In this document: positions 1 to 64,000 of the stretch, in pieces
How positions within the stretch are numbered: position 1 is the first letter of the stretch
Layout of the letters: every line of letters starts with the position of its first letter
Assembly: GCA_036398925.1 (NCBI GenBank)
Contig: DASWOB010000022.1
Location: 53,244 to 117,243 of the forward strand
Length of the DNA: 64,000 nucleotides
Reading direction: 5' to 3'
From: Thermoanaerobaculia bacterium
Lineage (GTDB): Bacteria; Acidobacteriota; Thermoanaerobaculia; Gp7-AA8
Position numbers and translations under genes: made by a program
Notes under the pieces: generated by a model
Told to the model about the DNA's origin: nothing
Database searches by the model: none
The model's input: the letters and a program-made list of their open reading frames with translations, nothing else

Positions 1-2403
1 CTGGTGGTTGCCGTTCGTGAGGCGGAACTCGTCGGCGCCGGCGAGGACGTTGCCCTCGACTTCGGACAGCGTGTAGAAGCCCTGCATCTCGAGGCGGTCG
101 TTCATCCGGGCGCGGAAGCCGAGGTTGAGGCCGTTGTAGTCCGCCTCACCGTCGCCGATCCACATACGGTTGTTGTTGTTGATGCCGAGGGCCGCGAAAC
201 GGCGCGAGGTCATCGGGGTGCCGTTGTTGTCGAGGAAGCCGTTGTACCGGAAGCGGTACGGGATGTCGCGGTACTCGATGTGGCTGACGTCGACGTTGAC
301 GCCGAGCCAGCTGGTCAGCTCGGTCGCGTAGCCGAGCGAGATCTGATCGGAGTACGGGGTATTGGTGATCGACGGGTGCGCGACGTTGGCCGGCAGGGCG
401 CCTTCGAGCGGCGTCTCACCACCCGGGGGGAGCGGCTGTCCCGGCTGGAAGAAGGTGCCGTCCGGGTTGCGGATGCCGTTCGGATCCGAGAGGTTGTAGA
501 TCGTGCCGAAGTTCGACAGAACCGCCTCGGCCGGGAAGAGGATGGTGGCGTTGGTGTACGGGAAGTCGTAGTAACGACCGAGACCGCCACGGAGCACGTG
601 CTTGCTGTCGGGGGTCAGGTTGTAGCTGAAGCCGAGACGCGGGGCGATGTTGTTCGTGTCGTTCTCGAGCTGTCCGTCCCAACCTTTGAACGCCTCGAGG
701 TAGTAGGCGTCGTTGTACTGGTTCTGGGTCGAGAGGATCTGCAGCACCGGGTTGGTGCTCTGATCGAGATCGAAGCCGGTCCAGAGGTCGTAGCGGAGAC
801 CGGCGTTGATGGTCAGGCGCGGGTTGATCTCGATGTCGTCCTGGAAGTAGTAGCTGTACTGGTCGACGGGGGTGGAGAAGCCGGCGAAGCCGCCGTTCAC
901 CGTGATGTTGGTGACGGGCGAGCCGAGGCGGTCTTCCATCAGGGTGTACTGGCCGGCCAGACCGGTGGTGAAGCTGCCACCGAGAATCGGCTCGTGGATC
1001 CACTGCGCGCCGGTCTTGAAGTCGTGACGGCGGCCGCCGAAGGTCGAGCTCCAGGAGAAGTCATTCTTGAACTGCGACTTTTCCTGGTTCGTGGTCTGCG
1101 GGGTGTTGGCGTTCTGGCCGAGGGTCACGCCGCTCGGGAAGGTGATGGCGGGATCGTCGGAGTCGGCGGTGATGGCGTTGTTGAACTTCGTCCACTGGTA
1201 GACGAAGTCGTTCACGCGCGAGCCGCCGAGCGTCCAGGTGTGACCGAGGAGGTACGACTCGTACTCGTTGGTGAGGGTGCCGAGCGAGGACGGCAGCGAG
1301 AGCGAGCCCGCGCCGTATTTGTCGGCGTTCTTCTGGTAGCCGTAGCGGACCTGAAGGAACTGATCGGCGGAGATGTTGACCGTGCCCTTGGCGGTGATCA
1401 GCTTGTCGGTGAAGGGGATGGGAACGGCGTCGCCGTCGAACTCCGGCAGGATGCCGTCGGTGTTGATGATGTAGGAGGAGGGACGCTCGGTCTCTTCGTA
1501 GGTGGCGAAGAAGTGAGCGCGATCGCGAACGATCGGGCCGCCGAGGGAGCCGCCCCACTGCTTGCGCTCGTACTCGGCCTTCTCGCCGCCGCCGATGCGC
1601 TCCGACTCGGTGATCGAGTTGAGGCGGTCGTCGCGGAAGAAGCCGTACGCGCTGCCGGCGAACTCGTTGGTGCCGGTCTTGGTGACGACCGAAAGAACGC
1701 CGCCCGACGAACGGCCGTACTCGGCCTTGTAGGACTGCGTCTGGATCGTGAACTCCTGCACCGCTTCGAGGTTGAAGTTCTGCAGCGCGCCACCGATGGT
1801 GTCGTCGGTGTTGTCGCCGCCGTCAACCTGGAAGTTGATGTTGCGGCCGATGCCGCCGTTGAGGGCGATGGTGAGCTGGCCCGGCTTGGTCGGGTCGGCG
1901 TTGTAGTTCAGCTGCGTGCCCGGCGCGAGCGTGCCGAGGTTCGCGAACTGGCGGCCGTTGAGCGGAAGGTTCTCGAGCTCTTCCTGGCTGACGGTCGTGC
2001 CGATGGCCGGAGCGGTGGCCACGAGCGGCGCGTCGGCCGTGACGGTGATCGATTCCTTGATCGCGGCCTGCGTCAGCTTGACGTCGAGGTCACGGGTACG
2101 GGCGACGTTCAGGACGACGTCCGTGGTGTCGACCGCGCCGAAGCCCGACAGCTCGGCGTGCACGGTGTAGGTGCCGGCCGGAAGGCTGGGGAAACGGTAC
2201 GAGCCGTCCGCTTCGGTGACGGTCGTGCGGCTCAGACCGGTGGCGTTGTTCGTGGCGGTGACGGTGACGCCGGGAAGAGCAGCGCCGGTCTCGTCGAGCA
2301 CGCGGCCGGTGAGGATCGCGTTACTGCCCTGAGCCAGGGCCACCGTGGTGATGGAAAGGAGTAGGAAGCAAAGCAGCAGGATGCGCTGCGGCCGTGAAGA
2401 CAT
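1..2403 (-). CDS. TonB-dependent outer-membrane receptor with a carboxypeptidase-regulatory-like N-terminal domain (start complete; C-terminal part lies beyond the window start)
   Basis: Hand translation of the minus strand from the ATG at 2401-2403 gives MSSRPQRILLLCFLLLSITTVALAQGSNAILTGRVLDETGAALPGVTVTATNNATGLSRTTVTEADGSYRFPSLPAGTYTVHAELSGFG... There is a signal peptide, then a CarbopepD_reg-like domain, then Gly/Asn/Tyr/Asp-rich plug/barrel-like sequence. It is absent from the ORF track because it runs off the window edge. The 786-aa plus-strand ORF 4..2364 is its antisense shadow. An SD-like gaggggg precedes the ATG. Confidence 0.8.
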   Translation of the reverse strand, partial: MSSRPQRILLLCFLLLSITTVALAQGSNAILTGRVLDETGAALPGVTVTATNNATGLSRTTVTEADGSYRFPSLPAGTYTVHAELSGFGAVDTTDVVLNVARTRDLDVKLTQAAIKESITVTADAPLVATAPAIGTTVSQEELENLPLNGRQFANLGTLAPGTQLNYNADPTKPGQLTIALNGGIGRNINFQVDGGDNTDDTIGGALQNFNLEAVQEFTIQTQSYKAEYGRSSGGVLSVVTKTGTNEFAGSAYGFFRDDRLNSITESERIGGGEKAEYERKQWGGSLGGPIVRDRAHFFATYEETERPSSYIINTDGILPEFDGDAVPIPFTDKLITAKGTVNISADQFLQVRYGYQKNADKYGAGSLSLPSSLGTLTNEYESYLLGHTWTLGGSRVNDFVYQWTKFNNAITADSDDPAITFPSGVTLGQNANTPQTTNQEKSQFKNDFSWSSTFGGRRHDFKTGAQWIHEPILGGSFTTGLAGQYTLMEDRLGSPVTNITVNGGFAGFSTPVDQYSYYFQDDIEINPRLTINAGLRYDLWTGFDLDQSTNPVLQILSTQNQYNDAYYLEAFKGWDGQLENDTNNIAPRLGFSYNLTPDSKHVLRGGLGRYYDFPYTNATILFPAEAVLSNFGTIYNLSDPNGIRNPDGTFFQPGQPLPPGGETPLEGALPANVAHPSITNTPYSDQISLGYATELTSWLGVNVDVSHIEYRDIPYRFRYNGFLDNNGTPMTSRRFAALGINNNNRMWIGDGEADYNGLNLGFRARMNDRLEMQGFYTLSEVEGNVLAGADEFRLTNGNHQ

Positions 2404-2511
2404 ATAGAACCCCCTCGCTAAATTGTGCCGATGTCGTTAGCCGCACTATAGAGGAAAAGGCTGAGGCGGGGGGAGCGGGGACCGGTTACATTCAGGTGCC
2501 CGACTGAAAAA

Positions 2512-4512
2512 TCAGCGGCTTCGGATGCCGGCCAGCAGGGTCCGCGCGGCGGCCCGTTGTTCTTCAGGAGCGGCGCTTTTCAACAGCGCTTCGTATTGCG
2601 CGGCCGCTTCCTGCACTCTTCCGGATTCCTGCAGGGCGATGCCGAGATTGAGCCGCGCTTTGTGGAAATCAGGCTGCAGGCGGATGGCCGTTTCGAAGGA
2701 GCGAACCGCTTCCGCGGGGCGTCGGCTCTGCACGAGGATGACGCCCAGTCCATTGTGCGGATCGGCGTAATTCGGCGACAGCTCGATCGCCTTCCGGTAC
2801 GCCGTCGCCGCGTCGCCGACGTTGGCGAGCGCACGCAGCGCGTTGCCGGCGTTGTTCCATCCGCGCGCATCGCGGGGATCGAGCTCGGTGGCGCGGCGGA
2901 AGGCATTCGCGGCAGCCTGCGCGTCGCCGCGCTGGATGAGGATCACCCCGATCGCGTTCTGCGTCGCCGCGCGCAGTGGGTCGAGCCGCGCCGATTCGGT
3001 GAGGGCCGCCAGCGCTTCATCGAGCTCGTTCGCTTCGGTCAGGGCAACACCGAGGTTGTACCAGGCGTCGGCGTCGGCCGGTGCGAGGGCGACCGTTCCG
3101 CGAAGGAGATCGACGGCGCTCTCGTTCTGCCCACCGTCGCGCTGCAGGCGCGCCAGGGCGGAGCGGAAGACCGGATTGTAGGGATCGCGGCGGACGAGAT
3201 TTTCGAGAACCGGAATGGACGTCCGTCCTCGCTCGAATTCGGTGAAGAGCGCGACCATCGCCTTCGGATCGGGACGCGTGGCGCGCCCCTGGACCGGCTG
3301 CGGCGAGACATAGCCGAGGCTCTCGAGCTTGCGGCGGGTCTCCTCGTCGACGCGCACGGCGGCCGGTACGACGGCGGTCTGGCGGATGGCGGTGAGGCGC
3401 GGAAGGAGCTCGCGCGCGGTGCGGCGTTCGTTGCTGATGACGTTGCGGATCTCGCGGGGATCGCCGGCGAGGTCGTAGAGCTCGGGATACGGCGCGCTGA
3501 TGACTTTCGTGTTCCTGTTGCGCAGCGAGGCGAGCTCGTTCCACCCGAATGTCAGCGGGTATTGCGTCTCCGCGTAAAGATCGACGGACGGAAGCGACTC
3601 GGCCAATACGTTGCGGCCGTCGACTTTGGGGAACTCGATCTCCAGCAGCGCGGCGACGGTCGGCGCGAGATCGACGGAGCTGACCGGCTCGCGCACGACG
3701 CGCGGTTCGACGTCCGGGGCGGCGATCAGCATCGGAACGTGGAGGGTGGACTGATAGAGAAGGAGGCCGTGCGTCCCTTCGCCGTGCTCGCCGAGCCCTT
3801 CGCCGTGATCGCCGACCACGATGACGATCGTGTTCTTCGTGTCGATCGCGCTGAGCAGCCGGCCGAGCTGCTGATCGACGTAGGCCACTTCGCCGTCGTA
3901 CGTCTGCGGATGCGGCGCGGGCGGCGCGTACGGCGCGTGCGCGTCCCACAGGTGCACCCAGGCAAACGAGGGCTGCTCGCTCGCCCCACCGAGCCACGCC
4001 ACTGCCCGGTCGACGACCGCATCGGCGCGACGCGCCGCCTCCAGCGAAACGTCGCCGCTCGAATCGCGCGGAATCTCGTCGTCGTACGTGTCGAAGCCGC
4101 GATCGAGACCGAAACGGTGATCGAGCACGAATGCGCCGACAAAGGCCGCGGTGCGATAGCCGTTGCGGGAGAGCGTCGTGGCGAGCGTTTCGCGGTCGGC
4201 CGGAAACGTTCCGGCGCCGTTGTTGCGCAATCCGTGATGGAGCGGGAGAAGGCCCGAAAGAATGCTCGCGTGCGCGGGCAACGTCAGTGGAACGGGCGAC
4301 TGCGCCTGCTCGAAACGAACGCCTTGCGCCGCGAGCCGGGAGAGATTCGGCGTCGTCGCGCGATCGGCCCGGAAGGTATCGAGCGTGATCAGTACGACGT
4401 TGTACTTTGGCGTTTCACGGGCGCACGCGGCGAGAAGGAGGAGCAGCGCGAGAAACGAACGATGAACGATGAAGGATGAGCGATGAACGGAGCGAGGCCA
4501 ATCCCAGTTCAT
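2512..4512 (-). CDS. Sulfatase-family hydrolase (alkaline-phosphatase superfamily) fused to C-terminal TPR repeats; probable lipoprotein (lipobox LAAC)
   Basis: 666-aa ORF. The N-terminus has NVVLITLDTFRAD and a later GDHGE motif typical of sulfatase/AP-superfamily enzymes. The C-terminal roughly 250 aa are TPR-like (AWYNLG, NAGNAL, NGLGVIL). The signal peptide ends LLLLLAACA. The start codon is embedded in a 30-bp inverted repeat (see feature 4462-4540). Confidence 0.8.
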   Translation of the reverse strand: MNWDWPRSVHRSSFIVHRSFLALLLLLAACARETPKYNVVLITLDTFRADRATTPNLSRLAAQGVRFEQAQSPVPLTLPAHASILSGLLPLHHGLRNNGAGTFPADRETLATTLSRNGYRTAAFVGAFVLDHRFGLDRGFDTYDDEIPRDSSGDVSLEAARRADAVVDRAVAWLGGASEQPSFAWVHLWDAHAPYAPPAPHPQTYDGEVAYVDQQLGRLLSAIDTKNTIVIVVGDHGEGLGEHGEGTHGLLLYQSTLHVPMLIAAPDVEPRVVREPVSSVDLAPTVAALLEIEFPKVDGRNVLAESLPSVDLYAETQYPLTFGWNELASLRNRNTKVISAPYPELYDLAGDPREIRNVISNERRTARELLPRLTAIRQTAVVPAAVRVDEETRRKLESLGYVSPQPVQGRATRPDPKAMVALFTEFERGRTSIPVLENLVRRDPYNPVFRSALARLQRDGGQNESAVDLLRGTVALAPADADAWYNLGVALTEANELDEALAALTESARLDPLRAATQNAIGVILIQRGDAQAAANAFRRATELDPRDARGWNNAGNALRALANVGDAATAYRKAIELSPNYADPHNGLGVILVQSRRPAEAVRSFETAIRLQPDFHKARLNLGIALQESGRVQEAAAQYEALLKSAAPEEQRAAARTLLAGIRSR

Positions 4513-4540
4513 CGTTCATCCTTCATCGTTCATCGTTGAT
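4462..4540. repeat. 30-bp near-perfect inverted repeat (hairpin) made of GAACGATGAA-type microrepeats at the pccB/sulfatase junction
   Basis: 4462-4491 is aacgatgaacgatgaaggatgagcgatgaa. 4508-4537 is ttcatcgttcatccttcatcgttcatcgtt. The second is the exact reverse complement of the first with one mismatch. The loop is about 16 nt. It sits directly after the pccB stop (4541) and contains the sulfatase ATG at 4510-4512. Confidence 0.75.
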
Positions 4541-6067
4541 CTACAGCGGGATGTTGCCGTGTTTTTTCGGCGGGTTCTTGTCGCGTTTGTTGCGCAGCAT
4601 GGCGAACGTGGTGATCAGCTTGCGGCGGGTGAAACGCGGCTCGATGATCTCGTCGACGTAGCCACGCTCGGCGGCGATGTAGGGGTTGGCGAATTTCTCT
4701 TTGTACTCCGCGACCTTGGCCTCGCGATCGCTGGCACCGCGATAGAGGATGTTCACAGCCCCTTCGGCGCCCATAACGGCGATCTCGGCGGTCGGGTACG
4801 CGAAGTTCATGTCCGCGCGGATGTGCTTCGAGTTCATGACGCAGTACGCGCCGCCGTAGGCCTTGCGGGTGATGACCGTGACCTTCGGGACGGTTGCTTC
4901 GGCGAGCGAATAGAGCAGCTTTGCGCCATGAATGATGATGCCGCCGTACTCCTGCGCCGTTCCGGGCAGAAATCCCGGCACGTCTTCGAAGACCAGCAGC
5001 GGGATGTTGAAGGCGTCGCAGAAACGAACGAAGCGCGCGCCTTTGCGCGACGCGTCGATGTCGAGGACCCCCGCGAGAAAGGCGGGCTGGTTGGCGACGA
5101 TGCCGATCGACTGGCCGTTGAGGCGGATGAAGCCGACCACGATGTTACGGGCGTAGTGCTGGTGCACCTCGAGGAAGTGCGATTCGTCGGCGATTGTGGT
5201 GATCAGCTCGCGGATGTCGTACGGCTGGTTGGGGCTCTCGGGGATGAAGGAGTCGAGCTGGGTGTCGACGCGATTGACGTCGTCTTTGGTAGCAACGCGC
5301 GGCGCCTCCTCCATGTTGTTGGACGGCATGTAGGAGAGGAGCTCGCGAATCAGCGCGATGCAATCCTCGTCCGATTCGGCGGCGAAGCTGGCCACGCCCG
5401 AGACCTGGTTATGAGTGTCGGCGCCGCCGAGCTTTTCCTTCGTCACCTCTTCGTGCGTGACAGTCTTGATGACGTCTGGACCGGTGACGAACATGTAGCT
5501 CGTCTTTTTCACCATCAGGATGAAGTCGGTGATGGCGGGCGAATAAACGGCCCCGCCGGCGCACGGCCCCATGATCGCGGAGATCTGCGGTACGACGCCC
5601 GAGGCGAGCGTGTTGCGGAGGAAGATGTCGGCATAGCCGCCGAGGGAGACAACGCCCTCCTGGATGCGCGCGCCGCCTGAGTCGTTCAGGCCGACCACCG
5701 GCGCGCCGTTCTTCATCGCCAGATCCATGATCTTGACGATCTTCGCGGCGTGCGTTTCGGAGAGTGAACCGCCGAAGACCGTGAAGTCCTGCGCGAAGGC
5801 GTAGACCAGGCGGCCCTGAATCGTGCCGTAGCCGGTGATGACACCGTCGCCGGGGACGCGCTGTTTTTCGAGGCCAAAGTCGGTGGAGCGGTGGGTGACG
5901 AGCTGATCGAGCTCCTGGAACGAACCGGGATCGAAGAGGAGGCTGATGCGCTCGCGCGCGGTCAGTTTTCCTTCATTGTGCTGGCGGTCGATGCGGGCCT
6001 GACCGCCGCCCATCTCGCTTTCGGCTTTGCGGCGCTCGAGCTCTTGCAGTTTTTCTTCGCGTGACAT
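4541..6067 (-). CDS. pccB: Propionyl-CoA / acyl-CoA carboxylase carboxyltransferase (beta) subunit
   Basis: 508-aa ORF with full-length similarity to the PccB/AccD5 carboxyltransferase family. Motifs include [31 protein letters not shown] and [13 protein letters not shown]. Confidence 0.9.
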
Positions 6068-6073
6068 TCGGCC

Positions 6074-6337
6074 CTACAGGATGAAGTTGCGCTCGGCGGC
6101 GATGCGGCGCATTTCGCTCCACAGTTCTTCTTCGCTCGCCTTCTTTTTCACCCGGCCCCGCGCTTCGAGCTCGATCGCGTCGGCGATCGCGAAGTTGTCG
6201 GCGAGGGTGCGCGTGACGACCAGAATCGCGGCCTCCGCGTCACCGAAGTCGATGACCCCGCGGTCTTCGAGCCGGTTGACGAGGGAGCGGGCGAGGAACT
6301 CGGTACGTTTGTCGTTGGCGCTCACGACCCGGCGCAT
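6074..6337 (-). CDS. Hypothetical small protein (87 aa) immediately upstream of pccB
   Basis: The ORF is co-oriented with pccB and 6 nt from it, and its start overlaps the stop of the upstream ORF by 1 nt (operon context). I recognise no family. Confidence 0.35.
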   Translation of the reverse strand: MRRVVSANDKRTEFLARSLVNRLEDRGVIDFGDAEAAILVVTRTLADNFAIADAIELEARGRVKKKASEEELWSEMRRIAAERNFIL

Positions 6338-7137
6338 TAAAGCATCATCTCCCCGCCGAAGGAACCCGCTCCATAGGGATAGAACGACAGAGCGGTTCCG
6401 ACGGCTCGCGGTGGTGTGATGCGGATGGTGGCGGGCCAGGCTTTCCGGCCGTCGTCGATGAGGACGTGCAGCGTGGGGCCGTGCGGCGGCGCGAGAAGGG
6501 CGATCGCGCGCGGGGCATCTTCAAGCTCATGACTGTGGCAGCGCGGCGCCAGGTGCATCGGGACGCGCAGCGGACGGACGCGGTAGCTGGGGCGATACCA
6601 GTTGCTGCCGGGCGTCTCGACGATGGGAAAGCCTTTGCCGTCGACGCCGCCCGGCTTCTGAAGGACCTCCGTCAGTTGCGAGAGGAGCGATTGCGAGACG
6701 AGCGCGGCGGCGACGTTCGGCGCGAGGCGAAGGCGCCGCGGAGTCGCCCCTTCAGCGAGGCGATCGAGCGCGCGGGCGATGCTCTCGATTTCGCCGAGGT
6801 CGAAGCTCGCCTGATCGATCAGCACGCGAAAGCGATGGCCGATGGCGAGGTGAATCCGCTCGCTGCGCTCGCTCCACTGGCGTCCGTCGCAATCGTGTTC
6901 CGCCTCCCCTTCCGCGACGATCAGACGCTCGATGGCATGCGGCGCCACGATCGCGCGGATGCGGTTGGCCACGTCACTGACGGTTTCGGCGTGCGGCGGC
7001 AGAGCGGACGCTTGCGGATCGGGACGACAGGTAAAGGTCTCGCCGTCATCGATCGCGATCCCGCTCTCCACCACCCGCACGACCACGCCGTTCTCCCACC
7101 GCACTACCCGACCGGCCTTGCGATAGATCTCGCTCAT
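6337..7137 (-). CDS. Hypothetical protein (266 aa), possible partner of the upstream TldD-like protein
   Basis: 266-aa ORF in an operon. It has a 4-nt ATGA overlap with the upstream HExxxH protein and a 1-nt overlap with the downstream small ORF. It ends GAGSFGGEMML. No recognisable motif otherwise. Confidence 0.35.
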   Translation of the reverse strand: MSEIYRKAGRVVRWENGVVVRVVESGIAIDDGETFTCRPDPQASALPPHAETVSDVANRIRAIVAPHAIERLIVAEGEAEHDCDGRQWSERSERIHLAIGHRFRVLIDQASFDLGEIESIARALDRLAEGATPRRLRLAPNVAAALVSQSLLSQLTEVLQKPGGVDGKGFPIVETPGSNWYRPSYRVRPLRVPMHLAPRCHSHELEDAPRAIALLAPPHGPTLHVLIDDGRKAWPATIRITPPRAVGTALSFYPYGAGSFGGEMML

Positions 7138-7961
7138 CGGAAGCTCGTGGTCATTACCGGCGCATACGATCCGACGATCAGCTCCTGCCCTTCGGACGAA
7201 CAGACCACACCGGGATAGCGCAACGGCTCGCCATCCGCGCCGTGGAAGACGATGTCGCTCCGCTTGACGCTGATGGTGAAGGGCGCCAGCGCCTCGCCGT
7301 CCAGCGACGCCGCGGCCACAGACAACGTGATCGTGTCATCGAGCACTTCGTAGTAGCCACCGTCGAGCAGTTCCACCTCGATGAATTGCGCCGGCAGCGC
7401 AAACGGCGCGTCGTGCTGCGTGACGGTGAGGGTGGTCATGCGGCGCAGGGGAACATCGCGGAACGACTCGCGGCGCCACGCCAGCGGGACGTCGACGGTC
7501 AGCCATTCCGGAAGATCGAGCGGAGGCAGATCGCGCTCGAGTGGATGGCCAACGGCTTCGTGCAGCAGCACCGCGGCGGAACCGTTGCGCCAGACCAGCG
7601 GCAGCTCGCGCCAGGGAGCTTCGCGGGTACCGCGACGTTCCGGGATCAACGACAGGTCGTGCGCGAAGTGGCCGGGAGTGGTGACGACAGAGATGCCGTT
7701 GTGGGTAACGATCAGCGCGAGGGAGGTTTCATCGGTGGTGGCGCGGCCGACGATGCGGAGTTTCCGGAGTGGTGAGAGCGGTGGCGTCGCCACCGCAGTC
7801 CAGATCGTGTCGAGGCGCGCCAGGAGCTCTTCGTCAGGCGCATCACTCGCTTCGATTACGTCCCTGTCGCGATCGGCGATGCCGTGCATCAATCGCGATT
7901 CCACCAGACGGCCGCCGACCCAGAGCTCCTCGCGCGCGGCGATCGCGAACCGGTCGCTCAA
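7134..7961 (-). CDS. TldD/PmbA-like putative zinc metalloprotease (HExxxH motif HEAVGH), unusually short
   Basis: 275-aa ORF containing LLHEAVGHPLERD. The TldD active site is HExxxH (E. coli CHEAVGHGLE). TldD/PmbA proteins are about 450-480 aa, so this is a compact or diverged version. It overlaps the Ser/Thr kinase stop by 4 nt (ATGA). Confidence 0.4.
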   Translation of the reverse strand: MSDRFAIAAREELWVGGRLVESRLMHGIADRDRDVIEASDAPDEELLARLDTIWTAVATPPLSPLRKLRIVGRATTDETSLALIVTHNGISVVTTPGHFAHDLSLIPERRGTREAPWRELPLVWRNGSAAVLLHEAVGHPLERDLPPLDLPEWLTVDVPLAWRRESFRDVPLRRMTTLTVTQHDAPFALPAQFIEVELLDGGYYEVLDDTITLSVAAASLDGEALAPFTISVKRSDIVFHGADGEPLRYPGVVCSSEGQELIVGSYAPVMTTSFR

Positions 7962-10021
7962 TTGATGTCGTACGTGAAGCGTTTGCTCGCTTCGTCGTAG
8001 CGGATGCTGAGGCGCTGGGAGCTGCCTGGGTTGAAGCGGACGGCCTGGATGGAGTGGTGCTCCTGGATGATGCTCGGCACCGTGACCCAGATCTGCACGT
8101 CGGCGTTCTTCGGTTGCAGCTCGCGCGTGATGTTGATCGGGCGGGAGGCGCGTGCCGCGCGGCGGAGGAAGCGCGCCGGCGTTTCGCTGTAGAGCTGTTC
8201 GTTGAGGATCACGTCGCCGCCGACGCGGACGACGATCCGTCCATCCTTGAATGCGTGCTGGAAGAACGTCGTCAGCATGGCCGGTGAGTCGGCCGGCACC
8301 CCGCTGCCGGTATCGGTCGGCGCCGCGGTCACGGTCGGCTGCGCCGCGGTCGAGACGGCGATGCGCGATCCGGCCGTGGTGCGATTGCGGCGCGCCAGCA
8401 GCTTCTGCTCCTCGGCCTGGGCGAGCTTGAGGTACTCCGCCGCCTGCATCGAGTTCGGGTTCAGGTTGAACGACTCCTGAAACTTCGCCGCCGCCTCGGA
8501 GAACTTTTTCTGCTGATAGAGCAGCAGCCCCTCATCGAACCGCTGCTGCGACTGCGTGATCCCGAGGCGCGAGACCTCTTCCTGCTGCCGGATGGCGTTC
8601 AGCTTCTGGAGGATGCCGTTCACGTACGGCGACTTCGGCGCGAGGCGGCTCAGCTCTTCGTATTTGGCGTACGCGTCGGTCACGCGACCCTGACGGAGCA
8701 GCGTGTTCGCCTGCTTGCGGAGGTCGCGCTCGCGCGCGCGCTTCGTTTCCAGCACCGTATCGACCTTCGGGGTCGGCTCGGTCCTGGAGCGAATGCCGAC
8801 GACGGCGCCGAGGAGCGCGGTGACCAGCAGGGCGGTGATGGCAAAGAAGACGGCCGGGCTGAGACGGCGGTGGATCGTGAAACCGGAGAGCGTTCTCCGC
8901 AGACGGTGGCCGATCGGAACGCCGGGCGCTTTCGGCACGGCGGGAGCGGGCGCCGTCTTCGGCGCATGCGGCCGCGTGCTGCCGCCGATCGCGGCCTGGG
9001 CCGGCGTCTCGACGGCGTCGGGGAACGGTACCTCGAGCGTCGGCACGCGCTCGCCGCTCCGATCGCGCGTGACGATCGTCTCTTCGGCGAGCACCGGATC
9101 GGGCGGACGGACCGGCTTCTCGCCACGGATCACCGCGCGGAGTGCATTCGACAGATCGCGTCCGCGCTGGTAGCGCTTGGCCGGATCTTTGGCGAGGCAG
9201 TTCGCGACGACTTCCTCGAAGCCCTCCGGGATCTGGGGGTTGATCTCGTGCAGCGGCGGAAAGGGCTCGTGCACGATCTTGTACGAGATGGAGGTCAGCG
9301 AGTCGCCGCCGAACGGCTTCCGCCGCGTCAGGCACTCGTAGAGGCAGATGCCGAGCGCGAAGAGGTCGGTGCGGCCGTCGACCGGCGCGCCTTTGATCTG
9401 CTCCGGCGCCATGTAGTTCGGCGTGCCGAGGAATTGGCCGGTGGTGGTGAGGTTCGCGGCGCCGCTGGCGATCTTGGCGATGCCGAAGTCGGTGATCTTG
9501 GCGCGGTTGCCCTCGACCAGGATGATGTTGGCCGGCTTCACGTCGCGGTGGACGATCCCCTTCGCGTGGGCGAAATCGAGCGCCTCCGCCACCTGGGCGA
9601 CCAGGTCGGCGATCTGATCGAAGGTCAGGGTGCGGCCCTGCGAGAGTACCTCTTTGAGGTTCGCCCCCTCCACGTACTCCATGGCGATGAAGTTCGTGTT
9701 GGATGGCTCGTCCATCCCGATGTCGTGGACGGTGACGATGGAAGGGTGGTTCAGGATGCCGGCGGCCTGGGCCTCGCGGATGAAGCGCTGCTGGAACTCG
9801 CGCATCTCATCGTCCTCGACGTGCATCGAGGCACGGATGGTCTTCAGCGCGACGAGGCGGCCGATGAGGGGATCTTTGGCGAGGTAGACGATGCCCATCG
9901 CCCCCTTGCCGAGCTCACGAACGACTTCATACCGTCCGAGCTTCAACTGGGAACGTTCTCCGAGGGGGCTGCGGTGACGAGTTTCCGCGCCGGGGTCGAT
10001 GGGAGTCCCATGAGCCGACAA
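7958..10021 (-). CDS. Serine/threonine protein kinase with a transmembrane segment and a C-terminal TPR-like/unknown domain
   Basis: 687-aa ORF. Hanks kinase motifs: GKGAMGIVYLAKD (Gly loop and Lys), HRDVKPANIIL (catalytic loop), DFGIAK and APEQ. There is a TM helix (AVFFAITALLVTALLGAVVGI) and TPR-like repeats after it. Confidence 0.85.
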   Translation of the reverse strand: MSAHGTPIDPGAETRHRSPLGERSQLKLGRYEVVRELGKGAMGIVYLAKDPLIGRLVALKTIRASMHVEDDEMREFQQRFIREAQAAGILNHPSIVTVHDIGMDEPSNTNFIAMEYVEGANLKEVLSQGRTLTFDQIADLVAQVAEALDFAHAKGIVHRDVKPANIILVEGNRAKITDFGIAKIASGAANLTTTGQFLGTPNYMAPEQIKGAPVDGRTDLFALGICLYECLTRRKPFGGDSLTSISYKIVHEPFPPLHEINPQIPEGFEEVVANCLAKDPAKRYQRGRDLSNALRAVIRGEKPVRPPDPVLAEETIVTRDRSGERVPTLEVPFPDAVETPAQAAIGGSTRPHAPKTAPAPAVPKAPGVPIGHRLRRTLSGFTIHRRLSPAVFFAITALLVTALLGAVVGIRSRTEPTPKVDTVLETKRARERDLRKQANTLLRQGRVTDAYAKYEELSRLAPKSPYVNGILQKLNAIRQQEEVSRLGITQSQQRFDEGLLLYQQKKFSEAAAKFQESFNLNPNSMQAAEYLKLAQAEEQKLLARRNRTTAGSRIAVSTAAQPTVTAAPTDTGSGVPADSPAMLTTFFQHAFKDGRIVVRVGGDVILNEQLYSETPARFLRRAARASRPINITRELQPKNADVQIWVTVPSIIQEHHSIQAVRFNPGSSQRLSIRYDEASKRFTYDIN

Positions 10022-10130
10022 TCATAACCTCAAGATGTGGAGCACGGCGGTGCGGCACCGCCGCGCCCGGGCCGGGATTTTAAATTATGATCCCGAGTCT
10101 GTTTGTGAAATCCACATCGAGGTCAGCCAG

Positions 10131-12230
10131 ATGAAGGTTTACGCGGGTCCTGACATTCGCAACGTGGCGATCGTCGGGCACAACGACACGGGCAAGACGA
10201 CCCTGGTTTCACAGCTCCTCTTCAACGCCGGCGCGACCACGCGCCAGGGCCGGATCGAAGATGGAACGACCACCACGGATTTCGATCCGGATGAGATCGA
10301 GCGAAAGCATTCGATCTCGGCGGCGATCGCGTACGCGGAGTGGAAGAACACGAAGATCAACCTCCTCGACACGCCGGGCTTCGGCATCTTCATCATGGAA
10401 GCGAAGGGGGCGATGCGCGTCGCCGACTCCGCGGCCATCGTCGTCAGCGGCGTGACCGGCGTCGAAGTCACGACCGAGCGGGTCTGGAAGTTCGCGGAGG
10501 AGTTTCACCTGCCGCGCATCCTGATCGTGAACAAGATGGACCGCGAGCGCGCCTCGTCCGCACGCACGCTCGACGCGCTGCAGAAGAAGTTCGGCAAGAA
10601 CATCGTCCCCCTCCAGCTCCCGCTCGGGGAAGAGAAAGACTTCAGCGGCGTGGTCGACCTCATTTCCATGAAGGCTTACCAGTACGCCGCCGACGGCTCG
10701 GGCAAGGTCGAGGTGGTGGACATCCCGGCCAGCCACAAGGCGGACGCCGACGAATGGCGCGAGCGGCTGATCGAGAAGGTCGCGGAAGGCGACGACACGC
10801 TGATGGAGCGCTTCTTCGACCAGGGCGGCCTGTCGCAGGAAGAGCTGATCGATGGCCTCAAGCGCGAGGTCGCGCATCATCAGATCTACCCGGTCCTCTT
10901 CGCCTCGGCGTCGCACAACATCGGCGGTCATCCGATCCTCGATGCCTTCGTTTCGCTGCTCCCCTCGCCCGATGACGTCAAAGAGGTGCGGGGAACGAAT
11001 GCGAAGGGCGAACCGCTGACGTTCGATCGCCGGCCTGAGGCCTTCCCCTCCGCGCTCGTCTTCAAGACCTTTTCCGACCCGTTCTCGGGCCGCGTGTCGC
11101 TCTTCCGCGTTTACTCCGGCACGATCACCAGCGATCACGCCTACTGGAACAGCACCCGCGAGCACGAGGAACGCATCGGCAAGCTGCAGGTGCTGCAGGG
11201 GAAGACCCAGACCGCGGTGCAGGAGCTGCGCGCCGGTGACATCGGCGCGGTGGCGAAGCTGAAAGATACCGCCACCGGCGACACCCTCTGCGCGAAGGAC
11301 CACCAGATCCGCGTGCCGCACATCGACTACCCGGAAGCGGCGATCGCTTTTGCCGTGGAGCCGAAAGCGCGCGGCGACGAGGACAAGCTCGGCGCGGCCA
11401 TCCATCGTCTCATCGAAGAAGATCCGACCATCAAGTTCGCGCGCGACGAGCAGACCAAGGAGTTCCTCATCAGCGGTCAGGGACAGCTGCACGTCGAGAT
11501 CGTCGTCGCGAAGCTGAAGAAAAAGTACAACGTCGACGTGGTGCTCCATCCGCCGAAGGTGCCGTACCGCGAGACCATCACCAAGCCGGCCGACGCGCAC
11601 GGGCGGCACAAGAAGCAGTCGGGCGGCCACGGCCAGTTCGCCGACTGCAAGATCACGGTCGAGCCGCTGCCGCGCGGCGCCGACTTCGAGTTCGTCGACG
11701 AGATCTTCGGCGGCTCGATCCCCCGCCAGTACATCCCGGCCGTCGAGAAGGGCATCCAGGACGCGCGGGTGAAAGGCTACCTGGCCGGCTTCCCGATGGT
11801 CGACTTCCGGGTGCGGCTCAAGGATGGGCAGTACCACGACGTCGACTCGAGCGAAATGGCGTTCAAAATCGCTGGCTCGCTCGCCTATCAGGACGCGATG
11901 CAGAACGCCCGGCCGACGCTGCTCGAGCCGATCATGCACGTCGACATCTCCGCGCCGGCCGAATACGTCGGTGACATCATGGGCGACCTCAACGCGCGGC
12001 GCGGCCGCGTGGAGGGCGTCGATGCCGAAGAGGAAACGCAGACCATCAAGGCGCGTGTGCCGTTCAGCGAGATGCTGACCTACGGCTCGACGCTACGCTC
12101 GATCACGCAGGGACGCGGCACCTTCCACATGGAGTACTCGCATTACGAGGAAGTGCCGAAGCAACTGCAGGAAAAGATCATCAACGAGTCGAAGAAGGGC
12201 CACGGCGACGCCGCGGCCGCGCACCACTGA
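10131..12230 (+). CDS. Elongation factor G paralog (EF-G2-type translational GTPase)
   Basis: The ORF track starts at GTG 10035. The likely real start is the ATG at 10131 (MKVYAGPDIRNVAIVGHNDTGKTTL...), preceded by gagg. It has G1-G4 motifs, DTPGFGIF in place of the canonical DTPGHVDF, and EF-G domains II-V downstream. Confidence 0.85.
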   Translation: MKVYAGPDIRNVAIVGHNDTGKTTLVSQLLFNAGATTRQGRIEDGTTTTDFDPDEIERKHSISAAIAYAEWKNTKINLLDTPGFGIFIMEAKGAMRVADSAAIVVSGVTGVEVTTERVWKFAEEFHLPRILIVNKMDRERASSARTLDALQKKFGKNIVPLQLPLGEEKDFSGVVDLISMKAYQYAADGSGKVEVVDIPASHKADADEWRERLIEKVAEGDDTLMERFFDQGGLSQEELIDGLKREVAHHQIYPVLFASASHNIGGHPILDAFVSLLPSPDDVKEVRGTNAKGEPLTFDRRPEAFPSALVFKTFSDPFSGRVSLFRVYSGTITSDHAYWNSTREHEERIGKLQVLQGKTQTAVQELRAGDIGAVAKLKDTATGDTLCAKDHQIRVPHIDYPEAAIAFAVEPKARGDEDKLGAAIHRLIEEDPTIKFARDEQTKEFLISGQGQLHVEIVVAKLKKKYNVDVVLHPPKVPYRETITKPADAHGRHKKQSGGHGQFADCKITVEPLPRGADFEFVDEIFGGSIPRQYIPAVEKGIQDARVKGYLAGFPMVDFRVRLKDGQYHDVDSSEMAFKIAGSLAYQDAMQNARPTLLEPIMHVDISAPAEYVGDIMGDLNARRGRVEGVDAEEETQTIKARVPFSEMLTYGSTLRSITQGRGTFHMEYSHYEEVPKQLQEKIINESKKGHGDAAAAHH

Positions 12231-12235
12231 GTGAC

Positions 12236-12354
12236 GAGGGCCGAGAGTAGAGGGCCGAGGGCCGAGGGAGCAGCCTCATTCCCTTGTCCCTCGGCCCTTG
12301 TCCCTCGGCCCTTGTCCCTCGGCCCTTGGCCCTCGGCCCTTGGCCCTCGGCCCT
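12236..12354. repeat. Hairpin built from tandem microrepeats: (GGGCCGAG)x3 arm versus (CCCTCGGCCCTTGK)x6 arm. It forms the EF-G terminator, followed by a T-rich tract.
   Basis: 12236-12268 is gagggccgagagtagagggccgagggccgaggg. 12282-12354 has six tandem 13-mers ccctcggcccttg(t/g) that are complementary to the left arm in several registers. tgtcttattgtttttcg follows. It lies between the convergent EF-G and PEGA genes. Confidence 0.75.
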
Positions 12355-12357
12355 GTC

Positions 12358-12990
12358 TTATTGTTTTTCGAGCGTGACGCGCAGCCGGGCCACGTCCTGC
12401 TGGGCGTCTTCCGCGGCGGTGACGATGAACTGGCGCTCGCGGTAACCGTCGGCCACGGCGCGGATGGTGTAACTGCCGGCTTGCGGCAGTTCGTAGATTT
12501 CATCCGTCGAGTCGAACTGCCTCGCCTCGCCGATCGGCATGTCGTTCACGTAGAGCATCGCGTCGGGCGGGGTGATCTCGAAGATCACGCCGCGCCGCGC
12601 CCACGTTCTCACGGTCGCGCTGACGCCGCCGGGGCCGCCGCTGACGACGGCGCGAGCATCGCCGCTGACCGGTTCGTTGGCCGATGGGACATTCTCTCCA
12701 TTGTCGCCCGGCACGACCAGCGACGCGCCGGCCTCCGGCTCTCCCGGAGGGGCCGGGCTGGTGGCGGTACGCTGCGCGCCGTTGCCCGGCACCATCTGCA
12801 CGAGCGTGCCGTCTCGATAACGCAGCCCGGTCATCACCGCGAGCGCCGCCAGTGCCGCGAGCACGACGCCGATGGCCACCGGCACCCAGCGGGGCATCGG
12901 TGCGGATTCGGGCTCGGGTGGCTGCGGCGGCTCTACCGCGGGCGGTTCAGGAAGTTGCTCCGTCATCATTCTCCGCCTGCGCGTTGTCAT
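12358..12990 (-). CDS. Membrane-anchored PEGA-domain-like protein
   Basis: 210-aa ORF. It has an N-terminal TM helix (WVPVAIGVVLAALAALAVMTGL), a Pro/Gly-rich linker and a C-terminal YTIRAVADGYRERQFIV segment resembling PEGA domains. Confidence 0.45.
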   Translation of the reverse strand: MTTRRRRMMTEQLPEPPAVEPPQPPEPESAPMPRWVPVAIGVVLAALAALAVMTGLRYRDGTLVQMVPGNGAQRTATSPAPPGEPEAGASLVVPGDNGENVPSANEPVSGDARAVVSGGPGGVSATVRTWARRGVIFEITPPDAMLYVNDMPIGEARQFDSTDEIYELPQAGSYTIRAVADGYRERQFIVTAAEDAQQDVARLRVTLEKQ

Positions 12991-13327
12991 CGATGGAGGC
13001 CGGCCCCTCGTCGGTCACGACCGTCTCGCCGTCGTCGTCGAGCTGCTGATACTGCGCTTCCCGGCTGCGCAGCAGCTCTGCCGCGCGCTGCTCGTCCTGC
13101 GAGCCGACGTAGATGCGGATGTCACCCATGGTCCCGAAGTTGATCGGCTCCATCGAAAACTTGAGGTTCTCGATCTGCGCCGGAATCCCTTCCGCTTCCA
13201 GGAACCCAGCCAGCAGTCTCGCCTCGTCGTCGGTTCCGCTGCTCGCGATCTCGACCCACGTCGCACCGCCCTCGGCAGGCACGGTGTTCACGTCATCGGG
13301 GAAATCCTTCGGATCCGCCATCTTCAC
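12947..13327 (-). CDS. DUF2007-like putative signal-transducing protein
   Basis: 126-aa ORF containing ARLLAGFLEAEGIPAQIEN, as in the DUF2007 family, and an acidic C-terminus. It overlaps the PEGA ORF start by about 44 nt. Confidence 0.4.
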   Translation of the reverse strand: MKMADPKDFPDDVNTVPAEGGATWVEIASSGTDDEARLLAGFLEAEGIPAQIENLKFSMEPINFGTMGDIRIYVGSQDEQRAAELLRSREAQYQQLDDDGETVVTDEGPASIDDNAQAENDDGATS

Positions 13328-13333
13328 TGCTCC

Positions 13334-14404
13334 TTACGCAACGATTGTGATGCGCCCGATGTCCCGGGTCACGCTGCCGACCTTTGCACAGAACAGGCCG
13401 CCTTCGGCGAAGCGCCGCTCGAGTCCGGCGGTCTTTTCGGGCGCGATCGCGATCAGGAGCCCACCCGACGTTTGCGCATCACACAACAACGTAAGTTCGC
13501 GTTCGGAGACCTGCGAACGGACGCGCTCACGAAACGTTGTCACGTTGCGCGCCGTCCCCTCCGGGCGGAAGCCGCGCGCGAGGAGCTCGCGCGCGCCGCT
13601 CAGCACCGGCACCGCCGAGGCGGAGATCGTCGCGCCGACGCCCGAGCCTTCGCACATCTCCAGCAGATGGCCGACCAAGCCGTAGCCGGTGATGTCGGTC
13701 GCGGCGCTGGCACGCTCCTCCACCATGATCTTCGCGGCGTCGCGGTTGAGCATCGTCATCCAGCGCACCGCTTCGTCGAGCGAAGGCGGCTCGCGGCGGA
13801 AGAATCGTCTGCCGTTGGCCGCGCGATAGGCGCTGATGACGATCCCGTTGCCGATCGGCTTGGTCAGGTAGAGGACGTCGCCGGCGCGCGCGGTCGAGTT
13901 GCGCAGCACGTCCGCGGTCTTGACGATGCCGGTGACCACGAGGCCGTACTTGGGGATGTCGTCGATGATGGTGTGGCCGCCGGCGACCGGAAAGCCGGCT
14001 TCGATCGCTTTGTCGGCGCCGCCCCGCAGGATCTCTTCGAGCACCTCGAGCGGCAGCTTGTCGGTGGGGAAGCCGGCAATGGCCAGGCCGAGGATCGGCG
14101 TTGCGCCCATGGCGTAGATGTCGGAGATGGCGTTCGTCGCCGCGATCTGGCCGAAGAGATAGGGATCGTCGACGATCGGCGTGAAGAAATCGACCGTCTG
14201 CGCGATGGCCGTGTCGCCGAAGATGCGCATCACCGCCGCGTCGTCGCCGGTCGAATTTCCGACCAGAAGATCCCCCATCCCATCCGTAGAAGGGAGCTTC
14301 GACAGGATCGAGCGCAGGTCATCCTGACCCAGTTTGCAGGCTCAACCGCCGGTCGTGGCGAAGGAGGAGAGCGCGGGATAGGCGCTCCGGAGCTTGTGCC
14401 TCAC
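13334..14404 (-). CDS. selD: Selenide, water dikinase (selenophosphate synthetase) carrying an in-frame UGA selenocysteine codon
   Basis: The ORF track gives 13334..14278 starting MGDLLVGNSTGDDAAV, which is truncated. Reading upstream in the same frame gives ...LRSAYPALSSFATTGG-TGA-ACKLGQDDLRSILSKLPSTDGMGDLLVG. This aligns with E. coli SelD HGAGCGCKISPKVLETIL, with the TGA at Cys17. The TGA is minus-strand, at plus coordinates 14342-14344. The best start is the GTG at 14402-14404. The rest matches SelD throughout (DFFTPIVDDPYLFGQIAATNAISDIYAMGA, GGHTI, LLCDAQTSGGLL). Confidence 0.8.
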
Positions 14405-14452
14405 GGGGGGAGTGTATCGGAGTGGGATGATGCTTGCGGGTGCTTTGCGGAC

Positions 14453-14731
14453 CTACGACGGCAGCGGCTCGTCGCCGGGAACCGCCTTGCGGGCGTTCTC
14501 GCACGCCATCAGCACTTCCTGGTAGAGATAGAAGGCGCGCTCCTTCGAGAGCGGCTCGTCGGCGCCGCGCTCGACGATCTCCGCGATCTGCGAGGCGTAA
14601 TGTGACGCCGGCGGCAGGCGCTCGCCCGATTGGTGGAGCTGCCGGAAGCCGAGCGTCAGCTCTTCCTCCAGCTGCTGGCGAAAGAGCCCGCTCTCCAGGT
14701 CAGCTTCGAGGGTGGCGTATTCGACGTTCAT
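14453..14731 (-). CDS. Hypothetical small protein (93 aa)
   Basis: The internal ATG at 14729-14731 overlaps the stop of the upstream HExxH gene (ATGA). Protein begins MNVEYATLEADLESGLFRQQLEEELTLGFRQ... The 5' extension in the ORF track is Arg-rich junk. Confidence 0.4.
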   Translation of the reverse strand: MNVEYATLEADLESGLFRQQLEEELTLGFRQLHQSGERLPPASHYASQIAEIVERGADEPLSKERAFYLYQEVLMACENARKAVPGDEPLPS

Positions 14732-15858
14732 TTCGCGGCGGTGTAGGCGACGCGCACGACGTTCCCCTCGTGCGTCACTTGCGGCGCGAGCTTGCGCGCG
14801 GTGAGAAACTTGCCGTACGCGTCGGCGAACTTCTTCGCGTGCGCGGGGGTTTCCCACCTGGTCTCGACCTTCACGCCGCCGTCTTTCAGGATCACGACGC
14901 GGTCGGCCATCCAGCCGCGGGCGTTCTCGGCGCCGGCGAGGTAGGCCCAGTGAAATTCGCCGAGATGCTCGACACTGAGGGCGCCCTCCGGCTTCTTGTC
15001 GTCGAACGCTTCCGGCTTGAACTTGCCGGAGAAGTAGTCCTCCGGGTGCAGGATCTCGCGCGTCGAGCGCGGCGGGTTCGCGTGGATCTTGTCGAGCTCT
15101 TTCCATCCGCCGCGGCGGTACGCCTCGACGACGAACGAGAGTCCGTCGAGGTAGGGAAACTTCAGCATTTCGCCGAAATACTTCGGCGCGCCGCCCAGAT
15201 CCATCGCGGCCTGTTCGGCCTTCGCGGCGTTGAGCACGGTCTTTGCGATGTTCTCATCGGCGAGCACGGTGTCGAGGTCGACGCCCATCGCACTCATCAT
15301 GTTGGCCAGCATCACCAGCACCGCTTCCCCTTCCAGGACGGCGTGGTAGGCGAGCATCGCGTCGGTATCGGTGCGCAGCTTCTTATCGCGCTCGCCGATG
15401 GCCCAGTGCTGGTCCTGCAGGGCGTGCATCAGCTCGTGCACCTGGACCATCTCCTCGACCATCTTCGGATCGGCGCCCTGGGCCATCTCGCTGATGCCGG
15501 GCGGCAGTTTGTCGATGGCGTAATAGATGTGGGTGTCGGCGTCGTAGAAAGCCAGCACCTGCGCTTCGTAGAGGCCGAGGAGCTTCGGCATGACCTCTTT
15601 CGCGTCGACGTCGACGAGCTGCAGCGCGCGGAGAATGCGGCTCCAGTCTTCGACCGTGTAGGGAAGATCCTTCCCCATCTGTTTCTGGAGGTGGGCGCGC
15701 AGGTCGGTGCGCTTGATCTCGGCCGTCTGCACGGTCCGGATGAACTTCCGGCCACGGATCTTTTCGACCGCCTCCATGTTGCCGGTGAGCGATCCGGCGA
15801 GGGCGGAAGAGGCGACGAGAAAAAGGGCGGCGAGGGATGCTGCGCGTCTGCCGGACAT
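14728..15858 (-). CDS. Secreted putative zinc metallopeptidase (HExxH motif VHELMHAL)
   Basis: 376-aa ORF with a signal peptide (MSGRRAASLAALFLVASSALAGS) and a single HELMH zincin motif. No closer family recognised. Confidence 0.5.
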   Translation of the reverse strand: MSGRRAASLAALFLVASSALAGSLTGNMEAVEKIRGRKFIRTVQTAEIKRTDLRAHLQKQMGKDLPYTVEDWSRILRALQLVDVDAKEVMPKLLGLYEAQVLAFYDADTHIYYAIDKLPPGISEMAQGADPKMVEEMVQVHELMHALQDQHWAIGERDKKLRTDTDAMLAYHAVLEGEAVLVMLANMMSAMGVDLDTVLADENIAKTVLNAAKAEQAAMDLGGAPKYFGEMLKFPYLDGLSFVVEAYRRGGWKELDKIHANPPRSTREILHPEDYFSGKFKPEAFDDKKPEGALSVEHLGEFHWAYLAGAENARGWMADRVVILKDGGVKVETRWETPAHAKKFADAYGKFLTARKLAPQVTHEGNVVRVAYTAAK

Positions 15859-15923
15859 GCGCTGCGCAACGAGTCGTTTGCGCCACCCATTCCGTTCACT
15901 TAGAATGCCGCACGATTCAGCTA

Positions 15924-16376
15924 ATGGACCGCGGCGAAGAGCGCATCGACATCACGATCAGTAGCCGCTTCGAGAATATCGAACTCGTGCAAGTGATCGC
16001 CGAGCACCTCTGCGAAAACGCGGGGGTCGATGACGATGGTTCGCACTGGATCGGCATGGCAGTCCGCGAAGCGGTCGCCAACGCCATCAAACACGGGAAC
16101 AAGCTCGACGTCACGAAGAAGGTCCACGCCACCTTCCTGCTGCACGGCGTCGAACTCGAGATCACGATCTCGGACGAGGGGAAGGGGTTCGATCCGGAGA
16201 AAGTCAGCGATCCGCTGAATCCCCAGAACCTCATGAAAACCAGCGGCCGCGGCATCTTCTACATGAAGACGTTCATGGATCAGGTGGAGTATTCGTTCAG
16301 TCCCGACGGCGGCACGTCGCTGGTGATGACGAAGAACCTGGCCGGCGGCCCCGGCATCGCCAACACGAAAGCCTGA
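15924..16376 (+). CDS. Anti-sigma regulatory factor / partner-switching serine kinase (RsbW/SpoIIAB-type HATPase)
   Basis: Likely start is the ATG at 15924 (MDRGEERIDITISSRFENIELVQVIAEHLCE...). It has HATPase_c-like N/G boxes (AVANAIKHGNK, DEGKGFDP, GRGIFYM). It lies directly upstream of a STAS-domain gene. Confidence 0.7.
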   Translation: MDRGEERIDITISSRFENIELVQVIAEHLCENAGVDDDGSHWIGMAVREAVANAIKHGNKLDVTKKVHATFLLHGVELEITISDEGKGFDPEKVSDPLNPQNLMKTSGRGIFYMKTFMDQVEYSFSPDGGTSLVMTKNLAGGPGIANTKA

Positions 16377-16408
16377 GTATTCGATCTGCGAGAAGGAGAG
16401 TTAAGGAA

Positions 16409-16744
16409 ATGAAAGCCACAACCCGTACCGCCGGCGACGTCGAAGTCATCAGCCTTCAGGGCAAGATCACGATCGGCTCCGGTGACACGCAGCTCCGCGA
16501 AGTGATCATGAACGCGCTCAACTCCGGGAAGAACAAGATCCTCCTGGACATGTCGGGCGTCACCACCATCGACTCGTCCGGGATCGGCGAGCTGGTCGGC
16601 TCGTTCACCACGGTCACCAACCGCGGCGGCAAGCTCCGCCTGCTGCACCTGCCCGCCAAGCTCAACGAGCTGCTGCACATTACGCAGCTCATCACCGTCT
16701 TCGAGGTCTACGACTCCGAAGAAGAAGCGATCCGCAGCTTCTAA
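16409..16744 (+). CDS. STAS-domain anti-sigma-factor antagonist (RsbV/SpoIIAA-like)
   Basis: 111-aa ORF. SD ggagag is 8 nt upstream. The sequence DMSGVTTIDSSGIGELVG fits the STAS phosphorylatable-Ser region. Confidence 0.8.
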   Translation: MKATTRTAGDVEVISLQGKITIGSGDTQLREVIMNALNSGKNKILLDMSGVTTIDSSGIGELVGSFTTVTNRGGKLRLLHLPAKLNELLHITQLITVFEVYDSEEEAIRSF

Positions 16745-17416
16745 CTAATCGCCACGCCCGCCGGGACGCCGCCGCACTGGTGGCGCCCGGCGTGGCGCCG
16801 GTTCCGGCCCGCCTCCAGCCACACCACCCCACCGCATCGGCAACGACCCCGTCGTTACGACCTCGTTGTGCTCGAGCCACAACGGAAAGAGCTCGTCGGC
16901 CAGTTTGGAGTCAGCTACCGCTTTCTCCGTGATGTCGACCAGCTGGGCGAACGGCTCGGTCTCACCGAGGAAATTCACGCGGATGCGCAGCGCATTCGGC
17001 GCGCGCATGCGGTTCGCCGTTTCCCCCGTGACCGGCGGGATGGCCACGCGCACCGGGGCGGAGATGGTGAAGGCCTTCTTCTCGCCGGGGCGGATCGCGA
17101 TGAGCCGCGGCAGCATCTGCTGGCCCGGCACTTCCGAGCCGATGCTCACCGTCAGCGTACGCGTCTCCGGGTCGTAGCTGGAGTCGGGGACGATGTCTGC
17201 GATCGCGATGACCGTCGGCCGGGAGTTGGTGATCTCGTACGTAATCGGAATGATCCCGCCGGGCCGCAGCTCTTCCTGCCGCACCTCGGCGTCGATCCGT
17301 ACCGCGTCGGTCGATCCGACCACGCGGCGCGGCTCGTCCATGTTGACCTGCTGTGTCGACGTACACGCGGCGGCGAGGGGAAGGATCAGGAACAGCGTCC
17401 GGGTCAGACGTTTCAT
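16745..17416 (-). CDS. Lipoprotein of unknown function, paralog A (conserved MDEPRR...VRIDA...IRPGEKK core)
   Basis: Signal peptide/lipobox LAAAC. It shares about 45% identity over roughly 130 aa with the adjacent ORF 17480..18115. The C-terminal roughly 30 aa (GGVAGGGPEPAPRRAPP...) may be read-through of low-complexity sequence. Confidence 0.5.
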   Translation of the reverse strand: MKRLTRTLFLILPLAAACTSTQQVNMDEPRRVVGSTDAVRIDAEVRQEELRPGGIIPITYEITNSRPTVIAIADIVPDSSYDPETRTLTVSIGSEVPGQQMLPRLIAIRPGEKKAFTISAPVRVAIPPVTGETANRMRAPNALRIRVNFLGETEPFAQLVDITEKAVADSKLADELFPLWLEHNEVVTTGSLPMRWGGVAGGGPEPAPRRAPPVRRRPGGRGD

Positions 17417-17479
17417 GGAGAGATGCTAACGCCTTTTCGCGCTAACGCCTTTCGGGCCGCGGGCGCCCCCGCCGCGCGT

Positions 17480-18115
17480 TCAGAAGCGGCCGCCGCGCGC
17501 GGAGCGCTCCGCCGCCGAGACCATGCTGCTCCGCGGCTGGTAGCGCACCGGCAGGGCGTTGAGATAGATCGTGTCGTTGCTCGCCAGCCACTGATCGAAC
17601 AGCTCGTCCGACATCCGCTGGGGCCTGGCCTGCTTTTCGATCAGCTGCGCGAATGGCGCCAGGTCGCGAAGGATGCTCACCTTCACCTGCACGTAGCGCG
17701 GCGCGTTGCTGAAGGCGGTATTCGAGGAACGGACGTTCATGGCCGCCGTCGCCGCGGTGCGAAAAACCTTCTTCTCGCCAGGCTGGATCAGCGTCAGGCG
17801 CGGAGCGTTCTCCCCCGGAATCTCGGAGCCGATCGAGAGTGTGATCGTGCGCGTCTCCTCGTCGTAGCTGGCGTCGGTGACCCGCTCGGCGACGGCCACC
17901 GGCTGGGAGGAGAGGTTCTGGATCTGGTACGTGACGCCGATCGGCGAGCCGGGGCTGACGGTGTCCTGGCTCAGCTGCGCGTCGATGCGGACGTTGCCTT
18001 CGCGGCCCAGCGCGCGGCGCGGCTCGTCCATGTCGATCCCGGCGGCGTTCGCTGCCATCGCGTAGATCAGTGTGATCACGGAGAGGAGGAAGAGAAACAG
18101 CCTGCTCGATTTCAT
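17480..18115 (-). CDS. Secreted protein of unknown function, paralog B of the 16745..17416 lipoprotein
   Basis: Signal peptide MKSSRLFLFLLSVITLIYAMAANAAG. Core IDMDEPRRALGREGNVRIDAQ...TLIQPGEKKVFRTAA aligns with paralog A. Confidence 0.5.
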   Translation of the reverse strand: MKSSRLFLFLLSVITLIYAMAANAAGIDMDEPRRALGREGNVRIDAQLSQDTVSPGSPIGVTYQIQNLSSQPVAVAERVTDASYDEETRTITLSIGSEIPGENAPRLTLIQPGEKKVFRTAATAAMNVRSSNTAFSNAPRYVQVKVSILRDLAPFAQLIEKQARPQRMSDELFDQWLASNDTIYLNALPVRYQPRSSMVSAAERSARGGRF

Positions 18116-18239
18116 GACACGCGCTCCTCGTCAACCGACGTTCGGCCGCTGCGCTTCGCGTCGTCTGAGCGGAGCCAAAGAGCCGATCGCGTGCCAGTTA
18201 TTTGGACGGTGTGACGAGGATCACAGAGCAGTTCCTCGG

Positions 18240-20036
<1,797 letters not shown>

Positions 20037-20098
20037 TGGCGGGCCAATTAACACGGTTCCGCCCCTTTGTCATCCCGCAGGGGCCGCTTTTTGGCCCT

Positions 20099-20320
20099 TC
20101 AGGCCTTCCACTGCGTGCCGCAATCGAGGCAAACCCGCTCGTTGAAGAGCAGATTCGCGAGGATCGCGCCGGCGATGACCACCCCCGCCACGATGCCGGC
20201 GTGGAGCTCGAACGTCATCACCGCCACGGTGGCGAAGACGATCAGCAGCAGGTAGACGCCCCAGATTTTCGAGCCGCCGCGGCGGAAGCGGTCGGAGCCG
20301 CAGTTCGGACATTGAGTCAT
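20099..20320 (-). CDS. Small membrane protein with a split zinc-ribbon (CPNCG ... CLDCG)
   Basis: The ATG at 20318-20320 overlaps the stop of the S46 peptidase (ATGA). It encodes 73 aa, MTQCPNCGSDRF...two TM helices...RVCLDCGTQWKA. The upstream extension in the ORF track is Arg-rich junk. Confidence 0.4.
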   Translation of the reverse strand: MTQCPNCGSDRFRRGGSKIWGVYLLLIVFATVAVMTFELHAGIVAGVVIAGAILANLLFNERVCLDCGTQWKA

Positions 20321-22350
20321 GCGTTCGTGCTTGCGCCGAGCTCCCGCACCAGCCCGGTCGCGCCGTAAACCGCGCGGAGGATCTCCACGATCCCGCGCGT
20401 GTGGACGGCAATCGTGCGGCCGTCGCGCTCCTGATACGCAAAGCTGAAGCCGAGAGTGGGGAGATTGCCGTCGAATACCAGGCCGACCATCGACCCGGAA
20501 CGATCGACCAGCGGACTTCCGGAGCTTCCTCCCACCGTATCGATGGCTGCCACGAAGTTGAACGGCGTCGCCAGCGCCACACGCCCCTTGCGCGCAAGCC
20601 AGCGCTCCGGCAGATCGTACGGCTCGGCATTCGCGCGCGCGGCGGCGCGGTCGTACAGACCGGCGATCGTCGTCGACCACGGCTGCGTCACACCTTCTTC
20701 GTCGACGTAGCCGCGCACCGTGCCGAATCCGAGCCGGGGGGAAAACGTAGCGTCAGGATAGAGATCCGATTTCGCGGTGCGGAAACGGGCGCTGGCGATC
20801 TTCGCGTACGCCTGGCGCAGCGGCTCTTCGACCTCGCTCTCCCAGCGGCGGCGTGCGTTGCGCGCACGTTCGTCGACCAGCTTCGCGAGGAGGATCATCG
20901 GATCATCCGACGCGTCGACCGCCTCCGCGCCTCCTTCCAGCAGCGCGCGGCGTACCTCGACGTCGCCGAGCTTCGTGCCGCGCACCAGCTCCGTCGCGCG
21001 TGCCTTCGGCCCTTTGCCGGCCATCACCTGCCGCACGAGCGGATCGTCGGGAAACTTTTCGAGCAGCAGCGCCAGCGAGTCGGCGAGCATCCGCGCATCG
21101 AGGTCCTGCCAGGTCGACGTCTCCGCGAGGAGCTCGCTCTGCACGCCGATCAAGCGCGCGTCGGTGAACTCGCGCAGCCGCTCGCCGTTCGGTTTGGCCG
21201 ACTCGGCCGCATGGCGGACGATCTGCCGCGCCTGCGAAAAGAGGGCGCTGTCGAAGCCCCACGCCGATTCGAACATCCGCCGTTCGACGTGCAGCGCGCG
21301 ATCGGCGGCCAGGGCGCGCTCGATCGTCTGCCACGGCTCGGGCTCGCTCTGACGCAGGCTCGCCTCCGCGGCCCGCTTCTCTTCGATCGTGGCCGGATCC
21401 TGGAGGGCGGCCAACTCCCCCTCGTACGATTTGCGCGCGTTCTCGAGGTTCAGCAGCTCGTTGGCGGCGCGCCGCTCGTTCTCCGTGCTCCGCTGCGCGA
21501 ATTTGCGCAGCGTCAGCTCGCGGCGGCGGATCCGCTCGAGGATGAACGGATCGACGATGTCGCGCAGAAAGGCCAGATGCGCCGCGGTGCGACCGCGATC
21601 GGTGAAGCCGGGATTGCCCGAGGAGAGGACGAGATCGCCCTCCTTCGCGCCGGCCGCGCTCCAGCGCAGCCAGTGGCTGATCGGCGCCGGCCGGCCGTTC
21701 TCGTACGCGCGGAAAAAGCAGACGTCGAAGTTGTAGCGCGGGTACTCGAAATTGTCGGGATCGCCGCCGAAGAACGCCGCGTCCTCCTCCGGCGCGAAGA
21801 CCAGCCGCACGTCGGTGTAGGCGTGGTAGCGATAGAGGTGATACGCGCCGCCCTGATACAGCGTGACCACGTCGCTGCGCAGCTTCGTCTCCGTGAACGA
21901 CTCTTCCTCGATCGCGGCAATCGCCGCGCGACGGTCGCTTTCCGAGTTCCCGGCCGCATTCACACGCGCCGTCACGTCTTCGATGCTCGCCAGCACGTTC
22001 AGCTCCAGCGAACGGCACGGCAGCTCGTCCGCACGCGTCTTCGCCAGAAAGCCGTTCGCCACCAGGTTCTTTCGTTCGGTGCTGATCTCCGAAAGGCAGT
22101 CAATGCCGATGTGGTGGTTGGTGATGATCAGCGCGTCGGGGGAGACGAACGCCCCCGAGCCGCCGTTGTTGAAGCGGATCGACGAGTGCTGCAGGTGCTC
22201 GAGCCACTGCGCCGACGGCTCGAAACCGTAGCGCACGCGGAGCTGCTCGAGCGGCGGCGCGTTGAACAGCCACATGCCTTCATCGGCATGGAGAAATGGA
22301 CAGACGGAGAGCAGGAGACCGAGGGCGACGGAACGCAACGCGGCAGGCAT
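20317..22350 (-). CDS. S46-family serine peptidase (dipeptidyl-peptidase 7/11-like)
   Basis: 677-aa ORF with a signal peptide. DEGMWL follows the signal peptide, which is the S46 hallmark. There is a His region ITNHH and a C-terminal catalytic Ser region TVGGSSGSPLVDRSG. Confidence 0.8.
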   Translation of the reverse strand: MPAALRSVALGLLLSVCPFLHADEGMWLFNAPPLEQLRVRYGFEPSAQWLEHLQHSSIRFNNGGSGAFVSPDALIITNHHIGIDCLSEISTERKNLVANGFLAKTRADELPCRSLELNVLASIEDVTARVNAAGNSESDRRAAIAAIEEESFTETKLRSDVVTLYQGGAYHLYRYHAYTDVRLVFAPEEDAAFFGGDPDNFEYPRYNFDVCFFRAYENGRPAPISHWLRWSAAGAKEGDLVLSSGNPGFTDRGRTAAHLAFLRDIVDPFILERIRRRELTLRKFAQRSTENERRAANELLNLENARKSYEGELAALQDPATIEEKRAAEASLRQSEPEPWQTIERALAADRALHVERRMFESAWGFDSALFSQARQIVRHAAESAKPNGERLREFTDARLIGVQSELLAETSTWQDLDARMLADSLALLLEKFPDDPLVRQVMAGKGPKARATELVRGTKLGDVEVRRALLEGGAEAVDASDDPMILLAKLVDERARNARRRWESEVEEPLRQAYAKIASARFRTAKSDLYPDATFSPRLGFGTVRGYVDEEGVTQPWSTTIAGLYDRAAARANAEPYDLPERWLARKGRVALATPFNFVAAIDTVGGSSGSPLVDRSGSMVGLVFDGNLPTLGFSFAYQERDGRTIAVHTRGIVEILRAVYGATGLVRELGASTNA

Positions 22351-22359
22351 CGGGGCATG

Positions 22360-25074
22360 CTAACCGCGGAGCGCCGACCGCTCTTTCAACGCTTCGAGCG
22401 CCGGCAGATACTCCGACGCGCCGGGCGACTGCTCGGACAATGCGCCGCGCGCGCGGAGGTCGTGCAGAATTTTCACTCCCTCCTCGGCGGCGGCACGCGC
22501 GCCCGCCCGATCTCCCGACTCGAGGCGCGTGCTCCCGAGTTGCCACAGCGCACGGGCGAGCTCCTGCGCGTCGTGCGACTGGCCGCCGGTCGCGGCCCGG
22601 CGAGCCCGATCGACCGCCGCAACCGCTCTTGGCAAGGCACGCCCGAAGTCGCGCTGTTTGCGCAGCACGTCGACGATCGCCAGCTCGACCCAGATCACCG
22701 ATCGCAGGTGCTCGACATTCGACGGATCGCCCTGATACAGCGATTCGAAATCGCGCCGTGCCGATTCGAGGACGCGCTCGGCCTCCGCCAGACGGCCGGC
22801 GCGGGCCAGCGTCTCGCCTCGGGCCTGCGCATTGTTTGCGGTCGCGTTCACGACCGGCGGGATGGCGCCGTATTTCCCGCGATGCTCGCGCGCCAGGAGA
22901 TCCGCTTCCTCGAAGAGCGCCAGCGCGCGATCGGTCTCGCCACCGCGCCCGTACGTGCTGCCGACCTGACCGAGACCGCCCATGAGGTTCGTCAGCAGCA
23001 GGCGGTTGCCGGGATCGGCGCGTAGCAATCCGCGCTGGATTTGGATGCCTTCCTCGTACAGCTTCACCGCTTCCGCCGTATCGCCGCTCCCTTCCGCGTG
23101 GAATCCGCAGTTCTGCAGAGTGACGGCCAGATGGCGCCGCAGATCGCCGGAAGTCGGATCGAGCGTCACGTTGCGCCGGCGCAGCGCGAGCGTCTTTCGA
23201 TACTCGACGCAACTCTCATCGACACGCCCCGCGTAATAGAGCGAATCGGCGATGCGCTCCTGCGAGGTCGCCTGACGTGACGCGACGATGGCGTCGCGTG
23301 GAACCGCTTGCAGCACGGCGGTGTCGATGGCCAGCGCGCGCCGGAAAAGCGTCTCGGCGTGCGCGAACTTTCCTGCCTCGTACAGCCGGTCCGCTTTCCG
23401 CGATATGGCCAGGGCGTGCGAGCTGCACACGGCCGGCCGCGCGTCGGATCGAGCCCCGGCGCGGCCAAGGACGTCGATGGCGCGATCGTATGCGGCTACG
23501 CCCTCGGCCGGTTTGCTCATGGCCATGAGGATGTCGCCGAGCTCCAGTTCGACGATGCCGTACGTCGACAACTCGTCCGTACCGGCGGTCGCGGAGGCAA
23601 CGAGCGGCATGAGCGCGCGCTCGGCCACACGGATGCGCTGATAGGCCCGCGGCGCATCGCCGAGAGTCAGGTACGCCGAGGCCATGGCCCGGTTCGTCTC
23701 GCCGATGCGCAGATCGAGATCACGGTCCGCACCCCCCGTTTCCCTGACCCGATCGAGAATCAGCCGCGCGCGCTCGAGCAGTTGCAGCCGCGCCTCCGTC
23801 GGTCCGGACATGCGCGACATGGCGTCCGAAACCTGCAGAACCATGTCGCTCGCGGCGTCCGTGGCGATGGCGCGCTGCGCCGCAATCTGCCGACGCTGGA
23901 GCATCAGCGCGACGGCGCCGATGGCGACGATCAGCAGCACGACCGCCACTCCGACGGCGGCCCGGTGACGCTGCACGAACTTGCCGGAGCGATACGCCCA
24001 CGTGCCGCGCCGCGCCACGATCGGCAGTCCCTGCTGATGGCGGCGAATGTCCGCTGCCAGCTCGTCGACGGAGGCATAGCGCCGCGCCGGATCTTTCTCA
24101 AGCGCATGCAGGACGATGTTATCGAGATCGCCGCGCAATGCGCGCACCGCTTTGCTCGGCAGCGGCGGCTCGGCGTCGGCGATCGCGGCAATCGTCTCGG
24201 GCGTGATCGTTTCGAGCTGCACCAGCCGCCGGCCGGTGAGCAGTTCGTAGAGGATTACACCCAGCGAATAGACGTCGCTGCTGGTGGTGACGGTCTGCCC
24301 GCGCAGCTGCTCCGGACTCGCGTATTGCGGCGTCATCGGCCGCATGCCGAGAGCCGTGTTCGTGACCGGCCCGCCGGCGATCATCGGGTCGAGCACCTTG
24401 GCGATGCCGAAGTCGAGCAGCACCGGCCTCCCGTCCGACGCTACGACGATGTTGGACGGCTTCAGATCGCGATGGATGACCGACGAGCCATGCGCGTACG
24501 AAACGGCATCACAGATGGCGAGAAAGAGCGAGAGCCGGTCCGCGATGGAAGGCTGGCGATGCTCGGCCCAGGCGTCGATCGGCTCCCCTTCCACGTAATC
24601 CATCACCAGGTACGGCAGGCCGTCGCCGGTGGCGCCGCCGTCGATGATCCGGCCGATATTCGGATGATCGAGCGACGCGAGCACCTGCCGCTCGTAGTGA
24701 AAGCGGCGGATGATCTCGTCGGTGTCCATGCCTCGCTTGACGATCTTGAGCGCGACGCGCTTGCGGAAGGTATCGGTGCGCTCGGCGAGGTAAACCGTCC
24801 CCATCCCGCCGCGCGCGATCTCGCTGACGATGCGGTAGGCACCGACCGTCCTGCCGATCATCTCGTCGCGCAGCAACCCGGCGGCATCGAACGCCAGCGG
24901 TTTCTCGAGGAACCGCGGATCGTCGTCGTGGGATGCGAGCAGGGCGTCCACGCGCTCCCTCAGCGATTCGTCATCGCTCTCCCGCTCGAGGAACGGCCGG
25001 CGCTCGTCGGGTGGAAGCTCGAGCGCGCGATGGAACAGCGTCTTGATCCGATCCCACTGCCCGGCCGTATCCAT
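22360..25074 (-). CDS. Serine/threonine protein kinase with a long C-terminal TPR/tetratricopeptide-like sensor domain, paired with the upstream ECF sigma factor
   Basis: 904-aa ORF. Kinase motifs: GGMGTVYLAER, ALK, HRDLKPSNIVV, DFGIAK, SPEQ. There is a TM helix (AAVGVAVVLLIVAIGAVALM) and then about 500 aa of TPR-like repeats. The N-terminus MDTAGQWDRIKTLFHRALELPPDERRPFLE is typical of ECF-associated kinases. Confidence 0.85.
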   Translation of the reverse strand: MDTAGQWDRIKTLFHRALELPPDERRPFLERESDDESLRERVDALLASHDDDPRFLEKPLAFDAAGLLRDEMIGRTVGAYRIVSEIARGGMGTVYLAERTDTFRKRVALKIVKRGMDTDEIIRRFHYERQVLASLDHPNIGRIIDGGATGDGLPYLVMDYVEGEPIDAWAEHRQPSIADRLSLFLAICDAVSYAHGSSVIHRDLKPSNIVVASDGRPVLLDFGIAKVLDPMIAGGPVTNTALGMRPMTPQYASPEQLRGQTVTTSSDVYSLGVILYELLTGRRLVQLETITPETIAAIADAEPPLPSKAVRALRGDLDNIVLHALEKDPARRYASVDELAADIRRHQQGLPIVARRGTWAYRSGKFVQRHRAAVGVAVVLLIVAIGAVALMLQRRQIAAQRAIATDAASDMVLQVSDAMSRMSGPTEARLQLLERARLILDRVRETGGADRDLDLRIGETNRAMASAYLTLGDAPRAYQRIRVAERALMPLVASATAGTDELSTYGIVELELGDILMAMSKPAEGVAAYDRAIDVLGRAGARSDARPAVCSSHALAISRKADRLYEAGKFAHAETLFRRALAIDTAVLQAVPRDAIVASRQATSQERIADSLYYAGRVDESCVEYRKTLALRRRNVTLDPTSGDLRRHLAVTLQNCGFHAEGSGDTAEAVKLYEEGIQIQRGLLRADPGNRLLLTNLMGGLGQVGSTYGRGGETDRALALFEEADLLAREHRGKYGAIPPVVNATANNAQARGETLARAGRLAEAERVLESARRDFESLYQGDPSNVEHLRSVIWVELAIVDVLRKQRDFGRALPRAVAAVDRARRAATGGQSHDAQELARALWQLGSTRLESGDRAGARAAAEEGVKILHDLRARGALSEQSPGASEYLPALEALKERSALRG

Positions 25075-25331
25075 GAAGATCTCCGTGAGCCGTTCCGGAG
25101 CCGGATTCCGCGTGAGTCAGCGGGACCGAAGTTTCCGGAGACGACATGAGAAAGCGACACCTGTCCAACGTTCTGTACGCGCTCGCCGCCGCGACTGCCG
25201 CGGCGCCGTTTGCCCTTGCCCTCTTCACTCCCGCCGGCGCGGCCGCGGCCACCGCCGCGACTGCCGTCCTCGTGCTCGCACTCTTCACTGCCGCGGATGC
25301 CGCCGGTTCATGACGTGAGCTGCTGCCGCAA

Positions 25332-25871
25332 CTAGGCGCGGGCCATCGTCCAGTCGCGTTTGACCGTCGCCACGGCGATGCCGAGCGCCTCCGCCGTCTC
25401 CTCGTTCGTCGCCCCGGCGAAGTAGCGCAGCTCGACGATGCGGCTTTGTCGCTCATCGATCTCCGCCAGCCGCTGGAGCGCGCGATCGAGATCCTCGAGG
25501 TCGACCTCCCGCTCCGAGGTCGAGGCCGACAGCGCTTCGTCGAGCTCCAGCTTCGTCGCGCCGCCGCCACGCTTTTCCGCGCGGACGCTGCGTGCGTGAT
25601 CGACGAGCAGCCGGCGCATGATCTGCGCGGCAATCCCGAAGAAGTGCGCGCGATTCTGCCAGCGGACCCGGCGTTGATCGACGAGGCGCAGATAGGCCTC
25701 ATTGACGAGCGCGGTCGGCTGCAGGGTGTGATCGCCCCGCTCGCGCCCGAGATAGCCGCGAGCGAGGCCGCGCAGCTCGTCGTACACCAGCGGCATCAGC
25801 GCATCGAGCGCACCGCTGTCGCCGTCGCTCCATTCGAGCAGCAGCCGCGTGACCTCCGGACGGACGTCCAC
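25332..25871 (-). CDS. ECF (sigma-70 family) RNA polymerase sigma factor, kinase-associated type
   Basis: 179-aa ORF with sigma region 2 (ALVNEAYLRL) and region 4 (RIVELRYFAGATNEETAEALGIAVATVKRDW). It is co-oriented with and directly upstream of the Ser/Thr kinase, the arrangement seen for ECF43-like sigma factors. Confidence 0.85.
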   Translation of the reverse strand: MDVRPEVTRLLLEWSDGDSGALDALMPLVYDELRGLARGYLGRERGDHTLQPTALVNEAYLRLVDQRRVRWQNRAHFFGIAAQIMRRLLVDHARSVRAEKRGGGATKLELDEALSASTSEREVDLEDLDRALQRLAEIDERQSRIVELRYFAGATNEETAEALGIAVATVKRDWTMARA

Positions 25872-26046
25872 AATCAGGAGTGACGCCGGAGCACGATTCC
25901 TTACCCGCGGATTACCAGGAGGGGCGGCGGCGAAGCAGGGTGAGCCATGCGGTGGCTTCGGGAGAGAGGGGAAAATCGTGGCAGGACATCGAACCCTCCA
26001 GGCAGGAAAAGGAGGCGGGATCGAGCCCGCCTCCCGTGGTTGATCG

Positions 26047-26175
26047 TTAGTCGTCGTCGTCGTCGAAGAGAATGTCGGTTACCACTTCGGCGGTGAACCT
26101 CACGATGGTCGGTGCTTCGATGTCTTCCAGGATTTCCTCGATTCCCCACTTCACGATGGTCTTCAGGATCGACAT
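26047..26175 (-). CDS. Tiny ORF (42 aa) with a strong SD and a poly-Asp C-terminus; paralog of the next tiny ORF
   Basis: Hand translation gives MSILKTIVKWGIEEILEDIEAPTIVRFTAEVVTDILFDDDDD. SD gaaggag is 7 nt upstream of the ATG. It is below the ORF-track size cutoff. GC is lower than the surroundings. Confidence 0.4.
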   Translation of the reverse strand: MSILKTIVKWGIEEILEDIEAPTIVRFTAEVVTDILFDDDDD

Positions 26176-26192
26176 GACTGGCTCCTTCTCGG

Positions 26193-26346
26193 TTAGCTGA
26201 ATTTCGAGATGACTTTTCGGGTGACGAATTCGGCGGTCGCCTTCACGGCGATCTGACCCGACCGTGGCACTCCCACGGCCTCGGCGATCTTTTCGGCGGC
26301 CTTTCCGACAACGGTTTCGGCGGCGTATGTAATCAGTTTCAGCATT
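26193..26346 (-). CDS. Tiny ORF (50 aa) with a strong SD; paralog of the 26047..26175 ORF
   Basis: Hand translation gives [52 protein letters not shown] aggagg is 7 nt upstream. It shares K(L/T)I...I(A/V)V(K/R)(A/F)TAE(F/V)VT with the neighbouring ORF. Confidence 0.4.
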
Positions 26347-26424
26347 CGTTTTCCTCCTGCACAGACACGCGGAGAACGGCTGAAAAACGGCTCATGCTCA
26401 CCGGCACGTGCTAACGTCCGGTGC

Positions 26425-27213
26425 ATGAATCTCGAGTTGCAGAATCGTGTGGCCATGGTGGCCGCCTCATCGAAAGGCCTCGGGCGCGCCATCGCCGAAT
26501 CGCTCGCCAACGAAGGCGCACGCCTCTCGATCTGCGCCCGCTCGCTCGAATCGCTGGAGTCCGCGCGCAAAACCATCGAAGACGCGGGCGCCGAGGTGCT
26601 GCCGGTCGCGTGCGACGTCTCGAAGGCGGACGATCTGCAACGCTGGTACGACGCGACCATCGAGCGCTTCGGCCAGGTCGACATCCTCGTCACGAACACC
26701 GGAGGGCCTCCCGCCGCGCCGTTCCTGAAGCTCACCGAGGAGCAGTGGATGTCGGGGATCGACTCGACGCTGATGAACGTCATCCGCCTCTCGCGCCTGG
26801 TCATCCCTGGCATGCAGCAGCGGCGCTGGGGACGGATTGTCCACATCACCTCACTCGTCGCCAAACAGCCGAACGAATTGCTGACCGTCAGCTCCACGTT
26901 GCGCGCCGGCATTTCCGGCCTGACGAAGACCATGGCCAACCAGCTCGCGGCCGACAACATCCTCGTCAACGCCGTGCTGCCGGGACACTTCATGACCGAC
27001 CGCCAGATCCACCTCAGCGAGATCCGCGCAAAAGAACGCGGCATCACCCCGCAGGAGTACCTCGACGACGCCGTGAAGGCGATCCCCCTCGGCCGCTACG
27101 GACGGCCGGACGAACTGGCCAGCGTGGTGACGTTCCTCTGCAGCGAACGGGCGAGCTTCGTCACCGGCGCGTCGTGGCAGGTGGACGGCGGGCAGATTCG
27201 CAGCACGTTCTAG
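26425..27213 (+). CDS. Short-chain dehydrogenase/reductase (SDR) family oxidoreductase
   Basis: 262-aa ORF. It has the Rossmann motif [13 protein letters not shown] and an NTGG variant of the NAG motif, spaced as in classical SDRs. The catalytic YxxxK is not evident (SxxxR instead), so it may be atypical. Confidence 0.8.
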
Positions 27214-27229
27214 GGGAATTGGCGGCGCC

Positions 27230-28702
27230 GTGTCACTCCGTAGACGTATGAGTGATGAAACGCGTGTCGCTGCCGCCATCGAACCGACCGCCCCTGGCGA
27301 GTCGAATATTCGTTCCTTCCAGAACCGCGGCGCGGAGATGCGCTTTCACGGTGCGGGCGAGCTGCGGGGGCTCAACGTCCCGCGCTCCTGGTACTTTGAC
27401 AGCGGCCGCTTCGGGCGGCTCTTTCCGATGCTGCCGCCGTTTCACGCCGATCCCGGCGCGCTGCTCGAGCTGGGCAAAGCGGGCGGCCCGATGGACGGAG
27501 GCCTGACCGCTCCCGACAATCCGTCGGGCCTACCTGTAGGGTTCACGTTCCTCGGCCAGTTCATCGATCACGACATCACCTTCGATCCGACCTCGAGCCT
27601 CGAACGGCAGGTCGATCCGGAAGCGGTCGCGAACTTCCGAACGCCGACGCTGGAGCTGGACAACGTGTACGGCTCCGGGCCGGGTGCCAGTCCGCATCTG
27701 TACGACCGCCGCAATCGCAACAAACTACTGATCGGCGACGGCACGACCACGCACGACGTGCCGCGCAATGCGCAGGCCGTCGCGCTGATCGGCGATCCAC
27801 GCAACGACGAGAACCTGATCGTCTCGCAGATTCACCTCGCATTCCTCCGCTTCCACAATGCGGTCGTCGACGACGTCGCAACAACGCCGGTGCCGGGACG
27901 GAGCACGTTCGAGGAGGCGCAGCGGCGCGTGCGCTGGCACTACCAGTGGATGATCGTCCACGAGTTCCTCCCGCACATCGTCGGCAAAAAGATGGTGGAG
28001 GACGTGCTGAAGAATGGGCGGAAGTTTTACGACTGGCGTCACGAGCCGTTCATGCCCGTCGAGTTCTCCGTCGCTGCTTATCGGTTCGGCCACAGCCAAG
28101 TGCGGCCCGGCTACACGCTGCGGCCCGGCAAGCAGTTCCCGATCTTCGTCGCCGACCCGCCACCGCCCGATCAACCGCGCAAGGACCTCTCCGGCAGCCG
28201 CCCCATCGCTGCCGATGAGACGATCGAGCAAGCGCTGTTCTTCAAGCTTCAGGGGCCGCCGCCGGCCAGTAAAGCGATCGACACGAAGCTCTCCTCACCG
28301 CTGCTCAATCTGCCGCTCTTCGGGTTGCCGGACAAACATCCGGAACGCTCGCTCGCCACGCGCAATCTGCTGCGCCATCTGACGTTCGGCTTGCCCACCG
28401 GACAGGCGGTCGCACAGGCTATGAGCGAAACACCGCTCACACCGGACGACCTGAAGGCGGTGCGCGATCTCGGTTTCGATCAGGAGACGCCGCTCTGGTA
28501 CTACATCCTGGCCGAGGCGGAGCTGGAGGAGAAAGGCGCACACCTCGGCGCCGTCGGTGGAAGGATCGTCGCGGAGGTGCTGATCGGCCTGATCCAGGGA
28601 GATCGGATGTCGTACCTCCGGCAAAATCCAAAGTGGAAGCCGTTCCTCGGTAAGGACGGCGACTTCACGATGGCCGATCTCTTCGCACTGATCGGCGCGT
28701 AG
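27230..28702 (+). CDS. Animal-type heme peroxidase family protein (PF03098-like)
   Basis: 490-aa ORF starting 17 nt after the SDR stop. Hallmarks: FLGQFIDHDITFD (distal His region) and AAYRFGHSQV (proximal His region), as in bacterial peroxidase / cyclooxygenase-like family members. Confidence 0.8.
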   Translation: MSLRRRMSDETRVAAAIEPTAPGESNIRSFQNRGAEMRFHGAGELRGLNVPRSWYFDSGRFGRLFPMLPPFHADPGALLELGKAGGPMDGGLTAPDNPSGLPVGFTFLGQFIDHDITFDPTSSLERQVDPEAVANFRTPTLELDNVYGSGPGASPHLYDRRNRNKLLIGDGTTTHDVPRNAQAVALIGDPRNDENLIVSQIHLAFLRFHNAVVDDVATTPVPGRSTFEEAQRRVRWHYQWMIVHEFLPHIVGKKMVEDVLKNGRKFYDWRHEPFMPVEFSVAAYRFGHSQVRPGYTLRPGKQFPIFVADPPPPDQPRKDLSGSRPIAADETIEQALFFKLQGPPPASKAIDTKLSSPLLNLPLFGLPDKHPERSLATRNLLRHLTFGLPTGQAVAQAMSETPLTPDDLKAVRDLGFDQETPLWYYILAEAELEEKGAHLGAVGGRIVAEVLIGLIQGDRMSYLRQNPKWKPFLGKDGDFTMADLFALIGA

Positions 28703-28705
28703 CGA

Positions 28706-29589
28706 TCACTCCCAGCTCGTGCCGTTCATCTCCGCGACGATCTTCGCCACTTCGATGTAGTCGGCGTTCTCCCCGAGTTGCTTGAGCGCTCCGGTGAACA
28801 GTTGCTGCGTCAGGGCGAGCATCGGCGTCGAGGCGTGCAGTTGATGCGAGAGACTGCCGGCGATGCGGATGTCTTTGTCGTGGTGGGCGAGCTTGAAGAC
28901 CAGCGGCCACTGGCCGTCGCGCAGACGCATCGGCAGCAGGTTCTCCGACGCGTTGGAACGGCCGCTGCCGGAGTTCGTGACCTCGAGGGCGGTCTTCATG
29001 TCGATGCCGAGCTGTTTGGCCAGCAGCAGGCACTCGGAGGTGATCCAGACCGTGGCGCCCATGATGGAGTTGGTCAGCACCTTGATGGCGTGGCCAGCGC
29101 CGACGTCGCCGACGTGAATGATCTTCTTTCCGTTCAGCCGCAGCACTTCCTCGGCGCGCGCAAAGTTCTCCGCTGAGCCGCCGATCATGATCGTGAGCGT
29201 GGCGTTCTCGGCCCCGACGATCGCTCCGGTGACCGGCGCATCGACGAAGCCAACCTCTTTCGCCGCCAGCCGTTTCGCCGTTTCGCGGCCGACGTTCGGA
29301 TCGCCACTGGTGGCGTCGATCCAGAGCGTGCCGGGCTTCAGATACTCGATCAGTTGATCGACGACCTCATCGACCTCTTTGCTGGTCGGGAGGATGGTGA
29401 TGATCACCTCCGTACCGCTGATCTCGCGCAGATCGTGCGCGAGGTGCGAGCCGTGCTCCCGCGCGTGCCTCTCGGCTTTCTCGCGGGTGCGGTTCCAGAC
29501 CAGCACGTCGTGCTCTTTGGCGAGGTGGCGCGCCATCGGGAAGCCCATGGCGCCGAGGCCGATGAATCCGATCTTCATGGGCAGGATCA
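28706..29589 (-). CDS. 3-hydroxyisobutyrate dehydrogenase-like NAD(P)-dependent oxidoreductase (6-PGDH NAD-binding family)
   Basis: The protein from M(ILP)MKIGFIGLGAMGFPMARHL has the classic HIBADH N-terminus, and the C-terminal helical domain is present. The real start is the ATG at about 29577-29589. The ORF-track start at 29869 is an artefact of translating the 21-bp repeat array (LPLPA repeats). Confidence 0.8.
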
Positions 29590-29693
29590 TACCGGGTGAA
29601 CGGGCCGGCTTCGGTGGCAACGAGCGGGTCGCTGTCGAGCCGTCGAGCGGCCTGACCGCGGAAGCAATCTCGCTGACGACGAAAGAGTGCGTG

Positions 29694-30075
29694 CTGGCGA
29701 TGCAAGCGCGATCGCTGGTAAGGGAAGGGCGGTGCGCCGGCAATGGAAGCGTGTTCGCTGGCAATGGAAGGGCGAGCGCTGGCAACGGAAGCGCGACCGC
29801 TGGCAACGGAAGCGCGTTCGCTGGCAACGGAAGCGCGACCGCCTGCAACGGAAGGGCGAGCGCTGGCAACGGAAGCGAGCTTTCTTACGTTGCAAGCCGC
29901 CCCGCTTCACTTGCCAGAGAACCTGGGTACGGAAGTCAGCGTGCGTTGTTGAGTTGCCAGCGGTCGCGCTCCCGTTGCCAGCGGTCGGCCTTCCGTTGCC
30001 AGCGGCCGCGCTTCCGTTGCCAGCGGTTGCCCTTCCGTTGCCAGCGGTCGTTCTTCCCGTGGCAACTGCCTTTTC
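29694..30075. repeat. Large imperfect palindrome: about 9 tandem 21-bp units (GCTGGCAACGGAAG + 7 variable nt) followed by about 6 units of the reverse complement (CGTTGCCAGCGG...CTTCC)
   Basis: 29737-29880 has repeats ctggcaa(c/t)ggaag(c/g)g(c/t)g(a/t)(c/g)cg with 21-nt period. 29950-30070 has cgttgccagcggnnnnncttc units that are exact reverse complements of the left units. A roughly 70-bp central spacer separates the arms. The array lies between the divergent HIBADH-like and DUF853 genes. Confidence 0.85.
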
Positions 30076-30217
30076 TGCACGTTCAGCGAGGTGCTGACGG
30101 CTCTCAAGCTGCTTTTCGTCAACCACTTAGCGCCGACCACGGCAGGAGCGCGCTCGCATTTCGGGCGGTTCAAGGATCGGAAGTACGAGACTCGGCACGC
30201 CATAGAATGCTCGCCTG

Positions 30218-31774
30218 ATGACGAATTTCGACGAGACGTATCGCGCTGCATACGGCTTCCCCGATCCCTCGATCACCATCGGTCACGTGCTGCGCGACGG
30301 CAAAGCGTCCGGCGAGCTCCCCATCCGCATCCCGCTGCGGATGATGAACCGCCACGGCCTGATCGCCGGCTCGACCGGCACCGGCAAGACCCGCACGCTG
30401 CAACTCCTGGCGGAGGGGCTCTCGCGCGCGGGCGTGCCGGTGTTCCTCGCCGATGTGAAGGGCGACCTGGCGGGCATCGGCACGCCGGGCGTGGCGAACG
30501 ATCGGCTCAACGCGCGCGCGGCCGGCGTCGGCGCGACGTTCACGCCCGAGGCGTTTCCGGTGGAGTTTTTCAGCCTGACCGGCAGTCGCGGCACACAGCT
30601 CCGCGCGACGGTGTCTTCGTTCGGGCCGGTGCTGCTGGGGAAGGTGCTCGACCTGACCGAGGTGCAGCAGAGCGTCCTGGCGATGGTCTTCAAATACTGC
30701 GACGACCGGAAGATGCCGCTGCTCGATTTCGACGATCTGCGCGGCGTGCTGACGTACCTCTGCAACGAAGGGAAGCCGGAGCTGAAGAACTACGGCGGCA
30801 TGTCTGCCGCGACGGTCGGCGTGCTGGTGCGGAAGATGGTGGAGCTCGAACAGCAGGGCGCCGCGAAGTTCTTCGGCGAGCCGGAGCTCGACATCCACGA
30901 CCTCACCCGCACGGTCGACGGCCGCGGCGTGGTGAACATCCTCTCGCTGGCCGACGTGCAGGACAAGCCGCGCCTCTACTCGGCGTTCCTGATGTGGCTC
31001 CTCGGGCAGTTCTACTACCGGATGCCGGAGGTCGGCGATCCCGACAAGCCGAAGCTGGTCTTCTTCTTCGACGAGGCGCATCAGCTCTTCGACGACGCCT
31101 CATCGGCGCTGGTGGAGCACATCGAGCAGGTGGCGCGCCTCATCCGCTCGAAAGGCATCGGCGTCTTCTTCATCACCCAGACCCCGAAGGACGTTGATGA
31201 GGACGTGCTGGCGCAGCTCGGCAATCGCGTGCAGCACGCCATCCGTGCCTTCACGCCAAAGGACGCGAAGAACGTCAAGGCGACGGCGTCGACCTTTCCG
31301 ATCAGCGAGCACGTCGACGTGGCCAAGTCGCTGACCACCCTCGGCATTGGCGAGGCGCTGGTGACGGTGCTCGATCCGAAGGGCGTTCCGACCGCGGTGG
31401 CGACCTTTCAGGTGCTCGCCCCCTCGTCGCTGATGACCGCGATCGACGACGCCGGCTACGCGCGGGCGCTGCAGTCGTCGGCAATCCACGCCAAGTACGC
31501 GACAGCCATCAATCGCGAGAGCGCGCACGAGATCCTCCAGCGCAAGCTCGCCGAGGCGGCGGAGGTGCAGGAGCCGGCTGCAGGCGGATCGGAGCGGCCG
31601 GACTACGGGGAGCCTGTGACCTTCGGGCAAAGGACGACTGCGCGACGAAGCTCAGCGCGCCCGCGAAAAAGCACCACCGAACGGGTGCTGCAGAACGCCG
31701 TCAATCAGGCCACCCGGACCGCCACGAGGGAGCTGACCCGCGGCATCGCCGGGATTCTCAAGCGAATGTTCTAG
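30218..31774 (+). CDS. DUF853-family (YjgR/HerA-like) P-loop ATPase
   Basis: 518-aa ORF with Walker A GSTGTGKTRT and Walker B VFFFDEAH. The overall architecture matches helicase HerA-like DUF853 proteins. Confidence 0.8.
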   Translation: MTNFDETYRAAYGFPDPSITIGHVLRDGKASGELPIRIPLRMMNRHGLIAGSTGTGKTRTLQLLAEGLSRAGVPVFLADVKGDLAGIGTPGVANDRLNARAAGVGATFTPEAFPVEFFSLTGSRGTQLRATVSSFGPVLLGKVLDLTEVQQSVLAMVFKYCDDRKMPLLDFDDLRGVLTYLCNEGKPELKNYGGMSAATVGVLVRKMVELEQQGAAKFFGEPELDIHDLTRTVDGRGVVNILSLADVQDKPRLYSAFLMWLLGQFYYRMPEVGDPDKPKLVFFFDEAHQLFDDASSALVEHIEQVARLIRSKGIGVFFITQTPKDVDEDVLAQLGNRVQHAIRAFTPKDAKNVKATASTFPISEHVDVAKSLTTLGIGEALVTVLDPKGVPTAVATFQVLAPSSLMTAIDDAGYARALQSSAIHAKYATAINRESAHEILQRKLAEAAEVQEPAAGGSERPDYGEPVTFGQRTTARRSSARPRKSTTERVLQNAVNQATRTATRELTRGIAGILKRMF

Positions 31775-31798
31775 CCGTCGTGTCACGTCACACTGGAC

Positions 31799-31860
31799 GC
31801 AAAAAGACCCGGCTGGGAGAGGAGGGTGTCATCCGATCCTGACCAGCCGGGTCTTTTTGC
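31799..31860. terminator. Bidirectional intrinsic terminator-like hairpin (A5-stem-loop-stem-T5)
   Basis: gcaaaaagacccggctgg ... ccagccgggtctttttgc is a perfect 11-bp stem with flanking A and T tracts, 25 nt after the DUF853 stop. Confidence 0.6.
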
Positions 31861-32018
31861 ACCCGAGACGTTCATCGAGACCCTCCGGCCCGCGTTGCAG
31901 AGAGAGAGAGGTAGCTTCAGCAATTTCCCACGGAGGCACGCCCATTCGCCCGCTCTTCCGTGGGTTGGGTCCGAGGTGGGCGCGAAGCTGAAGGGTCTCG
32001 ATCGACGTCTCAAAGAGC

Positions 32019-32045
32019 GATTCCGGCCAAAAAAAAGAGGGGCTC
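32019..32045 (-). terminator. Intrinsic terminator of the ferredoxin gene
   Basis: Plus strand has aaaaaaaagaggggctctacgcccctc, so the minus-strand RNA is a GC hairpin followed by U8. It lies about 115 nt downstream of the fdx stop. Confidence 0.65.
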
Positions 32046-32158
32046 TACGCCCCTCTGTTGCCGTTTCCGGCTCGGAATCAATGTTGGAGTGAATCTACAT
32101 CGTGTCTGCGACTAATGTAGTGAGCTGGGTCACAAAAAACAAGCCAAATCTTGGTGGG

Positions 32159-32419
32159 TTACTTCTTGTACCAGTCGGCGTTGATCTGCGTGTAGTGAGC
32201 CCACTGCGCCGGGACCAGATCGGCCGGGAAGATCGCCTGCACCGGACACGCCGGCTCGCAGGCACCGCAGTCGATGCACACCTCGGGATCGATGTAGAGC
32301 ATCGTCTCGTCACCGAAGGTTCCCTCGTCTTTCCGGGGATGGATGCAATCGACCGGGCAGACATCGACGCAGGCGGTGTCCTTGGTGTTGACGCACGGTT
32401 CAGCGATTACGTAAGTCAT
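32159..32419 (-). CDS. fdxA: 7Fe (3Fe-4S + 4Fe-4S) ferredoxin
   Basis: 86-aa [31 protein letters not shown]...[16 protein letters not shown] matches the FdxA-type ferredoxin cysteine pattern. Confidence 0.85.
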
Positions 32420-32450
32420 TCAGCGTTTTTCCTCTCTGGGCCCGGAAATT

Positions 32451-34523
32451 CTACTCGGTCCAGCGGCGAATCGTCTCGATGACGTAGTCATTTCCCATGA
32501 AGGTAACGATGTCGCCGGCGGTGTGCCCCATGAGCTTGTTCGCGACCTCGGACTGGTTCGAGTAGATGCCGCGCTCCGGGTCGGATTCCCACGGCCCGAG
32601 GATCGTCACCTCGCGGCGCGCGTCGCCGTTCGACAGCTCTACTTTCGTGCCGACGCGAACGATGGTCGCGTCGATCTGCGACGGCTCGAGCACCCGGACG
32701 CGGGAGATCTCGCTGGCCAGCTCGCCGACGCGCGCGGAGAGATACTCGGCACGCGCGCGGGCGGCCTTGTACTCGAAGTTCTCGCGGAGGTCGCCCATCT
32801 CGCGCGCGGCCTGCAGCGCTTTCGAGTTGGCCGGGATCTCGACGTTCTTGAGGTTGTGCAGCTCGGCGCGCTTTTTCGCCAGCGAGTCGGCCGTGGCATA
32901 GACCGGCTCCTGCTGCGGCTCACGGAGGGTCGGGAACTTCATCAGTGCCGCCGCCTTCACGATCTCGCGGCGGTACTCCTCGAGCGCGCCGTAGCGGTCG
33001 AGCGTCTCGACCACCCGGCGGGCCTGCTCTTCGTTGTCCTGATTCATGATGATCCGGACCGCGAGACCGCCCTTGTCGAAGAAGTCTTTGAGGCGCGCCC
33101 GGACGCCGGCGAATTCGTCGTGCGTCAGCGCGTCGAGGATCTGGAAGAGGATGGAGTACGTGGCCTTGGGGCTCAGCGGCTCTTCATCGGCCAGCCGCTT
33201 GACGTACCAGTAGAACGCGCGCGGATGGCGCCGCGGATAGCGGACCGTCTCGTCCATGAGCCGGTCGCGGATCTCGGTCTGCCCGGCGCTCTCGAGCTCC
33301 GCGATGATGGAGGTGAGGATCTTCGGGTCTTCGTCGAGGAAGAAGACCTCGCCATAGATTTTCGGCCAGTCGGGATGCTGCTGGCGGACGAGCGTCAGCG
33401 CCTTTTCGCGCAGGACTTTGTCGGTGATGCCGGCGATGGCGCGGGAGGCCATCGGTCCGGTCAGCAGCGACGCGGAATCGAGCGGCGACTCGTACTTGCC
33501 GGGGAGCGATTCGAGCGTGGTGAGGATCTGCCACGCCTGGCCGGGATCGGTGCGGGTGAGCCTGGCCGCCTCCGCCGCGAGCGCGCTGGAGAAGTAATCG
33601 GCGATCTCCTGGCTGCGCGAGCTGTGCTTGCGCGCCAGCTCGAGCTTCGCTTTCGCGTCGGCGCGCTCGAAGTCGCGGCGGATCGCTTTCTGCGCGTCGC
33701 CGCTGGAGCCGGCGAAGGCGTAGGTCGCCTTCGCACCGGTGCCGCTCGTGACGACCTGCGGGTTCTTGCGCGCGGCGGTCCACCAGGAGGTCCACTTTTC
33801 TTCCGGCACGATGCCGATGACGGCGTCGCGCACCTCGGCCATGGTCATCGGGCGGCCGAAGCTCTGGAGCAGCTTTCCCAGGAAGTCGGGCGGCGACGAC
33901 TTGGCGGCGGCACGCAGGCCTTCCGGATCGCGGAACTTGTCGCGGAGGATGTGGCCCTGCGGCAGCGGGACGAGGTACTTCGCGGCGGCGCCGAGTGGCA
34001 CCGAGACGCGCTTGTCTTTCTCGAAATCGAGGCGGCAGATACCGAGGTCGGGATTCAGCTCGGTGACGACGCCGGCGCCGCGGCCGGTCATGAAGAAGCA
34101 TTCCCCCTCGTCGTAGTTGAGCCACATCTCGATCTTCTCCGCCTTGTCGATCGGGTTGCTGGCGGGATCGGAGAAGTTGGAGAACTGGAAGACGCGGTTG
34201 AAGCTCTTGTGCGTGCCGTGCGCTTTGCGCAGCGCCTCTTCGATCTGCGGCCGGAGCTGCACCGGATGCTTCGAGAGGCGGCCGAGCTCTTTGAGCACGG
34301 CCAGCCGCTGAGGCCAGAGCTGGCGCTCTTTGAGGCTGTCGCCGAGGAGTCCCAGCAGCGTGTCGGACTGCGTCCGCTGCTCGGCCTTGCGCAAGGCTTT
34401 GGCGATGTGGATGAACGAGTCGACGTCACTCGGGTCGCTATCGATCTGGTTCATCCAGAGCGACTCGAGCTCGTCGAATTTCTTCTTTTGTATGAGAGCG
34501 CTCGCGTCTTCGCGGAAAGGCAA
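32451..34523 (-). CDS. Large protein with a C-terminal GreA/GreB-family domain and a roughly 500-aa N-terminal region of unknown function
   Basis: 690-aa ORF. The last roughly 160 aa (KALQAAREMGDLRENFEYKAARARAEYLSARVGELASEI...VRVGTKVEL...VTILGPWESDPERGIYSNQSEVANKLMGHTAGDIV) resemble the GreA/GreB N-terminal coiled coil plus C-terminal FKBP-like domain. The N-terminal region is helical with no known motif. Confidence 0.55.
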   Translation of the reverse strand: MPFREDASALIQKKKFDELESLWMNQIDSDPSDVDSFIHIAKALRKAEQRTQSDTLLGLLGDSLKERQLWPQRLAVLKELGRLSKHPVQLRPQIEEALRKAHGTHKSFNRVFQFSNFSDPASNPIDKAEKIEMWLNYDEGECFFMTGRGAGVVTELNPDLGICRLDFEKDKRVSVPLGAAAKYLVPLPQGHILRDKFRDPEGLRAAAKSSPPDFLGKLLQSFGRPMTMAEVRDAVIGIVPEEKWTSWWTAARKNPQVVTSGTGAKATYAFAGSSGDAQKAIRRDFERADAKAKLELARKHSSRSQEIADYFSSALAAEAARLTRTDPGQAWQILTTLESLPGKYESPLDSASLLTGPMASRAIAGITDKVLREKALTLVRQQHPDWPKIYGEVFFLDEDPKILTSIIAELESAGQTEIRDRLMDETVRYPRRHPRAFYWYVKRLADEEPLSPKATYSILFQILDALTHDEFAGVRARLKDFFDKGGLAVRIIMNQDNEEQARRVVETLDRYGALEEYRREIVKAAALMKFPTLREPQQEPVYATADSLAKKRAELHNLKNVEIPANSKALQAAREMGDLRENFEYKAARARAEYLSARVGELASEISRVRVLEPSQIDATIVRVGTKVELSNGDARREVTILGPWESDPERGIYSNQSEVANKLMGHTAGDIVTFMGNDYVIETIRRWTE

Positions 34524-34576
34524 CGGCTCGACCCCCGGCGGAAATGAAGCGCCATTGTATGCGCAAGCGCGACGAG

Positions 34577-35392
34577 TCAGCGCAAGCGCTCGATCCGGAC
34601 GAAAAGCGTGTACTCGCCGCCCAACGCGACATCGTCTTTGTACGTGAGCGCGAGCGGCCCTTCTTTCGCGCTTTCGAACGTCAGCACGATGGCCCGCGGC
34701 TGCCAGATGTACTCGTCGCCGACGCCGATCATGCCGATGGGACGATCGTGCGGATCGTCGCCGCGCGGATGACGCATGTGCCGCGCGACCGCGGCTTCGA
34801 CCGCATCGGGCGACGGAGCATTCGCTGCCGCCAGCTCGGCGAAGAGCCAGGTGCTGCTCGGCGGGAGCTTGTGATCGGACTCGAAGATGGCCGGGACGAT
34901 CAACACCGCGGCGCCGCGCTCGCGGAGCATTCCTTCCCAGAGGATGACCGGGAGCCGATCGAGCTCGCCCGGCCTGGTGTTGGTCTGCAGCGGGCGCTCG
35001 CTGGGAGGCCGCAGCGGCTCCCCCTCCCCTTCCACCTCGTCGCCGGTGGTCAGGCCGCCGTTCGCGCCGAGGAGGGGCACGTGGGTGACGGAGCCGGCGC
35101 GGACGTGATCGGCGTTGCGGTTCACGTCGCCGAAGATGCGGGTGGCGGGATAGAAGCGCGGCCCGTTCGGATCGACCACGATCGCGTCGAGGTAGACCTC
35201 ATCGCGGGCGCCGTGGCGCTCGAGCACGTCGTCGAAGGTCTCGTGGACGACCGCGAAGCCGGTCACAGTCACGCGGTAGCGCGCTTCGGCCGGCGGCCTA
35301 GTTCCGTGGGAGGCACAGGCGGAGAGGATCGCGAACAAAAGGAAAAAGCGGACCCGCGGGCCCGCTTTTCTTCGTGCTTCTGCTGCCTGCAC
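34577..35392 (-). CDS. Lipoprotein of unknown function
   Basis: Likely start is the GTG at 35390-35392, immediately after the stop of the upstream small ORF. This gives MQAAEARRKAGPRVRFFLLFAILSAC (lipobox LSAC). The ORF-track start at 35593 overlaps the small ORF in another frame. Confidence 0.5.
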   Translation of the reverse strand: MQAAEARRKAGPRVRFFLLFAILSACASHGTRPPAEARYRVTVTGFAVVHETFDDVLERHGARDEVYLDAIVVDPNGPRFYPATRIFGDVNRNADHVRAGSVTHVPLLGANGGLTTGDEVEGEGEPLRPPSERPLQTNTRPGELDRLPVILWEGMLRERGAAVLIVPAIFESDHKLPPSSTWLFAELAAANAPSPDAVEAAVARHMRHPRGDDPHDRPIGMIGVGDEYIWQPRAIVLTFESAKEGPLALTYKDDVALGGEYTLFVRIERLR

Positions 35393-35394
35393 GA

Positions 35395-35553
35395 CTACCG
35401 GCGCATCTTGACGAGCGCTTTGAAGACGTCGAACGGAAGTTCCTCGGAATGCACGATGTGCCGGAGGTGGTGGAGGGTCGTCTTGCGCTCCTTCACGTCG
35501 TCCAGGCTGATGTTGTGCTTCCGCAGCAGCTCGTGAGCTTTGTTCTCGGGCAT
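35395..35553 (-). CDS. Small protein (52 aa) with a possible HeH/SAP-like helix-extension-helix motif
   Basis: Hand translation gives MPENKAHELLRKHNISLDDVKERKTTLHHLRHIVHSEELPFDVFKALVKMRR. It is below the ORF-track cutoff. The ELLRKHNISLDDV segment resembles Rho_N/SAP-type motifs. Confidence 0.3.
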   Translation of the reverse strand: MPENKAHELLRKHNISLDDVKERKTTLHHLRHIVHSEELPFDVFKALVKMRR

Positions 35554-35610
35554 AACTTTCCCTCACAGGGTTAATGGGTTGAGCCACTGTCAACGAGCCT
35601 GTGCCGGGTG

Positions 35611-37056
35611 CTATTCCGCGCGAAGGCGCTCCAGGATCTTCTCGTGCACCCCTCCGAACGCGCCGGAGGACATCACCAGGATCACGTCACCCTCTTTCCC
35701 CTCTTTGGCCACCGTCTCGGCGATGCGATCGAAGTCGTCGATCTGCTGCGCGTCTTTCAGCGTGCCGATGATGTTCTCGACCGACATCATCTTGTCGAGC
35801 CCGTAGCGGGTCTCGTAGCGTTCCCGGTGGTAGACCGGACCGATGATGACCCGGTCGGCATCGCGGAAGGCGTCGATGTAGCCGCTCTCGAACTCCTTCC
35901 GCGACGAGGAGATCGAGCGCGGCTCGAAGAGGGCCCAGATGCGCTGGCCGGGGAAGCGCTTCCTGGCCCCTTCCAGCGTCGTGGCGATGGCGGTGGGGTG
36001 ATGCGCAAAGTCGTCGATGACGGTCACGCCGCGCTCGACGCCGCGCACTTCCATCCGCCGCTTGATGCCCTGGAACGTCTCGAAGCCCTTCTGGATCGCT
36101 TCATCGGGCACGCCGCGCAGGCGGGCGATGGCGGCGTCGGCGAGGGCGTTCAGCACGTTGTGCGGCCCCGAGAGGTTGGTTTTGAAGCGGAACCACTCCT
36201 TCCCTTCCCACCAGGCGGTGAAGGAGGTCGAGTCGGGTGCGTACTCCGGATCGGTCGCGTACGTGTCGCAGCCGCGGTCGAGCCCGAAAGTCAGCCAGCG
36301 GCCACGAGCGGCGGTGCGCAGGGTCCTGACGTTCTCGTCGTCGCCGTTGGCCACGATGACGTCGCCCGGCGCGACGCGCTCCACCGCCTGACGGAAGGCG
36401 GAGATGATGGCACCAAGGTCGGAGTAGATGTCGGCATGGTCGAACTCGATGTTGTTCACGAGGAGAGTGTTGGCCCGGTAGTGGAGAAACTTCGGGCCTT
36501 TGTCGAAGAAGGCGGTGTTGTACTCGTCCCCCTCGATCACAAAGTCGGGTCCGTCACCCAGCTTGAAGTTGTGGTTGAAGTTGAGGGGAATCCCGCCGAC
36601 GACCATCGACGGATCGCGGCCGGCCGATTCGAGGAGCCAGGCCATCAGCGAGGTCGTGGTGGTCTTGCCGTGGGTACCCGACACGACGATGGAGTGCTTC
36701 CCCTTGATGAAGAGGTGGTAGATCACCTCCGGCATGGAGGCATACGGCAGGTCGAGCTCCACGGTCGCGGCCGCCTCGACGTTGGTGTTCGCCGCGGCAT
36801 TTCCGATGACCACGAGATCGGGGCGGAACGTTTCGAGGTGCTGCTTCGTATACCCCTCGAGCACGCCGATCCCCAGCCGTTCGAGGTACGTGGACATCGG
36901 TGGATAGACGTGCTCGTCGGATCCGGCGACCTCGTAGCCACGCTGTTGCAGCATCCCGGCAAGCGAGGCCATCGCGGTACCGCAGATACCAATGAGATAA
37001 ACGCGACGAACGTCAGGGATTTCGGTGAGATGCGTCATCGACGGGGCGCCTCGCAA
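35611..37056 (-). CDS. mpl: UDP-N-acetylmuramate:L-alanyl-gamma-D-glutamyl-meso-diaminopimelate ligase (murein peptide ligase)
   Basis: 481-aa ORF. LIGICGTAMASLAGML...GSDEHVYPPMSTYLE matches Mpl-specific DANVYPPMST (E. coli). GTHGKTTTTSLMAW and NIEFDHADI motifs confirm the Mur ligase family. Confidence 0.85.
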   Translation of the reverse strand: MRGAPSMTHLTEIPDVRRVYLIGICGTAMASLAGMLQQRGYEVAGSDEHVYPPMSTYLERLGIGVLEGYTKQHLETFRPDLVVIGNAAANTNVEAAATVELDLPYASMPEVIYHLFIKGKHSIVVSGTHGKTTTTSLMAWLLESAGRDPSMVVGGIPLNFNHNFKLGDGPDFVIEGDEYNTAFFDKGPKFLHYRANTLLVNNIEFDHADIYSDLGAIISAFRQAVERVAPGDVIVANGDDENVRTLRTAARGRWLTFGLDRGCDTYATDPEYAPDSTSFTAWWEGKEWFRFKTNLSGPHNVLNALADAAIARLRGVPDEAIQKGFETFQGIKRRMEVRGVERGVTVIDDFAHHPTAIATTLEGARKRFPGQRIWALFEPRSISSSRKEFESGYIDAFRDADRVIIGPVYHRERYETRYGLDKMMSVENIIGTLKDAQQIDDFDRIAETVAKEGKEGDVILVMSSGAFGGVHEKILERLRAE

Positions 37057-37182
37057 TTTCCATGCTGCATGAGCTCGAATTGTAGAATTAACTGCGTCTC
37101 TTAAGGGGGAATGGCTCCCGGAGAGGCGCTGTTCGCAACCCTAGTCACAACAACGGTACAGATCACCAGGAGGATTTTTCGA

Positions 37183-38250
37183 ATGTCGAAGCGAATCTAC
37201 GCCATGACGATGGCTTTTGCCCTCGCCGTGACGGCCCCGATGGCCATCGCGCAGGAAGCAAAGAAAGCCGAAGCGGCGGCCAAGGCCCCGCGCCTGACGC
37301 TCGTTGAGCCGGTCAAGGATTTCGGGACCGTCCCCAAGGGGCAGAAGCTCGACTGGAGCTTCTCCGTGAAGAACACCGGTGACTCGGATCTCGAGATCAT
37401 CGCGGCGCGCCCCACCTGCGGCTGCACCGTTGCCGACTTCGACAAGGTGATCAAGCCCGGCCAGACCGGCAAGGTCACGGCCTCGGTCGACACCGCCAAC
37501 TTCTCCGGCCCGATCGCCAAGGCGGTCACGCTGGAGACCAACGACCCGGCCGCCCCCTCCGCGCAGATCACCATCCACGCGGTCGTGAAACCGTACGTCG
37601 AGGCCTACCCGGCCGGCTTCGTCCGCTTCAACCTCCTGCAGGGCGACGTCGACAAGCAGGTCGTGACGCTCTACAGCGAAGAGACCGATCCGTTCGAGAT
37701 CGTCTCGATCGAGGCGCCGGCGGAGTGGATCCGCGTCGAGAAGAAGAAGCTCGAAGGCAGCGAGATCGTCCCGAACATCGGCCGCGCCGGCCAGAACCAG
37801 CACAAGCTGGAGATCACCGTCGGTGGCCCCGATGCGAAGATCGGCCCGCTGGCCGAGAAGATCCGCATCGTCACCAACTCGAAGAATCAGCCGGAGTACC
37901 TGGTCAGCGTGACCGGCGTCGTCCGCCCGACCTTCCGCGTCGAGCCGACCGGCATCAACTTCGGTGAAGTCACCGCCGCCGACAGCGCCGCGACGCGCGT
38001 CGTCACCCTCCGCTCGAACAACCTCAAGTCCCCCGAGACCTTCACCGTCGTCAAGACGGAGTCGGACCTGCCGGGCGTGACGGCCGAGTTCAAGCCGACC
38101 GCCAACAAGGGCGAGTACGAAGTCACCCTGCAGGTCGCCAAGAGCGCCAAGCCGGGTGCCCTCGACGGCACCGTCAAGATCCACACGAGCGACAAGGTCA
38201 ACCCCGTCGTCACCGTCCCGGTGAGGGGCGTCGTCAAGTCGGCTTCGTAA
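37183..38250 (+). CDS. Secreted DUF1573-domain protein (tandem DUF1573/Ig-like repeats)
   Basis: Likely start is the ATG at 37183 (MSKRIYAMTMAFALAVTAPMAIAQE), with SD aggagg 9 nt upstream. The first repeat has the DUF1573 signature ...KNTGDSDLEIIAARPTCGCTVADFD. Further beta-rich repeats follow. Confidence 0.75.
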   Translation: MSKRIYAMTMAFALAVTAPMAIAQEAKKAEAAAKAPRLTLVEPVKDFGTVPKGQKLDWSFSVKNTGDSDLEIIAARPTCGCTVADFDKVIKPGQTGKVTASVDTANFSGPIAKAVTLETNDPAAPSAQITIHAVVKPYVEAYPAGFVRFNLLQGDVDKQVVTLYSEETDPFEIVSIEAPAEWIRVEKKKLEGSEIVPNIGRAGQNQHKLEITVGGPDAKIGPLAEKIRIVTNSKNQPEYLVSVTGVVRPTFRVEPTGINFGEVTAADSAATRVVTLRSNNLKSPETFTVVKTESDLPGVTAEFKPTANKGEYEVTLQVAKSAKPGALDGTVKIHTSDKVNPVVTVPVRGVVKSAS

Positions 38251-38274
38251 GCCTCGATCCTCGATTCAATCCCA

Positions 38275-38310
38275 GGCCGGCGGGTTTCGACTCGCCGGCC
38301 TTTTTGTTTC
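38275..38310 (+). terminator. Intrinsic terminator after the DUF1573 gene
   Basis: ggccggcgggtttcgactcgccggcc followed by tttttgtttc, 25 nt after the stop. It is convergent with the O-methyltransferase gene. Confidence 0.7.
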
Positions 38311-38311
38311 T

Positions 38312-38953
38312 TCAGATCACGACCGAAATGCCGGTGCCGTCGCCGTGCGCGAGGATGGTGGTGATGAGATCCGGGTGCGTGGCGAGCTTCTCGTTGAACG
38401 CCCGCAGCGCATCGGTCGACGCGTCGTGCACCCCCTCCGCCACCTTCCCGCTCCAGAGCAGGTTGTCGCAGACGATCACCGCCCCCCGCTCCATCTTCGG
38501 CAGGAGAGCATCGAGGTAATCGCCGTACTCGGTCTTCACGCAGTCGATGAAGACAAAGTCGAACGGGCCGGTGAGCCGCGGGATCACCTCCAGTGCCGCC
38601 CCCTCGTGGAAGACCACCCGGCAGGCCAGATGTGCATCGGCGACGAACCCGCGCGCCGTGGCGAGGATCTGGTGATCGATCTCGATCGTCTCCACCACCG
38701 CCTCCTCATCGCACTCCCGCCCCAGGACGATGACGGAGTAGCCGATGTTCGTCCCCACCTCCAGCAGGCGGCGCGGCCGCTTCATGCGCACGAGCGCGCG
38801 CATCAGCTGCGCCACTTCCGGATCGGCGATCGGCTGCCCGTTCTCGGCGGCAAAGCGCTCGATCTGCTCCAGGAGCGCGTCGCGTGGCGGGACGAGCGAT
38901 TCGAGATACTCGGCCTGCGCCGGGCGGAGGAGAGCGTCGGAGCGCGATTTCAT
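38312..38953 (-). CDS. Class I SAM-dependent O-methyltransferase (family 3, caffeoyl-CoA OMT-like)
   Basis: 213-aa ORF with LLEVGTNIGYSVIVL (SAM motif I), FDFVFIDCVK and the metal-dependent OMT layout. Confidence 0.8.
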   Translation of the reverse strand: MKSRSDALLRPAQAEYLESLVPPRDALLEQIERFAAENGQPIADPEVAQLMRALVRMKRPRRLLEVGTNIGYSVIVLGRECDEEAVVETIEIDHQILATARGFVADAHLACRVVFHEGAALEVIPRLTGPFDFVFIDCVKTEYGDYLDALLPKMERGAVIVCDNLLWSGKVAEGVHDASTDALRAFNEKLATHPDLITTILAHGDGTGISVVI

Positions 38954-38995
38954 GGGGGGAGCTTAGCGCAGGCGGTGGGTTTGCCCGTGTGGTCC

Positions 38996-39141
38996 TAGTC
39001 CGCGCTCCAGAACTCGTCGAGCGTGAGCTCGCGATCCTCACCGCTGTTCAAGCGCGCGATACGCCGCGCCGATTCGAGCAGCCATGCGTCGCGCCAAGCC
39101 GGATTGACGTCGTGGCGCACGTCATCGAGCGTTCGGGCCAT
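38996..39141 (-). CDS. Truncated paralog of the addiction-module antitoxin (48 aa)
   Basis: Hand translation gives MARTLDDVRHDVNPAWRDAWLLESARRIARLNSGEDRELTLDEFWSAD. It shares the MART(F/L)D(E/D)V start and the C-terminal W..E..RR...L.SGE motif with the antitoxin at 39439..39702. Confidence 0.35.
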
Positions 39142-39185
39142 ACGTCAGTCTACCTCGGTCCGCTGAGTGGGATTCAAGCGGGAGC

Positions 39186-39470
39186 TCAGCGCAGGCGGTA
39201 GCGCCAGTAGCCAGGCTTGCGGCTGTGGTGCGCCACCGCAATGACATAAATCTCGTGGGCGTGTTCCAGGTACACGATCGAGCACCTGAATCTGGCGATT
39301 CGGAACTGGCGCACGCCACGTCTGTCGTGGCCAATCCTCGGGTACGCGGCGAGATCGTGCGCCTTAGCCCAGAAAGCATCGAGAAACTCGTCCGCGCGAC
39401 TGCCTTCCAGAGACAGTGCGCGTTCCAGCAACTCTTCCTCAGCCTCTGCGTGCAGTCGTACGGGCAGCAC
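39186..39470 (-). CDS. Type II toxin, RelE/ParE family
   Basis: 94-aa ORF ...RRGVRQFRIARFRCSIVYLEHAHEIYVIAVAHHSRKPGYW has the typical ParE/RelE C-terminal core. It overlaps the upstream antitoxin ORF. Confidence 0.7.
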   Translation of the reverse strand: MLPVRLHAEAEEELLERALSLEGSRADEFLDAFWAKAHDLAAYPRIGHDRRGVRQFRIARFRCSIVYLEHAHEIYVIAVAHHSRKPGYWRYRLR

Positions 39471-39702
39471 TCAACTTCGCTCGCACTCGCTCGATCGATT
39501 CTTCGATGGGATACGTCACCGCTGTCCCGGCCCGGATCTCGTCGGCACGGCGCTCCGCGACATCAAGCCACGCCTCCTGAACTTCACGCTCCTCGTCGCT
39601 GAGCGTGCTCTCCCACAACTCGTCGGCAAGCACGCTCCGCTCCTCGAAGCTGAGCCGCATCGCCTCGTCGCGCACTTCGTCGAACGTTCTGGCCATACGC
39701 AA
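39439..39702 (-). CDS. Antitoxin, putative addiction-module component (TIGR02574/Unstab_antitox-like)
   Basis: 87-aa ORF M(RM)ARTFDEVRDEAMRLSFEERSVLADELWESTLSDEEREVQEAWLDVAERRADEIRAGT matches the LS.EER..LA.EL..SL...W..E..RR consensus. Confidence 0.65.
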   Translation of the reverse strand: MRMARTFDEVRDEAMRLSFEERSVLADELWESTLSDEEREVQEAWLDVAERRADEIRAGTAVTYPIEESIERVRAKLSAARTTARRG

Positions 39703-39705
39703 ACC

Positions 39706-40776
<1,071 letters not shown>

Positions 40777-40788
40777 GTCGTTGCTCCG

Positions 40789-40826
40789 TAAAACGAAAAA
40801 TGGGAAGGCGCACTTCGCGCCTTCCC
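40789..40826 (-). terminator. Intrinsic terminator between the DUF1385 gene and prfA
   Basis: Minus-strand RNA reads gggaaggcgc gaagu gcgccuuccc then auuuuucguuuu. It lies between 40851 and 40776. Confidence 0.6.
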
Positions 40827-40850
40827 ACCGAAAGAATGAATCTGGAGTAG

Positions 40851-41864
40851 CTAAGCGACCGCGGGCTGTTTTTCCTCGATGACGTCGTACATCAGCGCTT
40901 CCTTGAGGGCGATGATCGCGATCTCGAGCTGCTTGTCGTCCGGCTCTTTGGTCGTGATCCGCTGCAACCACATGCCGGGGCGAACCAGCAGCTTGCAGAC
41001 CGGGTTCGCCAGGTGGCGGGCCGAGAAGCGGATGACCTCGTACGCGAGGCCGGCGATCAGCGGGATCAGGACGACGCGCGCGCCGAACTTGATCGCAAAG
41101 TGTGCCGTCGAGGGGATCAGCGAGAAGACCAGGATCGAGATGGCCATGACGAACAGGAGGAAGCTCGTCCCGCAACGGGGATGGAGCGTCGACTTGGTCC
41201 GGGCGTTCTCCACCGTGAGGTCCTGGTTCGCTTCGAAGGTGTAGACCGTCTTGTGCTCGGCGCCGTGGTACTGGAAGACCCGCTTGATGTCGTCCATCAG
41301 CGAGATCGATGCGATGTAGATGAAGAAGAACAGCGCCCGCAGCACGCCGTCGACGAGGTTGTAGGAGAAGTTCCCCATGTCCGCCCAGAGGTAATGGCGG
41401 ATGAGGTTGGTGATGCCGAGCGGCGCCAGGATGAAGAGGCCGACCCCGAGGACCATGGCCATGGCCATGGAGCCGATGATGGCCCAGTTCGACATCTCCG
41501 GCTCCCCGTCCTCACCGGCCGACGAGACGCTGGCCGAGTAGTTCAGCGCGCGCATGCCGAGGATGAGCGACTGGATGAGCACGACCGAGCCGCGCAGTAC
41601 CGGCGTCTTGAGGAACGGGTACTTGGCGGTGATGGCCTGGAGCTTCTCTTTCTTGATGGCCACGCCGCCGTCCGGCTGGCGGACGGCGACCGAGTAGCCG
41701 GTCAGGCCACGCATCATCACGCCCTCGATGACCGCCTGGCCACCGATGAGCATGTCGACGTTTTTGTCCGCGGCCTGCGCAGGCATGGCAGACGTGAGGC
41801 CGTTCGTGAAGGCGTTGAACGCCCCCGCGATCATCCTCGCCGAACCGCGCCACGCGCGCCGCAT
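40851..41864 (-). CDS. DUF1385-family (YqhQ-like) membrane protein
   Basis: Likely start is the ATG at 41862-41864, overlapping the rpmE stop (TGATG), giving [19 protein letters not shown]... It has multiple TM helices and a conserved YHGAEHK motif typical of DUF1385. Confidence 0.7.
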
Positions 41865-42085
41865 CACTTCGCCGCCTTGGCCGCCGTCTGCTTTGCGTAT
41901 TTCTTCTGGAAGCGGTCGATCCGGCCGGCGGTGTCGACCAGCTTCTGCTTGCCCGTGAAGAACGGGTGGCACTTCGAGCAGATCTCGACGCGGAGCTCGC
42001 CACGGGTCGAACCGGTGTTCCAGCTCTCGCCGCACGCACAGTGAACGTTGACCTGCTGATACTTCGGATGAATCTCTGGTTTCAT
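41864..42085 (-). CDS. rpmE: 50S ribosomal protein L31 (zinc-ribbon type)
   Basis: 73 aa: [45 protein letters not shown]. Confidence 0.9.
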
Positions 42086-42166
42086 GGCTTTACCTCGGTT
42101 TCGTTCTGAATCTGCTCGGTTGCAGTCTGCTGAAAACTATCCTTACGGGAGAAAAATTGCCGGGCC

Positions 42167-43168
42167 CTAGACCAGCCACTTCCCGACCCAGGTGGTCAGC
42201 CAGAAGGTGAGCGCCCCGATCAGGGCCGCCATCGGGATGGTCAGTACCCACGCCCAGACGATCCGGCCGGCGATGCCCCAGCGGACGGCGGAGAGCCTCC
42301 GCGTGGCACCAACGCCGACGATGGCCCCGGTGATGGTGTGGGTGGTCGAGACCGGCACGCCGATGGCCGTGGCGATGAAGAGCGCGATGGCGCCGGCGGT
42401 CTCTGCCGCAAAGCCGCCCACCGGCTGGAGGCGGGTGATCTTCGAGCCCATGGTGTGGATGATCCGCCAGCCGCCGCTGAGCGTACCCAGAGCGATGGCG
42501 GCGTGCGCGGCCAGGACGACCCACGTCTGGATCTCGAAAGTCTTGAGATAGCCGGCCGTGAAGAGCACGCCGGCGATGATGCCCATCGTCTTCTGCGCGT
42601 CGTTGCCGCCGTGGCCGAGCGAGTAGAGCGCCGCCGAGACGAGCTGGAGCCTGCGGAAGATCCGGTCGACCTTCCGCGGATGCGCGTTGCGGAAGGTCCA
42701 CATGGTGGCGGAGGTGATGACCAGCGCCAGCGTCAGGCCGATCAGCGGCGCGAGGATGATGTAGATGAGGGTCTTGGTCCAGCCGGAGAGGATGATCGCG
42801 CCGAAGCCGGCATTTGCGATCGCGGCGCCGGCGTAGCCGCCGATGAGCGCGTGCGAGGAGCTGGTCGGCAGGCCGAAGTACCAGGTGATGAGGTCCCAGA
42901 TGATCGCCCCCATCAGCCCGCCGAAGATGACGGCGAAGTTGACGGCGTCGAGGTCGATCATCCCCTTGCCGATGGTCTTGGCCACGGCCGTGCCGAAGGT
43001 GAACGCGGCGATGAAGTTGAAGAACGCTGCCCAGACCACCGCCTGCCCCGGCGTCAGCACGCGCGTCGAAACGACCGTGGCGATCGAGTTCGCGGCGTCG
43101 TGGAAGCCGTTGATGTAGTCGAACGCCAGGGCGACGACGATCAGGGCGATGACGGTCAGCAGCAGCAT
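42167..43168 (-). CDS. pitA: Inorganic phosphate transporter, PiT family
   Basis: 333-aa polytopic ORF with the PiT signatures NGFHDAANSIAT and GHGGNDAQKTMGII. Confidence 0.85.
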   Translation of the reverse strand: MLLLTVIALIVVALAFDYINGFHDAANSIATVVSTRVLTPGQAVVWAAFFNFIAAFTFGTAVAKTIGKGMIDLDAVNFAVIFGGLMGAIIWDLITWYFGLPTSSSHALIGGYAGAAIANAGFGAIILSGWTKTLIYIILAPLIGLTLALVITSATMWTFRNAHPRKVDRIFRRLQLVSAALYSLGHGGNDAQKTMGIIAGVLFTAGYLKTFEIQTWVVLAAHAAIALGTLSGGWRIIHTMGSKITRLQPVGGFAAETAGAIALFIATAIGVPVSTTHTITGAIVGVGATRRLSAVRWGIAGRIVWAWVLTIPMAALIGALTFWLTTWVGKWLV

Positions 43169-43171
43169 CGA

Positions 43172-43792
43172 TCAGCCATGCTTGACGACGATGTTCTCGA
43201 GGAGGTTCGCCACATCCTCGCAGGCATCGGTTGCTTCCTCGAGGATGTCGAGGATCTCTTTCCACTTGATGACCTGGATCGGGTCCTTCTCTTCGTCGAA
43301 GAGCTGGCCGATGGAGGCTTTGTGGATGCGATCGGCCTCGTTTTCGAGCCGGTTGATCTCGATGGCGCGCTGGAGGACCCCCTCCCGCTTCTCGAGCGCC
43401 TCGATCGCGGAGCGGATCTCGCCGGTCTGTTCGATGATCACCCGGGCCAGCTCACGGGCCCCGCCGCGCACCTTCTCGATGCGATAGAGCGGGAAGAGGG
43501 CCGCGGCGCTGTCGATCGCGTCCATCACGTCGTCGAGCGTCTTCGCCAGCGAGTGGATGTCCTCGCGGTCGATGGGGGTGACGAAGGTCTTGTTGAGGCG
43601 CTGGATGATCTCGTGAGTCAGAAAGTCGCACTTGTGCTCGACTTCTTTGATCTCGTGGGCCTTGTCGTAGTGCGGTGGGTCGGTCGCCAGCAGCTGCTCG
43701 AGCAGGCGTGCGCCGACGCGCAACTGATCCGCCATCAGCTTGAAGTCTTCGTAGAACTTTTCTTCACGCGGAATCAGACGAAATTTTGCCAA
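43172..43792 (-). CDS. DUF47/PhoU-like phosphate transport regulator (PiT accessory protein)
   Basis: 206-aa ORF MAKFRLIPREEKFYEDFKLMADQL... is typical of TIGR00153/DUF47. It lies immediately upstream of pitA in the same orientation. Confidence 0.8.
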   Translation of the reverse strand: MAKFRLIPREEKFYEDFKLMADQLRVGARLLEQLLATDPPHYDKAHEIKEVEHKCDFLTHEIIQRLNKTFVTPIDREDIHSLAKTLDDVMDAIDSAAALFPLYRIEKVRGGARELARVIIEQTGEIRSAIEALEKREGVLQRAIEINRLENEADRIHKASIGQLFDEEKDPIQVIKWKEILDILEEATDACEDVANLLENIVVKHG

Positions 43793-43827
43793 GGCGTGAC
43801 CCTCCCGGAAAGGCGCGGCGGATTCTA

Positions 43828-45168
43828 CTATGCCGCGGGGAGGCGCACTTCAAATGTCGCTCCGCGGCCACCCTCGCGATTCCAGACCGCGATCCGGCCG
43901 CCGTGCAGGACCACCAGGTGCTTGGTGATGGCCAGCCCCAGGCCGGTGCCGGGGACGTTCTGGGAGCGGCTCCGGTCGACCCGGTAGAAGCGGTGGAAGA
44001 TCCGTTCGAGCTCGGCCGGCGGAATCCCCTCCCCCTCGTCGGACACGCGCACCACCGCCTCCTCCCCTTCCTGCGCCACTTCGATCAGCACCTCTCCCCG
44101 TCCCCCGCCATGCTTCCACGCGTTGTCGAGGAGATTCGAGACGATCTGCTGGGCACGCTGAGAGTCGACGTTGGCCCGTGCCGGCTCCCCCTCGACGCGA
44201 AATACCAGACCGTCGGCGCGGCCGCGGAACTCGCTGCAGAGCTCCTCGGCCAGTTCGCGCAGGTCGACCGCCCGCCGCTGCAGCGAGACCCGTCCCGCTT
44301 CGATGTTGTTCAGGTCGGAGAGGTCCTTCACCAGCCGCTCGATCCGCCCGAGCTGCCGCAGCATCACCTCCCGCAACTGGCGCTCGAGCTCCGGCTCGAC
44401 CCCCTCCTCCAGCGTCTCCACCGCGCTGCGCAGGCCGGCCAGCGGCGTCCGCACCTCGTGGGAGAAGTCGTCCAGGAACTCCTTCCGGATGCGCTGCAGC
44501 CGTTCGAGCTGGGTGACGTCGATGAAGAGCGCCACCGCCGCGATCTCGTTCGATGCCTCCACCGGGAAGACGCGCACTTCGATCTGCCGCTCGTGCATCT
44601 CGATCCGGTCGTTCGACGGATGCCCCTGCAGCGCTTTGTCGAGCGCCTGGACGATCGACTGCTGCCGCACGACCTCGAGAAAAGACCGGCCGATCGGATT
44701 CGCACCGCCGCCGAAGATCTCCGAGACGCGTGGATTCGCGAACACCACCCGGCCGCGCGGATTCACAGCAATCAAGCCTTCGCCGAGGGAGGCGACGATC
44801 TCCTCCATCGCCGCGCGGTGCTCCTCGTGCGCCTGGCGCTGGCGAAGGATCGTCGCGCGCAGCTCTTCGACTCCGCGGGCGATGTCATCCAGCTCGCCGT
44901 GAAACACGCGGTCGGCGATCGGCCTGTCGACCTGCCCCTCCGCCAGCGCGCGCGTCCGCTCCGTCAGGAGGTCGAGATCGTTCGCACGCCGTACCGCCCA
45001 GAGAAAGACGCCGCTCCACGGCAGGAGGAAGAGGAGAAAGCTGATGATGGCCAGCACCACCGCCGCCGGCTGCTCCACCCCGGCCCGATCGAGCGCGGCG
45101 CCGAATCCCCACGCCACCGCGATGGCGATGACGAGCGAAACGTAAAGCAGGAGTCGTAAGGGATGCAT
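43828..45168 (-). CDS. phoR: Sensor histidine kinase (PhoR-like)
   Basis: Likely start is the ATG at 45168 (MHPLRLLLYVSLVIAIAVAW...). It has two TM segments, then a HAMP/PAS-like region, the H box FSHEVRTPLAGL, and N, G1 and G2 boxes (LDNAWKHG, GTGLGLAI). The ORF-track 5' extension translates the CCTCAAT repeat hairpin. Confidence 0.8.
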   Translation of the reverse strand: MHPLRLLLYVSLVIAIAVAWGFGAALDRAGVEQPAAVVLAIISFLLFLLPWSGVFLWAVRRANDLDLLTERTRALAEGQVDRPIADRVFHGELDDIARGVEELRATILRQRQAHEEHRAAMEEIVASLGEGLIAVNPRGRVVFANPRVSEIFGGGANPIGRSFLEVVRQQSIVQALDKALQGHPSNDRIEMHERQIEVRVFPVEASNEIAAVALFIDVTQLERLQRIRKEFLDDFSHEVRTPLAGLRSAVETLEEGVEPELERQLREVMLRQLGRIERLVKDLSDLNNIEAGRVSLQRRAVDLRELAEELCSEFRGRADGLVFRVEGEPARANVDSQRAQQIVSNLLDNAWKHGGGRGEVLIEVAQEGEEAVVRVSDEGEGIPPAELERIFHRFYRVDRSRSQNVPGTGLGLAITKHLVVLHGGRIAVWNREGGRGATFEVRLPAA

Positions 45169-45180
45169 GGCGGCTGCGCC

Positions 45181-45262
45181 GGATTGAGGATTGAGGGATT
45201 GAGGATTGAGGAAGAGGATCGCGCAGCCTTCCTCAATCCTCAATCCTCAATCCTCAATTCCC
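45181..45262. repeat. Intercistronic hairpin built from tandem heptamers: (ATTGAGG)x4 versus (CCTCAAT)x4
   Basis: ggattgaggattgagggattgaggattgaggaag ... cttcctcaatcctcaatcctcaatcctcaattcc. It fills the phoB-phoR intergenic gap, and its right arm overlaps the phoB stop codon. Confidence 0.8.
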
Positions 45263-45949
45263 TTCGAACCGGTATCCGTATCCGATCACCGTATGGATCC
45301 GGTCCTTGCCGATCTTCTTGCGCAGGTTGCGCACGTGCGCATCGACCGTCCTGGTCTCGACGTCTTCCGCGACCTGCCAGACCTCGGACAGAATCCGGTC
45401 GCGCGAGACCACCGCCGGGCGGTTGCGCACCAGCATCCAGAGCAGCTCGAGCTCTTTCTTGGCCAGCTTCACCTCGTCGCCGTCGACGTAGACCCGCAGC
45501 GTGCGCCCGTCGATGCGCAGCTGTCCGTCGTCGTAGACGCTGGCGTCGTCGTCGCTCCCCTTCGCGCGGCGGAGGATCGCCGCGACGCGGGCCAGCAGCT
45601 CGCGGACGCTGAACGGCTTCACCAGGTAATCGTCGGCGCCGAGCTCCAGGCCGAGAATGCGGTCCGCTTCGCCGGAGCGGGCGGTGAGCATCAGGATCGG
45701 CAGCTTCGCGGTGGCCGGATGGCGGCGCAGCTCGCGGCAGATCGTGAAGCCGTCGAGGTCGGGGAGGTTCAGGTCGAGCACCAGAAAGTCGAAGCCCCCC
45801 TGCTGCACGCCGAGGAGCCCCTCGTGGCCGTTCTGGAAGCGCGTCACGCCGTAGCCCTCGCGCTCGAGGTTGAGGCCGATGGTGAACGACAGGTCGGCGT
45901 CATCCTCGATGAGAGCCACCCGCGCGACGGAGCTTCTAGGCCGATTCAT
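45254..45949 (-). CDS. phoB: OmpR/PhoB-family response regulator
   Basis: 231-aa ORF with a receiver domain (ALIEDDADL...LVLDLNLPDLDG...LMLTA) and a winged-helix output domain (LLWML...TVDAHVRNLRKKI). It is located within the pst-phoU cluster. Confidence 0.85.
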   Translation of the reverse strand: MNRPRSSVARVALIEDDADLSFTIGLNLEREGYGVTRFQNGHEGLLGVQQGGFDFLVLDLNLPDLDGFTICRELRRHPATAKLPILMLTARSGEADRILGLELGADDYLVKPFSVRELLARVAAILRRAKGSDDDASVYDDGQLRIDGRTLRVYVDGDEVKLAKKELELLWMLVRNRPAVVSRDRILSEVWQVAEDVETRTVDAHVRNLRKKIGKDRIHTVIGYGYRFEGN

Positions 45950-46591
45950 GACTGTGCTTGATCACTTTGCCTTCGACCAGGTAGACCACCATCTCGCAGA
46001 TGTTGGTGGCGTTGTCGGCCATCCGCTCGAAGTACTTGCCGATGAAGGTCAGCCGGATGGCGCGCGAGATGTTGCGCGGGTCTTCCAGCATGTACGTCAG
46101 CAGTTCGCGGAAGCTCTGCTCGGTCAGGCGGTCGACTTCATCGTCGCGCAGGATGACCTGCCGCGCCAGCACCGCGTCGCCGCGCACGAAGGCGTCGAGC
46201 GACTGCCGCACCATGTCCTGGGCGATCCGCGCCAGGCGCGGGATGTCGATCATCGGCTTGAGCGGCGGCTCGCGATTCAGCTCGATGGCGCGCTCGCAGA
46301 CGTCGACCGCCAGGTCGGCGATACGCTCCAGCTCCGGCGTGATCTTCATCGCCGTCGCCACCAGCCGCAGGTCGCCCGCGGCCGGCTGCATCTTCGCGAT
46401 CAGCTCCACCGTGTGCGCGTCGATCTCCAGCTCCATTCGGTCGATCTCGCTGTCGGAGGCGATGACCGCCTCCGCGACCTGCGTGTCGCGCTCCAGCAGC
46501 GCGCGGATCGATTCGTTGATCTGGTCCTCGACCATCGCGCCCATGCGCAGCAGCCGCTCTTTCAGCTCTTCAATCTCTCTGTCGAAATGTC

Positions 46592-46595
<4 letters not shown>
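45936..46595 (-). CDS. phoU: Phosphate signalling complex protein PhoU
   Basis: From the ATG at 46595: [33 protein letters not shown]... (219 aa). Two PhoU repeats with the conserved E..D and IA(K/R) features. The ORF-track extension upstream is junk. Confidence 0.85.
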
Positions 46596-47455
<860 letters not shown>

Positions 47456-47458
47456 CGG

Positions 47459-48442
47459 TCAGCCCTTGAGCCGCGACCGGGTGCGCGTACGGATGATCAC
47501 GCCGGTGAGGTTGAGCAGAAACGTCAGCGCCAGCAGCACGAACACCGTGCCGTAGAGCAGCGGCTTGGTCGCCTCGACGTCCGGCGACTGCGTCGAAAGA
47601 ATCAGCACGTGATAGCCGAGGTGCATGAACTGGTCGGTCACGTCGCCCGGCAGGTACGGCAGGTAGTACGCCGCGCCGGTGAAGAGGATCGGCGCGACCT
47701 CACCGGCACCGCGGGAGATGCCGAGGATGGCCCCGGTCAAAATGCCCGGCAGCGCACCCGGCAGCACCACCCGCCGGATCGTCTCCCACTGCGTCGCACC
47801 GAGCGCCAGCGACGCTTCGCGCAGATCGGCCGGAATGGTCCGCAACGCTTCCTCCGTCGCCACGATCACCGTCGGCAGCGTCAGCAGCGCCAGCGTGCAG
47901 GCGGCCCACAGCAGCGAGCCCTGTCCCCACAGCACCTCGCCCTGCGGCTGCGTCGCGCGATCGATGCTCCGTCCGATGAAGTTGATGAAGAAGCCGAGAC
48001 CGAAGAGGCCGAAGACGATCGACGGAACGCCCGCCAGGTTGGCCACGGCGCTGCGGGTGACGTTGGCCATCAGCGCCGAGACCGCGCGCAGGAAGAGCTT
48101 CTTCCGGTCGGGCCGCCCCTTCGACGCTTTGAAGCGGCTCCACGCGCGGCCGAAGCCTTCCGCCGGCGTGTATTCGTGCAGGTAGATCGCGGTCGCGACG
48201 CCGAGCGGCACCGCCGCCACCGTCATCAGCAGCACCAGCATCGCCGTGCCGACGATGGCCGGTCCGATCCCTCCCTCCGTCAGCCCCGCCCGCGGCGCCT
48301 CGGTGATGAAACTCCAGCTCACCGTGCGTGCGCCGTGCAGGACCACGTTGCCGAGGATCACCACCAGGATCGCCAGGATCAGCACGACGCTGAAGCCGAG
48401 CAGACCGATGGCCAGACGATCGGCGACACGACGGCTGGTCAT
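47459..48442 (-). CDS. pstA: Phosphate ABC transporter permease PstA
   Basis: 327-aa polytopic ORF with the EAA-like motif (EASLALGATQWETIRRVVLP) typical of PstA. Confidence 0.85.
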   Translation of the reverse strand: MTSRRVADRLAIGLLGFSVVLILAILVVILGNVVLHGARTVSWSFITEAPRAGLTEGGIGPAIVGTAMLVLLMTVAAVPLGVATAIYLHEYTPAEGFGRAWSRFKASKGRPDRKKLFLRAVSALMANVTRSAVANLAGVPSIVFGLFGLGFFINFIGRSIDRATQPQGEVLWGQGSLLWAACTLALLTLPTVIVATEEALRTIPADLREASLALGATQWETIRRVVLPGALPGILTGAILGISRGAGEVAPILFTGAAYYLPYLPGDVTDQFMHLGYHVLILSTQSPDVEATKPLLYGTVFVLLALTFLLNLTGVIIRTRTRSRLKG

Positions 48443-49377
48443 GACGCCCCCTGCATCCGTCCCTGCATCTTCCGGATGACCAGCTGGCCGAGGCTGTTGC
48501 TGATGAAGGTGATGACGAAGAGCAGCGTGCCCATGAAGAAGAGCGCGGAGTAGTGCGCGCTGCCGACCACCACCTCACCCATCTCCGCGGCGATCGTCGC
48601 GGAGAGCGTGCGCAGCGGATCGAGCAGCGACAGCGACGTGATGGCCGCGTTGCCGCCCGCCATCAGCAGGATCATCGTCTCGCCGATGGCCCGCCCGAAC
48701 GCGAGCACGAATGACGCGAAGACCGCCGGCGCCGCGGCCGGCAGCACGACGTTCCACGCGGTCTGGAACTTCGACGCGCCGAGGGCATACGACGCCTCCC
48801 GATACGAGCGCGGCACCGCCGCCAGTCCATCCTCGGAAATCGTGTAGACGATCGGCACGAGCGCGAAGCCGAGCGCCAGTCCCGCGTTGACGGCGTTCAG
48901 CCGATAGGTGAATCCGAACGCGTCCTGCAGCCACGTCGCCAGGACGATCAGCGCGAAGAAGCCCATCACCACCGAGGGGATGCCGGCCAGCAGCTCGATG
49001 ATCGGCTTGATCACCTCGCGCAGGCGAGGCGGCGCGAACTCGGAGGAAAAAAGCGCCGCCGCGACGCCGACCGGACAGGCGAAGAGGAGGCCGACCAGCG
49101 TCGCTTTCAGCGTGCCGAGGATGATCGGGATCAGCGAGACCTTCGGACGCTCCGAGGTCGGCTGCCAGACGTAGCGATCGGTGATGGTCGGCCCTTCCTG
49201 CGCCTCGACGAAGAAGGCCTCGAGGTTGGCCTCCTTCTTCACTTCCGGGTCGGTGAAGATCGGGATCGTCTCCTTGAACGTGAAGAGAAAGATCAGAAAG
49301 ATGAAGACGATCGCCACCCAGCCGGCGATCGAAAAGACGCCGGTCATCAGCGAGTTGAACGCGTAGCGACGCCTCAT
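48439..49377 (-). CDS. pstC: Phosphate ABC transporter permease PstC
   Basis: Likely start is the ATG at 49377, overlapping the pstS stop (ATGA): MRRRYAFNSLMTG... It is polytopic with the EAA-like EASYALGASKFQTAWNVVLP. Confidence 0.85.
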   Translation of the reverse strand: MRRRYAFNSLMTGVFSIAGWVAIVFIFLIFLFTFKETIPIFTDPEVKKEANLEAFFVEAQEGPTITDRYVWQPTSERPKVSLIPIILGTLKATLVGLLFACPVGVAAALFSSEFAPPRLREVIKPIIELLAGIPSVVMGFFALIVLATWLQDAFGFTYRLNAVNAGLALGFALVPIVYTISEDGLAAVPRSYREASYALGASKFQTAWNVVLPAAAPAVFASFVLAFGRAIGETMILLMAGGNAAITSLSLLDPLRTLSATIAAEMGEVVVGSAHYSALFFMGTLLFVITFISNSLGQLVIRKMQGRMQGAS

Positions 49378-50270
49378 TTGGTGGTGCTGAGAGGCTGTGT
49401 TGTAAGAGGAAAGTAGCCGACCTGCGTGACGAGCTTCTGCGCGTCCGGCGTGACCGCCCACTGCGCGAACTTCGTCACCCGCTCCGGCGCGTTGGCGGTG
49501 TAGTAGAAGAAGAGCTTGCGGCTGAGCGGATACGTCCCGTCCGCGACCGTCGACTCATTCGGCTCGACCGGCGCCTTGCCGCTGTCGGAGATACCGAGCG
49601 GGCGGACTTCCTTGGCGTAGGCGATGCCGCCATAACCGATGCCGTTCTTGTCCTGGCCGACCGCGTTGATGATGGCCGCGGTCCCCTGCAGCGTCTGCAC
49701 GCGCGGCGAAAAGTCTTCCTTCGCCAGGACGTGCTCGCGGAAGTAGTCGTACGTACCGGACGAGCTCTCGCGGCCGTAAAGCACGATCGGTGCGTTCGTC
49801 CCGCCGAGCTGCTGCCAGTTCGTGACCTTCCCCTGGAAGACGTCCTTCACCTGCGCGACGGTCAGCGTCCTGACCGGATTGGAGGCGTGCACGAACACCG
49901 CGAGGGCATCGAGCGCCACCGCGTGCTCGACCACCTCGGCGCCACGGCTCTTCGCCGCCTTCGCCTTCTCATCACCCTTCATCGGGCGCGACGACTGCGC
50001 GAGGTCGACTGTCCCGTTGATCAGCGCCGCGATCCCGGTGCCGCTGCCGCCCCCATTGACCTGCACCACCGTCCCGGCATTTGCCTTCATGTACTCCTCG
50101 GCCAGCCGCTGCCCGAGGATGACCATCGTGTCCGATCCCTTGATCGAAAGCGGCTTGCTGTTCCCGCCGCTCTTCGGCGCCGCACCATCGGAGCTCCTGC
50201 GCTCCCCCCCACCACACCCGACGGTGAGCACGAGCGCCGCTGTAAAGACAATTCGAGCCACAGAGTTCAT
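49374..50270 (-). CDS. pstS: Phosphate ABC transporter substrate-binding lipoprotein PstS
   Basis: 298-aa ORF with lipobox LTVGCGG. It has GSDT, NGGGSGTG and other PstS/PBP-like motifs. It is the first gene of the pst operon. Confidence 0.85.
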   Translation of the reverse strand: MNSVARIVFTAALVLTVGCGGGERRSSDGAAPKSGGNSKPLSIKGSDTMVILGQRLAEEYMKANAGTVVQVNGGGSGTGIAALINGTVDLAQSSRPMKGDEKAKAAKSRGAEVVEHAVALDALAVFVHASNPVRTLTVAQVKDVFQGKVTNWQQLGGTNAPIVLYGRESSSGTYDYFREHVLAKEDFSPRVQTLQGTAAIINAVGQDKNGIGYGGIAYAKEVRPLGISDSGKAPVEPNESTVADGTYPLSRKLFFYYTANAPERVTKFAQWAVTPDAQKLVTQVGYFPLTTQPLSTTK

Positions 50271-50314
50271 GCCCGCGAGGCTAAAGGGCGGGGGTGGAGG
50301 AGGGTGGCAGTACG

Positions 50315-50331
50315 TGTAAATTCGGTGTGAA
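50315..50331 (-). promoter_or_regulatory. Candidate Pho box (direct hexamer repeats TTCACA-N5-TTTACA, 11-bp phasing) upstream of pstS
   Basis: The minus-strand sequence about 45-60 nt upstream of the pstS ATG reads ttcacaccgaatttacacg. This resembles PhoP/PhoB-type direct-repeat boxes, TT(A/T/C)ACA with a 4-6 bp spacer. Confidence 0.4.
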
Positions 50332-50605
50332 GCGGGGCGGGGAGAGATGGACCGCGGCGGGCGGGTGGGCGTCGATCAGGCGGGCCATCGTTGCTCGTAG
50401 TGCCGTGACGGCCGCGGTGGCGGCCCCTTCGCCGGCGCGCAGGAGCTCGAATGCCGATTCGGCATCTTTGACGCATTTTTTAGTTGACACGACCACCCGA
50501 ATGGGCGCATTTATGCTGAATGTTAAAACAGACAAGCAGCGCGCCCGGAACTGAGGACCTCACAGAGATTGGGGGCCGCTCAGTCGTTCAGCTTGGCGGC
50601 TTTGC

Positions 50606-50815
50606 CCTTCAACTTTAAGGGCGAACGCTTAAAGTTGAAGAACGATCGCTTCAACTTTGAGAACGATCGCTTCAGTTTTAAGAACGATCGCTTCAACTTT
50701 AAGAACAATCGCTTCAACTTTAAGGACGATCGCTTCAACTTTAAGGGCGATCGCTTCAGTTTTAAGGGCGATCGCTTCAACTTTAAGGACGATCGCTTCA
50801 ACTTTAAGGACGATT
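50606..50815. repeat. About 10 tandem copies of a 21-bp repeat (CGATCGCTTCAACTTTAAGGA consensus), AT-richer than the genome
   Basis: 50606-50815 reads aacgcttaaagttgaag aacgatcgcttcaactttgag aacgatcgcttcagttttaag ... gacgatcgcttcaactttaag. Each unit contains the palindromic CGATCG and the imperfect palindrome CTTCAACTTTAAG. It lies in the divergent intergenic region between pstS and gene 50933..51418. Confidence 0.85.
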
Positions 50816-50932
50816 CGCCCGGATTGGAGGGGCGCGGCCGGGCACCACCGGCGTCGCCGACCCTTCCCTCACCTTCGAATCGCTGAAAGACCGAATGAAT
50901 CCAAGACAGAGAAAGAAAAAGGAGAAGAAATC

Positions 50933-51418
50933 ATGGCTACTACCACCCCGGTCACCTCCCCGCATGTCGAGGCCGCTAAAGAGCTCCTCGTGAAGATCCG
51001 TGCTCTGCGCACGGAGATCCCCCGGTTCGTTCTCGACGATCCGGCCGAAACCCAGTTCCTCGGCCGCATCGCTGCCGTCACCGAAGAGTTCATCGAGGCG
51101 GCCTGCGTTGCGCTCCAGCGTTCGGCACGCCTCGAAACGGCAGCCGGCGCGAATGCCACCGCGCTGCGTGACGCGTACAACTACGCGCTCGCGTATGAGG
51201 CGGTCGTCACCGAACTGCACGCGCTGACCCGCTGTATGACTCACACGATCCGCGTCCAGCGCGCCGCCGCGCGTGACGTCTACGTCCTCGCCAAGCGGAT
51301 CGCGAACAAGAAAGGGGGCGCCGAGCTGATCCCGCACGTCGCCGACATGCGCAAGAAGCTCAATAGTAAACGGCGCAAAGAGCCGAACAAGCCGGCCGAC
51401 GTGGCCGTGAAGGCGTAA
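50933..51418 (+). CDS. Hypothetical protein (161 aa)
   Basis: ATG at 50933 with SD aaaaaggag 8 nt upstream: MATTTPVTSPHVEAAKELLVKIRALRTEIPRFVLDD... The ORF-track start at 50657 translates the 21-bp repeats (RTIASTL heptads) and is rejected. Confidence 0.55.
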   Translation: MATTTPVTSPHVEAAKELLVKIRALRTEIPRFVLDDPAETQFLGRIAAVTEEFIEAACVALQRSARLETAAGANATALRDAYNYALAYEAVVTELHALTRCMTHTIRVQRAAARDVYVLAKRIANKKGGAELIPHVADMRKKLNSKRRKEPNKPADVAVKA

Positions 51419-51520
51419 GGTTTCCGGAGGGGCGGTGCTGCAGCGCTGTCCCTCCGATGTCGTTCACCCAAGGAGACGGGAGGACGAGGGGTGGGCCGAA
51501 GCCCACACCCCACCACACCG

Positions 51521-52273
51521 TCACGCCACGGCAGGCGCGCCGATCGGCACTTCCACCACCCGGAACGGCGGCCGGTCGGGATAGTGCGCCGCCAGCACCG
51601 GCATGGCGACGTTGTAGACCGGCGCGGCGTTCTTGGTGCGCCCTTCCGGGAAGCCTCGATGGGCGTGGCCGTGGAAGACGGCGTTGACGCGGTAGCGGTC
51701 CAGCGGCTCTTCGAGCCGGCTCGAGCCGAGGAAAGCGACGATCTCGAGCGGCTCCCCTTCGACCGTGGCCTGGATCGGCGAGTAGTGCAGCACGCCGATC
51801 TTCTGCGGCGTGCGCAGGCGGGCCAGCGCCGACTCGAGCTTCAGCGATTCGTTGATCGCCTCGTGCACGAAGTCCTTGATGATCTGCTCCCCCCACGCGC
51901 CGAGGGCGCGGCGGCCGAAACCGCCGGCGAAGCCCTTCACGCCGGCGAAGCCGACGCCGTGCAGCTCGTACGAGTCGCCGTCGAGCACGACCACACCGGC
52001 ATCGGTCAGGATCTGCGTCAGCTCTTTCTCTTTGTTCGATTCGAGGTCGTGATTGCCGAGGACGGCGATGGCGGGGATGCGCAGCGCGGTGGTGATCTCC
52101 TTCGCCAGGATCTTCCCCTCCTCGATGGTCCCGTAGTCGGTGAGGTCGCCGCAGAGCAGCAGCACGTCCGCCTCTTCGGTCACCTTCGCGAAGATCGGCT
52201 GCAAGGCCCCCTGGGAGGTCTTCTTGACGTGAATGTCGGCGATGGCGGCAATCCGTAGTGTGTCGCGATCCAT
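51521..52273 (-). CDS. Calcineurin-like metallophosphoesterase (YfcE/MJ0936-like phosphodiesterase)
   Basis: 250-aa ORF with MPP motifs in order: AIADIHV (D-x-H), LLCGDLTD (GD), VLGNHD (GNH[DE]), then GHAHRG. Confidence 0.8.
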   Translation of the reverse strand: MDRDTLRIAAIADIHVKKTSQGALQPIFAKVTEEADVLLLCGDLTDYGTIEEGKILAKEITTALRIPAIAVLGNHDLESNKEKELTQILTDAGVVVLDGDSYELHGVGFAGVKGFAGGFGRRALGAWGEQIIKDFVHEAINESLKLESALARLRTPQKIGVLHYSPIQATVEGEPLEIVAFLGSSRLEEPLDRYRVNAVFHGHAHRGFPEGRTKNAAPVYNVAMPVLAAHYPDRPPFRVVEVPIGAPAVA

Positions 52274-52298
52274 TGATTCGCTCCGTTGACCGAAGTCT

Positions 52299-53111
52299 CT
52301 ACTTCGCTCCGTCGATGGCGATCCCGGCGGTCCACTGCTCGATCTCGTCCTCGGACATCAGCTCATCGACGCGGCGCGCATCGGCGTAGCCCCACTCGTT
52401 GATGTCCTTGAGGTACTGCTGCCGCGAGATGACGGTGCCGTAGCAGATGCGGTCCTCGAGATTGCCTTCTCTCGTCTCGCGGGCCAGGCGCTGCGCGAGC
52501 TCGGTCAAGACCCAGCCCGGCACCTGCTCGCGATCGCTCGGATAGATGAAACCGTAGAGCACGAGGTGCGCGTAGAGCACGCGCCAGTAGCTGCCGTAAC
52601 GATCGATCAGCCGGCGCCAGTCGAGCTTCGCGCCGGTGGCGTGAATGACGTGGGCCACGTCGGCGCCGTCGAAGCGCTCGCGCTCGAAGATCAGCCCCTT
52701 CGACCAGATCATCTCCTCGGCCGGAATCAGCTCGACGTCGACGCCGAAGACGCGCTCCGGCACGGCGTTGTCGAACCAGACGTCGTCGACGCAGGCCACG
52801 CCATTGCCGGCGCTGAAGATCAGGTCGATGAAGTCATCGCCCTCGCCCCATGCCTTGCCGAGCCAGTGCGGAAAGGTCAGCTCGCTCTTGTAGCCGGCGC
52901 GGTGAAAGGCCCACGACGCGCGGCGAAAGTCCTCCCGCCGGATAAAGACGTCGAAATCTTTGGTGTGCCGCTCGATCCCGGTATAGCGCGCGAAGGCGTA
53001 CGCACCGCCGACCAGATGCGGTACGCCCGCATCCGTCAGTATCTTGAGCGCGTGCCGGTAAAACCGGATGCTCTTCTCGTCCAGCACCAGTTGCTGTGGG
53101 TTCGCTGCCAT
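52299..53111 (-). CDS. Pol-beta-superfamily nucleotidyltransferase-fold protein (minimal NTase, PF14907-like)
   Basis: 270-aa ORF. HLVGGAYAFARYTGIERHTKDFDVFI matches hG[GS]-x(9-13)-Dh[DE]h, and a third acidic motif DDFIDLIF lies downstream. It is co-oriented and 25 nt upstream of the metallophosphoesterase. Confidence 0.5.
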   Translation of the reverse strand: MAANPQQLVLDEKSIRFYRHALKILTDAGVPHLVGGAYAFARYTGIERHTKDFDVFIRREDFRRASWAFHRAGYKSELTFPHWLGKAWGEGDDFIDLIFSAGNGVACVDDVWFDNAVPERVFGVDVELIPAEEMIWSKGLIFERERFDGADVAHVIHATGAKLDWRRLIDRYGSYWRVLYAHLVLYGFIYPSDREQVPGWVLTELAQRLARETREGNLEDRICYGTVISRQQYLKDINEWGYADARRVDELMSEDEIEQWTAGIAIDGAK

Positions 53112-53221
53112 CTGCTGCTCCGTTCTCTGCCGGCCGCCTGGGCGGTCTAAGAGTTATTAGTGCAGCGGACGTGCCGGGGGTGGGGCCAGATGCTCAGCTA
53201 CTCAGCTGTTCAGCTGTTCAG

Positions 53222-54073
53222 CTAGCCGCGCTTGCGCGCTTCATCAATGATGATCGGCGCGCTGACCGTCACCAGGCGGATGACCGGCACGGCCGTCCCG
53301 ATGCGCAGCACTTTCAGCTCGCGCAGGCCGCGGGAGGCGTCGCACGCCTTGAGGTTGCAGACGATGTCGCCGTCGCGCTCGGTGCGTGCTTCGAGGGCCG
53401 GGGGAGCTTTTCCGTCCTTCACCTTCAGCGCGATCGGGCCGTTCTGCGTGGCGGCCTCGATCTTCCCGGTCACGCGGTCGAGCGTCACGCCGCCGCTTTC
53501 GGTGGTGATCCGGAAGTCGCCGCTCGACTGGGCGATGGAGATGCCGCCGTTGGTGGCGCGCGCCGTGACCTTGCCGCTCATGTTGCGGATGGCGATACCG
53601 CCGTTCTGCGAGAGCACCTCGACCTCGGCCTTCTTCGGCACGTAGAGGATCATGTTCACCCACCAGACCTGGGTCTGGTCCATCGGCGGCCCCTGGACGG
53701 TGAGGTCGCCGTTGGCGAACGGCACGGAGATCGCGGTGAGCGCGCGCTGCGCCTGCGCCCTGGTCTGCGCGCCGGCGTACTTGCAGATCACCAGGCGGGC
53801 GAACGGTTTGTCCCAGCCGCGGATCGAGACGCCCCCTTCTTCACTGGCGCGGATCTTCAGCAGCTTGACGCCGGTGAGGGCCACCTCGCGCTGCTCCTGA
53901 TCGTGGACCTGCGCGGCGAACGAGGTGAAGGTGGTCTTGTAAAAGTGGTCGCAGTCGGTCGCCTCGGCAAGCGAGTGGTCCTGTTCTGCTCCGATGATCT
54001 GCCGCTGTAGCGCTCCCTCGGCGGGAAGGGCCAGCAACAGGACCGCGAGCGCGGTCAGCGCGAGTGATCTCAT
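53222..54073 (-). CDS. Secreted beta-rich protein (DUF4097-like putative adhesin repeats)
   Basis: 283-aa ORF with a signal peptide MRSLALTALAVLLLALPAEGA. Repeated G(G)I(S/A)I..(S/T)G.(V/I) strands (NGGIAIRNMSGKVTARATNGGISIAQSSGDFRITTESGGVTL) resemble DUF4097/DUF4098 beta-helix repeats. Confidence 0.4.
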   Translation of the reverse strand: MRSLALTALAVLLLALPAEGALQRQIIGAEQDHSLAEATDCDHFYKTTFTSFAAQVHDQEQREVALTGVKLLKIRASEEGGVSIRGWDKPFARLVICKYAGAQTRAQAQRALTAISVPFANGDLTVQGPPMDQTQVWWVNMILYVPKKAEVEVLSQNGGIAIRNMSGKVTARATNGGISIAQSSGDFRITTESGGVTLDRVTGKIEAATQNGPIALKVKDGKAPPALEARTERDGDIVCNLKACDASRGLRELKVLRIGTAVPVIRLVTVSAPIIIDEARKRG

Positions 54074-54386
54074 GCTCTGTTCACTACCACTACGGTTACG
54101 ACCGACATTCCGTTAGGTTTCGTTCCCGTTACGAAATTGGCGGCAGGTACGGTAGCGTCTGTGCGAAAGCCAGCAGCGCAGCAGCACCACCGGCGTGTGG
54201 AAGAGTAACTGAAAGCCGGCCGCCCTTCTCCACGAAGTGAGTGGCCGGTGCGGTGTGGGCTTCCAGCCCACCCCTCGTCGTTGCGCCGGAGACGTCGCGT
54301 CGTCAGGTGACGCGGGCACGACTGTCAGGTGGCAACGCCTGTGCACGCTGGGCCTTTCGCCGATTGAATTGGATGGAGGAGTATCG

Positions 54387-55553
54387 ATGGCAACAGCACA
54401 GCCGACGGTCGACCATGACGAGATTCGCGAATGGGTGGAGGCGCGCGGCGGGCATCCCGCGGCGGTGCGCGCAACCGGATCGGGCAACGACCCCGGCATC
54501 CTGCGCATCGATTTCCCCGGCTTTTCGGGCGAGGACACGCTCGAAGAGATCGAGTGGGAGGAGTTCTTCGACTGGTTCGAGAAGAACAACCTCGCGCTCC
54601 TGCTCTCCGATGAAGAGGGCAACCGCTTCAACAAGCTGGTGAGCCGCGAAGCGCTGGCCGGTGCGTCGTCGTCATCGAAGCGCGGCTCGCGCGGAGGCGG
54701 CGCGAAGAAAGCCTCGTCGAAGACGTCGAGCAGCGGTGCGAAAAAGGCGGGCAGCTCGCGCAGCATGAAGAAGGAGTCGTCGTTGTCATCGCGCGGTGGC
54801 GGCAGCAGGAAAGCCGCGGCATCGACCAGGAAGGCCGCCAGCTCGAAGAAGGCCTCGTCGTCGACGAAGAAGGCCTCCGGCGCCGGATCGACCAGGAAGG
54901 CCGCCCCGGCGAAGAAGGCCGCGTCTACCTCCTCGAAGAAGAGCTCCACCAGCGACAAGTCGCGCGGCACCACCGCCAAGAAGACTTCGGCTTCGACGAA
55001 GAAGGCCTCAGCCTCCACGAAGAAAGCGTCAGCCTCCTCGAAGAAAGCCTCGGCATCCTCGAAGAAAGCCGCGGGATCCTCCAGGAAAGCCGCGACCTCT
55101 TCGAAGAAGACCACCACCAGGAAGAGCACCTCCACGAAAACCGCCAGTGCCGCGTCGCGTGGCGGCAGCAAGAAAGCCACGAGCTCGACGAAGCGCGCCA
55201 GCGGCCCGATCTCGAGCGGCGGCCGCAAAGCATCGGGCGCCTCCTCGAAGAAAGCCTCCTCCTCGAAAGGATCTTCGAAGAAGAGCAGCGGCAGCTCCGT
55301 CACCACCACCAACCACGACGAGATCCGCAACTGGGTCGAAGCGCGCGGCGGCTTCCCCGCGCACGTGAAACGCACCGGCTCGCGCCGCGGCGATCTCGGC
55401 GTGCTGCGCATCGACTACCCCGGCTTCTCCGGCACCGACACGCTGGAGCGGATCGACTGGGAGGAGTGGTTCGCCGCGTTCGACCGGAACAAGCTGGCCT
55501 TCCTCTACCAGGACAAACGCAACTCCCGGTTCTCGAAGCTGGTGGCACGCTAG
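54387..55553 (+). CDS. Protein with two copies of an about 75-aa conserved domain flanking an about 230-aa histone-H1-like Lys/Ser/Ala-rich linker
   Basis: ATG at 54387 with SD ggagga 8 nt upstream. N-terminal domain: TVDHDEIREWVEARGGHPAAVRATGSGNDPGILRIDFPGFSGEDTLEEIEWEEFFDWFEKNNLALLLSDEEGNRFNKLVSRE. C-terminal domain: TTNHDEIRNWVEARGGFPAHVKRTGSRRGDLGVLRIDYPGFSGTDTLERIDWEEWFAAFDRNKLAFLYQDKRNSRFSKLVAR. The linker is (KKAS/STKKASA)n. The ORF-track start at 54237 is an upstream extension. Confidence 0.6.
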   Translation: MATAQPTVDHDEIREWVEARGGHPAAVRATGSGNDPGILRIDFPGFSGEDTLEEIEWEEFFDWFEKNNLALLLSDEEGNRFNKLVSREALAGASSSSKRGSRGGGAKKASSKTSSSGAKKAGSSRSMKKESSLSSRGGGSRKAAASTRKAASSKKASSSTKKASGAGSTRKAAPAKKAASTSSKKSSTSDKSRGTTAKKTSASTKKASASTKKASASSKKASASSKKAAGSSRKAATSSKKTTTRKSTSTKTASAASRGGSKKATSSTKRASGPISSGGRKASGASSKKASSSKGSSKKSSGSSVTTTNHDEIRNWVEARGGFPAHVKRTGSRRGDLGVLRIDYPGFSGTDTLERIDWEEWFAAFDRNKLAFLYQDKRNSRFSKLVAR

Positions 55554-55562
55554 ACTCGGCTC

Positions 55563-58508
55563 GTGAGCCGCGAGTTCCACCGCTACGACGCAGTTCCTTT
55601 CCCGCACGCTGAGCGGCCGGTCGCGGAGCGCTTCGAGCACCGCGACCGGCTGCAGGATCTGTCGATCGATGCCGGGGCGCTGGCCGAGGCGCTGCGCCGC
55701 GCCATTCGCGGCGAGGTGCGCTTCGACGATGGCTCGCGCGCGCTCTACGCCACCGACGCCTCCAACTACCGCCAGGTGCCGATCGGCGTGGTCATGCCGC
55801 GCGATGCGGCCGACGTCATCGCCACCGTGGCCCTGGCCCGCCAGCATGGCGCGCCGATCCTCGGACGCGGCGCGGGCACCAGCCTGGCCGGCCAGTGCTG
55901 CAACGTGGCGGTGGTGCTCGACATGTCGAAGTACATGCACTCGATCGTCGAGATGAACCCGGCCGGCAGGTTCGCGCGCGTCGAGCCGGGCATCGTCCTG
56001 GACGACCTGCGCCGCGAGGCGGAGCGCCACACGCTGACCTTCGCTCCCGATCCGGCCACCCACGCGCAGTGCACCCTCGGCGGCATGATCGGCAACAACT
56101 CCTGCGGCATCCACTCGATCATGTCGGGCAAGACCGTCGACAACATCGAGGAGCTCGAGATCCTGACGTACGACGGCATCCGCATGCGCGTCGGCCCGAC
56201 CACCGACGGCGAGCTCGCGCGGATCATTTCCGAAGGTGGCCGGCGCGGTGAGATCTACCGCGGGCTGGCCGGCATCCGTGACAAATACGCGGAGCTGATC
56301 CGCGCAAAGTTCCCGCGCATCCCGCGCCGCGTCTCCGGCTACAACCTCGACGAGCTGCTGCCGGAGAACGGCTTCCACGTGGCGCGCTCGCTGGTCGGCA
56401 GCGAGTCGACCTGCGCGCTGGTCCTCGAGGCGAAGACGAAGCTCGTCTACAGCCCCCCCGCGCGCACGCTGCTGGTCCTCGCCTACCCGTCCGTCTACGA
56501 CGCGGCCGACGACGTGCCGCGCGTGCTCGGCTTCGGTCCGATCGGCCTGGAAGGCTTCGACGACCTCCTCGTGCGCGACCAGAAGTACAAGAACATGAAC
56601 CCGCACGGCATCGCTCTGCTCCCGCCGGGCGGCGGCTGGCTGCTGGTGGAGTTCGGCGGCGAGACGCTCGCGGAGTCGACCGAGAAAGCGCAGCGCCTCG
56701 CCTCGTCGATGGCCGCCACGCGCACGCGCCTGTTCGACAACAACTCGAAAGAGGCCCGCTTCGTCTGGGCCGTCCGCGAGTCCGGTCTCGGCGCCACCGG
56801 GCACGTCCCGGGCAAGCCGCTGATGTGGGAAGGGTGGGAGGACGCGGCGGTCGCGCCGGAGAAGCTCGGCGGCTACCTGCGCGACCTTCGCCAGCTGCTC
56901 GACCGCTATCAGTACGGCGGCGATTTCTACGGCCACTTCGGCGACGGTTGCGTGCACACGCGCACGAACTTCGACCTCACCAGCGATCCGGGCATCGCGA
57001 AGTTCCGCGCCTTCATCAACGACGCCGCCGATCTGGTCGCGTCGTACGGCGGGTCGTTCTCCGGCGAGCATGGCGACGGTCAGGCGCGCGCCGCCCTGCT
57101 GGAAAAGATGTTCGGCCCCGAGCTGATGGAGGCCTTCCGCGAGTTCAAGTCGCTCTGGGATCCGGAGTGGAAGATGAACCCGGGGAAGCTGATCACCCCG
57201 TACGAGCCGGACGAGAACCTCCGCCTCGGCAGCAAATACGCGCCGTGGAATCCGAAGACCCACTTTGCGTACGCCGAGGATCACGGCCGGATGAACCACG
57301 CCGTCCTGCGCTGCGTGGGTGTGGGACGCTGCCGCCGGCTCGACGGCGGAACGATGTGCCCGAGCTACCAGGTCACGCGGGAAGAAGAACACTCGACCCG
57401 CGGCAGGGCGCGCCTTCTCTTCGAGATGTTCGAGGGGAAAGTGACGCCGGCCACCTGGAGGAACGAGGCGGTCAAGGACGCGCTCGACCTATGCCTGGCC
57501 TGCAAAGGGTGCAAAGGCGACTGCCCGACCCAGGTCGACATGGCCACCTACAAGGCCGAGTTCATGTCGCACTACTACAAACGGCGCCTGCGGCCGATCC
57601 AGGCCTACACCATGGGGCAGATCCACTTCTGGGCCGGCATCGCCTCGAAAGTGCCGCGCCTCGCCAACGTGATGATGTCGCTGCCGTTCGCGAACACGTT
57701 CGCCGGCGTGGCCAAAGAGCGGAAAATGCCCCGCTTCGCCCGGGCAACCTTCGTCGAACAGTTCACCCCCCGCGCCGTCAAGCCGGGAGCGAAGCGGGTC
57801 GTGCTCTGGCCCGACACCTTCAACAATCACTTCCTGCCGAAGACCGCGCACGCCGCGGCGTCGGCCCTCGAGGAAGCGGGTTACGCGGTCGAGCTGCCGG
57901 CGACGAAGAAGCGCCTCTGCTGCGGCCGGCCGCTCTACGACTGGGGTTTTCTCGATCAGGCCAAACGGCTGCTGCGCGAGACCATGGACGCGCTCCGGCC
58001 GCAGCTCGATCTCGGGCTGCCGATCGTGGGGCTGGAGCCGAGCTGCGTCTCGACGTTTCGTGATGAACTGCCGAACCTCTTCCCGAAAGACGAATACGCG
58101 AAGAAGCTCGCCGCCTCGGCCATGACCCTCTCCGAGTTCATCGCCCGCGAGGGCGACGCCTTCCCGCTGCCGTCGCTCGCGAAGAAAGCGATCGTCCAGG
58201 CGCACTGCCATCACAAGGCGGTGATGCGCTTCGACGCGGAGGAGGCCATCCTGCGGCGGATGGGGCTCGACCTCGATCATCCCGATTCCGGCTGCTGCGG
58301 GATGGCGGGGGCGTTCGGCTTCGCGGCGGAGCACTACGACCTCTCGATGAAGCTCGGCGAGCGGGTCATCCTGCCGATGGTGCGGGAGGCCCCGCCCGAG
58401 ACGCTGATCCTCGCCAACGGCTTTTCCTGCCGCGAGCAGATCGAGCAGGGGAGCGGACGAGAGACGCTGCACTTCGCGGAAGTGCTGAAGATGGCGTACG
58501 AGCAGTGA
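55563..58508 (+). CDS. FAD-linked oxidase fused to an Fe-S (GlcF/CCG-type) domain; YdiJ/D-2-hydroxyacid dehydrogenase-like
   Basis: 981-aa ORF. The N-terminal FAD_binding_4 domain has PIGVVMPRDAADV, PILGRGAGTSLAGQ and GGMIGNNSCG. The middle has a 4Fe-4S cysteine cluster (CLACKGCKGDCP, CVGVGRCRR). The C-terminal has two CCG-like domains (CCGRPL, CCGMAGAFG). The architecture is that of E. coli YdiJ. Confidence 0.8.
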   Translation: MSREFHRYDAVPFPHAERPVAERFEHRDRLQDLSIDAGALAEALRRAIRGEVRFDDGSRALYATDASNYRQVPIGVVMPRDAADVIATVALARQHGAPILGRGAGTSLAGQCCNVAVVLDMSKYMHSIVEMNPAGRFARVEPGIVLDDLRREAERHTLTFAPDPATHAQCTLGGMIGNNSCGIHSIMSGKTVDNIEELEILTYDGIRMRVGPTTDGELARIISEGGRRGEIYRGLAGIRDKYAELIRAKFPRIPRRVSGYNLDELLPENGFHVARSLVGSESTCALVLEAKTKLVYSPPARTLLVLAYPSVYDAADDVPRVLGFGPIGLEGFDDLLVRDQKYKNMNPHGIALLPPGGGWLLVEFGGETLAESTEKAQRLASSMAATRTRLFDNNSKEARFVWAVRESGLGATGHVPGKPLMWEGWEDAAVAPEKLGGYLRDLRQLLDRYQYGGDFYGHFGDGCVHTRTNFDLTSDPGIAKFRAFINDAADLVASYGGSFSGEHGDGQARAALLEKMFGPELMEAFREFKSLWDPEWKMNPGKLITPYEPDENLRLGSKYAPWNPKTHFAYAEDHGRMNHAVLRCVGVGRCRRLDGGTMCPSYQVTREEEHSTRGRARLLFEMFEGKVTPATWRNEAVKDALDLCLACKGCKGDCPTQVDMATYKAEFMSHYYKRRLRPIQAYTMGQIHFWAGIASKVPRLANVMMSLPFANTFAGVAKERKMPRFARATFVEQFTPRAVKPGAKRVVLWPDTFNNHFLPKTAHAAASALEEAGYAVELPATKKRLCCGRPLYDWGFLDQAKRLLRETMDALRPQLDLGLPIVGLEPSCVSTFRDELPNLFPKDEYAKKLAASAMTLSEFIAREGDAFPLPSLAKKAIVQAHCHHKAVMRFDAEEAILRRMGLDLDHPDSGCCGMAGAFGFAAEHYDLSMKLGERVILPMVREAPPETLILANGFSCREQIEQGSGRETLHFAEVLKMAYEQ

Positions 58509-58599
58509 CCGGATGGGCCCGATTCACCGCACGCCGCGAGCTGGTTTTTGCGCTTGGCGGAAAGCGGGCCGATGCTGGCCACGCGGGTGTGAGGTTCTC

Positions 58600-58665
58600 A
58601 GCGTTCCTCGGGGTTCCTCGGGTCCGGGTTCCGCCGAGGAACCGAGGAGCTCCGAGGAACCGACG
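58600..58665. repeat. Convergent-gene hairpin built from tandem nonamers: (GTTCCTCGG)x3 versus (CCGAGGAAC)x3
   Basis: gcgttcctcggggttcctcgggtccgggttccgccgaggaaccgaggagctccgaggaaccgacgaacc lies between the YdiJ-like stop (58508) and the KGG protein stop (58675). Confidence 0.75.
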
Positions 58666-58674
58666 AACCGGCTC

Positions 58675-59091
58675 TTACGCTCTGTCGCGATTCGAGAGCG
58701 TGTTGTTGTCGTTCGTGTTCTCGCGATCGCGCTCGCGGTTCCCGGACGACGAGAAGCCGCCGCCGTTGCGCTCGAAGGCACTCCGCTCCTCGTTGATTTC
58801 GCGCACGAACGGCTGGCCGCCCGTGTTCTGCGCGACGTCGTTGCCGCCGCCGCTGCTGCCGGCCGCACGGGCACGTGCGCCGCGGCTGTGGCCACCTTCG
58901 CGGCCGATCGCGGCCATGTGCGCGCGATCCCGGCTCACCGCCTCGCCGCCTTTGCGGCCGGCTACGCGAGCCTCTTCCGAAGTGAACTCGTGAGCCGTAC
59001 CTTTCGCGTGAGCGGCGCGTCCGCCTTTGCTCGCAATCTCACGCTGCTTGTTCGGATCCATCGACGCAAAACCGCGCTTGCTGGTTGCCAT
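58675..59091 (-). CDS. KGG-repeat general stress protein (YciG/Con-10-like)
   Basis: ATG at 59091 with SD aaggag: MATSKRGFASMDPNKQREIASKGGRAAHAKGTAHEFTSEEARVAGRKGGEA...IGREGGHSRG. It has repeated KGG/EGG stress-protein motifs and a Gly/Asn-rich tail. The ORF-track 5' extension is junk. Confidence 0.7.
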   Translation of the reverse strand: MATSKRGFASMDPNKQREIASKGGRAAHAKGTAHEFTSEEARVAGRKGGEAVSRDRAHMAAIGREGGHSRGARARAAGSSGGGNDVAQNTGGQPFVREINEERSAFERNGGGFSSSGNRERDRENTNDNNTLSNRDRA

Positions 59092-59173
59092 GAAGTGTCT
59101 CCTTCCGGGGTTGAATGAAGCAGTACCGTGTCCCTCACCGTACTTGCGTTTGCGAGTTATATGGACCAGCACG

Positions 59174-60745
59174 ATGCATGCCTGTCGCGCTGCGGCACCC
59201 CGAATTTCCCCGAATCGGGCCGCGCATGTTTTTTGCGTTGGGTGCAAAGTCGTGCAGCAGGCATCGACGTCTCTCTGGAACGCCACCACCCCGCTCCCCC
59301 CACCAAGGCCACTCACCGGTGACCTTCACGTCGACGTGGCCATCGTCGGCGCGGGCATTACCGGCCTGACCGCGGCGGTCCTTCTCGAAGAGCGCGGCCG
59401 CACCGTGGCGGTGCTCGAAAAAGCGGCCATCGCCTCCGGCGAGACCGGCAACACCACCGCGCACATCACCGAGGCGGTCGACGCGCGCTACCACTATCTG
59501 CGCCGCGCCTTCGGAAAAGACGAAGCGCGCCGGGTGGCGGAGGCCTCCCACGCCGCGATGGAGAAGATCGCGGAACTGGTGGAAAAGTATTCGATCGACT
59601 GCCGCTTTCGCCGCGTTCCGGGCTACCTCTACACCGAAAAACGCAAGTACATCGCCGGCGTCAAGAACGAAGCCTCAGCGGCGCAGGAGGCGGGCCTCGA
59701 CGTCCGCTGGCAGGAGCAGGTCCCGCTGCCGTTTCCGACCCGCGGCGCGGCTGTCTTCGCCAACCAGGCCCAGTTCCATCCCGGCCGCTACGTCACCGCG
59801 CTCGCTTCGCGCGTTCAGAATCTCTTCACCGGCACGCTGGTCACCAGGATCACCGAGGGCGGTCCGTGCGTCGTCGAGACCGAGCGCGGACGCGTTTACG
59901 CCAGGAACGTGCTGATGGCGAGCAACGTCCCGATCGCCGGTTTCCAGACCGTCCACACCAAAATGACCCCCTACCGCACGTATGCGATCGCCTTCCTGGT
60001 CGACGACGAACATCCGGAAGGTCTCTTCTGGGACACCGCCGATCCGTACCACTACACGCGCTGGCAGGACACCGACGAGGGGACCTACCTCATCGTCGGC
60101 GGCGAGGACCACAAGGTCGGCGACGAAGAAGACACCGAGGCCTGCTTCGAACGCCTGCTGCAGTACGCCACCGAGCAGTTCGGCGTAAAGCCGGTGCGCT
60201 ACCGCTGGTCCGGTCAGATCATCGAGCCGCACGACGGGCTGCCGTTCATCGGCGGCTCGGGTCCGCTCTTCATCTCCACCGGCTATTCGGGCCAGGGGAT
60301 GACCATGGGCACCCTCGGCGCGATGATCTGCACGGACCTCATCACCGACGTCGAGAATCCGTGGGCACCGCTCTTCAACCCGATGCGCGTGCCGGCGCGT
60401 GGCTCCGTCCGCGAGTTCCTCGCCCAGAACATCGGATTCGCCACGCAGGTGGTCTCCGACCGCCTCACCGCGCGCGGCGTCGAAGCGACCGAAACGTTCG
60501 ATGTCAAATCAGGCGAGGGGAAGATCCTGGCCATCAACGGCCGCAAGGTGGCGTGTTACCGCGACGAAGCGGGAGCGCTGCACGGCGTATCGCCGGTCTG
60601 CACCCACATGCGCTGCGACGTCGCCTTCAACGCGGCGGAGCGGACATGGGACTGTCCCTGCCATGGATCGCGCTTCACGCCGGATGGGGATGTGTTGAAC
60701 GGCCCGGCCAGGACGCCGCTCGAGAAGATCGAGCTGCCGGAGTGA
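59174..60745 (+). CDS. FAD-dependent oxidoreductase (DAO-like) fused to a C-terminal Rieske [2Fe-2S] domain
   Basis: It has the FAD dinucleotide-binding motif VDVAIVGAGITGLTAA, with the C-terminal Rieske ligand boxes CTHMRC and CPCHGSRF. The true start is uncertain: ATG 59174, or GTG about 59252 giving MQQASTSLW.... The ORF-track start at 59027 overlaps the divergent KGG gene. Confidence 0.7.
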   Translation: MHACRAAAPRISPNRAAHVFCVGCKVVQQASTSLWNATTPLPPPRPLTGDLHVDVAIVGAGITGLTAAVLLEERGRTVAVLEKAAIASGETGNTTAHITEAVDARYHYLRRAFGKDEARRVAEASHAAMEKIAELVEKYSIDCRFRRVPGYLYTEKRKYIAGVKNEASAAQEAGLDVRWQEQVPLPFPTRGAAVFANQAQFHPGRYVTALASRVQNLFTGTLVTRITEGGPCVVETERGRVYARNVLMASNVPIAGFQTVHTKMTPYRTYAIAFLVDDEHPEGLFWDTADPYHYTRWQDTDEGTYLIVGGEDHKVGDEEDTEACFERLLQYATEQFGVKPVRYRWSGQIIEPHDGLPFIGGSGPLFISTGYSGQGMTMGTLGAMICTDLITDVENPWAPLFNPMRVPARGSVREFLAQNIGFATQVVSDRLTARGVEATETFDVKSGEGKILAINGRKVACYRDEAGALHGVSPVCTHMRCDVAFNAAERTWDCPCHGSRFTPDGDVLNGPARTPLEKIELPE

Positions 60746-60763
60746 TGCGGGCGCAGGGGAAAG

Positions 60764-60856
60764 TGGCGGAGAGAGAGGGATTCGAACCCTCGGTAGAGCT
60801 TTAGACCCTACGGCGGTTTAGCAAACCGCTGGTTTCAGCCACTCACCCATCTCTCC
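60764..60856 (-). tRNA. tRNA-Ser (anticodon GCU), class II with long variable arm
   Basis: The reverse complement folds as GGAGAGA-UG-GGUGAGUGGCUGAAACC-A-GCGGU UUGCUAA ACCGC-variable arm CGUAGGGUCUAAAGCUCUACCG-GAGGG UUCGAAU CCCUC-UCUCUCC-G-CCA. Anticodon loop UU-GCU-AA. The T-loop GTTCGAATC is present and CCA is encoded. Confidence 0.8.
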
Positions 60857-60906
60857 GGCTTGTGGAACGCGCATGGTAAAGCCTGCGAGGGATACGATCA
60901 ATTCCC

Positions 60907-61254
60907 TCAGCGGCGTAGGGTGGCGAACAACTGCTCGTTGTTGAACGGCTTGAGCAGCGTCCGGCAGTCGTCCGGGTCGTCGTTTTCGCCCTCGTCGAGC
61001 TCCGGGCTGGTCATGATGATGACTTTCTGGATCTCCTCCGGCTGATGTTCGTGCAGGAAGTGCATCACCGGATCGCTGCGGATCGGCAGACGCGGCGCGA
61101 GGAGGATCGCCTCGTACTGGTGGTCCTGCAGCATCCCGATCGCGGCCTCCGCCGTCGGCGCCGTTTCGCACGAGTACTCCCGGCGGGCGAGGGTCGCCGC
61201 AATTGCCGAGCAGAGGTCGGCGTACTCTTCGACCACGAGGACGGTTGGGCTCAT
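60907..61254 (-). CDS. Single-domain response regulator (CheY-like receiver)
   Basis: 115-aa ORF MSPTVLVVEEYADLCSAIAATL... Acidic pocket residues and the phospho-acceptor Asp are in ILLAPRLPI context. A conserved Lys is near KPF. Confidence 0.65.
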   Translation of the reverse strand: MSPTVLVVEEYADLCSAIAATLARREYSCETAPTAEAAIGMLQDHQYEAILLAPRLPIRSDPVMHFLHEHQPEEIQKVIIMTSPELDEGENDDPDDCRTLLKPFNNEQLFATLRR

Positions 61255-61292
61255 TTTTTGAGGGAACTACCGATTCTGTGTAAGAAGACGTG

Positions 61293-62849
61293 CTAGAGAG
61301 ACGCCGAATTCCGCGGCTGGAAGCGCGTCAGCAGGTTCTCAATGTCGCGCACGTCAGCCGGCTTGGTCAGATGCTCGTCGAATCCCGCTTCGATCGCGCG
61401 CCGTTTGTCCTCCGGCTGTCCGAAGCCGCTGACCGCCACGAGGATCACCCCGGCGCCGACCTGCTCGCGCACCTGACGCGCCACTTCGTAGCCGTCGATG
61501 CCCGGCAGGCCGAGGTCGATCAGGGCCAGATCGGGTTTCGTCTCGAGCACCACCCGCACCCCTTCGAGACCATCCGCCGCGTCGAACACTTCATGCCCGA
61601 GCCGGTGGAGCTTGAGACGCAGCAGGTCGCGAACGTCCTTGTTGTCCTCGACGATCGCCACTTTGCGCGTTGCCGACGGCGTGTTCGTCGCCTCCGGCCG
61701 CGCGAAGCTGGCTGCATCGCGGCGCTGTTCCTCGGTCGCGAGTGGCATCCGCACCGCGAATTCGCTGCCCCGGCCGACGCCGTCGCTCTTCGCCTCCACC
61801 TCGCCCTCGTGCAGCTCGACCAGATTGCGCACCAGCGCGAGCCCGATGCCCATGCCGCCCTGCGCGCGGCCGATGGCGTTCTCCGCCTGCGCGAACAGCT
61901 CGAAGATGCCGCCGATCCGCTCCGGCGCGATGCCGACGCCGTCGTCAGTGACGCGGATGATCGCGTGCTCGCCGTCGCAGGAGACCACCAGCGTGACGTG
62001 TCCGTTTTCCGGCGTGTACTTGATGGCGTTGCCGAGAATGTTCGTCACGATCTGTTCGACGCGCACCGGATCGGCGTAAACCAGCACCGGCGGATCGCAC
62101 AGCTTCACCGCCAGCTGGATCCGTTGCATCTGGAGCGCGGGCGTGATGGTGTGCACCGACTGCTTGACCAGATCGAGCAGGTCCAGGGTCTGCCGTTTGA
62201 GCACGATCTTGCCCGCGGCGACGCGCGAGAGGTCGAGGAGGTCGTTCACCAGGCGGGTGAGATGGCGCGACTGCCGCTCGATGAGCTGCGCCTGGTCCGC
62301 CGGCAGCCGTCCGTCGTCGTCGGTCATCTGCGCGCCGAGCAGGATCGCGCCGAGCGGATTGCGCAGCTCGTGTCCGAGGACAGCCAGGAAGCGATCGCGC
62401 TCGTGGATGCGCTCCTCGAGCTGCACCATCAGATCGCGCACGTCGTACTGCCGCTCGCGCGCGCGGAGCACCGACTGCGCGGTGCTGATCAGCGAGCGGA
62501 TGCGCACCGGCCGGTCGATGAGCGTCACGTTGGTGCGGTGCAGGATCGAATCGAGCGAGTGGGTGTTGTTCTCGAGGCTGAGCGAGCCGCTGAGGATCAT
62601 CAGCGGGATCTCGGACCACGCCGGCTGCTGCGAGAGGACGCGGGTCAGCTCACGCGCTCCTTCCGGCGTCAGGGCTTCCTCCGTGACCAGGATCGCACCC
62701 ACTCCCGCGGCCACCCCCTCCGCCACTCCGCTGACATCCTTGCGGACCTCGCACTCCATGCCGGCCGCCTGCAGCTTGCTGCACATCAGGTCAGCGTCGC
62801 GGCCGATGGGAGCGACGATCAGAATCTTTCGGGGACGGTTGGTGATCAC
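61293..62849 (-). CDS. Hybrid sensor histidine kinase (N-terminal receiver-like domain, HisKA, HATPase_c, C-terminal receiver)
   Basis: 518-aa ORF with the H box LGHELRNPLGAIL. N and G boxes: NILGNAIKYT, DDGVGIAPE and GMGIGLAL. The C-terminal REC has VAIVEDNKDVRDLL...LALIDLGLPGIDG. Its start overlaps the KaiC stop (ATGA). Confidence 0.8.
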   Translation of the reverse strand: MITNRPRKILIVAPIGRDADLMCSKLQAAGMECEVRKDVSGVAEGVAAGVGAILVTEEALTPEGARELTRVLSQQPAWSEIPLMILSGSLSLENNTHSLDSILHRTNVTLIDRPVRIRSLISTAQSVLRARERQYDVRDLMVQLEERIHERDRFLAVLGHELRNPLGAILLGAQMTDDDGRLPADQAQLIERQSRHLTRLVNDLLDLSRVAAGKIVLKRQTLDLLDLVKQSVHTITPALQMQRIQLAVKLCDPPVLVYADPVRVEQIVTNILGNAIKYTPENGHVTLVVSCDGEHAIIRVTDDGVGIAPERIGGIFELFAQAENAIGRAQGGMGIGLALVRNLVELHEGEVEAKSDGVGRGSEFAVRMPLATEEQRRDAASFARPEATNTPSATRKVAIVEDNKDVRDLLRLKLHRLGHEVFDAADGLEGVRVVLETKPDLALIDLGLPGIDGYEVARQVREQVGAGVILVAVSGFGQPEDKRRAIEAGFDEHLTKPADVRDIENLLTRFQPRNSASL

Positions 62850-64000
62850 TCGCCCCGTCCGCTCCCGAGCGTTCCGTCGTAGGTGGGGATACCGGAAAGC
62901 ACGCCGTGGTAATTCGCAAGCGGCGCGCCGATCCGCAGCCCCGCGCCGCTCATCGAAAAGGCGCGAATGGCCGTCTCATGGGCTCCGCTGCGCTTCTTCA
63001 CGATCGACAGCGCTTTGTGGATCCGCCCTTCCGCCTCGAAGTAGCGGAGGAGCACCACGCAGTCGGCCAGGTAGCTGACGTCGACCGTCGAGGCCATGTG
63101 TCCGACCAGCCCATGCTGCGCGAAGACCAGGATGGTGGCCACGCCGTGCTGCCCGAGGTAGCTGAGCAGCTCGTGGAGATGCAGCAGCAGAAAGCGCTCC
63201 TCCGGGACGGCATTCAGGTAGCCATTGAGGCTGTCGATGACCAGCATGCGCACTTCGTTCTTCTCGACCGCCTCGCGGACGAGATGGGCGAACTCGCCCG
63301 GCTGCAGCTGGGCCGGATCGACCTGCCGGACGGTGATCAGTCCCCGTTCGATGAACTCCTCGAGCGCCATCCCGAGCGATGCCGCGCGATGGAGCATGCT
63401 CCCGATGTTCTCTTCGAAAAGGAAGATCGCGGAGCGCTCGCCGCGTCGCGCGGCAGCGACGGCATGCTGTGTGGCCAGCGCCGATTTGCCGGTGCCGGCC
63501 GGCCCCATGATCAGCGTGCTCGTGCCGCGGTCGATGCCGCCGCCGAGCATCGCATCGAGCTCCTCGATGCCGGACGCGATCTGCTCGTGCGCGATGCTGG
63601 CGCGATGCTCGGCCGCGATCAGGCGCGGGTAGACCACCACGCCGCCGGTGAGGATGTTGAAGTCGTGATAGCCGTCGCGGAAATTGAGGCCGCGGATCTT
63701 GACGAGCTGCATCCGCCGCCGCGCCGCGCCGTAGAGCGGCGTGTAGCGCTCGAGCTCCACCACACCGTGCGGCACGCTCTGGAGCTGAATGTCCTGGAAC
63801 TCCGAGGTGCGGTCGTCGAGGCAGAGCACCGTCACGTTGCGGCCGTTGAAGAACTGCTTGAGGGCGAGGATCTGCTTGCGGTAGCGAAGGCCGCTCTGCG
63901 CGAGGAGGCGGATCTCGCTGAGTGAGTCGAGCACGACGCGCTGCGGCTTCACCCGATCGACTTCCGCGAGCATTCCTTTGATCGTCTCACCGAGCTCGAT
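62846..64000 (-). CDS. kaiC: KaiC-like double RecA-fold ATPase (C-terminal CII domain and end of CI; N-terminus beyond window end)
   Basis: The CII Walker A is LIMGPAGTGKSALATQ, with AIFLFEENIGSMLHRAASLGM and LLLHLHELLSYLGQHGVATILV following. Upstream sequence (...VKIRGLNFRDGYHDFNILTGG) matches the KaiC CI C-terminus. The ORF is open to the window edge. Confidence 0.7.
   Translation of the reverse strand: MELGETIKGMLAEVDRVKPQRVVLDSLSEIRLLAQSGLRYRKQILALKQFFNGRNVTVLCLDDRTSEFQDIQLQSVPHGVVELERYTPLYGAARRRMQLVKIRGLNFRDGYHDFNILTGGVVVYPRLIAAEHRASIAHEQIASGIEELDAMLGGGIDRGTSTLIMGPAGTGKSALATQHAVAAARRGERSAIFLFEENIGSMLHRAASLGMALEEFIERGLITVRQVDPAQLQPGEFAHLVREAVEKNEVRMLVIDSLNGYLNAVPEERFLLLHLHELLSYLGQHGVATILVFAQHGLVGHMASTVDVSYLADCVVLLRYFEAEGRIHKALSIVKKRSGAHETAIRAFSMSGAGLRIGAPLANYHGVLSGIPTYDGTLGSGRGE

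Follow-up and report, generated by a model that had tools for sequence, protein, structure and literature searches.

A lineage-specific family of predicted helical-hairpin micro-proteins encoded upstream of an ECF43-like sigma factor and Ser/Thr kinase in Thermoanaerobaculia

Two small genes, orfB and orfA, lie upstream of an ECF sigma factor and its Ser/Thr kinase in the 64-kb window (the whole stretch of DNA analysed here). By sequence comparison they encode a previously undescribed micro-protein family that is physically tied to this sigma/kinase clade. They would be the promoter-proximal genes of a lineage-specific module, with products predicted to form helix-loop(G/x-P)-helix structures, in the order P1 - orfB - orfA - hairpin - ORF3 (MSCHDFP...) - P2 - ECF43-type sigma - antisense 55-aa gene with its own P1 - kinase. 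The best reading, we infer, is that micro-proteins controlled by the sigma factor act in the signalling, either as feedback components or as its effectors. We give a probability of roughly 40% to the version in which P1-driven hairpins pair and modulate the sigma/kinase system as a feedback layer.

RESULTS

orfB and orfA are conserved coding genes

Both micro-ORFs are on the minus strand: orfB (ORF1 type; 26193-26345) encodes a basic protein of 50 aa (net charge +4), and orfA (ORF2 type; 26047-26175) encodes an acidic protein of 42 aa (net charge -9; MSILKTIVKWGIEEILEDIEAPTIVRFTAEVVTDILFDDDDD). The two lengths and the DDDDD terminus of one peptide, here orfA, are as in the original prediction, as is the lower GC content of the region (0.53-0.61 versus 0.65-0.70 around it). 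A near-consensus Shine-Dalgarno (SD) site had been placed 7 nt from each ATG; this spacing is exact for orfB (AGGAGG, 26353..26358, minus strand), but the GAAGGAG of orfA (26182..26188, minus strand) stands 6 nt 5' of its start. Obvious SD sites are unusual nearby, as had been noted: among 19 genes called within the 20 kb around the ORFs, 11 have no match as long as 4 nt, and only 4 have one of at least 5 nt, two of these being orfB and orfA. The orfB-type site, GCAGGAGGAAA, is kept in 6 of 8 P1-linked ORFs (it reads GCGGAGGAAA in L172 and, more weakly, GCAGGAAGG in L169), and AAGGAG(A) is found upstream of all ORF2 orthologues.

The two peptides are probably diverged paralogues, in agreement with the initial proposal. 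Their Smith-Waterman score of 37 was equalled by 2 of 5,000 shuffles, and profile-profile comparison, which aligned the G/x-P loops with each other, gave P = 0.0012; BLASTP alone reported no match between them. Of the shared motif that had been read as K.I...I.V..TAE.VT, the TAE.VT portion is identical in both peptides, but the full motif is literally contiguous in neither.

Orthologous loci (designated by L numbers) were recovered with the adjacent ECF sigma factor as the anchor. One or two homologous ORFs of 42-50 aa occupy the same slot in most loci at 76-97% sigma identity, namely L174 (~97% over 61 available codons), L164 (89%), L166/167 (83%), L168 and L173 (82%), and L169 (76%). orfA orthologues are present in L174, L164, L166, L168, L173, and L169 (family HMM E = 1e-16 to 1e-24), and orfB orthologues show 74% identity in L174 and about 40% in L164, L166, and L173. 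Overall, the micro-protein family HMMs retrieve members at E = 1e-13 to 1e-27.

The order GC3 > GC1 > GC2 holds in 12 of 12 ORF1/ORF2 copies (GC1/2/3 = 0.58/0.44/0.72 for orfB and 0.55/0.26/0.81 for orfA). Between orfA and its L174 counterpart there are 47 nt differences (36% nucleotide divergence), zero indels, and zero stops. Relative to L174, dN/dS is 0.48 for orfB and 0.68 for orfA, compared with 0.06-0.11 for neighbouring genes; orfA, at 44% protein identity to L174 versus ~97% for the sigma factor, evolves far faster. The positions of the ATG and SD, the length, and the loop proline are kept across loci at only about 50-60% nucleotide identity. Homology, substitution pattern, and codon-position signature bear out the prediction that the ORFs are genes, and by these comparative measures both are real, conserved, and coding.

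The micro-ORFs are linked to the sigma/kinase pair across differing genomic contexts

The outer flanking genes vary between orthologous loci (SDR, beta-lactamase fold, methyltransferase, MarR, sortilin-like). Because the flanks differ while the micro-ORFs keep the same slot, their association with the ECF sigma/Ser-Thr kinase pair, for which the original prediction had suggested a synteny check, is real. The sister lineages L170, L175, and L176 carry sigma and kinase without micro-ORFs, and the latter are therefore dispensable accessories. Metagenome relatives reached through the divergent SDR gene as anchor (syntenic LepA-SDR; LepA 85-91% and SDR 72-81% identity) lack the whole block and yielded no orthologues; judged from this comparison, the sigma/kinase/micro-ORF block is an insertion or variable region. 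With the kinase as anchor, GTDB species genomes gave paralogue-level loci only (30-51% identity in the best-matching segment), and homologues of the micro-ORFs, ORF3, and the 55-aa gene were found at none of 80 more distant ECF-STK loci. On this sampling, the micro-protein layer is limited to a narrow, uncultured acidobacterial (Thermoanaerobaculia) clade. The acidic tail and charge complementarity are further restricted to one sub-clade, and charges differ among orthologues.

Word-based protein searches with both peptides returned self-hits only, and the protein clusters were singletons; such searches fail for want of any 5-residue word in common with the true relatives. An exhaustive phmmer search added one relative at 74%, its two other hits being repeat-protein artefacts. 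In L173, a 165-aa reverse ORF is called across the stretch that holds all three micro-ORFs.

Family and structure searches

No significant match to orfB or orfA was found in Pfam, NCBIfam, PHROGs, PADLOC, or Rfam; the best hit had E = 0.18 in a sequence search of the PDB and E = 3 with Foldseek against the PDB. The earlier statement that no family is recognisable thus holds. AF2 places helices at residues 2-24 and 28-49 of orfB (pLDDT 84) and, with low confidence, at 3-18 and 22-37 of orfA. AxxxA/GxxxG stripes recur in the helices of the micro-protein alignment, and hydrophobic moments (0.15-0.40, mean hydrophobicity about 0.25) are modest, globular rather than surface-seeking; neither peptide has a signal peptide or TM segment. 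With orfB as the Foldseek query, the RNAP beta-prime chain came up at ranks 25-28 (E about 9); we discarded these matches, which any helical hairpin would give.

Anti-sigma domains span ~80-90 residues, are detectable by profiles, and often carry an H-x3-C-x2-C zinc site. In Pfam and NCBIfam, no such domain (zf-HC2, RskA-type) matched orfB, orfA, or ORF3 at E <= 1; these peptides are 25-50 aa long, and the only zinc-site-like residues in ORF3 are its N-terminal C-H pair.

An ECF43-like sigma factor is paired with a membrane-spanning kinase

The sigma factor (25332..25871, minus strand) is an ECF of the phosphorylation-regulated, ECF43-like type (PF07638, 1.3e-55; TIGR02999, 1.7e-65). It also matches Sigma70_r4_2 at 2.5e-09 and has sigma2 and sigma4 domains only, as in the ECF family. 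Read against the published consensus, its region 2.2 has QPTA in place of the canonical DAED (stretch HTLQPTALVNEAYL); the ECF43 consensus is QTTA, of which the second Thr is phosphorylated (PMC13147305, PMC8999054). The gene lying 257 nt downstream on the same strand (22360..25074, minus strand) encodes a Hanks-type Ser/Thr kinase of 904 aa (Pkinase, 1.6e-39) with one TM helix, AAVGVAVVLLIVAIGAVALML, C-terminal to the kinase domain, followed by a C-terminal TPR ectodomain (TPR_12, TPR_2). This pairing is kept at all orthologous loci, and no anti-sigma Pfam domain was detected across the 20-kb neighbourhood.

A hairpin, a third micro-ORF, and a promoter-like motif separate orfA from the sigma gene

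The predicted distance of 175 nt between orfA and the ECF sigma gene is exact, but the two are not directly adjacent. The first intervening element is a GC-rich 10-bp hairpin followed by UUUU (26006..26035, minus strand) 3' of orfA, within a 66-nt segment that folds at -27.7 kcal/mol (z = -2.4). The hairpin is conserved in position, but not in stem sequence, in L174, L164, L166, and L169; in four loci it begins 11-14 nt past the orfA stop, and L168/L173, which keep the micro-ORFs, lack it. Only in this window and L169 is it followed by a U-run. We interpret it as a putative leaky terminator or attenuator, and the U-run form found here may end the transcript.

The second element, ORF3 (25912..25989, minus strand; MSCHDFPLSPEATAWLTLLRRRPSW), is a 25-aa micro-ORF with a GGAGG SD at 25995-25999. 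Its M[SN]CHDFP start is shared by L174, L164, L166, L168, and L173 (YHDFP in L169), codons 5-7 vary only synonymously at third positions, and dN/dS relative to L174 is 0.24. The ORF3 stop lies 40 nt upstream of the sigma start; reading ORF3 as an N-terminal extension of sigma was rejected since the frame differs and the stop is conserved. In L172, an ORF3-like tail containing HHDVP is fused to the hairpin peptide, which links the functions of the two.

The third element is P2, GGGTAA-N15-CGTCAC (25880..25906, minus strand), which ends 8 nt 5' of the ECF start codon. That start codon has no SD. P2 is unique within the 64-kb window (0 expected) and is kept in all orthologues with at least 72% sigma identity, including L170 and L175, which have no micro-ORFs. 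It is the probable promoter of a leaderless sigma mRNA. An alternative reading of the motif as GGAAT...CGTC was set aside; its spacer would be just 10 nt.

A conserved bipartite motif precedes the small genes

A second promoter-like motif, P1 (GAGCCG-N16-CGCGTG), occurs at 26366..26393 (minus strand), ending 20 nt 5' of the orfB ATG, and again at 25087..25114 (plus strand), 31 nt 5' of the 55-aa gene. These two exact matches in the 64-kb window compare with 0.14 expected, and at least two were obtained in 0 of 100 shuffles. P1 precedes the first micro-ORF with the same 16-nt spacing in L174, L164, L166, L168, L173, L169, and L172, and the P1 region of orfB is 100% identical to that of L174 across about 45 nt. 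A second, antisense P1 is found in L164, L165, L166, L168, and L170 (with CGCGTT), and in L169 with one mismatch. The motif is conserved, with a spacer fixed at 16 nt, and a small ORF with an SD of its own always starts 19-31 nt behind it.

In L169, ORF2 is followed by a canonical terminator, and ORF3-sigma has a further P1 copy immediately before it. From this arrangement it would seem that P1 drives sigma under normal circumstances, a case of the autoregulation that is usual among ECFs (PMC7826278). We assign P1 to this sigma factor, as its putative own promoter, by location. Across the 80 more distant ECF-STK loci, the only exact P1 match lies within a kinase gene (L020) and is probably due to chance. 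No shared promoter motif, in the sense of P1 or P2 as an ECF43 motif, was discernible upstream of 35 distant ECF genes, these upstream regions being too heterogeneous, and no ECF43 promoter consensus was found in the literature examined, including the Casas-Pastor supplement.

The antisense P1 precedes a gene for a 55-aa two-TM micro-protein (25146..25313, plus strand) between sigma and kinase. The protein is conserved at 8 loci (MRKRHLSNV..APFALALF..LLTAADAAAS), differences in its gene by codon position are 0.27/0.21/0.53, and the gene is missing where sigma and kinase overlap (L175, L176).

DISCUSSION

A feedback model and its alternatives

Among the roles originally proposed for the two peptides, small regulators or anti-sigma-like partners is the most plausible class, with no anti-sigma domain detectable. 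In the model we favour, the kinase would phosphorylate the Thr of the sigma QPTA motif, and sigma-RNAP would then fire the P1 promoters. Strong SDs and a leaky hairpin would yield abundant orfB and orfA, and read-through would lift expression of ORF3, sigma, and kinase. The basic and acidic hairpins may pair into a small helical bundle, which, with ORF3 and the membrane micro-protein, could modulate sigma/kinase signalling in a feedback loop functionally analogous to anti-sigma factors or MgrB-type small regulators. Both the pairing of orfB with orfA and the action of the micro-proteins as regulators are presumed here. Several observations weigh against this model. Neither orfB nor orfA shows similarity to known families of anti-sigma factors or regulators; a protein that binds tightly to a conserved surface would not be expected to evolve as fast as orfA does; sister lineages do without the micro-ORFs; and the acidic tail and complementary charges belong to a single sub-clade. 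Moreover, the motif directly before sigma is P2, not P1; the hairpin, with its U-run, may terminate the transcript; P1 was assigned to this sigma factor by position and is missing from the distant loci; and the strong SDs and the hairpin point to abundant products, which would suit effectors as well as regulators.

A second reading is possible, although we consider it somewhat unlikely: the micro-proteins and the 55-aa membrane protein are pure output, constituting the principal local regulon under sigma control and acting as stress effectors (e.g., amphipathic or small-residue-zipper helices at the inner membrane) with no feedback. In its favour are strong SDs where SDs are rare, enrichment of the peptide transcript if the hairpin is leaky, fast evolution, dispensability in sister lineages, and the recurrent AxxxA/GxxxG stripes, and known ECF43 systems answer envelope attack, namely polymyxin (EcfP/PknT) and amoeba predation (EcfK/PknS) (PMC8999054, PMC13147305). 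Against it stand the modest hydrophobic moments and the lack of a signal peptide or TM segment in orfB and orfA; moreover, one would not usually find a regulon composed of micro-proteins alone at the locus of its regulator, and the ORF3 fusion and antisense placement look regulatory.

The feedback model can also be extended to a self-contained circuit, to which we would give long odds. Here orfB would capture the phosphorylated sigma 2.2 surface (e.g., by mimicking the beta-prime clamp-helix hairpin), orfA would titrate orfB, and ORF3 and the two-TM protein would tune sigma translation and kinase activity, all four being P1 driven; this would make them the first proteins dedicated to regulating an ECF sigma that is activated by phosphorylation.

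A comparably unlikely alternative is that orfB and orfA are cis-acting leader ORFs, whose translation alone controls the downstream hairpin and hence read-through into ORF3-sigma-kinase by attenuation or translational coupling. Their location in the 5' region of the sigma operon, the close spacing of the hairpin behind the orfA stop in four loci, the lack of an SD before sigma, and a short ORF3 with its stop just before sigma would suit such a role. The sequence of attenuation leader peptides, however, is largely unconstrained save for regulatory codons, and orfA and orfB show HMM-detectable conservation at the protein level, including the helix-G/x-P-helix design, over 42-50 codons. In addition, there are two ORFs with a strong SD each, they persist without the hairpin in L168/L173, most loci have no U-run on the hairpin, and a peptide-ORF3 fusion exists in L172. 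Phase-variable leader peptides, one of the roles first suggested, are not supported in view of this protein-level conservation. Slipped-strand variation needs a tract whose change in length shifts the frame or the promoter spacing, but the P1 spacer is fixed at 16 nt, and GAC x5, the sole repeat, keeps the frame and is broken up in L174, the closest relative (equivalent stretch, GATGACGATGACGAC).

Another of the original suggestions, a two-peptide signal or bacteriocin-like pair, is very improbable, also in the form of a bacteriocin, pheromone, or secreted signal that the periplasmic TPR domain of the kinase would sense. It draws on the arrangement known from class IIb two-peptide or leaderless bacteriocins, with adjacent helical peptides of ~40-50 aa bearing AxxxA/GxxxG stripes and a hairpin 3' of the structural genes, as in some bacteriocin operons. 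We also counted in its favour the acidic C-terminus (DDDDD/DEDE), presumably reminiscent of TPR-binding EEVD tails. In contrast to those systems, however, both peptides lack a leader, whether of the double-glycine or another type (GG occurs in neither sequence, and the predicted helices begin at residue 2-3), and an ABC transporter, C39 peptidase, and immunity gene are absent from the window neighbourhood and all orthologous flanks. PADLOC, PHROGs, and Pfam gave no match; of the cationic, GxxxG-type character of class IIb peptides, the stripes are seen here, although orfA is acidic and charges vary among orthologues; and conservation of the neighbourhood extends to sigma, kinase, ORF3, and the 55-aa gene only.

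Chance ORFs or newborn functionless genes, for which one could cite the absence of any family beyond singleton protein clusters, the high orfA dN/dS, and the frequency of 45-codon open frames in high-GC DNA, are hardly tenable and largely refuted by the conserved start, SD, length, and loop proline, by the GC3 signature in every copy, and by the movement of the micro-ORFs with sigma-kinase into different genomic contexts.

Implications

ECF sigmas controlled by phosphorylation (ECF43 and relatives) are thought to need no partner protein but the kinase. In the clade described here, ECF43-type modules come with a bipartite promoter motif of their own and with conserved genes for four micro-proteins. 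If P1 is the target of the sigma factor, then sigma, kinase, promoter, and small proteins would form a compact, self-contained circuit that could be rebuilt in a heterologous host, allowing a direct test of small-protein modulation of sigma-factor phosphorylation signalling. The locus also illustrates that rapidly evolving micro-proteins are invisible to word-based homology search, found through synteny only, and missed or mis-stranded by gene callers, as in L173.

Comparison with known systems

At the level of fold, the predicted single helix-turn-helix hairpin of ~45-50 residues is like Rop, and Rop variants were among the non-significant matches; no sequence or structure match reached significance, however, and the resemblance is to a generic fold.

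ECF sigma/anti-sigma operons provide a closer functional parallel, in that small proteins encoded in the transcription unit of an autoregulated ECF sigma are by default expected to have a feedback role (PMC7826278). In contrast to those operons, the micro-ORFs here are upstream rather than downstream of sigma, encode 42-50 aa without an anti-sigma or zf-HC2 domain, evolve fast, and are not universally present.

The 55-aa two-TM protein may be likened to MgrB and similar small membrane proteins that regulate sensor kinases. It is unrelated to them in sequence, its presumed partner is a Hanks kinase rather than a histidine kinase, and its gene is antisense between sigma and kinase. Nevertheless, it is a small membrane protein within a signalling locus, encoded behind a locus-specific promoter motif, and by analogy this makes negative feedback on the membrane kinase plausible.

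The nearest relatives of the system as a whole are the ECF43/Hanks pairs EcfP-PknT of Vibrio parahaemolyticus and EcfK-PknS of Xanthomonas citri (PMC8999054, PMC13147305). The cited accounts of these make no mention of upstream micro-ORFs, an antisense membrane micro-protein, or a P1-type motif. The core is nonetheless shared: a sigma factor of the Sigma70_ECF/TIGR02999 type, an adjacent membrane-spanning Hanks kinase with no anti-sigma gene, and a replaced DAED motif, here QPTA, which holds the Thr that is phosphorylated in EcfP and EcfK and is, by analogy, the predicted phosphorylation site of this sigma factor.

Layout of the sigma factor-kinase locus

The metagenome-assembled genome (Thermoanaerobaculia bacterium, Acidobacteriota) encodes in the window an ECF sigma factor (25871-25332, minus strand; GTG start, no SD) and, after a 257-nt gap, a Hanks-type Ser/Thr kinase (STK; 25074-22360, minus strand). 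The original prediction placed two micro-ORFs upstream of this pair. Both are real minus-strand ORFs: orfB, of 50 aa and net charge +4 (26193-26345; annotated as hypothetical protein VGF48_05170), and orfA (26047-26175; 42 aa, net charge −9, C-terminal DDDDD; hypothetical protein VGF48_05165), separated by 17 nt that include the second SD. Each had been assigned an SD 7 nt from its ATG, which is correct for AGGAGG before orfB, whereas GAAGGAG precedes orfA by 6 nt. The predicted rarity of such sites was borne out, in that 11 of 19 called genes in the surrounding 20 kb lack an SD-like match of at least 4 nt; only 4 of the 19 have a match of at least 5 nt, two of these being orfB and orfA. The pair is also lower in GC than its surroundings, as claimed (0.53 to 0.61 versus 0.65 to 0.70).

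What had been described as a 175-nt spacer before the sigma gene is not empty but densely occupied. A hairpin with a 10-bp GC-rich stem followed by UUUUCC (26035-26006, minus strand) begins 11 nt past orfA. Between it and the sigma gene lie a third micro-ORF, ORF3 (MSCHDFPLSPEATAWLTLLRRRPSW; 25989-25912, minus strand), with its own GGAGG SD, and the motif P2 (GGGTAA-N15-CGTCAC; 25906-25880, minus strand), which ends 8 nt 5′ of the sigma GTG. A bipartite motif, P1 (GAGCCG-N16-CGCGTG; 26393-26366, minus strand), is located 5′ of the SD and orfB. Another exact P1 copy (25087-25114, plus strand) precedes a 55-aa antisense gene in the sigma-kinase gap (25146-25313, plus strand; GGAG in front; NCBI hypothetical protein VGF48_05155), which encodes two hydrophobic helices. 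Elsewhere in the window, a 21-bp tandem repeat forms two arrays (29693-29877 and 29953-30057; 8.8 and 5 copies) between genes for an NAD-binding dehydrogenase and a HerA-like protein; with units of GCTGGCAACGGAAGCGCGAGC and an approximate reverse complement of it, the arrays make an inverted pair.

Distribution of the micro-ORFs

Searches of 5.8 billion proteins with orfB and orfA returned only self-matches, and neither matched a family in Pfam, NCBIfam, PHROG, PADLOC, PDB, or Rfam. With the kinase as anchor, GTDB species genomes yielded only paralogue-level ECF-STK loci (30 to 51% identity in the best-matching segment), in which no traces of the peptides were found. Anchoring on the divergent SDR gene in metagenomes recovered related genomes (LepA, 85 to 91% identity; SDR, 72 to 81%) in which the genes for LepA, a 73-aa two-TM zinc-ribbon membrane protein, and SDR are adjacent. 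Judged by gene order against these relatives, the window carries an S46 peptidase-kinase-sigma-micro-ORF block inserted at a variable position (~20070-26400). Comparison with L084-L092 and L100 shows this position to be a variable hotspot: L084 has a 425-aa membrane protein there, which is fragmented in L092, L088 has a 231-aa secreted protein, and the window has the S46 peptidase together with kinase, sigma, and micro-ORFs. In L100 (~790-880), a short degenerate CCTATAGGT/CCTATAAGT repeat run separates LepA from the 73-aa gene.

With sigma as the anchor, close orthologues (69 to 92% identity) were found and their contigs fetched. An exhaustive phmmer search added one further orfB relative (74% identical) on a 1.5-kb contig, L174, whose gene order, SDR-orfB-orfA-ORF3-sigma, is that of the window. 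L174 (sigma ~97% over the 61 codons available) has ORF1 (the orfB type, 50 aa), ORF2 (the orfA type, 42 aa with DDDDD), the hairpin, ORF3, and P2. L164 (89%) and L166/L167 (83%) have a 49-aa ORF1, an ORF2 of 49 and 48 aa, respectively, ending in DEDE, the hairpin, ORF3, P2, and the 55-aa gene. The L165 contig (92%) begins within ORF3, with P2 and the 55-aa gene present. L173 (82%) has ORF1 and ORF2 of 49 aa each (the latter with a hydrophobic end), ORF3, P2, and the 55-aa gene without the hairpin, and L168 (82%) is the same except that ORF1 is truncated to 24 aa. In L169 (76%), ORF1 is degenerate, a 45-aa ORF2 is followed by a canonical terminator, and a second P1 stands directly before an ORF3 variant (YHDFP). 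L172 (72%) has just one ORF, of 80 aa, which joins a hairpin peptide (..AEAIGVPEE..) to a tail resembling ORF3 (..HHDVP..). Micro-ORFs are absent from L175 (78%; P2 present, sigma and kinase overlapping) and from the region upstream of sigma in L170/L171 (74%; P2 and a P1-driven 58-aa membrane gene present), and L176 (69%) has none of the elements. A 165-aa reverse-strand ORF called at 3412-3909 of L173 covers the forward-strand region that encodes the three micro-ORFs, all of which the gene caller missed; this exemplifies how high-GC misannotation conceals small genes.

The outer flanks of the carriers vary (SDR, metallo-beta-lactamase fold, methyltransferase, MarR, sortilin-like), so the micro-ORFs travel with sigma-kinase and with nothing else. 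The predicted association with the pair is thus upheld by synteny, with homologous micro-ORFs at orthologous sigma-kinase loci despite differing flanks. On this comparative evidence, we regard the coding status and sigma-kinase linkage of the micro-ORFs as solid and very probably correct; at the level of gene content, the comparison shows orfB, orfA, ORF3, and the 55-aa gene to be integral, lineage-specific parts of the module. All micro-ORF peptides are singleton clusters in a 15-billion-protein collection, and the family is rare and known to date only from this clade.

Coding evidence and predicted structure

Both orfB (GC3 0.72, GC2 0.44) and orfA (GC3 0.81, GC2 0.26) show the GC3 > GC1 > GC2 pattern of genuine genes in this genome, as do all 12 ORF1/ORF2 copies (GC3, 0.72 to 0.84; GC2, 0.26 to 0.49). 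Loci whose micro-ORFs are only ~50 to 60% identical in nucleotide sequence retain the start codon, the SD, and the distance between the ORFs, and HMMs built from the orthologues find the window ORFs in a six-frame database (orfB, E = 6e-23; orfA, E = 1e-16). By the Nei-Gojobori method, dN/dS against the closest relative, L174, was 0.48 for orfB (74% aa identity), 0.68 for orfA (44%; 47 of 129 nt differ with no indel or stop, and W10, the A-P loop, VVT, and DDDDD are retained), and 0.24 for ORF3 (85%), versus 0.06 for the first 61 codons of sigma (97%) and 0.11 for SDR (91%). The micro-ORFs are thus under purifying selection (dN/dS < 1), with the coding-like pattern in relatives that the original prediction called for, yet they evolve several-fold faster than their neighbors. 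ORF3 is, by its codon pattern, coding too: across six loci, all differences in codons 5 to 7 of its M[SN]CHDFP motif are synonymous and fall at the third position (GAT/GAC, TTT/TTC, and CCC/CCA/CCT). The 55-aa antisense gene likewise has a clear codon-position pattern (differing sites at positions 1/2/3, 0.27/0.21/0.53).

All ORF1 and ORF2 proteins share a helix-[G/E/Q]-[V/L/A/M]-P loop-helix design with AxxxA/GxxxG small-residue stripes. The claim that orfB and orfA are paralogues stands in part. The local alignment score of the window pair (37) was matched by 2 of 5,000 shuffles, and profiles of the two orthologue sets align with loops in register (P = 0.0012, at an HH probability of only 20%); the pairs of L174 and L164 gave shuffle P values of ~0.02 and 0.05, and those of L166 and L173 were not significant. 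An old tandem duplication is likely but not proven. The shared TAE.VT motif occurs only in the pair of this genome and does not mark the family. Single-sequence AlphaFold2 predicts orfB as a helical hairpin (helices 2-24 and 28-49; pLDDT 84) and gives orfA the same topology at low confidence (pLDDT 63). Foldseek yielded no significant match (best E = 3, generic hairpins). Both proteins lack a signal peptide and any hydrophobic stretch of TM length, and their hydrophobic moments are modest.

Promoter-like motifs and hairpin

P1 occurs exactly twice in the 64-kb window (0.14 expected; at least two in 0 of 100 shuffles). In every carrier it has a fixed, nonconserved 16-nt spacer and lies 19 to 31 nt 5′ of an SD-preceded small ORF; on one strand this ORF is the first micro-ORF, and on the opposite strand it encodes the membrane micro-protein. 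As a sequence pattern, this bears the hallmark of an alternative-sigma promoter, and the shared motif shows two predicted transcription units of the module to have a private promoter element in common. The arrangement in L169, where a true terminator after ORF2 is accompanied by an extra P1 before ORF3-sigma, suggests that transcription from P1 normally reaches sigma. Taking this together with the general rule that ECFs autoregulate (PMC7826278), we tentatively, and on locality only, assign P1 as the sigma factor's own promoter. Among 80 distant ECF-STK loci, the sole exact match to P1 fell within a kinase gene (L020) and is probably a chance occurrence, and no published ECF43 promoter consensus was found in the literature searched.

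P2 is present in all orthologues with sigma identity of at least 72%, including those lacking micro-ORFs. Its −10-like CGTCAC(T) ends 8 to 9 nt before the SD-less sigma start, as expected for a leaderless sigma mRNA. Sigma and several neighbors lack an SD and have a −10-like hexamer 7 to 9 nt 5′ of the start codon; the SDR (26425, plus strand) and LepA (20054, minus strand) starts look leaderless too, which suggests that leaderless mRNAs are widespread in this organism.

The hairpin past orfA (66-nt segment, −27.7 kcal/mol, z = −2.4) keeps its position in L174, L164, L166, and L169 while stem sequences differ; one change relative to L174 is a compensatory pair (A-U to G-C). The U-run follows only in the window and L169. 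The hairpin is probably a leaky terminator or stabilizer, so the orfB/orfA message would exceed that of sigma-kinase.

Proposed function of the micro-proteins

We tentatively propose that the micro-proteins are feedback regulators (probability of the model as a whole, about 0.4). An envelope signal would activate the kinase, which would phosphorylate sigma, and sigma would then fire P1. orfB and orfA would be made abundantly, and read-through would lift expression of ORF3-sigma-kinase. The plus-strand P1 would yield the two-TM micro-protein along with an antisense transcript complementary to the 3′ end of sigma and to the junction between sigma and kinase. The soluble hairpins would pair (here, +4 with −9) and, with ORF3, modulate either sigma or the kinase's cytoplasmic portion, and the membrane micro-protein would modulate the kinase within the membrane.

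The main rival, that the micro-proteins are mere effectors of the response, is somewhat less probable than feedback. It draws on the high expression signals, the dispensability of the micro-ORFs in sister lineages, the action of known ECF43 systems in envelope stress, and the fast evolution of the peptides, which is hard to square with a tight contact surface on sigma, itself 97% conserved. Cis-acting leader ORFs are considerably less likely, this reading being most plausible in the case of ORF3. That the peptides form a secreted bacteriocin or signal pair, one of the originally suggested roles, is improbable: they lack a leader, none of the flanks contains a transporter or immunity gene, and one partner, orfA, is acidic. 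That the ORFs are nonfunctional is the least likely of these readings. Phase-variable leader peptides, also suggested, are excluded, since the five GAC repeats keep the reading frame and are broken up in L174, and the length of the promoter spacer does not vary.

Comparison with known systems

The hairpin pair, the CHDFP micro-ORF, the antisense two-TM protein, P1, and P2 are undescribed in the literature as far as searched, and the micro-protein layer with P1/P2 was found in a narrow uncultured clade only. The sigma-kinase pair itself is of an already known kind, ECF43. Sigma is a PF07638/TIGR02999 protein with Q-P-T-A in region 2.2 in place of the D-A-E-D of canonical ECFs. In ECF43 systems (consensus QTTA), the Thr is phosphorylated by the neighboring Hanks kinase, allowing RNAP beta-prime binding (PMC8999054, PMC13147305), and the QPTA of the window sigma matches this pattern. 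No anti-sigma gene is present at the locus; together with the motif and the adjacent kinase, this identifies the module as a phosphorylation-type ECF system. The micro-proteins are modelled as resembling anti-sigma and MgrB-type regulators in feedback function, not as members of those families.

Follow-up and report, generated by a model that had tools for sequence, protein, structure and literature searches.

In the window, the 64-kb stretch of Thermoanaerobaculia DNA analysed here, the region between a divergent HIBADH-like dehydrogenase gene and a HerA_C/DUF853 ATPase gene is largely occupied, at about 29651-30092 (degenerate edge units counted), by an imperfect palindrome consisting of two head-to-head arrays of a 21-nt unit. 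On balance, we read this element as one copy of a small, lineage-restricted and dispersed family of non-coding palindromic minisatellites of Thermoanaerobaculia (Acidobacteriota) that was recently gained at this locus, the evidence for the family coming from only six known copies. How dispersed tandem-array repeats such as the cyanobacterial STRR and the Xanthomonas GGGAATC repeats spread has been an open question since their first description. Compared with the known arrays, what is new here is a composite 21-nt unit in dispersed inverted pairs in uncultured soil Acidobacteria. With a long and specific core that can be searched exactly, and with at least one occupied site that has clean empty counterparts, the family provides a tractable case for studying junctions, carriers and a co-occurring protein.

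Architecture of the element

An earlier note on this DNA, made from the sequence alone, had described inverted 21-bp arrays between divergent HIBADH-like and DUF853 genes, and this description was confirmed by TRF, core counts, fold prediction, and ORF and Pfam assignments (Table 1). The window belongs to a 142-kb JGI metagenome contig (3300034146, Ga0334964_000031), and NCBI lists the identical HerA-like protein under a Thermoanaerobaculia bacterium MAG. The unit of the window element consists of a 14-nt core, GCTGGCAACGGAAG, and a 7-nt linker, 21 nt in total, and its three heptamer sub-blocks are mutually unrelated. TRF reported a 21-nt array at 29693-29877 with 8.8 copies and its reverse complement at 29953-30057 with 5.0 copies, and a repeat finder uncovered inverted arms of up to 138 nt with a complementarity of 78-85% at this locus. 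When up to two mismatches were allowed, 13 matches to the core were found in the window (GC content, 65.5%), compared with 0.66 expected; every one of them lies at the 29651-30092 locus, no single site being present elsewhere in the window, and none of the shuffles reached this number.

In the left arm, the eight inner units (29714-29875) match the core with up to two mismatches and the outer three (29651, 29672 and 29693) are degenerate. In the right arm, good units run from 29948/29969 to 30045 and are followed by a degenerate unit at 30053, and the three positions proximal to the centre (29884, 29905 and 29922) are also degenerate. What had been taken for a 70-bp spacer holds these three units, of which those at 29884 and 29905 are inverted and the flipped one at 29922 is direct; the arms therefore abut, with the dyad centre near 29880. 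The right arm is also not the exact reverse complement that it had been supposed to be, because the cores match but the linker sets differ, and the best local arm-arm complementarity is 85-87%. The left-arm linkers are chiefly CGCGACC, GGCGAGC and CGCGTTC, and those of the right arm (GGTCGCG, GGTCGGC, GGCCGCG, GGTTGCC and GGTCGTT) do not form a mirror image of this set. One outer left-arm unit retains CGCGATC, a linker common to copies in other genomes. The right-arm sequence GTTGCCAGCGGTCGGCC (29948-30045), or GTTGCCAGCGGT, presumably resembles a conserved segment of bacterial 16S rRNA, probably by coincidence.

As single-stranded DNA, the window element is predicted to fold with an energy of -177 kcal/mol (z = -13 versus shuffles), supporting the earlier proposal that a very long hairpin or cruciform is possible. 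Because 21 nt equals seven codons, such arrays yield false ORFs and false N-terminal extensions in the gene calls of Acidobacteria MAGs. Two extensions of this kind had been described at this locus, and one of them, in the HIBADH ORF at 28706-29869 (minus strand), was indeed found, whereas the ORF at 29687-30097 (plus strand) is a free-standing spurious ORF that does not extend DUF853.

Table 1. Features of the window locus (window positions) and genes flanking the six known copies of the element
Feature	Position	Strand	Description
HIBADH-like dehydrogenase gene	28706..29578	-	NAD_binding_2 and NAD_binding_11 (Pfam); conserved start MKIGFIGLG
Divergent intergenic region	29579..30217		639 bp, versus 30 bp in L095 and 55 bp in L096
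-10-like hexamer TATGAT	29586..29591	-	Near the HIBADH start; a comparable box adjoins the start in L095 and L096
Left arm	29651..29875	+	11 unit positions of GCTGGCAACGGAAG plus 7 nt, as assembled
Dyad centre cgagcttt	29876..29883		Between the last direct and the first inverted unit
Right arm	29884..30066	+	Reverse-complement units CTTCCGTTGCCAGC plus 7 nt
Outermost decayed right-arm remnant	30067..30092		In the predicted fold, TCAGCGAG pairs with CTCGCTGA at 29668-29678
-10-like hexamer TAGAAT	30203..30208	+	9 nt before the DUF853 ATG; ccATAnAaT common to L095 and L096
HerA_C/DUF853 ATPase gene	30218..31774	+	From the ORF list and Pfam
Window copy			HIBADH-like / HerA-like; divergent
L011 copy			Ig-like / GntR; divergent
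L002 copy			Uma2 / LptE; convergent
L006 copy			CHAT / subtilase; convergent
L004 copy			Enoyl-CoA hydratase / aldo-keto reductase; tandem
L003 copy			Contig end / XRE regulator, with a BrkB-family gene next; arrangement not classifiable

Empty sites in the closest relatives

The closest relatives found, L095 and L096, whose HerA-like proteins are 87% and 83% identical to that of the window, respectively, keep the divergent HIBADH and HerA-like genes followed by genes for a ferredoxin, a GreA-domain protein and a Mur ligase, and L095 also retains peptidase S46 and short-chain dehydrogenase genes on the opposite side. Their HIBADH orthologues begin at the same residues as the window gene. No unit array was present at 80 orthologous HerA-like loci from GTDB species representatives of Thermoanaerobaculia, other Acidobacteriota and Gemmatimonadota; comparison of the locus in related genomes, which the earlier note had proposed, hence revealed no shared array.

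In the window, about 600 extra bp lie between two -10-like boxes, which we interpret from their sequence as putative promoters. Of this extra sequence, about 60 bp at the left end and about 125 bp at the right end are not recognisably repeat. These comparisons show that the element was gained in this lineage, inside what appears in the nearest relatives as a shared promoter region of 30-55 bp. The suggestion that the arrays are phased regulator sites of this divergent promoter does not agree with the short gap in the relatives (30/55 bp), with the occurrence of the unit at 0 of the 80 orthologous loci, or with the position of the element between unrelated genes elsewhere. The consequence of the gain at the window locus is most likely only structural, in that the element would replace the sequence upstream of both promoters (-35 and beyond) and would offer a potential cruciform or bidirectional hairpin. 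No evidence for a dedicated regulatory function at this locus was seen in our analysis.

The start-to-start sequence in L095 reads CAT-ggccgcgcAGTTTATccATAAACTccgggc-ATG. The whole 30-bp inter-start region (L095 3971-4000) is centred on a perfect inverted repeat, AGTTTAT-cc-ATAAACT, which could represent two back-to-back -10 boxes or an operator, and both L095 genes would by implication have very short 5' leaders or none. A scan of the window locus identified no sigma-70 consensus promoter, and terminator-like sites were at chance level. An outward TTGCCA resembling a -35 box, located in the reverse complement of the unit in both arms, was dropped as no -10 box lies at 16-18 nt, and sigma-54 and ECF-type matches, judged by eye, were weak and inconsistent across the linker variants.

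Copies of the element between unrelated genes

An exact two-unit pattern, TGGCAAYGGAAG-N9-TGGCAAYGGAAG, with a chance expectation far below one, was searched in metagenome contigs. Thirteen contigs matched, and five of them (L002, L003, L004, L006 and L011) carry the same element. The GC contents of these carriers are 0.62-0.68; L002 comes from one metagenome and the other four from Ga0157377, and the best named homologues of L004 and L011 mark these two as Thermoanaerobaculia-like. The other eight matches do not belong to the family: on visual inspection, L009, L010 and L014 resemble coding repeats in a single orientation, and L005, L007, L008, L012 and L013 (GC content, 0.34-0.53), having only one-orientation matches, were set outside it. 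A coding repeat was rejected as an explanation of the element because it is palindromic, dispersed and absent from orthologues. No match to the element was found in viral contigs, plasmids or phages.

The six known copies, including that of the window, have the same core, the same 21-nt unit and the same ->->-> <-<-<- layout, and all are non-coding and 310-440 bp in length, the five outside the window measuring 310-390 bp. Similarity between copies stops at the array edges, and among the six there are neither shared flanks nor a terminal motif beyond the unit. Two copies lie between divergent genes, two between convergent genes and one between tandem genes, so that in these small numbers the family has no bias towards gene 3' ends. 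The element is not carried along with its flanking genes; its copies lie between unrelated genes in any orientation. Moreover, the four contigs from one metagenome have common linker variants and a related centre, suggesting that the element is present in multiple copies within one genome.

The absence of the element from relatives was checked a second time at unrelated genes: the sites of the L004 and L011 copies are without the unit in relatives at 81-88% protein identity, and at the L004 site the relatives have a hypothetical gene or plain sequence in the place of the element. This hypothetical gene, between the enoyl-CoA hydratase and aldo-keto reductase genes, is found at L099 2195-2968, L100 929-1681, L102 1592-2485 and L097 2739-2948; its product has 250-297 aa and no Pfam domain in the first three and is shrunk to 69 aa in L097. 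Since the 21-nt element and an octamer array (see below) occupy the place of this gene in L004, the element may have replaced a gene there. Neither a target-site duplication nor a flanking direct repeat was found, the edges being decayed and the nearest empty sites (83-87% protein identity) too diverged for the junctions to be read.

Variation of arms and linkers around a constant core

Counted with up to two mismatches, the six elements have 8/5, 5/8, 9/2, 2/10, 6/4 and 9/3 units per arm. Each arm behaves as a tandem array of its own, with a homogeneous middle and decay at both edges, as is typically left by slippage or unequal exchange within an array. Linker sets vary from lineage to lineage and also between the arms of a single element. 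As both unit numbers and linker sets differ between arms, an arm is likely to change by 21-nt slippage; the earlier view of the array as slippage-prone is thus borne out by the wide variation of units per arm among family members and by their arm-specific linker sets. The copies from Ga0157377 have the linkers CGTGATC, AAAAATC, CGCGATC and CGTGCAC, and the CGCGATC of an outer, older unit of the window element would fit descent from the same ancestral unit. Different from the linker, which drifts, the modal 14-nt core is identical in all six elements, which come from at least three metagenomes. This identity of the core across genomes, set against linkers that differ, is a hint of sequence-specific constraint, for which an entirely neutral or selfish view does not account.

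Several linkers are self-complementary with the next base or two (CGTGCAC+G / CGTGCACG, and GCGATCGC), and the dyad centre in L006 and L011 has the sequence GAAG-CGTG|CACG-CTTC, close variants of which are found in L002 and L004. These dyad-centre sequences hint that the inverted junction was formed via strand switching at a palindromic linker. We therefore propose that the arms would lengthen and shorten in steps of 21 nt through replication slippage or unequal exchange, and that the head-to-head junction would result from strand switching at a self-complementary linker. Spread to new intergenic sites would in addition need some copy mechanism, for which a trans-acting protein recognising the conserved core, or hairpin DNA, would be the likeliest route because no coding capacity, terminal repeats or target-site duplications were found in the element. 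Transposition stays a proposal, as no mobilising gene, distinct terminal sequence or target-site duplication was found. A more far-reaching reading, which we regard as speculative and rather unlikely, is that the core is the recognition site of a putative trans-acting Thermoanaerobaculia protein and that the elements are a new protein-recognised, self-expanding palindromic 'iteron', which would be copied through its hairpin or core, would be amplified by steps of 21 nt and might also act as a bidirectional barrier or insulator; the much more numerous inverted heptamer arrays described below would be its small-unit version.

Alternative explanations

The constancy of the core also bears on the foremost alternative, a functional phased protein-binding array, in which a protein would coat the 14-bp cores along one helical face at a spacing of two turns. 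The opposed arrays would then serve as a bidirectional barrier or insulator (a roadblock for RNA polymerase or the replication fork) or as a landing pad in nucleoid organisation or partition, a layout known from iteron, centromere and fork-barrier arrays. In line with this, of 66 spacings between successive same-orientation units across the family, 62 are exactly 21 nt and the remaining four 22 nt, in agreement with the strict phasing noted earlier, and the arms have one polarity throughout, their GAAG ends pointing to the centre in 6/6 copies. However, common ancestry of the copies would make this uniform polarity trivial, and the information content of the core is inflated by the way in which the units were selected. 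Furthermore, none of the copies has a linked gene for a candidate protein, the window has no single core site elsewhere, an arm may comprise anything from 2 to 11 units, the element is missing from close relatives at three loci, and no GC-skew switch marking an origin or terminus is present at the window locus. We consider a binding array unlikely on these grounds, although the two accounts would overlap if mobilisation of the element were due to the same binding protein.

Still less likely, in our view, is an element that acts at the RNA level, whether as a long hairpin serving as a bidirectional terminator, as a REP-like stabiliser of mRNA 3' ends or as a source of structured or processed RNA. 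The very stable predicted fold, the location of two family members between convergent genes and the finding that most Xanthomonas arrays are transcribed (PMC4692102) are consistent with such a role, as are the related inverted pairs of 7-9-nt arrays, which by crude ORF calls lie at gene 3' ends (16 convergent, 15 tandem and 2 divergent). But the window and L011 copies are situated between divergent genes, where there is nothing to terminate, and the arrays are probably upstream of both transcripts in the window, since the -10-like boxes hug both start codons. Local arm-arm complementarity across the family is 77-89% over 64-109 nt, and among the arm mismatches, those of the G-U type number 17 for one strand and 20 for the opposite one, compared with 50 that are non-wobble, with no G-U bias on either strand. 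As the arms are not mirror images and no such bias exists, full-length pairing, in DNA or RNA, is not visibly selected; in addition, most of the long arm cannot pair where the arms are very unequal. At a permissive E-value, Rfam returned for the locus only models of long-hairpin miRNA precursors, which were far below threshold (75 versus 137 bits).

Independent origin in place, with slippage from a chance seed at each locus and no copying between loci, is improbable. It would account for array edges that fade into the flanks without a sharp boundary or target-site duplication, and these lineages do generate many arrays with locus-specific units. Against it, unrelated loci in different metagenomes have in common the 14-nt core, the unit length of 21 nt, the linkers CGCGATC, CGTGATC, AAAAATC and CGTGCAC, and a related degenerate centre, and an independent origin of all these shared features is very improbable. 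Finally, although the source is a short-read metagenome contig and the unit numbers of 21-nt arrays are hard to assemble exactly, an assembly artefact, whether through collapsed or expanded repeats, as considered in the earlier note, or through chimeric ones, is hardly credible, given that the same architecture is present on five other contigs from other samples, that the L011 copy recurs base-for-base over 465 bp in a separately assembled ENA contig (L103), and that the distinguishing linker variants permit unique assembly.

Comparison with known repeat systems

For the dispersed palindromic minisatellite that we favour, the closest described phenomenon is the paired heptamer arrays of Xanthomonas (GGGAATC) and Nostoc (GGGGAYT), in which one conserved unit forms tandem arrays over many intergenic sites, often as inverted pairs capable of forming stem-loops or cruciforms. 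In Xanthomonas, there are about 190 sites per genome and 70-75 cases per genome in which two arrays converge (Rehm et al. 2015, PMC4692102); location between divergent genes is rare (7-8%), and the arrays lie at different genes in two related species, have no link to IS elements and are mostly transcribed (PMC4692102). The present family likewise has a variable unit number and is not found at the same genes in relatives (absent at three loci and at the 80 orthologous loci). Different from the simple 7-nt repeat of Xanthomonas, its 21-nt unit combines a constant 14-nt core with a variable 7-nt linker and, as it contains no G-tracts (runs of at least three G), has no quadruplex potential. It also belongs to a different phylum, has six known copies compared with about 190 arrays per genome, and is located between divergent genes in two of the five classifiable copies.

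According to Mrazek et al. 2007, as cited in PMC4679880 and PMC4692102, heptamers are the most over-represented class of long SSRs in many bacteria, and polymerase slippage was proposed for them. As they are outlined in the literature, cyanobacterial STRR heptanucleotide repeats resemble the arrays described here in being lineage-typical, of period 7 (21 = 3 x 7) and located in non-coding DNA, but they are mostly simple direct arrays, unlike the composite unit and palindromic two-arm layout of the present family. MITEs and REP/REPIN sequences have been reviewed (PMC3184786, PMC3733652). The element is comparable to them as well, being short, non-coding, hairpin-forming and intergenic, lying at unrelated loci and varying in presence between related genomes. 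All six copies fall below the roughly 500 bp of a MITE. Yet no distinct terminal inverted repeat or target-site duplication was found in the family. In contrast to REP units, which are imperfect palindromes of 20-40 nt with a GTAG or CGTC tag, its unit has no such tag and is not itself a palindrome, about 8 of 15 positions being self-complementary by eye, and no Y1 transposase (RAYT) is encoded by the neighbouring genes scanned at the window and copy loci. The body of the element consists instead of paired tandem arrays of variable length, which to our knowledge is not a described architecture of MITEs or REPs. The earlier concern that the units are widespread as an IS or MITE repeat is thus partly justified: the family is dispersed, with a MITE-like distribution, but no parent IS was found in viral contigs, plasmids or phages, and no distinct terminal repeat or target-site duplication at the copies.

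The earlier judgement that the arrays are not a CRISPR holds, since the 'spacers' are of 7 nt and drawn from a handful of variants, in contrast to the unique spacers that separate CRISPR repeats of about 21-48 nt and are similar to them in length, and the units occur in two opposed orientations. Among the Pfam families of the genes called up to 10 kb away in both directions, none is a Cas family, several small genes there being without a Pfam match. Plasmid iterons, centromere-like arrays and Tn7/Mu-type multi-site ends have units of 17-22 bp in helical phase, with a conserved core, a variable spacer and opposed groups, and the present family resembles them in its phased units, conserved core and opposed orientation. 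Unlike in these systems, no rep or par gene flanks any copy, no transposase adjoins, no plasmid matches, and an arm contains up to 11 contiguous units in very variable numbers; in addition, no TG...CA termini or 5-bp duplications were seen, and the element is chromosomal and dispersed. In the whole window, the sole Rfam match above the gathering threshold is a tRNA gene at 60767-60856 (minus strand).

Heptamer and other arrays in the same lineages

The 21-nt family belongs to a wider tendency of these lineages. Among arrays with at least three copies in 1.03 Mb of DNA from Thermoanaerobaculia and Gemmatimonadota, period 7 predominates: a first count yielded 85 such arrays, compared with 21 of period 8 and 15 with a period of 21. 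The final set contained 113 heptamer arrays, of which 59 have a reverse-complement partner within 200 nt and 4 a same-orientation partner. Paired hairpins at the ends of genes make up half of these arrays, which matters for the prediction of terminators and operons. The same heptamers recur at non-orthologous sites among the surveyed loci, for example GAATGTT in L004, L038 and L057, and AGATGGC twice in L036.

In the window, inverted heptamers (GAACGAT x4.7 / GTTCATC x5) are located at 4457-4541, at the 3' end of a carboxyltransferase gene, and the same GAACGAT pair is found after a phosphofructokinase gene at L097 1761-1832, a non-orthologous site in another genome. At 12235-12354, CGAGGGC x4.9 and CCCTCGG x9.6, with a 14-nt super-unit CCCTTGTCCCTCGG, lie between convergent genes and are followed by a T-rich stretch; by their sequence, these arrays look like a terminator made of tandem heptamers. 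Further structures of an array and an inverted array are present at 45181-45258 (GGATTGA / TCCTCAA) and 58603-58670 (GTTCCTCGGG / CCGAGGAA). The 21-nt and 15-nt tandem repeats at 54978-55146, consisting of AAGAAGACCTCAGCCTCCACG and similar units, may be a coding low-complexity repeat.

A second 21-nt array in the window, at 50606-50815, contains 10 units of GCTTCAACTTTAAG plus GACGATC with a match of about 87%, the core of its second unit being internally inverted. This array is situated upstream of a gene for a PstS-like phosphate-binding protein (49374-50270, minus strand), where the divergent intergenic region measures 663 bp. In register, 12 of the 21 positions are shared with the focal unit, including the core ends GCT...AAG and the GATC of the linker, and 3.3% of shuffles do as well. 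This unit, which was not found in any other surveyed locus, may represent a sister family.

In L004, an 8-nt array (ACCCCGCA x6.4, at 6299-6349) directly adjoins the 21-nt element, and the same octamer occurs 2.7 kb away as an inverted pair (9033-9212). Because the octamer array abuts the element and recurs at this short distance, array families appear to cluster together. L006 has another 21-nt array, ACCTGGACATCGAGGTCCGCA x12, at 12680-12934 with a match of 91%, about 900 nt from its focal-type element and on the 5' side of the subtilase gene.

Follow-up and report, generated by a model that had tools for sequence, protein, structure and literature searches.

A tandem-heptamer hairpin between phoB and phoR as a probable copy of a lineage-wide class of intergenic palindromes in Thermoanaerobaculia

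In a Thermoanaerobaculia bacterium, the 85-nt gap on the minus strand between a phoB-like response regulator gene and a phoR-like histidine kinase gene is filled by a long hairpin with arms made of tandem heptamers. Our analysis of the 64-kb stretch of DNA that carries it (the window) and of related sequences leads us to regard this hairpin as one among many intergenic palindromes of a class that runs through the lineage, with a generic polar effect and no role as a dedicated phosphate device, a reading to which we assign a probability of about 0.62. The evidence comes from the anatomy of the hairpin, from a census of similar elements in the lineage and from the state of the phoB-phoR junction across relatives.

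The hairpin and the genes at its junction

The contig gene order is pstC/A-pstB-phoU-response regulator-histidine kinase-PhoU_div-PHO4, with pstSCAB-phoU upstream of the phoB-like gene; the gene calls of this operon are those of the source contig, which is 142 kb long and derives from one ENA sample, and adjacent pho-operon genes of the window overlap or directly adjoin each other. On the minus strand, the phoB-like gene (45254..45949) encodes an OmpR-family response regulator of 231 amino acids with the Pfam domains Response_reg and Trans_reg_C, and the phoR-like gene (43828..45168) encodes a histidine kinase of 446 amino acids. The names phoB and phoR are given on the basis of gene context and of the best NCBIfam matches, which are PhoB equivalogs for the regulator and PnpS/PhoR equivalogs for the kinase, all of them below cut-off. 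The start of phoR is placed at ATG 45168 because the contig gene call yields 446 amino acids, all relatives align from residue 1 and the ATGCATCC start is conserved; the protein then begins MHPLRLL..., and no Shine-Dalgarno core lies upstream of this ATG. The start at TTG 45243 in the ORF list is a false N-terminal extension, as an earlier sequence-only reading of this DNA had recognized; it arises because the 3' arm of the hairpin is stop-free.

Read on the plus strand, positions 45181-45258 consist of GG(ATTGAGG)2-G-(ATTGAGG)2-AAG, a spacer of 13 nt and CTT(CCTCAAT)4. TRF places the two arrays where they had been reported, as GGATTGA at 45181-45212 (period 7, 4.4 copies, 92% matches, one 1-nt indel) and TCCTCAA at 45230-45258 (period 7, 4.1 copies, 100% matches). 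In the phoBR transcript, which is read from the minus strand, sequence, TRF and fold together define a 5' arm of (AUUGAGG)x4 followed by AAG (45228..45258) and a 3' arm in which CUU precedes (CCUCAAU)x4 and a single C is bulged (45183..45214), this C corresponding to G45197 of the plus strand, and the fold leaves a loop of 11-13 nt, GAAGGCUGCGCG, between them (45215..45227). The stem comprises about 32 bp, arranged as 14 + 18 bp on either side of the bulged C, and the 3-4 pairs nearest the loop (AAG/CUU) lie outside the heptamers; the long heptamer stem described previously is therefore real, but its length of 34 bp and its purely heptameric composition need correction. In agreement with the overlap first noted from the sequence, the outermost ATTGAGG unit of the 5' arm contains the stop codon of phoB (TGA 45254-45256) and itself provides it. 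At its other end, the stem stops 16 nt short of the phoR AUG.

The sense RNA of the hairpin folds at -75 kcal/mol (z = -7.5), a value equalled by none of 200 shuffles, and the fold of the single-stranded DNA has z = -8.3. With up to two mismatches allowed, ATTGAGGATTGAGG has six matches in the window, five of them at this hairpin, against 0.18 expected, and ATTGAGG arrays occur in the 64-kb window at the phoB-phoR junction only. A search of the whole window with Rfam 15 at the gathering score returned a tRNA at 60767-60856 as its sole match, leaving the hairpin unmatched, and a scan of 43500-47000 for sigma-70 promoters and terminators made no call at the hairpin site.

A lineage-wide class and its turnover

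The window contains at least four further tandem-repeat hairpins, with other units and beside unrelated genes. Three of them are (GAACGAT)x4.7 facing (GTTCATC)x5 at 4457..4541, flanked by two minus-strand genes, one for a carboxyltransferase (stop 4541) and one for a sulfatase/TPR protein; (CGAGGGC)x4.9 facing (CCCTCGG/CCCTTGT)x9.6 at 12229..12354, which fills the gap between the EF-G gene and a convergent minus-strand gene at 4 nt and 3 nt from their stops and is followed on the plus strand by a T-rich tail; and 10/9-nt units, GTTCCTCGGG facing CCGAGGAAC, at 58603..58670, about 95 nt downstream of a FAD/FeS oxidase gene. A larger related element at 29693..30064, situated in a divergent intergenic region, is composed of a 21-mer (3 x 7) array of 8.8 copies facing 5 copies of its reverse complement. 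The five hairpins of the window have five different units, and the genes next to them (carboxyltransferase, sulfatase/TPR protein, EF-G, FAD/FeS oxidase, dehydrogenase and HerA-like ATPase) include none related to phosphate.

When TRF arrays were paired with their own reverse complements, 561 kb of Thermoanaerobaculia-like DNA yielded 61 hairpins, of which 49 had period 7, and removal of duplicate loci left 56 hairpins in 523 kb; other phyla yielded 3 in 522 kb, all from Thioalkalivibrio. These counts take in orthologous elements that are not independent, and the genes of the relatives are crude GC3-based ORF calls. With the phoBR junction set aside, the density in Thermoanaerobaculia-like DNA is 6.1 hairpins per 100 kb, which by extrapolation would give a few hundred copies, roughly 250-300, per 5-Mb genome. 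Heptamers dominate the tandem repeats of the lineage as a whole (period 7, n = 94; period 6, n = 29; period 8, n = 13). The hairpin units are mostly 7 nt long and sometimes 8, 9 or 21 nt, more than 35 canonical units are represented in the data set, and the class has median values of 4.3 for units per arm, 86 nt for total length and 23 nt for the spacer; the phoB-phoR copy is a typical member of this class.

The position and composition of these elements follow a common pattern. Of 53 measured distances between a stop codon and the beginning of the array, 40 fall between -10 and +15 nt, and the median is 4 nt. The elements thereby occupy what would be a very short gap if they were not there, and between convergent genes they take up the entire gap. 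A stop triplet is present in the 5'-arm units of 29 of the 56 hairpins, compared with 18.8 +/- 2.7 in composition-matched shuffles, none of which reached 29 in 2000 trials. G exceeds C in the 5' arm of 49 of the 56 hairpins (binomial p ~7e-9, a value computed over orthologous elements that are not independent), and the ATTGAGG arm has no C at all; since the palindrome is identical on both strands, transcripts of either strand carry the G-rich arm on the 5' side. An assembly artefact is ruled out by the recurrence of the same architecture in dozens of independent assemblies, including the megabase-scale L002, L006 and L020. Among viral contigs, (ATTGAGG)3 had nine matches, all of them direct arrays that form no hairpin, mostly on low-GC contigs. 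We found no prior account of such hairpins in Acidobacteria or Thermoanaerobaculia in a literature search of incomplete coverage.

Across 41 non-redundant phoB-phoR junctions, 25 have a tandem-repeat hairpin, 3 have a plain hairpin, 12 are unstructured and 1 has a long gap. The plain hairpins are long and strong in L013 and L103 and short and weak in L032 (48-nt gap, -20 kcal/mol), and the long gap, 459 nt in L090, has a fold that passes the cut-off by which we define a strong hairpin (dG <= -35 kcal/mol). The sequence-only reading would have been contradicted by a lack of structured elements at this junction in relatives, but strong hairpins are found at 28 of 41 phoB-phoR junctions. The same cut-off gives 12 of 32 at pstB-phoU, 5 of 48 at phoR-phoU_div and 2 of 39 at phoU-phoB, so that an occupancy of 68% at phoB-phoR compares with 5-38% at the neighbouring junctions. 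Against a background of about 6 per 100 kb, or well under 10% of gaps, phoB-phoR is a hot spot, and its occupancy fits a hairpin that is tolerated or useful at a regulator-kinase junction. The earlier suggestion of a pho function agrees with the enrichment at phoB-phoR, but a pho-specific device is not supported, as the same hairpins stand beside unrelated genes.

The 12 junctions that lack a hairpin have gaps of -6 to 22 nt, one of them overlapping, with no structure, and a spacing of at most 22 nt between stop and start is the arrangement expected for translational coupling. A Shine-Dalgarno core precedes phoR at none of 29 hairpin-bearing junctions and at one of the 12 hairpin-less ones. 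In E. coli K-12, the phoB-phoR gap contains only a 9-bp stem, with a fold (z = -1.0) that is not significant.

At least 12 different units occupy this junction among the relatives. The unit of the window, ATTGAGG, recurs in L083, L110 and L107, ATTGAGA is found in L092 and L024 and ATTGAAA in L005; the other 7-nt units are TTGCTGG, GTTGTCR / GGTTGTC, GGTTTTY, GTAGGCA, GGGCCGA, GCGGGTA and GTGCTGM, and there are also 8-mers (TAGAGTCK, GCGCTTAG and, in L104, AGCTGNNN) and a 9-mer (ATAGGACNN). In the window, L083, L092 and L024, phoB ends on the TGA of the unit itself, and the register is the same in all four. Along the series ATTGAGG/ATTGAGA/ATTGAAA, all units of both arms change together, A replacing G in the 5' arm and T replacing C in the 3' arm, which is a concerted, compensatory change.

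PhoR relatives, with a best match of 77% identity, assign the window to a soil lineage of uncultured Acidobacteriota in the class Thermoanaerobaculia. Junction states are scattered over the PhoR tree. L001, whose PhoR shares 78% of its amino acids with that of the window, has no hairpin at the junction; L085 has none and L086 has one of 69 nt between flanks of about 90% DNA identity; and L010 and L104 carry unrelated hairpins right after near-identical flanks (82-90% DNA identity). Comparison of such pairs shows that hairpins are gained, lost or replaced between close species. The exact PhoB protein of the window was found on a single contig only (ENA ERZ27253109 k141_784984), the best relative beyond it in the metagenome collection being 69% identical, with no contig of the same species among them, and repeat number was for this reason compared between L002 and L082. 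These two share the same hairpin within flanks of about 93% DNA identity, except that one arm is longer in one of them by exactly one 7-nt unit, which shows that arms alter their length in 7-nt steps and bears out the suspicion that the site is prone to slippage.

Some hairpins are also related across sites. In L007, the hairpins at pstB-phoU (2492-2576) and phoB-phoR (3911-3996) have the unit GTTGTCR in common and nearly the same loop, GGTGTTCCGCCTGGACGAC..GCCCACAGACAAC (94% identity over 34 nt, E = 2e-11); their core, GGTTGTCTGYGGTG...CAGACAACC, recurs in L002, L003, L008 and L016, where the outer units around it grade from TTGTCTG through TTGCTGG to TTACTGG. A different core is common to the L027 2257 element and the phoBR element of L015. 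At the phoB-phoR junction of L092, the ATTGAGA element has a loop, GAAGGCUGACGC, similar to that of the window, GAAGGCUGCGCG, a likeness that also holds between the forms GAAGGCTGCGCG and GAAGGCTGACGC. The sharing of unit and loop at different sites means that at least some hairpins are copies of each other, in the manner of REPs or MITEs. This dispersal rests on a few paralogous pairs, and most copies could have arisen in place, as the five different units of the five window hairpins would allow. No target-site duplication was seen when empty and filled junctions were compared (L085/L086 and L001/window), and a Pfam scan of 10 hairpin-flanking proteins found no transposase. The high occupancy of phoB-phoR could itself reflect one old insertion followed by rapid concerted change instead of repeated selection.

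Consequences for phoR and competing explanations

The transcript must pass through the stem if phoR is to be expressed, because the stem ends 16 nt before the ATG, where there is neither a promoter-like site nor room for a promoter. This weighs heavily against a full intrinsic terminator that would end the pst-phoU-phoB transcript and leave phoR to be expressed separately. A long stable stem immediately past a stop codon would suit such a terminator, as would the DUF1385-prfA junction, where the window has a canonical terminator (40790-40826) and seven relatives carry an AGCTCTN tandem-repeat hairpin, a hint that the two structures may be interchangeable there. However, the tail that follows the phoB-phoR stem, CCGGCGCAGCC, lacks a U-tract and the site goes uncalled in the terminator scan, whereas canonical U-tract terminators are present elsewhere in the window (31799-31860 and 38275-38312 in addition to 40790-40826). 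We regard termination at this site as very improbable.

What the stem more likely imposes on phoR is a partial barrier or processing site together with a loss of coupling, which would lower PhoR; this mechanism is built on how ribosomes, RNase III and exonucleases are known to behave and on the analogy with REP elements. The ribosome terminating on phoB would melt the lower third of the stem, which would re-form behind it, so that 85 nt of stable helix would part phoB termination from phoR initiation and lower translational coupling. This separation is suggested by the tightly coupled operon, by a phoR without a Shine-Dalgarno sequence and by a stem that starts inside the phoB stop. At 32 bp, the near-perfect stem is longer than the 20 bp or so from which RNase III acts, and it would offer that enzyme double-stranded RNA, although cleavage is predicted only; the stem would also block 3'-to-5' exonucleases and may pause RNA polymerase. 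The net result would be less PhoR than PhoB. A pseudoknot between loop and flank, in which GGCUGCGC would pair with the complementary GCGCAGCC just 3' of the stem, was considered and rejected, as a stem of 32 bp rules it out on steric grounds; moreover, the match is only marginally above chance and is absent in relatives.

A polar effect of this generic kind would be tolerated or mildly favoured at regulator-kinase and transporter-regulator boundaries and selected against at most others, and the uneven occupancy of junctions can then be explained without a dedicated Pho device. The sequence-only reading had suggested such a device, and a conserved attenuator or RNase target in the gap, evolved specifically to fix the ratio of PhoB to PhoR, would account for strong hairpins at 28 of 41 junctions, above every neighbouring junction, for the persistence of a hairpin where the sequence has been replaced and for a phoR that, with no Shine-Dalgarno sequence, depends on events at the phoB stop. 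Against this stand the closest relative and 11 others, which are hairpin-less with gaps of -6 to 22 nt, the 12 or more unrelated units at the junction, the identical architecture beside unrelated genes, the occurrence of one family at both pstB-phoU and phoB-phoR in a single genome (L007), and the unstructured gap of E. coli. Selection on the coding-strand RNA also left no sign: G·U pairs are not biased toward the sense strand (93 sense, 106 antisense, p = 0.40), nor is stability (23 hairpins more stable in sense, 21 in antisense), and the palindromes look symmetric at the level of DNA. We therefore consider a dedicated regulator improbable.

The same symmetry invites explanations in terms of DNA. 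The palindrome is probably maintained at the DNA level, and the simplest account of its origin and upkeep would be 7-nt slippage plus copying between arms (quasi-palindrome correction). It is a further step, and in our view an unlikely one, to treat the hairpins as neutral or selfish products of replication slippage and template switching that survive at harmless sites only and have no effect on expression. The dominance of heptamers among the repeats of the lineage, the one-unit indel between close relatives, the strand symmetry with no RNA signature, the rapid gain and loss and the frequent inclusion of the local stop codon in the units all agree with neutrality, and the study of the Xanthomonas arrays by Rehm et al. 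uncovered no regulatory role (PMC4692102). An occupancy that ranges from 5% to 68% within one operon nevertheless implies a site-specific filter, a 32-bp stem running from a stop codon to 16 nt before a start that lacks a Shine-Dalgarno sequence would hardly be invisible to ribosomes and RNases, and the loops common to paralogous sites argue against a purely in-place origin. Least probable of all is an action of the DNA itself, as a cruciform, a G-quadruplex or an array bound by nucleoid or repair proteins: strand symmetry and the single-stranded DNA fold (z = -8.3) are compatible with it, and the Xanthomonas counterparts form G-quadruplexes in vitro (PMC4692102), but most units here have no G-runs (GTTGTCG, TTGCTGG, ATTGAAA and others), ATTGAGG has only GG, and the tight adjacency to stop codons would be left unexplained.

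A more ambitious reading, which we offer tentatively as possible, is that Thermoanaerobaculia, and separately Thioalkalivibrio and Xanthomonas, harbour an undescribed kind of palindrome that homes in on stop codons, lengthens its arms by 7 nt at a time and keeps them complementary at the DNA level. Such elements would spread with no recognizable tag or target duplication, and their capture at boundaries such as phoB-phoR and pstB-phoU would be selected for uncoupling translation and setting stoichiometry in operons that lack Shine-Dalgarno sequences.

Relation to known repeats and implications

The closest precedent for the class is found in the heptameric repeats of Xanthomonas (GGGAATC), which were described together with those of Nostoc (GGGGA(C/T)T) by Rehm et al. 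(2015, PLoS One, PMC4692102). A Xanthomonas genome has about 185 arrays, with convergent inverted pairs given as 70-75 and also as about 75% of arrays; the arrays have a mode of about 4 units, and the G-rich arm is 5' on both strands of the pairs. About 90% are intergenic, at a mean of 28 nt past the upstream ORF and farther from the next gene, and they are under-represented between divergent genes. Their length and sequence differ between close species at the same junctions and their function is not known, and the over-representation of heptamers in bacterial genomes, recognized since 2007, remains unexplained in origin and function (PMC4692102). The hairpins of Thermoanaerobaculia similarly have about four 7-nt units, arms that converge with the G-rich one 5', and an intergenic location near the upstream stop, and they too vary between close species at a given junction, so that all architectural features of the Xanthomonas arrays recur except the single G-tract consensus. 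They differ in that Xanthomonas uses one genome-wide unit with a G3 tract, whereas here there are dozens of units (five in the window), most of them without a tract, in an Acidobacteriota host and in families that are defined by a shared loop or core.

The REP/BIME elements of Enterobacteria and Pseudomonas, and the REPINs, are likewise short extragenic palindromes, often past stops and between co-transcribed genes, and REP/BIME elements number hundreds per genome and vary in presence from strain to strain. They provide the best functional analogy. REPs stabilize upstream mRNA segments, as in malE-malF. According to Liang, Rudd and Deutscher in 2015, a REP within about 15 nt of a stop reportedly cuts upstream translation through ribosome stalling and tmRNA. 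REPs measure 20-40 bp, follow a genome-wide consensus, end in a GTAG or CGTC tag and are linked to the RAYT transposase (PMC3733652), and REP-containing mRNAs are substrates of RNase R and PNPase (PMC12320835). The phoB-phoR hairpin differs in having arms of tandem heptamers and, over the window and the relatives compared, no single consensus, and neither tag is present at either end of 45183-45258.

Other comparisons are more distant. The STRR repeats of cyanobacteria and the TAACTGA repeats of Beggiatoaceae are likewise intergenic heptamers with stop triplets near gene ends or starts, for which a post-transcriptional role has been proposed (MacGregor 2015, PMC4679880); they differ in being direct arrays of fixed heptamers, mostly upstream of starts, with only 1 of 170 TAACTGA sets inverted (PMC4679880). 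Intrinsic terminators and intercistronic attenuators share a stable stem just downstream of a coding region, but the phoB-phoR stem has no U-tract, is 3-4 times the typical length of an intrinsic terminator and must be read through. MITEs have terminal inverted repeats flanked by a target-site duplication, and no duplicated flank was seen at the phoB-phoR junctions compared.

Taken with these precedents, the heptamer-armed class is a variant of a known but poorly understood kind of repeat. The single hairpin between phoB and phoR is ordinary for its genome and is not to be read as a conserved Pho regulatory element; it is the class and the behaviour of the junction that deserve follow-up. With its many unit families, its placement at stop codons and its visible gain, loss, replacement and slippage, the lineage offers far more material for comparison than Xanthomonas does. 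There are practical consequences as well, since the hairpins create false N-terminal extensions and spurious ORFs in annotation and are a likely cause of breaks in metagenome assemblies. For the biology of Thermoanaerobaculia, the high occupancy of regulator-kinase and transporter-regulator boundaries leads to a testable idea, namely that hairpins of this class may bear on expression ratios in tightly coupled operons.

Hairpins and terminators at gene junctions

The junction between pstB and phoU is a second hot spot, at which strong hairpins (fold dG at most -35 kcal/mol) were found in 12 of 32 relatives; these include positions 2492-2576 of L007 and 2417-2501 of L008, two of the retrieved loci, together with ten further loci. 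The window's own pstB and phoU have a 4-nt overlap. At the junction between phoB and phoR, two relatives carry gaps far above those of the others, 459 nt in L090 and 472 nt in L107. In L107 the ATTGAGG arms seem to lie on either side of about 380 nt that are highly structured (-270 kcal/mol on folding), as if a second element had been inserted into the loop.

Seven relatives have an AGCTCTN heptamer hairpin between the DUF1385 gene and prfA, and the window has a canonical U-tract terminator at this junction (40790-40826, minus strand), consisting of GGGAAGGCGCGAAGTGCGCCTTCCC and then AUUUUUCGUUUU. At 38252-38312, two CCTCGAT units lie directly 3' of a TAA stop codon, and a canonical terminator comes after them, AGGCCGGCG...CGCCGGCCT-TTTTGTTT; this pair of units may be a half-decayed array adjoining a true terminator.

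Heptamer arrays outside the lineage

In the 522 kb drawn from other phyla, Thioalkalivibrio, a gammaproteobacterial genus, was the only source of tandem-repeat hairpins; its three examples, at 4798-4877 and 7093-7205 of locus L076 and at 4645-4717 of locus L078, are built of 7-nt units with about four per arm. The repeat (ATTGAGG)3 was also found in nine viral contigs (L163-L171), where it forms direct arrays next to other heptamer arrays, and in one of them (L167, GC 0.64) ATTGAGG and GGTTGTC-like units are adjacent.

Longer repeats in the window

Arrays of longer units occur elsewhere in the window. Between a 3-hydroxyisobutyrate-dehydrogenase-like gene and a divergent gene for a HerA-like ATPase, 8.8 copies of the 21-mer GCTGGCAACGGAAGCGCGAGC (3 x 7) face five copies of their own reverse complement (29693-30064), and a stem of more than 100 bp is potentially available from these facing arrays. 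Repeats of 21 and 15 nt, AAGAAGACCTCAGCCTCCACG among others, lie at 54978-55146 within an ORF on the minus strand (54113..55414); their probable product is a protein repeat of 7 aa.

A further 21-mer array, 9.9 copies of CTTCAACTTTAAGGACGATCG at 50604-50814, is located in the 1.1-kb gap on the 5' side of pstS (49374..50375, minus strand), and positions 50606-50640 form a palindrome with the first of these units. The CTTCAACTTTAAGGACGATCG motif did not occur in any retrieved locus. The array could represent another repeat class, or it could be a regulator-binding array, for which it is a candidate because 21 bp correspond to two helical turns.

Follow-up and report, generated by a model that had tools for sequence, protein, structure and literature searches.

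A two-headed protein with a long basic linker in Thermoanaerobaculia, its widespread and previously unannotated head family, and a possible role in stress-related polyanion binding

The two-headed gene and its neighbors

Within the window (the whole 64-kb stretch of Thermoanaerobaculia DNA analyzed here), an open reading frame on the plus strand encodes a 388-aa protein in which two copies of a conserved domain, the head, flank a long basic linker (Table 1). The frame was backed by a family-HMM match of each domain copy (159 bits for the N-terminal copy and 137 bits for the C-terminal copy), and the N termini of orthologues shared the motif MATAQ(P/A)T(T/V)DHD. The strong Shine-Dalgarno sequence reported in the initial annotation was found 5 nt before the ATG, and the same annotation was right about two domain copies flanking a linker; its linker length of 230 aa was too long, the actual length being 216 aa.

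Table 1. Coordinates of the features discussed, numbered from the first letter of the window (strand "." where none is assigned)
Feature	Position	Strand	Basis
Conserved intergenic block ACGGTTACG-N11-GTTAGGTTTCG	54092..54122	.	Window and 6 orthologous loci
Inverted repeat TTTCGT-N7-ACGAAA	54118..54136	.	Sequence; overlaps the end of the conserved block
Sigma-54-type -24/-12 element TGGCAACGCCTGTGCA, GG-N10-GC spacing	54330..54345	+	Consensus match, conserved upstream position
Shine-Dalgarno sequence GGAGGAG	54375..54381	+	ATG 5 nt downstream; sequence reading
Coding sequence, two-domain 388-aa protein, stop codon included	54387..55553	+	ORF, sequence, two family-HMM matches
Conserved domain (head), N-terminal copy, aa 1-88	54387..54650	+	Net charge -12, pI 4.4; homologues; AF2 model
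Disordered-type S/K/A/G/T linker, 216 aa	54651..55298	+	Composition; net charge +55
Conserved domain (head), C-terminal copy, aa 305-388	55299..55550	+	Slightly basic, net +3; BLASTP
981-aa FAD-linked oxidase gene, 4Fe-4S and CCG domains	55563..58508	+	Pfam matches; 9 nt past the stop codon
KGG-repeat general-stress protein gene	58681..59091	-	tblastn, 75% identity to neighbor at related locus L009; convergent with oxidase gene

That the linker, or the whole ORF, might be an artefact of low-complexity assembly or a spurious call in G+C-rich DNA had to be considered, as a 432-aa ORF is also present on the opposite strand and was initially chosen by a crude GC3-based gene caller. Against this, the plus-strand ORF is homologous in frame to a conserved family at both of its ends, and the linker frame runs uninterrupted over 216 codons before returning into the conserved domain. 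The domain-linker-domain architecture was seen again in 16 independent assemblies of Thermoanaerobaculia, and the repeats within the linker are short and imperfect at the DNA level, so there are no long identical repeats able to mislead an assembler. The artefact that the initial annotation had named as a possible undoing of its own proposal is thus already effectively refuted, leaving it practically no chance, and the ORF is confirmed as a real gene with two domain copies and a linker.

Directly downstream lies the gene for an FAD-linked oxidase, with which the two-headed gene is probably co-transcribed. At 20 Thermoanaerobaculia loci the oxidase gene followed directly, and at 23 (window included) it was no more than two genes away, but the linkage was restricted to this one class, and members from other phyla had unrelated neighbors. 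A set of conserved neighbors common to all phyla was accordingly rejected (oxidase linkage in one class, adjacency to Ku in 3 loci). As for the KGG-repeat protein beyond the oxidase gene, 13 related loci encode a homologue no more than two or three genes away, the one at L009 matching Pfam PF10685. Upstream in the window, at a distance of 2-5 kb, are a pst operon for phosphate uptake and a gene for a metallophosphoesterase; pst genes were not recurrent among the neighbors of related loci.

Heads, linker, and the wider family

The two heads of the window protein were identical at 51 of 82 positions (62%; BLASTP E 1e-36), and both matched the 85-aa head profile from end to end, with the motifs by which the family was defined (DH...IR.W, G.LR.DF, W..FF..F, and SRF.K). 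Over 16 genomes, identities were 80% between N-terminal copies, 76% between C-terminal copies, and 61% between N- and C-terminal copies; the C-terminal copies resemble each other more than they resemble the N-terminal ones, and the duplication is therefore old. A separate duplication of the head, independent of that in Thermoanaerobaculia, was found in Sorangium. The N-terminal head, for which 739 homologues were found, was modeled by AF2 with a pLDDT of 85 and the topology b-a-b-b-b-a-b-b. A fixed, dimer-like packing of head against head was unsupported, as AF2 of the tandem relative P0133 gave confident domains (pLDDT 91) but a pTM of 0.56. A duplication inside the head was looked for by aligning one half against the other with hhalign, which was not significant (E 0.16).

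The linker consists largely of serine (69 residues, 32%), lysine (44, 20%), alanine (40, 18%), glycine (22), threonine (20), and arginine (13), with just 2 acidic residues and 2 prolines (about 1%) among its 216, giving a pI of 12. Its repeat unit, KKAS(A/S)S(T/S), corresponds in the DNA to a period of 21 nt present in 4-5 copies with 80-83% matches. At least 16 genomes of Thermoanaerobaculia had the domain-linker-domain form, their linkers measuring 56-384 aa (lengths that depend on the domain boundaries chosen) with charge densities of 0.17-0.38 per residue, and the succession of charge blocks along head, linker, and head (-12, +55, and +3 in the window protein) was kept as a pattern across orthologues.

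An exhaustive HMM search recovered 2,966 clusters (at 50% identity) with E<=1e-3, and a strict motif search gave 469 matches in a one-genome-per-species collection; the family spans more than 10 bacterial phyla as well as haloarchaea. Its consensus reads T-x-DH-x-x-IR-x-W-x-E-x-RGG-x-PA-x-V ... G-x-LRIDFPG-x-SG ... W-x-x-FF-x-x-F ... LAFLYQ ... SRFNKLV-x-R, with 17 invariant columns in a 40-sequence alignment. The commonest form was a stand-alone protein of ~90 aa without a tail; the median net charge of the head across the family was -6. Where the top 148 representatives carried extra parts, these were mostly basic S/R/A/T/K tails placed N-terminally, C-terminally, or between two heads. Pfam domains among the 148 included HHH_3 (ComEA-type; 7), Rho_N (6), HC2 (8), hemerythrin (8), DUF892 (4), and CBS (1), while Lsr2_DNA-bd appeared in 2 as weak matches that may lie inside the head. 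The HC2 matches were low-complexity ones, reached by relatives with KKAS/KKPAA tails such as P0011.

Pfam, NCBIfam, PHROG, and PADLOC, scanned with the full-length protein and with the heads separately, returned nothing above threshold, the PDB gave no sequence or fold match to the head, and a likeness to acylphosphatase in the PDB profile search was at chance level (E 0.3). A search of the literature by accession numbers found nothing. Public names were hypothetical or inconsistent: "1,4-alpha-glucan branching enzyme," "lipocalin family," and "DNA nickase" were all rejected, since the head has no corresponding Pfam domain; Lipocalin matched weakly in just 2 of the 148 representatives, and the nickase label belongs with a fused hemerythrin domain. 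The initial annotation's view of an undescribed family thus stood, with no match of the head to a well-characterized enzyme family in these libraries. As judged by these searches, the head defines a large family of small proteins built on an 85-residue alpha/beta domain, without annotation, solved structure, or detectable fold relative.

Promoter elements and the link to stress

Just upstream of the gene, TGGCAACGCCTGTGCA combines the -24 GG and -12 GC of the sigma-54 consensus used (TGGCAC-N5-TTGCW) at the exact GG-N10-GC spacing, and it is the sole TGGCA-N7-TGCA in the 64-kb window. Of 28 related loci, 20 had an equivalent -24/-12 element situated 28-57 nt ahead of the ATG, and the flanking sequence was not conserved. 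Transcription from a sigma-54-type promoter is the arrangement proposed from these elements. A scan for sigma-70 promoters found none, and no ORF containing the GAFTGA motif of a sigma-54 activator (enhancer-binding protein) was present in the window. Farther upstream, the conserved block ACGGTTACG-N11-GTTAGGTTTCG, a candidate activator binding site, lies 19 nt from the start codon of a divergent DUF4097 gene, and its distance to the ATG of the two-headed gene varies among loci. The inverted repeat to which the initial annotation had drawn attention exists, but with a spacer of N7 instead of N6 and at 54118-54136 instead of about 54140; its exact form was found in the window only, with a related TTTCG...CGAAA in 2 other loci. 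By conservation, the main candidate regulatory feature is the sigma-54-type element and not this repeat. An Rfam scan of 53900-55700 gave chance-level matches only, and terminator-like matches, on the opposite strand and within repeats, were dismissed.

The link to stress comes from relatives. Sinorhizobium meliloti SMb21454, connected to the family through the genome coordinates in a published supplement, matched the family HMM at 97 bits, and that supplement lists it as up upon overexpression of the general-stress sigma factor RpoE2 (log2 3.10, about 8-fold; adjusted P 2.6e-17) (PMC6180224). The motif GGAAC-N16/17-NGTT, following the EcfG-type promoter consensus (PMC3892343, PMC6599016), was found 51-68 nt upstream of the ATG in Rhizobium leguminosarum, Tistrella, and Aminobacter members and also in R. 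etli, where it precedes an operon of two genes, against a background of 0.23 per kb per strand, which suggests EcfG-type control of these four alphaproteobacterial members besides SMb21454. Neighbors of alphaproteobacterial members included Ku/LigD, SDR, BON, ferritin-like, and trehalose genes, and across the family YdaD-like SDR, UdgX, trehalose/glycogen, and KGG protein genes were also found nearby. The label "stress protein" in the initial annotation accordingly holds for relatives, through the induction of SMb21454, EcfG-type promoters, and general-stress neighbors, all of this evidence coming from distant, single-head relatives. Some 3,000 clusters (50% identity) have gone without annotation, yet one member is clearly RpoE2-induced in a model rhizobium.

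Interpretation and likeness to known systems

In the best reading, to which we give a probability of about 0.5, the protein is induced by stress and binds the nucleoid or a different polyanion. The head was duplicated long ago in the Thermoanaerobaculia lineage to give one acidic and one mildly basic copy. The disordered linker, with its about 55 net positive charges over 216 residues, would bind a polyanion non-specifically, most likely chromosomal DNA and possibly RNA or polyphosphate, and the two heads may add a second binding or sensing activity, one per protein end. In stress or dormancy, such a protein would coat, bridge, or condense its target. Its transcription would start at the sigma-54-type promoter and run on into the FAD-linked oxidase gene. 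The conserved, probable co-transcription with the oxidase gene is left unexplained by polyanion binding. We infer the binding of a polyanion, the nucleoid as its target, use of the sigma-54 promoter, and the role of the heads. Nucleoid association is suggested only indirectly, by the basic linker and by the repeated occurrence of the head in fusions with modules that bind DNA without specificity (HHH_3, Rho_N, weak Lsr2_DNA-bd, and basic tails); the head itself is unlikely to bind DNA by charge because it is acidic. The joining of heads to exchangeable DNA-binding modules and to di-iron stress domains suggests roles for some general-stress proteins now called hypothetical.

Since the composition of the linker does not tell polyanions apart, its target may be RNA, ribosomes, or polyphosphate granules in place of DNA, in a role like that of the translation activator PhaF, whose RNA-binding region is disordered (PMC12818456), or of AlgP, whose basic disordered region localizes to polyphosphate granules and has a role in their spacing (PMC9239181). 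Rho_N fusions suit RNA as much as DNA, and the pst operon and metallophosphoesterase gene of the window fit such a role, but the pst genes do not recur at related loci, and the ComEA-type HHH_3 fusions and Ku/LigD neighbors favor DNA; we consider a target other than DNA rather unlikely. It is clearly less likely that the protein acts as a protective hydrophilin or as a condensate scaffold, akin to LEA proteins or tardigrade Dsup, whose function lies in the charged disordered chain (as head-linker coacervates) with no specific partner. The conserved charge blocks agree with this, as do a linker length that varies freely while composition is retained and the location of the gene among desiccation and stress genes (KGG, trehalose, and BON). 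The linker composition may also resemble that of Dsup. The head, on the other hand, is strongly conserved and most family members are tail-less, which argues for a conserved function in the folded head.

A further explanation takes the head as a DNA-repair accessory module derived from the N terminus of an archaeo-eukaryotic primase (Prim-Pol), working with Ku and LigD in NHEJ, the two-headed form tethering two DNA ends or two repair complexes. Prim-Pol (PF09250) matched the window protein at 20.7 bits, below the cut-off of 22.8 and over positions 29-78 only, the domain having ~158 positions. Sub-threshold matches always fell in the same register (42 of 148 family members), and hhalign of the family against the Prim-Pol alignment gave a probability of 66% (E 5.7e-5) over 48 columns. 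The likeness is weak and local (head residues 5-57, ATTD..IR.WW...ANIGI.TG..SGlvVlDVD..G..SL) and covers about half of the 85-aa head. No structural match was found, and catalytic residues are missing: D42 aligns with the first Asp of DxD, the second is replaced by Pro, and the alignment offers no counterpart of motifs II (sxH) and III (hD). Ku belongs to EcfG regulons and adjoins the gene in Tistrella, Aminobacter, and one further proteobacterial MAG, LigD too in two of them, but these are 3 of about 100 loci and explicable by a shared stress regulon, and neither ku nor ligD was noted close by in the window or at the Thermoanaerobaculia loci. We regard this repair role as improbable. If the protein served the downstream FAD-linked Fe-S oxidase as a partner, chaperone, or regulator, this would account for the 9-nt gap and the 20 Thermoanaerobaculia loci with the oxidase immediately downstream, but with that linkage confined to one class and unrelated neighbors in other phyla, this is the most improbable of these roles. 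Bolder, and quite unlikely though less so than the scaffold or the repair module, is the idea of a novel type of chromatin or dormancy factor in bacteria and haloarchaea, in which a primase-derived head would recognize a DNA feature or a repair partner (such as Ku/LigD) and the two-headed form would use its Dsup-like Ser/Lys linker to condense and shield the chromosome under sigma-54-controlled stress.

Several known systems share parts of the stress-induced, polyanion-binding protein proposed here. Chlamydial Hc1/Hc2 (PF07382, HC2) have a similarly K/A-rich basic composition and differ in having no equivalent of the head; HC2 gave no match in the window protein at E<=1. Pseudomonas AlgP/PhaF and Ralstonia PhaM likewise join a folded module to a long Lys/Ala-rich, low-complexity region that binds polyanions, and all have ties to the physiology of starvation or storage (PMC9239181, PMC12818456). 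Their folded module is unrelated, however, their basic region is terminal instead of lying between heads, and their tails are Pro-rich and of the KPAA/AAKP type, whereas tandem K-P-A-A/A-A-K-P repeats were not found in the serine-rich, almost Pro-free linker, whose composition also sets it apart from H1 and Hc1 tails. The description "histone H1/AlgP-like" in the initial annotation is therefore apt for charge only. Among the basic-tail proteins used for comparison, no example was found in which two folded heads enclose a very basic linker. Lsr2 and H-NS also pair a conserved module with a separate, exchangeable DNA-binding part, but no homology was detected between the head and their oligomerization domains; the window protein matched neither the DNA-binding (PF23359) nor the dimerization domain of Lsr2, and a weak Lsr2-like PHROG match (E 0.029) coincided with the head's first helix. 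Dps and Ku with lysine-rich tails are DNA-associated in stress or dormancy, with a basic tail assisting a folded domain (PMC3553676). They have no sequence or fold relationship to the window protein, which is without a ferritin-like domain, yet family members fused to di-iron domains (hemerythrin and DUF892) recall the logic of Dps. Closest in regulation are the proteins of alphaproteobacterial EcfG/RpoE2 regulons, which the family resembles through the RpoE2-induced SMb21454 and through members with EcfG-type promoters and regulon neighbors, whereas the acidobacterial host of the window has no EcfG system and its gene carries a sigma-54-type element instead.

Layout and conservation of the two-head protein

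The 388-residue protein carries two copies of one domain, the head (residues 1 to 88 and 305 to 388; 51 of 82 positions identical, BLASTP E value of 1e-36), on either side of a 216-residue linker made up largely of Ser (69), Lys (44), Ala (40), Gly (22), Thr (20), and Arg (13), with two acidic residues, a net charge of +55, and a pI of 12. The N-terminal head is strongly acidic (net charge of -12, pI 4.4) and the C-terminal head slightly basic (+3). The initial annotation had described this duplicated domain and basic Ser/Lys/Ala-rich linker correctly, apart from three small corrections: the head spans about 85 rather than 75 residues, the linker falls short of the 230 residues proposed, and an inverted repeat that does exist upstream has a spacer of 7 rather than 6 nt and lies before the reported position of about 54140.

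Scanning a collection with a single genome for each species yielded 469 stretches that encode the domain. The head-basic linker-head plan recurred in 16 Thermoanaerobaculia loci (window included), and the DNA repeats within the linker are short and imperfect (period of 21 nt, 4 to 5 copies, about 80% matches); we therefore rejected the reading of the linker as an assembly artifact. Across these loci the linkers varied from 56 to 384 residues and from +21 to +70 in charge but were rich in Ser, Lys, Ala, and Gly in every one, and 14 of the 16 shared the charge asymmetry (N head, -5 to -12; C head, -1 to +8). N heads were 80% identical to each other and C heads 76%, whereas N and C heads shared just 61%, so the duplication is older than the split of these genomes; judging from these sequences, both copies are maintained by selection. 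Sorangium species, including So ce56, encode a separate two-head form with two acidic heads and a mixed-charge linker of 76 to 128 residues. By this comparison the two-head form arose independently in the two groups, which suggests that bivalency is useful.

The head family and its fusion partners

Neither library nor structure searches assigned the head to a known family, well-characterized enzyme families included, in keeping with the earlier proposal of an undescribed family: nothing exceeded threshold in Pfam; NCBIfam, PHROGs, and PADLOC gave no match; and searching every PDB sequence with a profile returned chance-level matches only. AlphaFold2 modeled the head with confidence (pLDDT of 85 for that of the window protein and 91 for a tandem relative) as strand-helix-strand-strand-strand-helix-strand-strand. 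Pfam Prim-Pol was matched below threshold by 42 of 148 relatives as well as by the window protein, in a constant register (head residues ~5 to 57 against model positions ~24 to 78), and hhalign of the family against a purpose-built Prim-Pol alignment gave a probability of 66% (E value of 5.7e-5, 48 columns). In the alignment, head D42 matches the first Asp of the catalytic DxD but Pro takes the place of the second, nothing in the head corresponds to the remainder of the primase domain, and no primase appeared among the fold-search matches listed for the head. The similarity may thus hint at remote ancestry, not membership.

When 1.84 billion cluster representatives were searched exhaustively with the HMM, 2,966 family proteins emerged at E values of ≤1e-3 and 1,747 at ≤1e-10. 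Hosts include Acidobacteriota (Thermoanaerobaculia, Blastocatellia, Pyrinomonadaceae), Myxococcota (Sorangium, Enhygromyxa, Byssovorax), Alpha- and Gammaproteobacteria, Acidithiobacillia, Gemmatimonadota, Planctomycetota, Verrucomicrobiota, Chloroflexota, cyanobacteria, Actinomycetota (Rhodococcus, Nonomuraea), and Haloarchaea. Public names are "hypothetical protein" or contradictory automatic ones; "1,4-alpha-glucan branching enzyme," which may derive from adjoining glycogen/trehalose genes, "lipocalin/fatty-acid binding family protein," and "DNA nickase" (Q92U58, A9FQ61, WP_012234601, A0A2S9YM65) were rejected, having no matching domain on the head, and weak Lipocalin matches were confined to 2 of 148 representatives. 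The 90%-identity cluster of SMb21454, an 89-residue Sinorhizobium meliloti member, also includes 425-residue DUF763 proteins encoded by the gene upstream of it, apparently through a quirk of clustering or gene calling rather than a true fusion.

In many members the head stands alone, as a protein of about 90 residues. Extra sequence in the 148 best representatives was mostly a basic, S/R/A/T/K-rich low-complexity tail, placed C-terminally, N-terminally, or between heads. Pfam scans of this set identified partners of nucleic-acid-binding type, namely ComEA-type helix-hairpin-helix HHH_3 (7), Rho_N (6), HC2 (8, via low-complexity tails), and Lsr2_DNA-bd (2, weak and possibly not outside the head), and of stress type, namely hemerythrin (8), the YciE/YciF-like ferritin fold DUF892 (4), and CBS (1), listed together with a lamin-tail domain (1). 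Individual fusions (loci L039, L040, L027, L058, and L037; proteins P0192, P0139, P0138, and P0140) join the head to hemerythrin, at times via an S/R-rich spacer, DUF892, a CBS pair, ComEA-type HhH, or a lamin-tail domain. At L026 4696-5495 (Acidobacteria MAG QHVT01000005), two family genes adjoin, one for a divergent 84-residue head and one for a 166-residue head protein with a classical AKKKPAAKK histone-H1-type tail. The repeated, independent fusion to several nonspecific nucleic-acid-binding modules is our main argument that the family acts on DNA or another polyanion. Since the head is itself acidic (median net charge of -6), it probably contributes something besides charge-based binding.

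Genomic setting and links to stress

Features of the window
Feature	Position	Strand	Remarks
Probable pst permease genes	Within 47459-53111		Upstream, in a stretch that also contains the next three genes
Phosphate ABC transporter periplasmic protein	49377-50270		Upstream
Calcineurin-like metallophosphoesterase	51521-52273		Upstream
Weak NTP_transf_5-like protein	52299-53111		Upstream
DUF4097 gene	53222-54073	-	Divergent, 313 nt from target gene
Block ACGGTTACG-N11-GTTAGGTTTCG	54092-54122		19 nt from DUF4097 start codon
Inverted repeat TTTCGT-N7-ACGAAA	54118-54136		Overlaps end of block
Sigma-54-type element TGGCAACGCCTGTGCA	54330-54345	+	GG-N10-GC spacing
GGAGGAG	Upstream of 54387	+	5 nt before target ATG
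Target gene	54387-55553	+	388 codons
FAD-linked oxidase with Fe-S and CCG domains	Starts 9 nt after target stop codon	+	981 aa
ORFs, probably spurious	58505-58993, 58513-59118	+	Overlap KGG gene stretch
KGG-repeat general-stress protein (YciG/GsiB type)	58681-59091	-	Convergent with oxidase gene
Hybrid histidine kinase (HisKA, HATPase_c, receiver) and single-domain response regulator	60910-62849	-	~5 kb downstream

The sigma-54 promoter consensus is TGGCAC-N5-TTGCW, and the element before the target gene is the sole TGGCA-N7-TGCA within the 64-kb window, which holds no sigma-54 activator gene. Of 28 related loci, 20 have an equivalent element 28 to 57 nt 5' of the ATG, with flanks that are not conserved. 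In 11 orthologous loci (L014-L018, L021-L025, L028) it starts 28 to 30 nt from the ATG, which predicts transcripts with little or no leader; the window (at 54330-54389), L009-L013, and L020 have about 20 additional bases with a Shine-Dalgarno sequence. The block near the DUF4097 gene, common to the window and six related loci, contains two GGTT(A/T)CG direct repeats and might serve as a binding site for a regulator or as a 5' leader element; the inverted repeat itself is poorly conserved.

Relatives support the earlier suggestion of a stress protein. SMb21454 (pSymB 1381823-1382137) aligns with the whole family profile (97 bits), and its transcript level rises by a log2 of 3.10 (adjusted P of 2.6e-17; Lang et al. 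2018, PMC6180224 supplementary file 2) when the general-stress sigma factor RpoE2 is overexpressed. The "putative chaperone" SMb21452 and hypothetical SMb21469-21471 also rise (same file), so this region looks like a stress island. An EcfG-type GGAAC-N16/17-NGTT (background of 0.23 per kb per strand; published consensuses, GGAAC-N16-CGTT [PMC3892343] and GGAAC-N17-20-GTT [PMC6599016]) lies 51 to 68 nt 5' of the start codon in Rhizobium leguminosarum, Tistrella mobilis, and Aminobacter aminovorans and precedes a two-gene operon in R. etli. Family members sit among genes typical of stress or dormancy islands. Ku and LigD lie divergently in Tistrella and Aminobacter, and a third lineage likewise has Ku nearby. 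In a Geminicoccaceae strain, a ferritin-like gene lies 42 nt upstream. The neighbors comprise a YdaD-like short-chain dehydrogenase in Tistrella, Thermithiobacillus, and Enhygromyxa; in Ensifer and Sinorhizobium, BON, a response regulator, glgA, UdgX, and treZ; in one haloarchaeon, trehalose-6-phosphate synthase; and in 13 Thermoanaerobaculia loci, the KGG-repeat protein.

Proposed function and comparison with known systems

The best-supported reading is a stress-induced, bivalent protein whose very basic, disordered linker would bind a polyanion, most likely the chromosome, while the two conserved heads would supply a second activity at each end. The model of a tandem relative (pTM of 0.56) predicts no packing between heads, which would make bridging through a partner more likely than self-dimerization. 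The linker might instead bind RNA or polyphosphate, or the protein might serve as a protective hydrophilin or condensate scaffold. A possible partnership with the oxidase draws on its gene lying 9 nt away and adjoining at 20 Thermoanaerobaculia loci, where an operon is therefore likely; outside this class, in other phyla, the linkage was not seen. That the head is a DNA-repair accessory is a minority hypothesis, for which the Prim-Pol similarity combines with the Ku/LigD neighbors but against which stand the Pro in DxD and the lack of a counterpart to most of the primase domain.

The stress-induced, polyanion-binding protein proposed here resembles known systems in part. Its likeness to Prim-Pol is a local profile match, to a head without the second catalytic Asp and remaining domain. 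The histone H1/AlgP likeness originally drawn for the linker holds in charge only, as this linker, unlike those, is Ser-rich and almost Pro-free, and it has no match to the HC2 profile. The head family and its head-linker-head plan are undescribed, while a folded module with a basic tail under stress induction is a known kind of protein.
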